From assembly GCA_053919585.1 (NCBI GenBank), contig CM132806.1: 64,000 bases of DNA. One strand, 5' to 3'. Below, piece after piece: positions 1 to 64,000 of this stretch (the first letter of the stretch is position 1; the number at the start of each line of letters is the position of its first letter). Source of the stretch: Euprymna scolopes (lineage: Eukaryota). The translations under genes were made by a program, and so were the position numbers. A model generated the notes under the pieces. That model saw only the letters and a program-made list of their open reading frames with translations. It made no database searches and was not told the DNA's origin.

Positions 1-1039
1 CACACATGTATATATATATAACATGTGCGTGGATATATAATCTTAAATGGTCGCTCGGTTGGAATGTATGAAGTAGCGGGTGACTGTCGTTTGTGACAAA
101 GGGAAGAGAACTGCTGGTGTCTTTGTCAGAATCCATCTATCAAACAATTATTGTCGGCAGTTGTGATTGTTTTTGTTTTTGTTTTGTTTTTTACTTTGAA
201 ATAATGTACTTTAGCTTCTTACATCAAGTGGGTTCAGGCATTGTCTGGAGCGATATCAATTTTTAAAAATAAATTTCAAACAGCATTTTTTGGTGTGTGA
301 TGCCGGTGTCTTAAATGCGATTTTCAGCGAAAACCGCGCAAATTGAATGGGCACTTGTTAAAAATATACACTCTTCTTTTTTTTCTATTGTCTCTTCTAT
401 AATTGAATTGAAAAAACAACAGACAACAATTTGCAGCTTTTTCTTAGAGGCGAATTTTATTTTATGCCCTGACAACTTGTTTCAATTTGTTTAACGAAAT
501 TAACAACATATTTGCATAATTTTAAAATAAAATGTCTTCCAACTTGGAGATCGAAAAGTTTACAAACGAAATAACATTATTATTTCTTCATTAATTACGA
601 AACCATAAATTTTTTTATTTTAGTATTTTTGGAATCTGAAGATTCCGTAAAGTTATTTTCTCTCATACTCCTCTCCCATCCCCTTACTATAGTTTGAATA
701 ATGCTATAGACATGGTTCGTTGATTTTAAACGGTCGTACGGACACCACTGATGCTCCCTTTCATAAATTTAGTCCCTGTGAACCAGATTAGTCTATGGCT
801 GGGATTGGTTTCCACGATATCTTTCTAGTTGTATTTTTTACTGGAAAAACATCGGATACTTACAGGAGGGACCATGTGAAAGTTGCCAACATTCTAATTG
901 AACGTAATTCTGTAGAACGATCCGGATTCTGTCATGGAGCAGCAATATTCTCCGTCAATGCCGTTAACCACTTAGCCACCGTTATCTGCCAGGAATGATG
1001 CTAAATACTCAAGTCACGGAAATTTGGTAGTTGTCCCGG

Positions 1040-2215
1040 GAAATATTAAAAAGCTAACAAACTACTTTTGATGGATCATAAACTGAGATAGCAGAGAAGT
1101 TTAAGTTATCAGAAGGTCATGTATTCGTCATTTTGCATAAACATGAAAACTTCCAAGTATTCCAAGTGGGTGCCGCGTTCGCTCATAATTGAATATGAAC
1201 AATAACGCTTATGAATTTTTGATAGGAGGATTGGTTATTCGCATTATTTAGATTCATCGGACTACTGTCCTCATCTTTAGTGCCATTTTCATCACATTTC
1301 GGTCGATGTAACTCCGACCTTCTTCAGGTGCATCTTATCGAACTCTGGAATGTGTCTGCCGAATTCAGGAATTCAGACGGAATTTCGGACGGGATCTTTT
1401 ATTTACTCAACGCAAGCAGCATTGGCGCAATGTTTAGAGCATTTGGAAAAATCAATTGTAAAAGTGATATTCTCCTGGAGGTTGAGAGTTGAAAGTTCAA
1501 TTCTCAGTGTGGGCGACCGAAAATTATTTAGAACCTCTATCCAGTCATGGCTGACGGAACGGGAGCATGCCATCACCGTAAAGTAAATAAAAAGTGCCGT
1601 TTGAAATTCCCTCCAAGTTCCCGAGTTCAACAAGATACACCTGAAAAAAAAATCGAAGGATACATCGACCGAAACGTTGTTAAAATAACATTCAAGATAA
1701 GACCAGTAGTTCGAAAAATCCAAATAATACAAAACAAAAAAGCCTTGGCGATTCAGAACGTTATTTACAACTATTTTAATGCAACGTTTTTTGTTTTTTT
1801 TTTGGGGGGGGGGAATCAAATCGGTAAATAGCTAGTGATTAATAGAAGGTGGAGATCGTACAAAGCGACCAAAGAAGGAAACATCAACAGACAAGATTTC
1901 GCCCTCGATATTCTGGTAGGCGAAAAGTACATTGTACATCGGTTACGTTGTAAAAAGAAAAAGCAATTAATATTATTGGTGCGTTTTTGAAGAAACGAAT
2001 GACCCGAAAACGGCCATAAATAAACAAGAAAACGTGCTATTTAATCAAAACTATGTACATGAATTGCCCTTTGTATTGCTTCAGCAGCTAGCCTACGTTT
2101 TTCATGAGATCATACTTTCAAACAATGGGGTCAATGTACTGTATGTTTATTCGCCATAAAACTACATTCTTAGGTTATTACGAATATTTAATCGGAGAGA
2201 GTGATTGTTGAAACA
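1040..2215 (+). pseudogene. Highly decayed mariner transposase, split by the 1210-1760 fold-back insertion
   Basis: Manual translation gives EIAEKFKLSEGHVFVILH..KWVPRSL (WVP motif, ~1085-1185). After the insertion it resumes as TKRPKKETSTDKISPSIFW*AK, which resembles mariner PKRPK.QQSAGKVMASVFWD. Many stops and frameshifts. Confidence 0.6.
1210..1760. mobile_element. Fold-back element with ~190-bp inverted arms carrying hammerhead-like cores (Penelope-like terminal repeats)
   Basis: The reverse complement of 1210-1408 aligns with 1580-1760 (gtaaataaaaag..gagttc.a.aagat.cacctgaa..tacatcgaccgaaa). The left arm, on the minus strand, reads CTGAAGA-A-GGTCG-loop-CGACC-GAAA. Related copies at 2270-2415(-), 25235-25645, 30970-31140 and 43984-44065(-). 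Confidence 0.75.
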
Positions 2216-2429
2216 CGTGATTTTAGAGACAAAGTTTTTAAAAAATAGTAAGAACTCAACATTTTTAAATTTCGAAATTTTTTAGATGAGGATTGGTTAT
2301 TCGTAATATTTAACTTCTTCAGACTACTGTTCTCATTTGAAGTCTGATTTTCACAATATTTCGCTTGATGTAACCTCCGACCTTCTTCAGGTGTATCTTG
2401 TCGCATTCGAGAATGTTTCTGTCGTGATA

Positions 2430-2650
2430 TTGTAAACAAGCACAATGGAATTAAATGAACGACGTTATCATTATTATTGATTTATTTATTCATTTATTTA
2501 TTTATTTATTTTGCGAACTAGTCCACCGGGAAAATTGTTCCTTGTAATATATAATATTAAATAGAGGATTGATACATACGCAATTTGCATAGATTAAAAT
2601 ATCATGTTTAAGCGTATTGTACGACCGGGCAACGCCAGGCGTCCAGCTAG
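2430..2650 (+). mobile_element. Non-autonomous Helitron 3' fragment
   Basis: Ends in a GC hairpin ccgggcaacgccagg followed by CTAG|T. Homologous to 32594-32690(-) and 47330-47455(+). Confidence 0.65.
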
Positions 2651-3121
2651 TGTTATCTAAATTAGTAAATGCGAAAGCTTTTCCACCTATCTTATTCCAA
2701 TCATATTACTAGCAGGTCCCGTGTCCTGGCGTTGTCGTGGGTTATATAAATAAGTGATTTAAATATAAAAATAAATAATCTAGGCGGTTTAAATAGAATT
2801 TAACTTGTAAAATAAATAGCTCCTCCCTCCGCTCATGAAATGATATTGAATATCAATTGTTTTGACGCAAATAGGTTACAAACATATCTAAGAACATTTT
2901 TCGGCTTTATGCCAGTCTGGATCTACCACTTGACAGCACATTTATGCTCACCTCTAACGCCCAGTGTCTACCATCACTCACAGTCAATGATTTGTATCAC
3001 GTAACTCAAATTAACCAATCAATCGCCATTATTTATAAATAAAAAGAATCGTCTGAGTTCAATATTTAAAAATTAAAAGCTGGTTCTTATTTTTCCGCCT
3101 CTTGAATATTTGCCGACTACA

Positions 3122-3800
3122 ATAGTTCCCCCCACCCTGAAACAAGGAGGGTGGACCTGTAAAATCACCCTCGTCCGATCGTCTGTCTTAAATTTTCTCA
3201 ATAACAACGCCTTAGAATTTTTAAGAGAGCGGATTTTTCGGAAAAGCTCCGGTTGTCCCCTTCGGGGTCCCTTTCGGGTTAAAATAGCTAAAATTCACAC
3301 TTTTGAGTTTTTTAAAAGAAATAATTTGTATAAAACTTTCTGAAAAGTTGTAACTAACTGATTTCTATATAATTTTGTTTGTCTATACTTCGCGATAACT
3401 TTTGGGTGTGTCCCAGGGGATTTTTAGTGCTAATAAAGACACTCCATCTTCAGGACTATTTTACCATATTTGTCCAAAATTTTCTGTGTATGTCTATTTA
3501 TCAGTTTTGCATAGTTTTTAACTCAAATTTAAATATGTTAAAGCCGTAGGGATTTGAGGGGGGGCTAAATGTGGGAGGGGCAAATAATGGACTTAGTCAT
3601 TTCTTTTTTGCATAGTAAAGAACTCAACTTTACATATGTTAAGGCCTAAAACTGCACAGTTTGTTCATTTTCACCAGGATTTTACGTCCCCTGGGGACTT
3701 TTGTGACAAAATGGTGGGGAAAAATGCTGAACTTAGTCATTTTTCCCTCGTTCACTGTGCACTCACGGGGGATCATGCATCTTTCAGTTGTTGTTATTTT
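3122..3800 (+). mobile_element. Helentron-associated (HINE/DINE-1-like) non-autonomous element
   Basis: 5' hairpin ccaccct..agggtgg, then a gtccgatcgtctgtc microsatellite remnant, and a 3' gggggat complementary to the 5' tcccccc. Called on architecture only. Confidence 0.45.
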
Positions 3801-4282
3801 TACGCTTCATTTTTATGTTGATACTTTTCAAAATTGAATTAACTTACATGGTTTTCTCCAATCAAAAAACCTAAACTTTGTCATCAGTTTAAATATTTTG
3901 CTATATTTACGATTTCCACTTTTCTTCCGGTTGATCCTTTCATTTTAATTAATTTTGATGGTATATTTAGATTATTAAATTGTTAGGTAAAAGTACAGAG
4001 GAGGTAAAGGGACTCCCATGTCTACATTAAGAAAGTATTTTTTTTTAATAATAACGTTATTATTCAGAAAAAAAATAATTTTAACATGGGGAAGTTCAAC
4101 CGGAAGTGAAATGGAAACAGTAAGTGTAAAGATAAGAATGTTTGTCAGTTTATTTTTATTTTGCAAAATAGAATTAAAGTTAAAGTGTAGTATTTGTTCT
4201 GGATAAATTATGAAAGCGTATGCCTAAACAGAATAGGATAAAAAAAAATGTGTACAGACGATATAATGACTTTATAGTGTTA

Positions 4283-4698
4283 CTAGCATTTAAGCCCAGC
4301 GTTGCCCAGGTGTTTGGAGGTGTGTATTGTGCAAAATAACAAAAAAAGTGGTAGTAGGAAGGCAGGCTCGAACCCCTACCGCGAATGACTAAAAGAACGG
4401 GAAAAAACCTGACGTGTTTGCTGTTATGACCACCGCCAAAGCGGATGTGACATAGGTTTTAATTAAGGCTAGACAATCGAAAAGAGGGGATGACTTTCGA
4501 AAATATCGGTGAAAAAAGCGATCCTTTCCTTTAGAAAAGTGCCCAGTTGAGGGTGAACAAATTAATGTTTTTAGCCAATTTTTCGGTATTTGTCGTCTTA
4601 AGGGTCGAGCTTCAGAACGATACTGATCTTGTGAAAATTCGTCACCTCTATCGAAAGTTTTAGGTAGACATGCAAACATACCTACATACATTTATATA
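4283..4698 (-). mobile_element. Non-autonomous Helitron
   Basis: Minus-strand end cctgggcaacgctgggc..gCTAG|T. Reverse-complement homology to 49045-49573. Confidence 0.7.
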
Positions 4699-4699
4699 T

Positions 4700-5168
4700 T
4701 GGTAGCTTAAATTTTCGACCCAAACCGATTAAAAAGGTTGGCCCATCTCTGAATACACTTCATGTAAAATTTCAAATGTTTAGACCAGAGATTGTCTGAG
4801 TAATTTGGTAGAGACCGCAGAGGTCAAAATTTTTTTAACTTTGACCCCCTATTATGGCCCCTTAAAATTTATTGTTTTGGGCTCAATGTCCAAGCAACCT
4901 ATATCTAAAATTTAAATTGTTTATGCCCAAAATTGTCGGAGGAGTTTGGTAGAGTTCTCAAAGGTCAAATCGTTGAACTTTGACTTCTTAACAGCCAAAT
5001 TTCTGGCCGAAATCGGATTACAAAGATGTATCCAAATCTCAGTACTCTGTATATCAAATTTCGAATCTGTAGACTTTAAATTGACAGAGTTATTGCGTAG
5101 GGAAATGTACACAGACAGACACACAGACACACACAGTCAGACAAACAGACACTGTCACTTTTATAGAT
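4700..5168 (-). mobile_element. Non-autonomous Helitron, 5' part, with internal sub-repeats
   Basis: Reverse-complement homology to 33895-34400 (tgtacatttccctac, aaagttcaacgatttgacctttga). Confidence 0.65.
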
Positions 5169-5189
5169 ATATAGATGTGTATATATATG

Positions 5190-5225
<36 letters not shown>

Positions 5226-5254
5226 CGTGTGTGTGTGTGTGATGAGAATAATAG

Positions 5255-6310
5255 AAATAGTATTCTGACGAAATAGACAAATAAAAAAGGCAAGAAACTA
5301 AGTTATGTGTTCATCTACGTTTCGTCTTTATTTCGAGACTTCCTCTGGATGAATGAAATTTAGAAAAGAAAACACCAGTACAAATATTTGAAAAAAAAAC
5401 TTATCATTGAATTTTTTTCATAAATATTTGTACTTGTGTTTTGTTTTTTAATTTCACTAATCCAGGGGAAGTCTGGAAATAATGAGAAAATACTGCAANN
5501 NNNNNNNNNNNNNNNNNNNNNNNNNNNNNNNNNNNNNNNNNNNNNNNNNNNNNNNNNNNNNNNNNNNNNNNNNNNNNNNNNNNNNNNNNNNNNNNNNNNN
5601 NNNNNNNNNNNNNNNNNNNNNNNNNNNNNNNNNNNNAAACATATTTAATCTGAAAAGGAAACACGAGATAAATGGATAGTCCTTAATCCGCGGAGCTTCG
5701 AAGAAATACTTTCCTTCTCATCAGAGGGTAGGAATTAGCAAGATGTGGGATCGGATTTTGCATGCAGAAGTATTTGATGAAACAACAAGTAAGTAAAAGA
5801 TCTTACTTGAAAACAAAAAAAGTGAAGCAGAGGGAATATGGTAAAGAAAAAGGTTATTACACACGAATGGATAGTCTGGTAGAAGATCAAAAATCCAGTG
5901 ACGGTAAAATCCAAATGTAAAACTTCAAGAAAGTTAAAAGAATTTCCATTTGTACAAGTAAAATCCAAGGAAATCCTTAATTGGAAGAAGATAGTCCATA
6001 ATAATCCAAAGGCAGAAATCCATGGAATAATTCACAAAAATGTGTACAGGGAAAAAAAAAGATTCCAATAATATTAATAAAAGAAAAATAAGATGTGCTT
6101 TTCACTCTACTTCCGAGACATAAATATAAATAATAAAAATCTGGGAAGAGAAAGAAAAAAAAATGATGATAAAGTTAAATATAAAATATAAAATAAAGGA
6201 AAACAAAAGTCAAAATGACCCAGACAGGAAATGTTAAAGGCGCGAAAAAATATATAGGGCAAAATAATATAGGTCAACTGAAATGTACAGCTCCAAAAGC
6301 TCAAAGAACC
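5255..6310 (-). mobile_element. Penelope-like terminal/UTR remnant with two degenerate hammerhead motifs
   Basis: Minus 5679-5730 reads CTGATGA-GAAGGAA-agta-TTTCTTC-GAAG-c-TCCGCGGA. Minus 5308-5352 reads cagagga-a-GTCT..AGAC-GAAA-cgtag. The same terminus occurs at 36238-36283, 39315-39390 and 55030-55100. Confidence 0.5.
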
Positions 6311-6874
6311 TGTTTATGTGTGCTGTATATACATATATATCTAATAAACGAATATATCATAACACAGTAGAACGCGGATGATGGCAATCCCCTCCTCCTT
6401 TTAACTCGATCTTAGACTGATTTGTATCCGGCTACCAAACTATAAAGACATACAAAAGAATTTTGCTTCCTGCAGGTGCAAAAACAACTAATAACAATTT
6501 TATCGATGAAATTGTGTTCTTTGCCGACAAAATAGATATATAACTGTTATGGGGTACAAATCACCCCCATTTGAGAACTAAGTAGAATCAACCAGTCCTA
6601 TGAATACCACGGGTTCAGGAGATTAGATGGAGACATTCGGACCATGTTTAAACGCATGTTGTGAATTCTTTCCAGGCATTTTTCTAATTTGCTACAAATT
6701 TGAAAAAGTCGTACCCACTTGACCACTCGTTGGTCATTTAAGGGCTTTTCTTGTTTGGCTATAGGGACCGACCCCTTCTTTGGGTGAGTGGTCCCTTAAG
6801 AATTGTTTTTGTTTACTTGTACCCAATTGGGGTTGTTGTTGTTTTTACTAATTGTTGTTTTCCATTTTTTGCAG

Positions 6875-9437
6875 ATAGTCCAGGGTCTGGACCCAACTTA
6901 AGCAGCCGGCAAGGCTAAGGGAAACCGACGTGCCTTTTTAGGCGAAGGTCCCCCTGGTTTCCAAATCGGCGCGTTGGGAAAGGGCACTGGGCCAACACTT
7001 AGGGGGCAGGCCTCTGCCTCTTCACCATGTGTGACGCCCCTGGTGTAGCGATCGTGAAGGGTTTGGGGGTTCCGCTCCGAAGGGTACCCCCAGTTCGAGA
7101 AGGGTAACCGGGGTCGCCGCCCCATCCGTGAGTTCGATCGGTGTGTGTTCGGAGGTCGCCATCCAAGGTTCAGTTGCGGTCGGAAGGGTGACAGCCGCAG
7201 GGGTTGCCGCCCCAAAGGGCAACACCATTTCGAAGTCGAGATTGGTTTCGAGGGATGCCACCCCAAAAGGCACCACCAAGGCGGATACGGTCACGGTTCC
7301 GGGAATCGCCACCCCAGTGGTTCGAGCGAGTGTCCTGGCAATACAGAGAGAGTGACTGCGGTGGAAGCAACGCCAGAGCTAACGGCGGAACCCTTCTCAT
7401 TTGCAAGTATAGGAGTGACACCCTGGAAGACGCCGACAACAGTGGTGGCCACAACCAAGGAGTAGATAGTCGAGGCATGGAAACAGTTGCTGGAAACCAC
7501 TCCGAACGCCGAGAGCATTGAGGAAGATTATAGAATGACAAGAAAAATGAAAAGCAGACCGGTCAAACGTTGGTGGGCCCGCAACGAGTAAGAAGCTGCG
7601 TCAACACCGCCACCAACGCAGACGCAATCTGAAACGAGTAGCCCCCATAAACCGTAAGAAGCGGGACTGAGGAAAACGAAATCCCTTGAAGTAATTGTTG
7701 TGAATGGGTGCTCCCCGGGAGTGGGGGATCAATGGAAGTGACGCCAGTCAGTGCGGTCGATTGGCCAGCCCTCACAACGAGTGACTCATCCCCAATACCA
7801 CCGGGGAAAAAGCCGAAAAGTGAAAGCCAGCCAGCAGCCGACACGCCCAAAGAACCTGAAAAGACTGCTACAACGTGGGGCCTCAAGGAAGGTCAGATAA
7901 ATATCCTGGAATACTATCGAGACCTCTTCAATAACAAATTCCAGGGCTACGTGGAGGGAAACACCCTAAAAGTGTTGCCAGGGAGACTGGAGGATATACA
8001 GCTGAGATCGGTTTCCCTGGTAACCCTTGAAGTAAAAGGAAGGGGTCTCACCGGGGTCCCCAAAGAGAAGATGTTGGAGGTACTGGTCGAATTGAAGGTC
8101 CCCGCCCAGTATATAGTCCGGCGCAGTTATGCCATGTCGGATCTCCTTTTGCCAACAAATAGGAAGCGGAAAGAATAGCAAAAGGGGATCTCACATCGAA
8201 GAATTAAGGATGAAACCGGAGTACCAATCGAAACGGAGAACTACGGTCACGGTGATAGGCGTGCTGTGTTTCATAGATGGGGACTAGCTGGGAGCCACGA
8301 TGTCCCAGTTTGGTGAGGTAGAGGGGATACAGCCAGTGATGGGGCCCCGAAATAAACGAACAGGCGACTATAAGATCCCTATGAGAGTGAATAGGAAGGG
8401 ATTCAATGAGATCTTTTCCCAGCTGACATGCGAGGGCTGGCAGATGCTGGTAATAGTCGAGGGGAGAAGGCCGTATTGCTGGCATTGCCACAAACCGGGG
8501 CATGTATCAAAATTCTGCACCCAGAAGAAAGCGCCTGAGAAGGAAGAAGATATAAGAAAGCCAGCGGAGGAAATAGAGGAGAAAAAAGAGACTGAAAAAT
8601 GCGAAGCCGTTACCTGGAGCCAGGTTGCCTCGAAAAAGGCAAAAAGACAGGAAGGGCTGGCTCCCCAGGCAACACCGAGAGGAGCGACAGTGACGGCCAA
8701 GCGGAAACTCCGTGTGAGCTCCTCCGAGTCTGAAAGAAGGGAGGAAAGGGGCAAGACCAAACAGGCAGGAAAAAGGGAACGGAAAGAACACCAAGACGAA
8801 GAAGCTGAGCCTCCAACCCAGACCCCCCACGAGGAAGCTCAGCCCACCCCTCCCCAATTCAACACCCCGAGATAAAGGAGCAAGGTGAAGCTCCGGTTAC
8901 AGAAGCCGCAGCGATAGAAGCAGAGCTGGCAGAGAAGAAGCAAGACAAGCAAGAGAGGAAAAATCAAGAAAGTTTCCCTTTCTGGCCGAGGGAACGCCTC
9001 TGTAAAGTGACGGCAGAAGATACGACCGGCGACCTCAACGGAAGACAAAAGAAGTTCCTGAGGAACCTCGTCAACCTCTCAAAGGTTGACGGGAAGGAGG
9101 TCGCCGATCCCCGGAACTTCAGTGATGTTCCACAGCTCATTACATTCGTGAGACCAAATAGGGGAGGAAGGCTGGAAAAATGACCTTCAAGGGATTGCGT
9201 ATAATTGACGGGGAGCACCCATCTCTTGGGCAAATTGCCCAAAAATGTAGAGGGGGGGTCCCTATTTACGTTCACCCATCCTTTTATAGGGCATTAAAAG
9301 TGACGTTCCCCTTGGACGTCAGAGGCCTGGAACAAGACGGACGGCTTACGTCCGACCTGCTCACGGGCAGTATTGGTCAGACCTTCGACGGACTTACTCC
9401 CGAAGATTTTAGACACATCTGTGACGAATACTACTAG
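6875..9437 (+). pseudogene. LINE ORF1 (nucleic-acid chaperone) with CCHC zinc knuckle, fragmented
   Basis: ORF pieces 7128-7465, 7708-8178, 8300-8875 (CWHCHKPGHVSKFC = CX2CX4HX4C) and 9180-9437. The start is uncertain. Confidence 0.8.
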
Positions 9438-9447
9438 TTAGGGAATA

Positions 9448-12060
9448 ATGGCCACGGGCTTGAATCTAGCTAGTTTTAATGCGAGAAGCATGAGATCCCG
9501 AAGCAAGGCTTCTCGCGTGCTGAGGGATCTCCTGGCCCTTGAGGTAGACGTAGCTGCATTGTAGGAGACCCACTTTGTTTGGGCCGGGGATTTCTGTATG
9601 CTGGTAAACGACTTTGACGTTTACTCAGCATATGGCAATCTCCGTAGCTGTGGGTTTTCTGTTCTAGTGAGTCGCACCCTGTCTGCGACGTTTACCGTTG
9701 TCCACACGGACGCTAGTGGAAGGTTGGTCGTGGTCGATGTTGCCGATAAAAGCGGCGAGTTCCGGATCGTGGCACCTAACGTCTGCAGCGAGAGGGTTTC
9801 CTTTTTTCGGCGGGTGGAGGTGTTTCTCTCTTCGGGTCCGGAGCAGGTAGTGTAAATGGGGGACTGGAATGCCATCCTGGACCCCAAATGAGATAAGGTC
9901 GAGGGGATAGAGGGTCGGAGAGGTGTGAAAGCAGCCTGTCTGACCTGATGGTCTCGTGTGATCTTGTCGAGAGATTCCGTCTGGATCACACAAGGAGGGA
10001 GGTGTGGACGTGGCAAAATCATATGGCCTCCCGTCCTACTTGGATAGTATTTTAGTTAGAAGAGGCGACATAGATTTCTTATCTTGTTCCACGTTCCACT
10101 GGCTAGGTCATTCGGACCACAAACTGGTTATAGTCCGTTTGAAGTTAAGTAATAGGCCTAGGTTGGCTGGCTACTGGAAGTTGAACGCCTCCTTGTTGGA
10201 GTTGGAAGACTTCTGGTAGCAGCTGACAACACTAATTCAGCGGGAGTTAGTGGGGGCGGTTACCGGGAGTAGCTGGTGGGTTAGACTTAAGGATATCATT
10301 AGGCACTTTTGCGTCCAATATAGCCAACGCCTCGCGTTAACTAGGGCTCGGACCAAAAGGCACTTAGAGGATAGGCTGACCCGGGCAGTGGCAGGAGAGG
10401 ATCCACTAGAGCTAGTGCTAGCTAAGGGGGACTTGGATCGCTGTGCTAGTAAGCGATATGCGGGTCAAGTAGTTAGATCTAGGTTAAAAAGAGTTTCCAA
10501 CGAAGCCGTAAACGTTGACGCTGTTAAGCGTGGGGCTGCCCTAAGACGCGGCTCGGACGGGTACATTGGGGAAGTGAAAAACCTGGAAGGGCACACTCTC
10601 GTATCGCCACGAGAGATTTGCAACGGGTTTTGAGAACATTTGGAGGAGCGCTTCACCCAACTATCCCGAGTCTGCGGCCAGGAGTTTGGCAGCTATTTAG
10701 CTGGCTCGGCCCGCCTTACTGCGGCCCTAGCGGCTAGCTGCGAGGGGATGGTTACGGAGCGTGAGATCATTACTGCGTTGAAGCAGGTTGGATATAACAA
10801 ATCTCCAGGACTCGATGGTCTGCCTTTCGAACTGTTCTTGAGGTTGTCGCCCATGTTTGTGCCCCTTCTGAAGGGCGTGTTTAACCACTGGTTTGCGCAG
10901 GGCTCGATCCCTGGGCAGGTTACCAAACGAGTGGTGACGCTTCTGAAGAAGGGAGAACGGCATGGTTGGCGGAATCTAGATGAGTATAGGCCCATCACTC
11001 TGCTAAACACGGAGTTAAAGATTTTGTGCCGAGTTCTTGCAAATCGACTGCAGGTTGTTATCGGTGACTTGGTCGAGCCGGATCAGAACTTCTGTGAAGG
11101 GTCGATCGATTTAAAACAACTTGCACTTGGTACGCACGATCATAGAGGGTTTAGAAGCCGACACATAAGCCGCGCTGATCAATTTAGATCAGTCCAAGGC
11201 GTTCGATAGGGTCGACCATGGTTTCTTGGAATCTGTTTTAGAGATCGCCGGCTTTGGTCCGGAATTCCACAAGTGGGTCTCTGTTCTGTATCGTGATCCC
11301 GCCGTAGTGGTGCAAGTAAATGGTAGGTTGTCGGAGCCCTTTGGGGTTTCTCGGTCGGTGCGCCAGGGTTGTCCGCTGCCGCCTCTGTTATATGTCCTGG
11401 CGTTGGAGCCGTTCCTTTTCAAATTAAGGGACGAGGCGACGAGACCAGTCCTGTGCGGCATAGCTCTACCTGGCGGCAAATTTGCCAGGGTGACCACGTA
11501 CGCTGATGATGTCACCGTTTTCGTTACGCAAGAAAGCGATATTAGAGCGGTGATGGAGGCGATCGCTGAGTATGAAGTTGTCACAGGGGCTGTAGTCAAG
11601 CAAGTCCACTGGCCTGCGGTTGGACGCCTGGACCGGGGTAAACTCGCTTCAAGGTGCGTTCGGCTGGACGGAAAGCCGGTTAAGATCCACGAAGTGTGAT
11701 TTGGGCCTGGACACCAGCTGGACAAGAATTGGTCGGAGGTACAGACGAAGGTCGAGTCGTCGGTAGGGACTTGGATTCAGAGGAAATTGTCCTTGAGGGG
11801 TCGTGTGGAGGCATGTGTTACTTATGTGTTTCGGCTGATTCTTTACCGCTTGTCTGTTCTTCCCCTGCCTGCAGACCACTGTAAGGCTTTAGAGCGCCTC
11901 CTGTGGAAGGGAGGAAAGCCGTATATCCGTAGACAGGTCTGTACGCAGAAACTTGGCGAGGGAGGCTTAGGAATGCCTGACCTGCAGAGCCATAAGCACG
12001 CCGAAAGATTGACGTTCCTGATTCGGACACATAAGCACGCCGAAAGATTGGCGTTCCTGA
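9448..12060 (+). pseudogene. LINE ORF2: AP endonuclease plus reverse transcriptase, disrupted
   Basis: ATG at 9448 (MATGLNLASFNAR). APE motifs ETH, GDWNAILD, SDHKLV and YWKLNASLL. RT motifs KSPGLDG, YRPITLLNTELKIL, SKAFDRVDH, RQGCPL, YADDVT and GGLGMPDL, typical of L1/Tx1. Confidence 0.93.
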
Positions 12061-12195
12061 GTTCGAACCCAGCAACACGAGCCATCTCTGGATCGATTAG
12101 CAAAGACCATTAACTGCGAGAAATAACGTTAAATTTAAACATTTTATTTTTAAATGTTCTTTACGTCAGTCACAGTGATCTAATCGTTATAGGAT

Positions 12196-12227
<32 letters not shown>

Positions 12228-12319
12228 ATCTGAGTTTATTATTTTCCAGAGGTAAATTAACCAATGAAGTTTAACGAGGTTAATACAAGAGTGCTCAATA
12301 CCGAAATAGGGCAGGGTAT

Positions 12320-12528
12320 GCTTTTTATTTTTTTTTTGCATAAGTAGTAATATGTTGCTACACAGTCATGAGCATGTTTCGATAAACTAATTGCGCGATA
12401 CAGCTTATACGAAAACAAAGGTTGCAAACTTAGCTATAGTATAAGCTGTATCGCCTGATGAGGTCTCTAGTTGCTAGCAACTAGTTGAACAAAACATGAA
12501 TATATTACTTACTGCTTAGGTAAAAACA

Positions 12529-12535
<7 letters not shown>
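12320..12535. repeat. Small fold-back element with a hammerhead-like core
   Basis: Perfect 16-bp inverted repeat (12395-12410 / 12439-12454), CTGATGA at 12455, perfect 18-bp palindrome at 12467-12484. The outer arms are also complementary. Confidence 0.65.
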
Positions 12536-12573
<38 letters not shown>

Positions 12574-12989
12574 ACAATCAACTACTGTTTATACAATGTT
12601 CACAATTCCTGCTAGTTCGAACACTTTAGATTATCTAATGTATTCGCACGAATTCGGCGTTTAATAGTTCTTAATTCTTTTCATTCCCGTGACAATTGTT
12701 TGATCGCCCTAAGGTAAATACTTAGCAAATGTAGCAAAAGGTGGCTTCATACCTGCATTTAAATCTCATGGCCGGCAAGAATTGTAACCTTCTACACTGA
12801 TGATTTCGTAAACATGAAACATTAGTGTTTGTAGGTGTAAAGAATAATCATTGTTTACTTATGTATACATATATATAATTATATTCTAAAAACGAACAAT
12901 TAAAATCACTTAAAAATAACAATAATAAGTTTTAAGAGATCTATTTTTCATTATGTTTTTTTATCAGCAAAAAAAAATATTGTCGCAAT

Positions 12990-13421
12990 TCTTATTGGTC
13001 CTGGACTGTCATCTAAGCTTAAATCTCTGTCCCATGGACGAAATGTTGCATCACTCAGCCTGTTTTACAAGTATTTTAATGGTGAATGCTCCGACGAAGC
13101 CCTTGAACCCCCTCGACATAAATACCCCCGACAAACCCGACAAGCAGCAAAGTTTAACCCCTACACAGTAGAGATCCCTAGATATAAGAAAGCCTTCTAC
13201 TCTAATAGTTCATTCCTTAGAACTGACAGACATTGGAATCCCCTTCCGGATTCCTGCTTCCCCAACTGTACTGATATGCAGAAGTAAAAATGTAATGTTA
13301 ACAGACATCTTGCTTCTACACTCCCTACATAGTATCCCTGCAACTTATGCCCCTGATAGTAGCCCTCTATATCAAAGTGACACTGTGCCATTTTGGGGGG
13401 TTAAAATGTAATTTTAAAAAA
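12990..13421 (+). mobile_element. CR1-like LINE 3' fragment
   Basis: Homologous to 60750-61170 (LSHGRNVASL..FNGECSDE..SFLRTDRHW), with 3'UTR and A-rich end. Confidence 0.85.
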
Positions 13422-13444
13422 CTACACCCTTATGTCCAAGTTGC

Positions 13445-16400
13445 GATATGCTTTGTTTGTGGTGGAAAATAGTGATATGCTTTGTTTGTGGTGGAAAAGA
13501 GTGATATGCTTTGTTTGTAGTGAAAAAGAGTGATATGCTTTGTTTGTAGTGGAAAAGAGTGATATGCTTTGTTTGTGGTGGAAAAGAGTGATATGCTTTG
13601 TTTGTGGTGGAAAAACGTGATATGCTTTGTTTGTGGTGGAAAAGAGTGATATGCTTTGTTTGTGGTGGAAAAGAGTAATATGCTTTGTTTGTGGTGGAAA
13701 AGAGTGATATATTTTGTTTGTGGTGGAAAAGAGTGATATGCTTTGTTTGTGGTGGAAAAGAGTGATATGCTTTGTTTGTGGTGGAAAAGAGTGATATGCT
13801 TTGTTTGTGGTGGAAAAGAGTGATATGCTTTGTTTGTGGTGGAAAATAGTGATATGCTTGTTTGTGGTGGAAAAGAGTGATATATTTTGTTTGTGGTGGA
13901 AAAGAGTGATATGCTTTGTTTGTGGTGGAAAAGAGTGATATGCTTTGTTTGTAGTGGAAAAGAGTGATATGCTTTGTTTGTGGTGGAAAAGAGTGATATG
14001 CTTTGTTTGTGGTGGAAAAGAGTGATATGCTTTGTTTGTGGTGGAAAAGAGTGATATATTTTGTTTGTGGTGGAAAAGAGTGATATGCTTTGTTTGTGGT
14101 GGAAAAGAGTGATATGCTTTGTTTGTAGTGGAAAAGAGTGATATGCTTTGTTTGTGGTGGAAGAGAGTGATATGCTTTGTTTGTAGTGAAAAAGAGTGAT
14201 ATGCTTTGTTTGTGGTGGAAAAAAGTGATATGCTTTGTTTGTGGTGGAAAATAGTGATATGCTTTGTTTGTGGTGGAAAATAGTGATATGCTTTGTTTGT
14301 GGTGGAAAAGAGTGATATGCTTTGTGTGTAGTGGAAAAGAGTGATATACTTTTTTTGTGGTGGAAAAGAGTGATATGCTTTGTTTGTGGTGGAAAAGAGT
14401 GATATGCTTGTTTGTGGTGGAAGAGAGTGATATGCTTTGTTTGTGGTGGAAAAGAGTGATATGCTTGTTTGTGGTGGAAAAGAGTGATATGCTTTGTTTG
14501 TGGTGGAAGAGAGTGATATGCTTTGTTTGTGGTGGAAGAGAGTGATATGCTTTGTTTGTAGTGAAAAAGAGTGATATGCTTTGTGTGTAGTGGAAAAGAG
14601 TGATATGCTTTAATTGTGGTGGAAAAGAGTTATATGCTTTGTTTGTGGTGGAAAATAGTGATATGCTTTGTTTGTGGTGGAAAATAGTGATATGCTTTGT
14701 TTGTGGTGGAAAAGAGTGATATGCTTTGTTTGTGGTGGAAAATAGTGATATGCTTAGTTTGTAGTGGAAAAGAGTTATATGCTTTGTTTGTGGTGGAAAA
14801 TAGTGATATGCTTTGTTTGTGGTGGAAAAGAGTGATATATTTTGTTTGTGGTGGAAAAGAGTGATATGCTTTGTTTGTGGTGGAAAAGAGTGATATGCTT
14901 TGTTTGTAGTGGAAAAGAGTGATATGCTTTGTTTGTGGTGGAAAAGAGTAATATGCTTTGTTTGTGGTGAAAAAGAGTGATATGCTTTGTTTGTAGTGGA
15001 AAATAGTGATATGCTTTGTTTGTGGTGGAAACTAGTGATATGCTTTGTTTGTGGTGGAAAAGAGTGATATGCTTTGTTTGTGGTGGAAAAGAGTGATATG
15101 CTTTGTTTGTGGTGGAAAAGAGTGATATGCTAAGTTTGTAGTGGAAAAGAGTTATATGCTTTGTTTGTGGTGGAAAATAGTGATATGCTTTGTTTGTGGT
15201 GGAAAATAGTGATATGCTTTGTTTGTGGTGGAAAAGAGTGATATGCTTTGTTTGTGGTGGAAAATAGTGATATGCTTAGTTTGTAGTGGAAAAGAGTTAT
15301 ATGCTTTGTTTGTGGTGGAAAAGAGTGATATGCTTTGTTTGTGGTGGAAAATAGTGATATGCTTTGTTTGTGGTGGAAAAGAGTGATATGCTTTGTTTGT
15401 GGTGGAAAAGAGTGATATGCTTTGTTTGTGGTGGAAAAGAGTGATATGCTTTGTTTGTGGTGGAAAAGAGTGATATGCTTTGTTTGTGGTGGAAAAGAGT
15501 GATATGCTTTGTTGTTGGTGGAAAAGAGTGATATGCTTAGTTTGTAGTGGAAAAGAGTTATATGCTTTGTTTGTGGTGGAAACTAGTGATATGCTTTGTT
15601 TGTAGTGGAAAATAGTGATATGCTTTGTTTGTGGTGGAAAAGAGTGATATGCTTTGTTTGTGGTGGAAAATAGTGATATGCTTTGTTTGTGGTGGAAAAG
15701 GGTGATATTCTTTGTTGGTGGTGGAAAAGAGTGATATGCTTTGTTGGTGGTGGAAAAGAGTGATATGCTTTGTTTGTGGTGGAAAAGAGTGATATGCTTT
15801 GTTTGTGGTGGAAAAGGGTGATATTCTTTGTTGGTGGTGGAAAAGAGTGATATGCTTTGTTTGTAGTGGAAAATAGTGATATGCTTTGTTTGTAGTGGAA
15901 AAGAGTGATATGCTTTGTTTGTAGTGGAAAAGAGTGATATGCTTTGTTTGTGGTGGAAAAGAGTGATATGCTTTGTTTGTGGTGGAAAAGAGTGATATGC
16001 TTTGTTTGTGGTGGAAAAGAGTGATATGCTTTGTTTGTGGTGGAAAAGAGTGATATTCTTTGTTAGTAATGGAAAAGAGTAATATGCTCTGTTTGTGGTG
16101 GAAAAGAGTGATATGCTTTGTGTGGAGTGGAAAAGAGTGATATACTTTTTTTGTGGTGGAAAAGAGTGATATGCTTTGTTTGTGGTGGAAAAGAGTGATA
16201 TGCTTGTTTGTGGTGGAAGAGAGTGATATGCTTTGTTTGTGGTGGAAAAGAGTGATATGCTTGTTTGTGGTGGAAAAGAGTGATATGCTTTGTTTGTGGT
16301 GGAAGAGAGTGATATGCTTTGTTTGTGGTGGAAGAGAGTGATATGCTTTGTTTGTAGTGAAAAAGAGTGATATGCTTTGTGTGTAGTGGAAAAGAGTGAT

Positions 16401-19400
16401 ATGCTTTGTTTGTGGTGGAAAAGAGTGATATGCTTTGTTTGTTTTGGAAAAGAGTGATATGCTTTGTTTGTGGTGGAAAATAGTGATATGCTTTGTTTGT
16501 GGTGGAAAAGAGTGATATATTTTGTTTGTGGTGGAAAAGAGTGATATGCTTTGTTTGTGGTGGAAAAGAGTGATATGCTTTGTTTGTAGTGGAAAAGAGT
16601 GATATGCTTTGTTTGTGGTGGAAACGAGTAATATGCTTTGTTTGTGGTGAAAAAGAGTGATATGCTTTGTTTGTAGTGGAAAAGAGTGATATGCTTTGTT
16701 TGTGGTGGAAAAGAGTGATATGCTTTGTTTGTGGTGGAAAAGAGTAATATGCTTTGTTTGTGGTGGAAAAGAGTGATATGCTTTGTTTGTGGTGGAAAAG
16801 AGTGATATGCTTAGTTTGTAGTGGAAAAGAGTTATATGCTTTGTTTGTGGTGGAAAATAGTGATATGCTTTGTTTGTGGTGGAAAATAGTGATATGCTTT
16901 GTTTGTGGTGGAAAAGAGTGATATGCTTTGTTTGGGTTGGAAAATAGTGATATGCTTAGTTTGTAGTGGAAAAGAGTTATATGCTTTGTTTGTGGTGGAA
17001 AATAGTGATATGCTTTGTTTGTGGTGGAAAAGAGTGATATATTTTGTTTGTGGTGGAAAAGAGTGATATGCTTTGTTTGTGGTGGAAAAGAGTGATATGC
17101 TTTGTTTGTAGTGGAAAAGAGTGATATGCGTTGTTTGTGGTGGAAAAGAGTAATATGCTTTGTTTGTGGTGAAAAAGAGTGATATGCTTTGTTTGTAGTG
17201 GAAAATAGTGATATGCTTTGTTTGTGGTGGAAACTAGTGATATGCTTTGTTTGTGGTGGAAAAGAGTGATATGCTTTGTTTGTGGTGGAAAAGAGTGATA
17301 TGCTTTGTTTGTGGTGGAAAAGAGTGATATGCTTAGTTTGTAGTGGAAAAGAGTTATATGCTTTGTTTGTGGTGGAAAATAGTGATATGCTTTGTTTGTG
17401 GTGGAAAATAGTGATATGCTTTGTTTGTGGTGAAAAAGAGTGGAAAAGAGTGATATGCTTTGTTTGTGGTGGAAAATAGTGATATGCTTAGTTTGTAGTG
17501 GAAAAGAGTTATATGCTTTGTTTGTGGTGGAAAATAGTGATATGCTTTGTTTGTGGTGGAAAATAGTGATATGCTTTGTTTGTGGTGGAAAAGAGTGATA
17601 TGCTTTGTTTGTGGTGGAAAAGAGTGATATGCTTTGTTTGTGGTGGAAAAGAGTGATATGCTTTGTTTGTGGTGGAAAAGAGTGATATGCTTTGTTTGTG
17701 GTGGAAAAGAGTGATATGCTTTGTTGTTGGTGGAAAAGAGTGATATGCTTAGTTTGTAGTGGAAAAGAGTTATATGCTTTGTTTGTGGTGGAAACTAGTG
17801 ATATGCTTTGTTTGTAGTGGAAAATAGTGATATGCTTTGTTTGTGGTGGAAAAGAGTGATATGCTTTGTTTGTGGTGGAAAATAGTGATATGCTTTGTTT
17901 GTGGTGGAAAAGGGTGATATTCTTTGTTGGTGGTGGAAAAGAGTGATATGCTTTGTTGGTGGTGGAAAAGAGTGATATGCTTTGTTTGTGGTGGAAAAGG
18001 GTGATATTCTTTGTTGGTGGTGGAAAAGAGTGATATGCTTTGTTTGTAGTGGAAAATAGTGATATGCTTTGTTTGTAGTGGAAAAGAGTGATATACTTTG
18101 TTTGTAGTGGAAAAGAGTGATATGCTTTGTTTGTGGTGGAAAAGAGTAATATATTTTGTTTGTGGTGGAAAAGAGTGATATGCTTTGTTTGTGGTGGAAA
18201 AGAGTGATATGCTTTGTTTGTGGTGGAAAAGAGTGATATTCTTTGTTAGTAATGGAAAAGAGTAATATGCTTTGTTTGTGGTGGAAAAGGGTGATATTCT
18301 TTGTTTGTAATGGAAAAGAGTGATATGCTTTGTTTGTGGTGGAAAAGAGTGATATGCTTTGTTTGTAGTGGAAAATAGTGATATGCTTTGTTTGTCGTGG
18401 AAAAGAGTGAAATGCTTTGTTTGTAGTGGAAGTAGTGATATGCTTTGTTTGTAGTGGAAAAGAGTGATATGCTTTGTTTGTGGTGGAAAAGAGTGATATG
18501 CTTTGTTTGTGGTGGAAAATAGTGATATGCTTTGTTTGTGGTGGAAAATAGTGATATGCTTTTTTTGTGGTGGAAGTAGTGATATGCTTTGTTTGTGGTG
18601 GAAAAGAGTGATATGCTTTGTTTGTGGTGGAAGTAGTGATATGCTTTGTTTGTGGTGGAAAAGAGTGATATGCTTTGTTTGTGGTGGAAAAGAGTGATAT
18701 GCTTTGTTTGTGGTGGAAGTAGTGATATGCTTTGTTTGTGGTGGAAAATAGTGATATGCTTTGTTTGTGGTGGAAGTAGTGATATGCTTTGTTTGTGGTG
18801 GAAAATAGTGATATGCTTTGTTTGTGGTGGAAGTAGTGATATGCTTTGTTTGTGGTGGAAAAGAGTGATATGCTTTGTTTGTGGTGGAAAAGAGTGATAT
18901 GCTTTGTTTGTGGTGGAAGTAGTGATATGCTTTGTTTGTGGTGGAAAATAGTGATATGCTTTGTTTGTGGTGGAAAATAGTGATATGCTTTGTTTGTGGT
19001 GGAAGTAGTGATATGCTTTGTTTGTGGTGGAAAAGAGTGATATGCTTTGTTTGTGGTGGAAAAGAGTGATATGCTTTGTTTGTGGTGGAAAAGAGTGATA
19101 TGCTTTGTTGTTGGTGGAAAAGAGTGATATGCTTAGTTTGTAGTGGAAAAGAGTTATATGCTTTGTTTGTGGTGGAAACTAGTGATATGCTTTGTTTGTA
19201 GTGGAAAATAGTGATATGCTTTGTTTGTGGTGGAAAAGAGTGATATGCTTTGTTTGTGGTGGAAAATAGTGATATGCTTTGTTTGTGGTGGAAAAGGGTG
19301 ATATTCTTTGTTGGTGGTGGAAAAGAGTGATATGCTTTGTTGGTGGTGGAAAAGAGTGATATGCTTTGTTTGTGGTGGAAAAGGGTGATATTCTTTGTTG

Positions 19401-22298
19401 GTGGTGGAAAAGAGTGATATGCTTTGTTTGTAGTGGAAAATAGTGATATGCTTTGTTTGTAGTGGAAAAGAGTGATATACTTTGTTTGTAGTGGAAAAGA
19501 GTGATATGCTTTGTTTGTGGTGGAAAAGAGTAATATATTTTGTTTGTGGTGGAAAAGAGTGATATGCTTTGTTTGTGGTGGAAAAGAGTGATATGCTTTG
19601 TTTGTGGTGGAAAAGAGTGATATTCTTTGTTAGTAATGGAAAAGAGTAATATGCTTTGTTTGTGGTGGAAAAGGGTGATATTCTTTGTTTGTAATGGAAA
19701 AGAGTGATATGCTTTGTTTGTGGTGGAAAAGAGTGATATGCTTTGTTTGTAGTGGAAAATAGTGATATGCTTTGTTTGTCGTGGAAAAGAGTGAAATGCT
19801 TTGTTTGTAGTGGAAGTAGTGATATGCTTTGTTTGTAGTGGAAAAGAGTGATATGCTTTGTTTGTGGTGGAAAAGAGTGATATGCTTTGTTTGTGGTGGA
19901 AAATAGTGATATGCTTTGTTTGTGGTGGAAAATAGTGATATGCTTTTTTTGTGGTGGAAGTAGTGATATGCTTTGTTTGTGGTGGAAAAGAGTGATATGC
20001 TTTGTTTGTGGTGGAAGTAGTGATATGCTTTGTTTGTGGTGGAAAAGAGTGATATGCTTTGTTTGTGGTGGAAAAGAGTGATATGCTTTGTTTGTGGTGG
20101 AAGTAGTGATATGCTTTGTTTGTGGTGGAAAATAGTGATATGCTTTGTTTGTGGTGGAAGTAGTGATATGCTTTGTTTGTGGTGGAAAATAGTGATATGC
20201 TTTGTTTGTGGTGGAAGTAGTGATATGCTTTGTTTGTGGTGGAAAAGAGTGATATGCTTTGTTTGTGGTGGAAAAGAGTGATATGCTTTGTTTGTGGTGG
20301 AAGTAGTGATATGCTTTGTTTGTCGTGGAAAAGAGTGAAATGCTTTGTTTGTAGTGGAAGTAGTGATATGCTTTGTTTGTAGTGGAAAAGAGTGATATGC
20401 TTTGTTTGTGGTGGAAAAGAGTGATATGCTTTGTTTGTGGTGGAAAATAGTGATATGCTTTGTTTGTGGTGGAAAATAGTGATATGCTTTTTTTGTGGTG
20501 GAAGTAGTGATATGCTTTGTTTGTGGTGGAAAAGAGTGATATGCTTTGTTTGTGGTGGAAGTAGTGATATGCTTTGTTTGTGGTGGAAAAGAGTGATATG
20601 CTTTGTTTGTGGTGGAAAAGAGTGATATGCTTTGTTTGTGGTGGAAGTAGTGATATGCTTTGTTTGTGGTGGAAAATAGTGATATGCTTTGTTTGTGGTG
20701 GAAGTAGTGATATGCTTTGTTTGTGGTGGAAAATAGTGATATGCTTTGTTTGTGGTGGAAGTAGTGATATGCTTTGTTTGTGGTGGAAAAGAGTGATATG
20801 CTTTGTTTGTGGTGGAAAAGAGTGATATGCTTTGTTTGTGGTGGAAGTAGTGATATGCTTTGTTTGTGGTGGAAAATAGTGATATGCTTTGTTTGTGGTG
20901 GAAAATAGTGATATGCTTTGTTTGTGGTGGAAGTAGTGATATGCTTTGTTTGTGGTGGAAAAGAGTGATATGCTTTGTTTGTGGTGGAAAAGAGTGATAT
21001 GCTTTGTTTGTGGTGGAAGTAGTGATATGCTTTGTTTGTAGTGGAAAATAGTGATATGCTTTGTTTGTAGTGGAAAAGAGTGATATGCTTTGTTTGTAGT
21101 GGAAAAGAGTGATATGCTTTGTTTGTAGTGGAAAAGAGTGATATGCTTTGTTTGTGGTGGAAAAGAGTGATATGCTTTGTTTGTGGTGGAAAAGAGTGAT
21201 ATGCTTTGTTTGTGGCGGAAAAGAGTGATATGCTTTGTTTGTAGTGGAAAATAGTGATATGCTTTGTTTGTAGTGGAAAAGAGTGATATGCTTTGTTTGT
21301 GGTGGAAAAGAGTGATATGCTTTGTTTGTGGTGGAAAAGAGTGATATGCTTTGTTTGTAGTGGAAAATAGTGATATGCTTTGTTTGTGATGGAAAATAGT
21401 GATATGCTTTGTTTGTGGTGGAAAAGAGTGATATGCTTTGTTTGTAGTGGAAAAGAGTGATATGCTTTGTTTGTGGTGGAAAATAGTGATATGCTTTGTT
21501 TGTGGTGGAAAATAGTGATATGCTTTGTTTGTGGTGGAAAAGAGTGATATGCTTTGTTTGTAGTGGCAAAGAGTGATATGCTTTGTTTGTGGTGGAAAAT
21601 AGTGATATGCTTTGTTTGTGGTGGAAAAGAGTGATATGCTTTGTTTGTGGTGGAAAAGAGTGATATGCTTTGTTTGTAGTGGAAAAGAGTGATATGCTTT
21701 GTTTGTGGTGGAAAAGAGTGATATGCTTTGTTTGTGGTGGAAGTAGTGATATGCTTTGTTTGTAGTGGAAAATAGTGATATGCTTTGTTTGTAGTGGAAA
21801 AGAGTGATATGCTTTGTTTGTAGTGGAAAATAGTGATATGCTTTGTTTGTAGTGGAAAAGAGTGATATGCTTTGTTTGTAGTGGAAAATAGTGATATGCT
21901 TTGTTTGTGGTGGAAAAGGGTGATATTCTTTGTTTGTAATGGAAAAGAGTGATATGCTTTGTTTGTAGTGGAAAATAGTGATATGCTTTGTTTGTGGTGG
22001 AAAAGGGTGATATTCTTTGTTTGTAGTGGAAAAGAGTGATATGCTTTGTTTGTAGTGGAAAATAGTGATATGCTTTGTTTGTAGTGGAAAAGAGTGATAT
22101 GCTTTGTTTGTAGTGGAAAAGAGTGATATGCTTTGTTTGTAGTGGAAAATAGTGATATGCTTTGTTTGCGGTGGAAAAGAGTGATATGCTTTGTTTGTAG
22201 TGGAAAATAGTGATATGCTTTGTTTGTGGTGGAAAAGGGTGATATTCTTTGTTTGTAATGGAAAAGAGTAATATGCTTTGTTTGCGGTGGAAAAGAGT
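13445..22298 (+). repeat. Tandem array of a 29-bp unit, about 305 copies (GATATGCTTTGTTTGTGGTGGAAAAGAGT)
   Basis: Period 29 read directly from the sequence. Variants include AAAATAGT, GTAGTGG and a 28-bp GGAAGTAGT form. Duplicated multi-monomer blocks are present. Confidence 0.99.
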
Positions 22299-22684
22299 GA
22301 CATAAAAAAACCGAACGCATCTTTAGAAAAGCGGATTTTGTCCCTCCATCGTTTGTGTGCATGTCGTTTTAAGGAAATATTGATATTTGTATCGGCATCA
22401 TTATTTTCATTGGTATTCTAGGCAACGGAATCAATCTAAACATGTTCGATGTCGATCTGCATCTAATCTGATCGATATTTCAATCAGTCGAATAAAAATA
22501 GACGATTACAAACAAATTGAATGGTCGTTTGAATAATACATGTGAATGCATATGTCTAGACTAACAACATCTTTAACATTAATAGAAAAGTAGAATAAGC
22601 AGATCATATGGTCAACCGAACTTTGGAACGTTGATGGCAAAACTCCGTTATTATTTTATATATATATATATATATATAATCAAT

Positions 22685-23050
22685 TTTAATTACAAAGAAG
22701 GCATACTACCACTTTGAAGTAGGAGGCTACTATCGGGGATATAAGTTGCAGAGGCATTATGTGGGGAGTTGAGTAGCAAGATGTTTGTGCACATTACACT
22801 TGAGCTTCTGCGTGTCACTACAGTTTGGAAGGAAGTTCCAAAGTTTAGCAGTTCTAGAGTATAAACGCTTGGAGTATAAGGTTTTCTTACACATAGGGAT
22901 CTCTACTGTGAAGGTATGGGACTTAGTTGCTTGTCGGGGATAGTCACATCGAGCGAGTACAAGTGCTTGTAGTTCGTCAGAGCATTCACCATTAAAGTAC
23001 TTGTAGAACAGGCAGAGAGATGCAACATTTCGTCGTATGTGTGACGAAAC
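22685..23050 (-). mobile_element. CR1-like LINE 3' fragment
   Basis: ORF 22757-23128 contains SHIRRNVASLCLFYKYFNGECSDELQALV..RTAKLWNFLP; the 3'UTR follows. Confidence 0.88.
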
Positions 23051-23339
23051 CATTTGTTTGGCTGTTGTTGTTTTATAATCACTTATAGCATTAAGGTCAG
23101 CGAACGGAGAAAGGGAAAGAGTAGGCAAAGAGCTGGGGGGCTAGAAAAAGGTGAGAGGAGGATATGTGGCTATTTGATTGGGTAAGCAGGTTATATTGGA
23201 GATGGTGGTTGTAAAAATGGTGTTGATAATGTGGGTAGGAGGATTGCTAGATTCAGTCAAAACTTAAGGGATAGTATGTTGAGTATCAAATGAGAAGGGG
23301 GCGATAGGAGGGGAAAATATACTCCTTCATCACCTCCTC

Positions 23340-23454
23340 TTTGATAGATAGATTGATAGATAGAAATATAAATATATACATACATAGTTCAATTAAAATG
23401 AGATTTATTGGATAAATATGAAGTTTCAGATAGATTTATAGGTATATTATTCGG

Positions 23455-23502
<48 letters not shown>

Positions 23503-23611
23503 CTAAACAAAAAATATTAAAAAACAAATTAGAACGTTATATGTTAGGTCGTTCAAGTACAGAAACAACCGCAGTTACTTCCAGATAAGAACTTCACAGT
23601 TTAGAAGAGTG

Positions 23612-23671
<60 letters not shown>

Positions 23672-23840
23672 GGATAGATAGATTGACTAAACAAATAATA
23701 TAAAAACAAATCAGAACGCTATATCTTCAAGTTAAAAACAAACCGCAGTTATTTTCAGATAAGGACTTCACAATTTATAAGAGAGAAACAAAAAGAGTAT
23801 ATATATACATACATAGAGATAGATAGATAGATAGATAGAA
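23340..23840. repeat. (GATA)n microsatellites with a duplicated ~110-bp spacer
   Basis: GATA runs at ~23455-23500, 23612-23682 and 23817-23838. Spacers 23501-23612 and 23685-23785 are homologous. Confidence 0.85.
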
Positions 23841-24482
23841 AGATCTATGCGCAAGTCTTTTTGTGATGAATCTTGTGATTATCTGTGACGAAAAATAATA
23901 ATCGTGATGAAATTCATTTTCTCCCTATTGACTCTGTTTTGTTGTTTGCTTTATTTTGTCAAGAAATATTTTCATCTGCTTATAATAAACTCGTTTCCTT
24001 CATTCAATTGAATTTTTCCCCATATTTTCTTTTGTCAAAATACAAATAAATAAATTAAAAAAAAAAAGAAATCGAATTTCATCGAAACTCAATAATTTCC
24101 GTTTCGATTAAATGCAGATCAATAGAAAGTTTCTAAATTCCATTGCCGAAGAAACAATTTGAAATATGCAGAATTTGGGGTCTGCTCTACAATGGAAAAA
24201 AAAGGGGGGCGAAAGTTATTGTTCTTAAATGCATGATAGTCGAATTCCAGATAAAAAATAATTGCTCGGATAGAATAGTTCCGTATACTTTACGAATATT
24301 AAAATCTAAATATTATGATACTAAACTTTATGTGTAGAATCCTTATTCGAATTTTAATCCATATCGATTAACTTGCTTCTAGAAAATGATTTTTAGTCTA
24401 TAACATATCTAAATTTAAGTTTAAAAGAAATAAATTAGAATTCAAAGAATTACGTTTAATTGATGTCTAGTCTTTACGATTA

Positions 24483-25117
24483 TCTAAAAGAAACGTTGTC
24501 TGCTCGTTCGTTCCCTATGGACTCGAAAACGGCTGGGTCGATTATTATGAAATTTTATACGAAAGTACTTTATGTGCCTGGCAGTGTACTTAGATAGGTT
24601 TTGTATAGGAATGTCTCCAATAAATATCGATAACCGATAATCGAAATAATCCGATAAAAGTAGGAACAGGCGAATTTGATCAGTTTACGCCTTACACAAC
24701 CTATCAGCAAAAGTGCATTTGAGAAGCTTTATTACCGCACAAGTCGAAAGGCCCGACATATAAAATCAACGGTAGGTTCTTTGATATGGCAGGGGCGCCT
24801 TCAAAATGAATGTTTCTGTTTAGAGCACAATTGACGCATGATACTTGACTTTTACATTTTAAACTTCAATTCAAGCCATTATATATATAAAAAAAATAAT
24901 GTTATAAAAGCAACAGTAGGTTCTCCGCGGTGCAATATAGATTACAATGTATTATAAATTAAGTAACTGTTATGAGGCATGCGAGCTTCTTCCATGGGTC
25001 CATAACTAGAACTTGCAATCAATCGATTTGATGGGGAAATGGGCGATTTAGACGATTTCGATAAAAATAAAAAAAATATGGGATCCAATCCTGGGCAACG
25101 TCGGGTCACCCTGCTTG
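24483..25117 (+). mobile_element. Non-autonomous Helitron
   Basis: A|TC start and 3' hairpin cctgggcaacgtcggg followed by CTTG (degenerate CTAG). The 5' part is related to 46786-46930. Confidence 0.6.
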
Positions 25118-25719
25118 CGTTTAATACAAATCTAAAATAATTCAATTTTAAGTTGGAAGTTGTGTTATATTATCACGAGTGAAAACAAAACACTGTGAAA
25201 TGTATGTAATTATAGATCTGCACTACAATCGAATGTTCGTATTATTTGGATTCAGCTAGCTACTGTTTTCATCGTTAGTATTATTTTGGTCTACCCTGAA
25301 TATTCAACCTTCAACCTCCAGAAGAGTGTAACTTACAGTCAATCTTCACCAAGCATTTTTCCACTACGCTACAAGTCCTTGTAGGTACTCAAAATACAGT
25401 TCCGAAATGGCTAACGAGACTAGAGCATGCTACCAGTATGGAATAATTAAATGGTCGCGTTCGAAAGTTCTGTGCAGATTCCCGAGTTCGACAGGAAGGT
25501 TTCCGTGTTCAACAACACGCACGTGAAGAAGATAAAAGGTTACGTTGATCAGATTCGTTGTGAAAATAACACTCAAGATGAGAACAATAGTCCGAAGAAT
25601 TCAAATAATATTAACAATCAATCCCCATCTACAAAATTTTAAAAACAATCACATGTTATAGATGATACTTAACTCTTCAGTAAACGCACGAAAGTCGAAT
25701 TCCACAGAATATTACAAAC

Positions 25720-26140
25720 GAAATTTCATCGGTCCCACTTTATCAACTTAGCTCCAGCCCCTGTCCCATCGTCGCAATGTTGCATCACTGTGTCTGTTTT
25801 ACAAATATTTTAATGGGTTGTTTTGATGATTTCGTTGCACTTGTACCCGCTCGACATACATATCCCCGACAAACCAGCTTAGCAACAAAATCTCACTCCT
25901 TCACTGTTAATGTCCTTAAATGCCAGAAAGCTTTCTATTCTAATAGTTTCTTTCCTCGAACAGCTAGACTTGGAATTCCTTTCCTGCTGCATGCTTCCCT
26001 GGCTGTACTGATATGCAGTTTAAATGTAAGATAAACAAATATCTTGTTAATATTTCCTGGATATGGTCCCAAATAGTAGCGCCTTACGTCCAAGTGGCTA
26101 TATGCCTTGTAAAGCGGTGAACATGAGTAATTTTTTTTAA
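25720..26140 (+). mobile_element. CR1-like LINE 3' fragment, the variant closest to the 29-bp satellite
   Basis: LQPLSHRRNVASLCLFYKY and YSNSFFPRTARL. The 3' end reads gccttacgtccaagtggctatatgccttgtaaagcggtgaacatgagtaat. Confidence 0.88.
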
Positions 26141-26234
26141 ACGCAATAAATTACAGATTACCAAAAGTTCACAGTTAATAAAAAAAAGCTTTATTTTTAC
26201 TTAGTTAAACAACAGGAACCGAACTTTAATTTAG

Positions 26235-26524
26235 AAGATAAGAACAACAACACGACAAACTCCAGGCGAGTACAACCGGCTTCCTCTGCAGGAGAAAGTG
26301 CCAAGGGCATATATTAAATTCATAAGCAGTCTCTATTCTTGTGTATACCCCAGTCACAGAAGATGGCAACGTTAGGTTTTTCTTCAGTTTTTGCGACGAG
26401 GTGTCGAGGTCCTCTCACATACAGTGTCTAGTTTTCACAAATGGTCACCCATCTGGTACTGGCCAGGCTAAACCTTGCTTAACTTCGACTAGATAACCAG
26501 ATAATAACGAGAACGGTGTGTTAT
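26235..26524 (-). mobile_element. 5S rRNA-derived SINE (SINE3-like)
   Basis: Minus 26524-26420 reads aacacaccgttctcgt..gaagttaagcaaggtttagcctggccagtaccagatgggtgacc..ctgta, matching the 5S A box/IE/C box region. A non-5S body and a short TGT/TCT tail follow. Confidence 0.75.
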
Positions 26525-27082
26525 ATTACTTAAATAACACTTAACAAGAGAATAAAATATTTGTGGTTTATTATTATGTGGGATATTTTCCAAGGACGCA
26601 TATTTTTTAAACTTATAAGCTCTCCCTCCCCCTCACTTTCTCTTCCTCCCTTCCTTCCCTAATTCCTTCTCTTCTACACACACACACACACATAAGACTA
26701 ATGCAGCACATACTTTCCCATAAATTACCATGCATGAATATCACTATCAACCGTCACCTGTCTCTTTAAATTCTCTTCAACTCTCTCCACCTGAATCCAT
26801 TTATATTATTAGCCGCCACTTAACACTCTTTAGAGACTGTTGATGTTTTGGAAGCTTAATAAGTTAATGTGAGAACGAATAATTTCCCCCAAAATACATG
26901 CGATTAAAAATGTTTTCATCTTAAAGACAGGCTTTATTATGAGTTCTTAAAATAATCTCTATTAGTATTAGTATAGCACAGCAACTCTTTTCGGGTTATT
27001 AAATGCCACATTATGTCATTTTGACAGAAAAGGTACGTTCCAAGTTTTTAATATCTTCAAATATTTATATATGATTTTGATG

Positions 27083-28022
27083 TGCAAGATGCCTTATATA
27101 AGTTTATAGACTTTTTTGTACAAGCATTAAATTAAAAGCTGTCGGTCGTAGACTCTTGAACACTCAGTATGTTACTGTAACACACCTTATGAGATGACTG
27201 ACCAATTTTTATGATTTCAAGTTCAAATAAACAACTACTGCAGAATTTGGAGTACACCCTACTAAAGCCGGATTTTCAGAGCTGGTGAATTTCAAAAATG
27301 TAATTTGGACGTGAGGACACTTTAAAAGAACAGTATGCAATAGAATTGTGTTTTAAGCTTGGAAAATGCCACAGAAACGTGTTGAATACTTCAGACTGCT
27401 TTTGAATCATCTTGCATGAATCGAGCATCATTTTTTAAATGACATAAGAGATTCAAGGAAAGCAGGGAGTCTGTGAGGGATAATGAAAAGTGCGGGATGA
27501 ATAAGTAGGAAGACGAGAGTTGATTGGTCAAATAAATAATTTCATGACTAAGAACCGTCGTGTGTCTAGAGAGAGAATAAGTGCACAGTTTGATGTCAGT
27601 GTGGGAACTGTACACACAATTATTCGCGAGGAACTGACGATGCGGAGAACTTGCGCAAAGTTTGTTCCAAAGGTGCCCCAGCCTTGTCACAGGCTATTTG
27701 ACCAAGATGAACATCAAGACAATTCCCCACCCTCCCTATAGTCCAGGCCTTGCTTCCTGTGATTTTTGGTTATTCCCTAAGCTCAAGAACAATCTTGAGG
27801 CTGACGCTATGTGACAATTGGGGAGATGAAAGCAGCAGTGGCGAGGGTCATTGACACGTTCACACAAGAGGATGTCCATTTGGTCTTCCAGAAGTTGTTT
27901 GAATGGTACAAGTGTATTGCAGCCGGAGGTGATTATTTCGAAGGGAACTAGTTTTGTATTCTTGTATTATCAATAAAGTGCACATACGAAAAAATCTGGA
28001 AAGTTACTGAAGGGAACTCGTA
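27083..28022 (+). mobile_element. Mariner element, internally deleted and decayed
   Basis: Degenerate TIRs. Transposase remnants RERISAQFDVSVGTVHTIIREELTMRRTCAKFVPKV and PHPPYSPGLASCDFWLFPKLK. Confidence 0.88.
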
Positions 28023-28689
28023 AGTAGGTATTGACACTAAGAAAAAAAAGATAAGTTAATGAAATATAAAGCTAAGTGGAAACTGGGTTACCTGTTCATT
28101 TAATTACAAAACACAGCTAGTTACAACAATTCAAACGTTTTTAGGATAATTCAATCCCAGAACTAAAGTCTGTATTTTTGCGTGATTAGAATATTTTATG
28201 TGATTAAAATATATAGGAAAAAATCTTAAGGAAACAAACGTTAAGTACTCAGATTTAATAAATGAACAGATTATTTTTTATTTTATTTTAAACTACTGAT
28301 GAGATAAGACGTTTAAAAATAACGTCTTTAGGGTCACAGCATCAAGTCGTAAATCATCAGTAAAATAAAGAAAAAGGGGAAACCGAGTGTTTGTCACTTA
28401 AATATGATTGATGAAAGGTAGAAGAAAAGAAAGTCGTCCAAAACAATACGTCATCATTCATTGGTCGATAACAGGTCACGTGATCCACAGAAAACGAAAA
28501 AGAAAGAAAAATGCCCGCGCACGCGTTTTTTTTTTTTTCGGTTAATTATTAATTGGAAAATTGTTGTGTAGATACTCTATGGGTATGTCATCATCATCAT
28601 CATCATCATCTAGTCATGGTAATGTAACGGATCTTAACTCATGCCATCTCAGTCTATCTCCCATCAAACCAGGTACCTCTTCATAGGCG

Positions 28690-30200
28690 CACTGTTAATT
28701 GTTTGACGCAAATTCTGTATCGAACACCTGCTATGAAGCAGAGAGAGGCTTTGTGCGTGAAAGACGTTATAGAGTAGAAATGATCATCCCCATAGCTTAT
28801 GGTGTCGGTTTTGTACTCTTTTAAGGCAAAACTAGTTTGAACGGTATCTCCCCGGATATGACGGTAGCAGCCTTCCATCTTAGGATGGATCTGGTTATTC
28901 TAGAGATAGAGGATTGCGCCAGGAATGGAGTATTTTCTATGAAGGTAGAATGAGCCAACCATTTTTCCAACGACCTTAGCAACAAATTTGGCGTAAGTCT
29001 TCTATTTCAGGTCTGAAGTGAAATTCTGTCCTATAAACTAATAAAAGAATAGAGGCTTCCTCAAGGGGTAGGCTATTTATTTTAACTAGATTAAAATGAG
29101 CATCCGTGCGTTCGTGGTGAAAAGAGAGAATCGTGGTTTTAGGTGTGTTAAAAGCTACGATCTACGTTTTCCTAGTCGTAAAGAGGAAGTCAAAAAAGAT
29201 ATTAATAAGCAATGCTTTTTAAAGTGCTGCCATAGATTGTTGTGTGGTCTGCATAGATGTCAACAAAAATTTCATAACGTTATTTGGAAGATTATATATG
29301 AAGATCGCGAAGAGGGTTAGATCTAGAATAGGGGCACACCAGTTTTAGTAATATGCGCGTCGGACTTCTATCTTTCAATAAAAACTTTTTAGATATTTAA
29401 AAAAGAAAAGGAATTAGTAATTAAGAGAAAACGTCAGATATCTCATAGCTAACCATGTTGTGATGCAGATCTTTATGGAATACTCTGCCAAAGGATTTTG
29501 ATATATCAAGATCTATCGCCCTAGAAAAGGAAGCCTGTGTCGATAACTTCACTAATTCTGTGCGACAACACAGCAAGCTCGTCAGCTGTTGATCTTTCCG
29601 GGCGAAATCCATATTGCTTGTCACTAAGTCTACGCAGATTGTTTGTTGTTGAAGTAGTTGACAATTTCTTGATTTATTACAGATTCAAGCAACTTACTTA
29701 TGGCGTACATGTAACTGATCGCTATGTATTGAATTTCAAAACTTCGATTTCCAATTTTAAATACTGAGCAAATCAAAGTCTTCAAATGTGATGAAAAGCA
29801 TTTATCTTTTTAAGCAAGAGCTTTGTCAGGATAGGAACTATTTCGGGTTGCAGTTTCTTGAGTATTATAAGTGGAAGTTTTCAGAACCTGTTCCATTGTT
29901 GGCATCGAGGTTTTAGATAAGTTTTGCAACCTCACGGGCAGTTGTTTGAATGTCGTATAAAGGGTTGAGTTTTTTTTTTCCGGACTTGAGGAGGAATTCT
30001 GAAAGTAAGGCGCTCTAGTCGCAAAGTGTGGAATTCGCCGCAAAGTTCTTAGCAAAATCTTTAGGTTTATTAGATGCTGAATAGATCATCTCTGATCCAT
30101 CAAAGGTCGTCGTTGAGATATTTCTTCTCTTCAGGACGTTGTTTGTTATTCTTGAAACTAATGACAGTGAAGCCTCTGATTGAACGTTCTAAATTTAACA
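28690..30200 (-). pseudogene. Old CR1-like ORF2 (reverse transcriptase) remnant
   Basis: Minus-strand pieces FAKNFAANSTL, LSDKQYGFRPERSTADEL, RAIDLDISKSFGRVFH, IYADHTTIY and AILYL..QIHPKMEGC. Confidence 0.85.
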
Positions 30201-30208
30201 GATTTAGC

Positions 30209-30270
<62 letters not shown>

Positions 30271-30273
<3 letters not shown>

Positions 30274-30414
30274 GAAGTCATCGACATACATTCCTGTTTC
30301 GTTGTATCACAACTCATCAATGCTGCTAGACTAGCATCTCTCCCAAGCCAAGGATTGAACCTAGAACCGCCGTGTTGACAGTCGGCAGTTCTCCCACTCG
30401 ACCACAGAAGCGAC
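30271..30414 (-). mobile_element. tRNA-derived SINE with 3' hammerhead (copy A)
   Basis: A box TGGTCGAGTGG and B box GGTTCAATCC, then tTGATGA-GTTGT-gat-ACAAC-GAAA-caggaatg-TA, then (TA)n. Confidence 0.8.
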
Positions 30415-31842
30415 GCCCGCAAATAACTCGTCGGAATGTCTATTTAAATAGACATCCGCCACCACTTTTACAGTGGTCAAACCGCCAATAGTGTTCTTGG
30501 TGAAGGATACGGGTTACACATTCAGAGGCGTACCATAACAGGCTGTTTAATCACTGTTAAAATATTTTATAGGTTATAAAACTTTAAATACCCACGTTAA
30601 CCCACACAGATATAACAGATACGATACAAGACCCGATTTTTTAAATTAAATTTCTGGAGAATTTCAGATGTGAAGGATCATAAGATGTGCAAATGAGCCC
30701 TTGAATATTGATAATCTCTGCGATGAAAAGGAAATTCAGATGACTTCATGAATTCATTTTTTTTTTATCTTGATTGAAAAACTGAGTGATTGGATGATTC
30801 CAAGAGGAGACAGTAAATGTTCACTGTTTAAGTAAAGTTGTTAGAAAAAGATCAAGGAGGATTTCATAATGTTCATAAGCATCAAGTATACGCATAGACT
30901 TGTCAATAATTGGAGTAATATTATATGTAATTGAAACGTTGTGACAAAATCTCACTTATGTTTGTAAATATTTTAGACGAGGATTGATAATTTGGATTAT
31001 TTGGATTATTTGGATTGTTCAGACTAGTGTTTTCGTCTTGATTGTTCTCCGCACAACAATTTGGCCGATGTTCGATAAGATGCACCTAAGGAAGAATGAG
31101 AATTACATAGGCCGAAACAATGTGCAAAAAGCATTCAAGATTTAAAACCTCTCTTCATCATCAGTCTTTTTCAGTAGAGTAGCCATTCAACATTGGAAAT
31201 ATTGAAGTTGCCGCAGATGCGAATGCCAGCACGAGTCTGTAATTAGTATAAATTTAATTGTCTCTTCAAAAAAAGTTTGATATATGTTGCCTTCCATATA
31301 AAACTTCGTTTTGCTTTTGTCTGTGTTCCCCTTTTTCCTTTGTATCGCTAGTCATGAGTCGGGATGCATTTTTAGAAGCCTTAATTGATGAGAATTGGGA
31401 TGGGTGTCAGACCAATCTTGCTGACGATTTTTTTTTTCAAATGTATATCAGATTGCATTCTTAGTTTTGATATGCAAGTGCTTTCAACAGCGGAGGAAAA
31501 CAGCCTAAAACTAGTATCTGTGAGATCTTCAAGAACGAATCGCCATCCTTTGATATACAAAGCAGAACGTTACAAGAATTCATATTAAAAACAAATAAGA
31601 AAGATATTAGTCTTATCTTTTTTCTAGTTATTTCTGCCGCGTTGCTTGCATTATAAACTAATGGATGGTCTACGTCAGTACGAAGACGTGCCACATTATA
31701 AGCATATCCTATTAAACGAGACGTTACATGGATGACGTAAAGCATTTTTCGCATTAAAATATGTGTGATTTGTGATATAAAATGACACGTAAATATTTTC
31801 AAGCGAGAATACATTATGAGTCCATATGACGTTTCATTGAAT

Positions 31843-31918
<76 letters not shown>

Positions 31919-32195
31919 GGGTGACCCAAAATAACGCTGTAGCGTTGTTATTTAGGTCGACAAATTTTTCGTTCCACTCTGTATATGACAAGCTTACTAT
32001 ATATGGCGGTTATCGTATACTTCAAATTTAAATCGTTCTCGTTTAATTAAGTGTTGCATATGTGTTAAATGTTAGATTGCGGCGTTTAAGTTGACTTTGA
32101 CCAACAGTAATTATAATTTCCTACATTGAAATTGTGTAAACATAGAACACTAGTGTCTGTGAGTGAAAATAATTAATATTTAAAATTTAAAAAAA

Positions 32196-32258
<63 letters not shown>

Positions 32259-32508
32259 AATCACGTTGACACACCAGTTCTCGACAGACACCGAAATAAA
32301 GCAACGTTAAGCCCGGCTAGTTCTAGATGTGTAAGAATTTGGGAATTCTAGGCATTGTATGAGCTCTCTGCTTATCTCAGCATTGTTTCCAGTTGTCCCG
32401 AACCTCCACTTGCCACTGGTATTTAAAAACGCCAACTCAGGAGAAATGTTGTTGGAGATTGCGCAACTCTTTCCAAAAAAATTACACGCGCAGGTACCCT
32501 TACCGTGA

Positions 32509-32570
<62 letters not shown>

Positions 32571-33849
32571 GTATGTGGATGACTATATATATACTAGCAG
32601 GGCGCCCTGCATTGCTCGGCATTGCCCGGTCGTATAATACACTTAAATATGATATTTTGGTTAATGCAGATTTCGTATTTATATTACATTGGATTCAATA
32701 TGTAGTAATGATTTTTAAAAAAAATTAGATGTGACTCGTGCGGTACCACCAAGTATTGAAACCCAAACGTTTAACTTACGATTTATTTTTCCTCTGCCGT
32801 TAATTACTGAGTTATGAAGACATGTCAGCTGCAAGGCTAAAAATTAAAACATGAACCAATAGCTACTACGTAATGCCGTCATTCGACCTTCATCTGACAA
32901 TTTTTTTTTAAATTTTTACACTTTTGCACCAATTTTACCGGGCTAAAGCCCAAATATAAAGTTTCGCATGGGTTCAAATTTTATATATAAAGTTTTATGT
33001 CTGGGGAGCAAAAACTACAGGAGGAAGTTGATAGGCAAAAATTTTTAAACAAAAATAGATACGTATACATAAATATATATGGAAAAAGTTTTGCGTTTAT
33101 CATAACCTTTTATGCAAATATCACGCAAGTATAAATCATGTAGAATATCTGCATTAATATAATTACACACAATAGTTACTAAAGATGATTATCATATGAG
33201 AAAACCGAAAAACTAATAGGGAATGAATTAAAATGAAAATTTAAAAGAATATGCAAATTAACTACATCTTTTGCTAATGAATTCAATTTCGCGACCATAT
33301 ATAACAAACATAAGTTGTATTTTCTTTTTAAATAAGTATTAAAAATTATTAATATGGATATCAATACACACAAAAAGAAAATTATAAGAGTATGGATGTA
33401 TGGTAGCTTCCTTCAGCACTAAAAGTGTGCCTGCGCGTTGAATTTTTGTGGAAAGAATCTCCAACAACACTTTCCTAGGTCGTCGTTCAATTTTGAATTT
33501 TGCATTCCATATGAACAGTGATTTTAAACAGCAGTATTTTATTACTTAACAAATACACGCTCGACCGGCGTTTTTTTTTATTATATCTGACATCACAAAC
33601 ATCTGAAAAAACGTGCTAAGCATTACTATCGTGTCACGTAACAAAAATCCGGTATTTCTTGATGAGGATTCTGTTATGAAACGAAATATGGATTTTAATT
33701 TTAATCTTTAAACCATCAAATTTTGAATTTTGCATTATATATATATATAGCTTGTTGAATTTTTATTTATTTTCTATTAGCGATTAATTTCTTTTTTTTC
33801 CGCTCCCTGAACGTTTTTTTATTATAATTTTTTTATTATTAATAATAAT

Positions 33850-33894
<45 letters not shown>

Positions 33895-33901
<7 letters not shown>

Positions 33902-34522
33902 GAAAATGTCTGCCTGTCTGTGTGTTTGTGTACATTTCCCTACTAAATAACTCTGCCAATTTTCAGTCTAGAGGCTCGAGACTTGACATAAGGGGAATTA
34001 GGATTTTGGGAAAATTTCTTTAATCAGTTTTCGGGCAGAAATTTGGCTGTCAAGGAGTCAAAGTTCAACGATTTGACCTTTGAAAACTCTACCAAACCCC
34101 TCCGTCAATTTTGGGTCTAAACACTTGACATTTTAGATGTAGGTTCCTTGGACATGATCAAACTTTTTAACTTGATTTGAGCGCAAAACAATAAAAGTTA
34201 AGTGGTCAAAGTTTTAAAATAATTTGACCTCTCAGCCAATTTTAGGTCTAAATATTTGAAATTTTACATAAAGTGTATTCAGTCATATGGCAAAATTTTT
34301 AATCAGCTTTTGAGCGAGGATTTGGCTGCCAAGAGGTCAAAGTTTAAAGAGTTGACCTTTATTGACTCTACCAAACTCCTCCGCCAAATTTGGGTATAAA
34401 CACTTGAAATTTTAGATATACGTTACCTTGGCATGTGTCAAATTTTATAATATATATGTACATATACACATAAAGTTATGAACAGTACATAGGGCCCGAG
34501 CAAAGCCGGGCTGAACTGCTAG
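33895..34522 (+). mobile_element. Non-autonomous Helitron with internal repeats
   Basis: 5' tgtctgcctgtctgtgtg tract, internal repeated blocks, and 3' hairpin gcccgagcaaagccgggc followed by CTAG|T. Confidence 0.75.
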
Positions 34523-34711
34523 TTATGAATAATTATAATATATATATATATATATTACTGGCACCCGTGTTTCATTCTTTCGGAAATCATCAGTGCAGGG
34601 TGTCACAATTTACTGCCGATTTGTTTGTAAACAAATTAGCAGTTTGAGCACTGTGAAGCGATAGGCAAATGCTTCTATTCATAAGCACTCGATGAGGGTC
34701 ATTTGCAGGCA

Positions 34712-34850
34712 CCGATTCATAGCCTTTCGGGTAGAGCTGCTGACTCAACTCGATGGTTGTAGGTTTGATCCACGGTTGGGGCAAGGTGCATGTCTAGCCA
34801 CACTGATGAGTTGTGATACGACGAAACAGCACTGTATGTAGATGACTGCA
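34712..34850 (+). mobile_element. tRNA-derived SINE with 3' hammerhead (copy B, intact core)
   Basis: A-box-like tagcctttcgggtagagc and B-box-like ggtttgatcc. The ribozyme reads ccaca-CTGATGA-GTTGT-gat-ACGAC-GAAA-CAG-ca-CTG-TA-tgtag. Confidence 0.82.
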
Positions 34851-34856
34851 TATATA

Positions 34857-35061
34857 CAAGGTGACCCAAAACAACAAAGGCTAAATGGAGGTCATCTAGA
34901 ACATATGCTGTAGAACAGAGAAAAAAAAGGCCAAAAACCCTAGTGTTTTGATGTGAATTTTGAACATAATAAACTAGTTATGACCAAAGTTTTTCATTCG
35001 GACAAAACACTAAGAAACGGGGCCTAATTAGAGTTGGGGCCCGTGTTTTGGGGTCACCCTG
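34857..35061. mobile_element. Tc1/mariner-superfamily MITE
   Basis: TA|caaggtgacccaaaac ... gttttggggtcaccctg|TA. A related left end lies at ~31918. Confidence 0.75.
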
Positions 35062-35134
<73 letters not shown>

Positions 35135-35884
35135 CAATAATACGTTCCATAATGAAACGCTGGAGTGTGTCGTCAGTGATGCTTCGGTGCGGATCATGGG
35201 AATGTTACGGGTCTTTCAACATCAGACACTTTTCCCCGCGCAGACCCGACCAGAGGTGATCGGTCTCTAGTCCACTCTCTCATAAGTGCGCTTTCAGACA
35301 CTGTTTAACTTGCAACTGTACTCCACACAACGTCTTCCTGGCTTCTCGGATTGGCTGAATTCTAATGGCGCGTGTTTTAGTATACGAATAATATATTAGC
35401 AATATAAAGAAGAAAAAAAAACTTGAGACCACCTAAGAAGAAGAATTAATTATAAATAAATCCACTCTTTCCCAATAATAATAGAGGTGGATATATACAT
35501 GCATACGACCAGCCACACACGCACAGACAATCATATGCAAATCATTCTTTGTTAAAAAAAACCTATAAGCTAAACCTTGAAAATTTACTGCATGAATTAT
35601 GATTTAATAAATAATTAAAGTCAATTGAAAAATAAAATAACTATATACAACTGAGAAATATATACTCAGCGAATGGTAAAAACGAAGTGTAAATGTGCGA
35701 CTAAATACAAGTAGAATAAAAAATTATTAAAATTAACTATCAAAATATTCTAGGGTAAACTACAAAAACATCTAAAAGTAAAAGGATGAAGAGGTAGAAA
35801 TGATAAAAAAAAAACTCTGGGACTAAAGCAAATGGATGAGAAAAGAATAAAATTATCGGGTGAACAAATAAATGAAAAGGTTTA

Positions 35885-36155
35885 GTTGGTTGGTTGTTTT
35901 ACGGCATATCAACCCTTTTCGGTTATTTAATGCCGAATCCAAAGATTTTGAAGAAAAATTGTTTTAATAGAATATATTTGTTGTTTTCACGTCGGTTTCT
36001 ATTTAACCCATAGTTGGGACCCTAACAGGTACTACCACTTCGGGACCGAGTGGACCTGGGAGCAATGGTAATTAAAGGGTGGCTCCACACTCCCAAAAGC
36101 CCACAAGCTGAGGCCTCACCACTGGGTATAGTTTAAGGTCATATCCAGGACTTGA
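35885..36155 (+). mobile_element. Octopus-type SINE-like repeat
   Basis: Contains ggcatatcaacc..ggttatttaatgccgaatcc and gggaccctaacaggtactaccact..gagtggacctgggagcaatgg..gtcatatccaggac, which I recall as an abundant octopus repeat. Not database-verified. Confidence 0.6.
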
Positions 36156-36178
36156 AAAGGTTTACATTTAATAAATAA

Positions 36179-36241
<63 letters not shown>

Positions 36242-36423
36242 AAGGAAGTTTCGAAATAAAGACGAAACGTTGATGAACACATANNNNNNNNNNNNNNNNN
36301 NNNNNNNNNNNNNNNNNNNNNNNNNNNNNNNNNNNNNNNNNNNNNNNNNNNNNNNNNNNNNNNNNNNNNNNNNNNNNNNNNNNNNNNNNNNNNNNNNNNN
36401 NNNNNNNNNNNNNNNNNNNNNNN

Positions 36424-37309
36424 TCTAGCCTTTTCTTATGCAGGCATTTAAAATTTTTGTAGACACTTGAACATTCAATATGTTACTGCCATACACCTTA
36501 TGAGATGGCTGACCAATTTTTATGTTTTCAAGTTCAAGTCAACAGCTGCAGCAAGAATTTGAATGTATCCTACTAAAGCCTGATTATGCCTTATGATGAA
36601 TTGCAAAAAATGCAACTTCGACGCGAGTGCATTTTAAAAGAACGATATGCAATAAAATTCTGCTTTAAAGTTGAAAAAAATGCCAGAGAAACGTATGGAA
36701 TGCTTCAGACTGCTTTGCACTATCTTGCATGAATCAATGGAGTGGCAGAAGACAGGGAGTCTGTGAGGGGTGATAAGACGTGTGGGAAGTCAGTAAACAA
36801 GAGTCGATTAGCTAAATAAAGAATTTCATGGATAAGGATCGTCGTGTGTGTATAGAGAGGATAAGTGAGCAGTTTGATATCGGCGTAGGGAACTGTACGC
36901 GCAATTATTCGCGAGAAACTGAAGATGCAAAAGATGTGCGCAAGGTTTGTACTAAGAATGCTCAGAAAAGATTAGATAGAAAAACGTTGTCATGGACACG
37001 AGGAAAATTCCTCGCCCTCCTTATAGTACAGACCTTGCTCCCTGTGACTTTTGGTTGTTCCCTAAGCTCATGGAAAACTTTTGAGGCTGTCGTTATGACA
37101 CAATTGAGGAGATGAAAAAGGCTGTGACGAGTGTCATTGACACGCTTACACATAAGGACTTCCAATAGGGCCTTCCAGAAGTTTTCGGGGTGGTACAGCA
37201 AGTGCATTATAGCTGGGGGAGGTTACTTCGAAGGGGAGTAGAGTTTCATCTGTATACTATCAATAAAAGTGCCCATATGAAAAAGACATAAACCTTATTG
37301 AAAGCAATT

Positions 37310-37310
<1 letters not shown>
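36424..37310 (+). mobile_element. Mariner element, same family as 27083-28022, with a different internal deletion
   Basis: Colinear homology with the first copy. Remnants ERYAIKFCFKVEKNARETYGMLQTA and PYSTDLAPCDF. Confidence 0.88.
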
Positions 37311-37387
<77 letters not shown>

Positions 37388-37401
37388 TAGCAGCAATTAC
37401 A

Positions 37402-37535
37402 GCAGTCGAATAGCGCAACGGTTAGAAATTCTGACTGTCATTTGGGCGGTCGGGTTTTGATTCTGGCTTGAGGTAGTTGCTTGTCTAGCCGCACTGGTGA
37501 GCTGCGAAACAGTACTGTATGTGGATCACTAGGAC

Positions 37536-37540
<5 letters not shown>
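37402..37540 (+). mobile_element. tRNA-derived SINE with degenerate 3' hammerhead (copy C)
   Basis: Head tagcgcaacggttaga..ctgactgtca..gggttttgattct, then ccgca-CTGgTGA-GCtGC-GAAA-CAGTACTG-TA-tgtgg, then a (TA)n tail. Confidence 0.78.
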
Positions 37541-37588
<48 letters not shown>

Positions 37589-37591
<3 letters not shown>

Positions 37592-39147
37592 TTAAAGCCG
37601 AAATTATTGGCACCCTTTCAATTTTTACGTTTTTGGGGAGAAAAATACATTTTTTCACTAATTATTTTTATTAAAGTGTTGATGAACATTTATACCGACC
37701 ATCTACAGATCTCCTGAAACATTTTTAGTTTATTATAAAATATTCAAAATAAATATTATTAATGATAACCAAAAACAGACAAATTCAAATTTATTGGCAC
37801 CCTTTATCAATAGCACTTGCAAAGCCTTTGTTTTTAATAAAAGCTTCCAGGCGTTTTCTATACGATATTACTAAATTCCTACACACATCAACAAGATATT
37901 ACACCATTCTTCCTTGGCGATATCTTCTAATTCTCTCAGGTTTCTTCGTGTCCTTCTTTTCACGTTCGCCTTCACAAGTTTTCCATTGGATTCAAGTCCG
38001 GACTTTGACTTGGCCACTTCAGGACGTTTATTTCATTATCCAGAAGCCATTTCTTCACCGATTTCGCCGTATGTTTTGGATCATTGTCCTTTTATAAGAT
38101 CCAGTTGGTTCCAAGACTAAAGGCTTCTGCAGAAGGTTTCAGATTTTCAGTCAATATTTTAATGCATTGATCTTGCCTGATGATACCATCCACAGTGACA
38201 AGTTTTCCAGTGCCATTGGCCGAAAAGCAACTCCAAAACATACGGTTTCCTCCACTATACTTTACTGTAGGGACTATATTCTTTGGGTTGAAGGCTTCTC
38301 CTTTCTTCCGCCACACAAACGACACACCTCTGCTGCCAAAAAGTTCAATTTTAGTCTCATCTGACCATAAAACTGAACCCCAAAAAGTCGAATCCTTGTC
38401 AATAAACTCCCGTGCAAACTCTAAGCGGGCTTTAACATGTTTCTTGGAGAGGAGAGGAGTCTTCCTTGGTCGGTACCCCTGAATCCTGTGTGACTTCAGT
38501 GCCATCCTCAATGTCGAAACAGAAATTTCAATACCTTGATCGCTCACTTGTTGGACTACTTTCTTACCAGTAGTTTTAGGGTCCTTTTCCACTTCTCGAA
38601 TGACTTGTCGTACAATTCTGGGAGAAAGTTTCTTTTTATGGCCTCGACCCATCATGTTTTTAATTGTATTGAAAACACCATATTTCTTGATAATGTTTCT
38701 CACTGTTGACACAGGAACTTCAAAACGCTTAGAAATGGATCATATGTGCATCCACTATTTTCTGTCTAACATCGAAGCTATGTTCCTTAATTTCAGTCAT
38801 CTTTGCAGTCTGGTGTTATTGATAAAGTGAAGGATTGACTAATGCACATTATGTATAGAAGGCTTTGAAACGTTCTTGAAGATGATGCAATACCCAAATC
38901 ATAATAAACAAGTATTATTTTGCATGAAATTTCGTGAATTCTATGATAAAAATCATTGGTGCCAATAAATTTTAATTCGTCTGCTTTTTGTTATCATTAA
39001 TGATATTTATTTTAAATATTTTATAATAAACTAAAAATGTTTCAGGAGATCTGTAGATGGTCGATTTAAATGTTCATCAACACATTAATAAAAATAATTA
39101 GTGAAAAAATGTTTTTTTCTTAAAAAAAACGCAAAACTTAAAGGGTG
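37589..39147 (-). mobile_element. Tc1-family transposon, IR/DR type with ~215-bp TIRs; the right end runs into a gap
   Basis: TA|CAGT start. 37589-37803 is the reverse complement of 38958-39147, with the direct repeat ttattggcacc at both ends of the TIR. Confidence 0.93.
37808..38800 (-). pseudogene. Tc1 DD34E transposase, disrupted
   Basis: MTEIKEHSFDVRQKIVDAH.., [39 protein letters not shown] and [14 protein letters not shown]. Contains a stop codon and deletions. Confidence 0.93.

Positions 39148-64000: not shown

What the first reader, a model, noticed from the sequence alone, without database searches (positions are those of the whole stretch)
13422..22310. 8.9-kb satellite is a ~305-fold reiteration of the last 29 nt of a CR1-like LINE, with telomerase-like terminal redundancy
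Seen: the array is preceded by cccttatgtccaagttgc and followed by GACAT-AAAAAAA. Lead-in plus one unit (cccttatgtccaagttgcgatatgctttgtttgtggtggaaaagagtgat) aligns at roughly three-quarters identity, by eye, with the 3' terminus of the CR1-like copy at 26081-26131 (gccttacgtccaagtggctatatgccttgtaaagcggtgaacatgagtaat). The last unit has gCggtgg like that LINE. Collapsed to one unit, the locus is a short 5'-truncated LINE end: 3'UTR-GATAT-(24 nt)-GACAT-polyA. The unit is thus bounded by a GAYAT redundancy, and only the copy next to the A-tail reads GACAT. It starts directly after the A-tail of another CR1-like copy that ends at 13421. Known: CR1/L2 LINEs end in short tandem repeats attributed to template slippage during target-primed reverse transcription, and telomerase re-aligns via a terminally redundant template. 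Inference: the LINE RT may have re-copied a 29-nt template window (cDNA end ATATC re-annealing to GACAU), seeding a G/T-rich strand-asymmetric array that was later enlarged at the DNA level. Post-insertion replication slippage on the same microhomology is the alternative.
Basis: partly seen in the sequence, partly recalled or inferred. Interest (0 to 1): 0.85.

Follow-up and report, generated by a model that had tools for sequence, protein, structure and literature searches.

The report
Satellite grown from a LINE tail
An 8.9-kb block of about 306 tandem 29-base repeats in a cephalopod genome really is the amplified last 29 bases of a very short, dead LINE copy, but it looks like ordinary DNA-level satellite growth, a known way for satellites to arise, and not telomerase-like copying by the element's enzyme.

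Summary
A 29-bp array of 306 units lies at 13445-22300. An 18-nt lead-in precedes it, and GACAT plus seven A follow it. Lead-in plus one unit is homologous to the 3' end of a LINE family with four clear copies and one distant tail elsewhere in the window. A profile built without the array finds it at E=1.8e-6.

The telomerase-like reading is not supported:
- All 13 other tails I could read carry one unit.
- No GAYAT redundancy is conserved in the family.
- The array holds large internal block duplications: 1,317 bp and 715 bp exact, and 45 identical units in a row against at most 9 after shuffling unit order. Only DNA-level exchange produces that.
- Public-run contigs show the LINE tail and the lead-in in three related species, tandem units in two, and none in the third.

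Most likely a 5'-truncated LINE tail landed in the A-tail of an older copy. Its last 29 nt then duplicated across a 5-nt imperfect microhomology and expanded by slippage and unequal exchange. How the first duplication arose stays open. Satellites from LINE 3' ends are already described. Other notes of this scan report satellites born from LINE fragments elsewhere in this genome, but not this 29-mer.

The parts
12980..13421 (+). LINE copy A: a 5'-truncated 3' fragment (end of ORF2 plus 3' UTR) with its own single terminal unit and an A6 tail
   Evidence: Self-BLAST gives 78% identity to copy C over 446 nt and 73% to copies B and D. Sequence read. The tail aligns with the family.
13422..13426 (+). 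ctaca: five bases between copy A's A-run and the lead-in. They may be filler or the first bases of the truncated insert.
   Evidence: Only a weak match to the family's gtagc at that position.
13427..13444 (+). Lead-in: 18 nt of LINE 3' UTR just upstream of the terminal unit. It is closest to the tails of copy B and L001b.
   Evidence: Alignment; nhmmer hit 13427-13469 at E=1.8e-6. Positions 13428-13459 have high word depth in all four runs, with no variant above 5% except one contig.
13445..22300 (+). 29-bp tandem array: 306 units plus the first 2 nt of a 307th
   Evidence: TRF, wrap-around parse, unit statistics.
17623..18939 (+). First copy of a 1,317-bp block repeated exactly at 19007-20323 (offset 1,384 nt, 48 units)
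   Evidence: 45 identical units in a row against at most 9 in 200 shuffles of unit order.
19007..20323 (+). Second copy of the 1,317-bp block
18376..19090 (+). First copy of a 715-bp block repeated exactly at 20304-21018. The corresponding unit run also recurs from 19764 (19 identical units).
18409..21747 (+). Sub-domain holding every 28-nt variant unit (one A lost, GT for AG). In most of it these alternate with standard units every 2-3 units.
   Evidence: Unit table. Counts per ninth of the array are 0,0,0,0,0,8,7,9,1.
22299..22310 (+). GACAT plus A7: the end of the LINE tail. It matches TGAATAAAA... in other copies.
13415..13422 (+). Candidate left target-site duplication, TAAAAAAC. Its partner is TAAAAAAAC at 22303-22311. 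It is low complexity and not decisive.
25743..26131 (+). LINE copy B, with a single-unit tail
60382..61165 (+). LINE copy C: a 210-aa open C-terminal ORF2 piece plus a 3' UTR with a single-unit tail
22680..23034 (-). LINE copy D, with a single-unit tail running into (TA)n

Best explanation
A very short 5'-truncated copy of a LINE inserted into, or right after, the A-tail of an older copy of the same family. It carried about 18 nt of 3' UTR, the terminal ~29 nt and the A-run. At this one locus the terminal 29 nt then duplicated in tandem between two imperfect 5-nt microhomologies: GATAT at its start and GACAT at the LINE end. Once two or more units existed, replication slippage and unequal sister-chromatid or homologous exchange enlarged the array to about 306 units. 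The most recent steps copied whole blocks of 19 to 48 units.

Shown: the homology to the LINE tail, the anatomy, and the block duplications.

Suggested: the restricted species distribution.

Inferred: the order of events, and that the first duplication was made by DNA replication or repair and not by the LINE reverse transcriptase.
For: Anatomy and homology.

DNA-level growth:
- 1,317-bp and 715-bp exact internal repeats at offsets of 48 and 67 units.
- 45 identical units in a row against at most 9 after shuffling unit order.
- Variant units are clustered in domains.

No sign of a family-wide RT property:
- 13 of 13 other tails are single-unit.
- Loose-end consensus at 13388/13389 runs ...TTGTTTGGGGTGAAAATG.AATAAAAAAAA in 79, 40, 33 and 14 contigs of four runs.
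- No GAYAT-type redundancy is conserved in the family alignment.

Species distribution:
- Tandem units are present in organisms A and B. Organism C has zero depth beyond 13507, although LINE-tail and lead-in depth is high in all three.
- Organism C's run is not among the holders of array words.

Abundance: summed word depth over the units is only a few hundred to about a thousand times single-copy depth in X1. That fits one or a few arrays, not a dispersed family (rough).

Precedent: satellites derived from LINE 3' ends are described (PMC9659126).

Lead only, unchecked: other notes of this scan report satellites grown from internal LINE pieces in this genome. If true, LINE-derived satellites there are not tied to RT initiation sites.
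Against: The mechanism of the very first duplication leaves no distinguishing scar. Internal junctions reading GATAT with only the last reading GACAT is expected from both DNA slippage and RT re-alignment.

The sample of tails is small (13) and covers several subfamilies. I could not retrieve copies of the abundant subfamily that shares the exact lead-in, so I could not count units there.

Organism C shows one contig (depth 22.3, with two small deletions). Depth there runs to about 13499 and so crosses a unit junction, which may mark a short proto-array.

The exact 1.3-kb blocks could partly be an assembly effect.
Confidence: 0.72

Rival explanations
1. During target-primed reverse transcription the LINE RT re-aligned its cDNA end (ATATC) on GACAU near the RNA 3' end and re-copied the 29-nt window several times. 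This seeded the array, which DNA-level processes later enlarged.
For: The unit is exactly the terminal segment before the A-run and sits in a severely truncated copy. Only the last junction reads GACAT. Template slippage on short 3' repeats is accepted for some LINEs (PMC3747384).
Against: 0 of 13 other tails have more than one unit. The redundancy is not conserved in the family. A related species with an abundant LINE tail and lead-in has no array. The unit's second half is not part of the abundant lead-in family: depth drops about ten-fold at 13460 in the array-free species. Known slippage units are 3-8 nt and vary in number among all copies.
Confidence: 0.1
2. The array's length or internal structure is an assembly artefact, for example a shorter array inflated by mis-joined reads.
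For: Perfectly identical 1.3-kb and 0.7-kb blocks inside a 29-bp array are what a mis-assembly could also produce. No long reads were available to me.
Against: Independent runs of two species contain tandem units at hundreds of times single-copy depth, and one contig bridges the 5' junction. The variant domains are orderly.
Confidence: 0.08
3. The array, or a short version of it, already existed in the 3' UTR of a source element and arrived by retrotransposition, so it was born elsewhere.
For: Word depth over the units is somewhat higher than 306 units would give (rough). Other arrays may therefore exist.
Against: No multi-unit tail was seen among 13 copies. Searching a 200-aa piece of the array's stop-free minus-strand reading frame found no similar product in the protein collection. 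The block structure shows local growth.
Confidence: 0.06

Closest known systems
Satellite DNAs derived from the 3' end of LINEs: common cetacean satellite from the L1 3' UTR, chicken HinfI/SCR1 from the CR1 3' UTR plus ORF2, Drosophila 18HT from the HeT-A 3' region (review PMC9659126)
   Same: A tandem array whose monomer is a piece of a non-LTR retrotransposon's 3' region, grown at the DNA level.
   Different: The monomer here is only 29 bp and is exactly the terminal segment. The parent copy's lead-in and A-run are still attached at both ends. It appears low-copy and restricted to two of the three related species sampled.
Short 3' tail repeats of LINEs and SINEs attributed to template slippage: UnaL2 (TGTAA)n, I factor (TAA)n, the CR1 octamer, and 'slippage retrotransposition' of an Aedes SINE (PMC3747384, PMC4316615)
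   Same: A repeat located at the very 3' end of a LINE-type element.
   Different: Those units are 3-8 nt, occur in essentially all copies in variable number, and lie at the extreme end. This unit is 29 nt, is tandem at one locus only among the copies seen, and is followed by CAT plus an A-run.
Microsatellite seeding by CR1 LINE tails in snakes (PMC3157835)
   Same: A LINE tail supplies the seed of a tandem repeat that then expands.
   Different: There, a simple repeat already present in every tail is dispersed to thousands of loci. Here, a non-repetitive 29-nt tail segment became repetitive at one locus.
Telomerase template re-alignment
   Same: Only the formal picture: a repeat unit bounded by a short redundancy.
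   Different: The redundancy is not conserved in the template family. No chromosome-end context is seen, and there is no evidence that an RT added the units.

Membership tests
TE-derived satellite DNA (LINE 3'-end derived) | Long head-to-tail array of near-identical monomers | tested here: met
   306 units, 92% matches; parse.
TE-derived satellite DNA (LINE 3'-end derived) | Monomer homologous to a segment of a transposable element | tested here: met
   A profile built without the array hits 13427-13469 at E=1.8e-6. 0 of 5,000 shuffles reach the observed score.
TE-derived satellite DNA (LINE 3'-end derived) | Growth by DNA-level exchange (higher-order or block structure) | tested here: met
   1,317-bp and 715-bp exact blocks; 45-unit run against at most 9 in shuffles.
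TE-derived satellite DNA (LINE 3'-end derived) | High genomic abundance or several arrays | tested here: inconclusive
   Word depth over the units is about 500-1,000 times single-copy depth in X1. The tool warns that this is not a copy number.
LINE tail repeats made by RT template slippage | Repeat present in variable number at the 3' end of most copies of the family | tested here: not met
   13 of 13 other tails are single-unit. Loose-end consensus goes from one unit into the A-run.
LINE tail repeats made by RT template slippage | Short unit (3-8 nt) forming the extreme 3' end | tested here: not met
   The unit is 29 nt. The array is followed by CAT and A7.
Telomerase-like reiterative templating | Template with a conserved terminal redundancy used for re-alignment | tested here: not met
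   The family alignment shows no conserved GAYAT pair. In the array copy the match is 4 of 5 nt.
Telomerase-like reiterative templating | RT-dependent addition of units | not testable with these tools
   Needs a TPRT or template-jumping assay.
CR1-clade LINE | ORF2 with APE-type endonuclease and RT | tested here: inconclusive
   Relatives of the 210-aa C-terminal piece carry RVT_1. Contigs L003 and L006 have neighbouring Exo_endo_phos_2 plus RVT_1 ORFs. I did not show that these belong to the same element.
CR1-clade LINE | 3' UTR hairpin plus short microsatellite and no poly(A) (PMC4316615) | tested here: not met
   Tails end in A-runs or T-then-A runs. The consensus fold is only -1.3 kcal/mol.
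CR1-clade LINE | Placement in the CR1 clade by RT phylogeny | not tested
   No reference RT set was available in the tools.

The most novel reading that the evidence does not exclude
The RT of this LINE can occasionally jump back on a 4-5 nt microhomology near the RNA 3' end and re-copy a 29-nt window. This would create minisatellite seeds at insertion time, a long-unit version of tail slippage that could be a general source of LINE-tail minisatellites.
Probability: 0.08. Interest if true: 0.7.

Novelty: new member of a known kind. Interest (0 to 1): 0.27.

Why it matters
This is a clean, readable case of satellite birth. Both edges of the parent LINE tail are still attached, the unit boundaries can be mapped to the base, and related species appear to differ in whether they have the array. 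That makes it useful as a worked example and for dating satellite turnover in large cephalopod genomes. It does not open a new mechanism. The stop-free minus strand of the array gives spurious ORFs of up to 1,049 aa, which is a hazard for gene annotation.

Tried and rejected
- Protein search with a 200-aa piece of the array's stop-free minus-strand reading frame, meant to find other arrays in public assemblies: no hit.
- Two exact-pattern scans of JGI metagenome contigs, one for the lead-in junction and one for the unit junction: nothing. This is uninformative, because cephalopod DNA is unlikely to be there.
- Look-up of this scan's notes by sequence: blank.
- Three of ten contig look-ups returned no DNA. 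L006 and L007 held no tail of this family.
- Target-site duplication: only A-runs match, TAAAAAA(C). This decides neither for an independent nested insertion nor for a single composite insertion with copy A.
- Consensus RNA fold of the tails: weak, -1.3 kcal/mol, 3 of 10 pairs with compensatory changes. I make no claim of a recognition hairpin.
- Rfam scan of the window at gathering scores: no match.
- Pfam on the window's other long ORFs: only a Tc1/mariner transposase fragment.
- Read laying allowed one call, and I spent it on the 5' junction. The 3' junction and the array length remain unchecked by reads.

Full report
**1. What is there**

Tandem Repeats Finder reports a single array at 13445-22300 with period 29, 306.1 copies and 92% matches. 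A wrap-around alignment to the consensus unit resolves 306 full units plus the first two bases of a 307th. Of these, 96 are exact consensus, 47 are distinct types, and mean divergence from consensus is 4.3%. The + strand is 71.5% G+T and only 3.5% C.

Reading across the locus:
- A6 run of LINE copy A, 13416-13421
- ctaca, 13422-13426
- 18-nt lead-in, 13427-13444
- the array
- GACAT, 22299-22303
- A7, 22304-22310

GACAT occurs nowhere else in the array. It also occurs in unit 302.

**2. Is the unit a LINE tail?**

Yes. Self-comparison finds four clear copies of one LINE family in the window:
- A, 12980-13421, +
- B, 25743-26131, +
- C, 60382-61165, +
- D, 23034-22680, -

Copy C keeps a 210-aa open C-terminal ORF2 piece. 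Its relatives in public assemblies carry RVT_1. Five contigs that encode its closest relatives (L001-L005) gave seven more tails, and the window holds one more distant tail at 212-253.

In the multiple alignment, lead-in plus one unit runs collinear with the family's last ~50 nt. The unit corresponds to the segment between the conserved AGTGGC motif and the terminal (G)AAT-A-run. The figures are:
- Identity to the family majority consensus is 67% over 63 columns. The family's own mean pairwise identity is 64%.
- No shuffle out of 5,000 reaches the observed score, z=9.3.
- A profile built without the array finds 13427-13469 at E=1.8e-6.

The lead-in (ccttatgtccaagttgc) differs from copy A's own tail at the same position. 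So the array-bearing piece is a separate, extremely 5'-truncated insertion and not a duplication of copy A's end.

**3. How did the array grow?**

The unit table shows long runs of identical unit order at fixed offsets:
- 45 units at offset 48
- 24 at offset 67
- 19 at offset 19
- 15 at offset 76

At base level, 17623-18939 equals 19007-20323 exactly (1,317 bp), and 18376-19090 equals 20304-21018 exactly (715 bp). Shuffling unit order gives runs of at most 9. All 28-nt variant units lie between 18409 and 21747, where through most of the stretch they alternate with standard units every two or three units.

Re-copying a 29-nt RNA window cannot produce multi-unit blocks. Unequal exchange or replication-based duplication can.

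**4. Was the seed made by the reverse transcriptase?**

(a) Other copies. All 13 other tails carry one unit. In Logan contigs of four DNA runs, the best-supported loose ends after 13388/13389 have the consensus ...TTGTTTGGGGTGAAAATG.AATAAAAAAAA. They come from 79, 40, 33 and 14 contigs, and show one unit going straight into the A-run.

(b) The redundancy. The family alignment has no conserved repeat of the unit's first five bases before the A-run. GATAT and GACAT are this copy's versions of the family's C(A/T)NT(G/A) and GAAT. The match is 4 of 5 bases. That is the sort of microhomology any tandem duplication uses, and it is weakly significant at best.

(c) Species distribution:
- The LINE tail (13300-13379) and the lead-in with the unit's first 15 nt (13428-13459) have very high summed word depth in organisms A, B and C.
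- Almost no variant letters appear in the lead-in, so an abundant subfamily with that lead-in exists in all three.
- In array-free organism C, depth falls from about 2,700 to about 200 at 13460. That subfamily's tail therefore differs from the unit's second half.
- Tandem units have depth of about 5,000-15,000 in X1, 1,100-6,200 in X6 and 500-1,000 in X5 (organism B, which also has a 'goes back 58' joint). In organism C depth is zero beyond 13507.
- Organism C's run is absent from the holders of array words.

(d) Abundance. Contigs listed for X1 have depths of about 12-25, and the junction-bridging one has 14.8. The unit depth therefore corresponds to hundreds to perhaps a couple of thousand units. 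Part of that comes from ordinary LINE tails laid on unit 3 (joints 13369>13505 and similar). This suggests one or a few arrays, not a dispersed multi-locus family. The tool warns that depth is not a copy number, so this is only an order of magnitude.

None of this excludes an RT-made first duplication at this single insertion. Nothing supports it either, and the pattern 'internal junctions T, last junction C' follows from both models.

**5. Support for the locus itself**

One X1 contig of single-copy depth (record 8, 95 nt, 3 mismatches and 1 gap) spans 13374-13469. It covers copy A's tail, the A-run, ctaca, the lead-in and most of unit 1. The 3' junction, the total length and the exact blocks were not checked by reads. 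The only candidate target duplication is an A-run, TAAAAAA(C) at 13415-13422 and 22303-22311. That fits insertion into copy A's A-tail but is not decisive.

**6. Comparison with what is known**

- Satellites derived from LINE 3' regions are documented: the cetacean common satellite from the L1 3' UTR, chicken HinfI from the CR1 3' UTR plus ORF2, and 18HT from HeT-A (PMC9659126).
- Template slippage is proposed for short tail repeats such as UnaL2 (TGTAA)n and I (TAA)n (PMC3747384).
- CR1 tails carry a hairpin and an octamer repeat (PMC4316615).
- CR1 tails seed microsatellites on a large scale in a snake (PMC3157835).

This locus belongs with the first group. It fails the defining features of the slippage group: repeats in most copies, and short units.

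The 'CR1-like' label is unproven. Tails here end in A-runs or T-then-A runs, the consensus fold is weak at -1.3 kcal/mol, and no RT phylogeny was done.

Unchecked notes of this scan describe satellites grown from internal LINE pieces elsewhere in this genome, which they call a 5.9-Gb cephalopod genome. If correct, in-place amplification of LINE fragments is not tied to LINE 3' ends. None of those notes concerns this 29-mer.

**7. Verdict**

This is a new, tidy member of a known kind: a LINE-tail-derived satellite expanded at the DNA level. Interest is low to moderate. The RT-seeding idea remains possible at about 8%, and a genome-wide unit count would decide it.

Noticed in passing
window 19154-22303 (-), 19630-22362 (-), 19179-21569 (-): The minus strand of the consensus unit has no stop codon in any frame, so the array yields mechanical ORFs of 1,049, 910 and 796 aa. 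These are a likely source of spurious repeat proteins in automatic annotation.
   Followed up: partly
window 13460-13499, organism C run X8: In the species without the array, depth of about 20-33 runs to about 13499, across a unit junction. One contig of depth 22.3 there carries a 2-nt and a 1-nt deletion. It may be a short, diverged proto-array or the orthologous seed state.
   Followed up: no
window 13735-14604: Several runs guessed to be RNA from organism A hold 21-29% of the array's sampled words, so the array may be transcribed. The run type is only guessed, and I could not lay the reads.
   Followed up: no
window 38092-38712 (-): A 206-aa ORF with a Tc3-type transposase HTH domain (PF01498, E=2e-21): a fragment of a Tc1/mariner transposon.
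   Followed up: partly
window 30211-59427: More than 25 (AT)n/(TA)n microsatellites of 40-130 bp, many perfect, recur every 0.3-1.6 kb through the second half of the window. Nine N runs of about 130-175 nt lie across the window (first at 5499-5636), seven of them in this second half.
   Followed up: no
window 26120-26139; L005 3335-3352: Some tails of the LINE family end in a T-run followed by a few A (T8-9 then AAA) and not in an A-run. Copies A and C have TTT(T) before the A-run. The family's terminus therefore seems to be AAT(T)n(A)n and not a plain poly(A).
   Followed up: partly
window 212-253 (+); L003 196-237 (-): Two more distant tails of the same general type, from a related LINE or SINE family (nhmmer E=0.45 and 0.001). 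Both are single-unit.
   Followed up: partly
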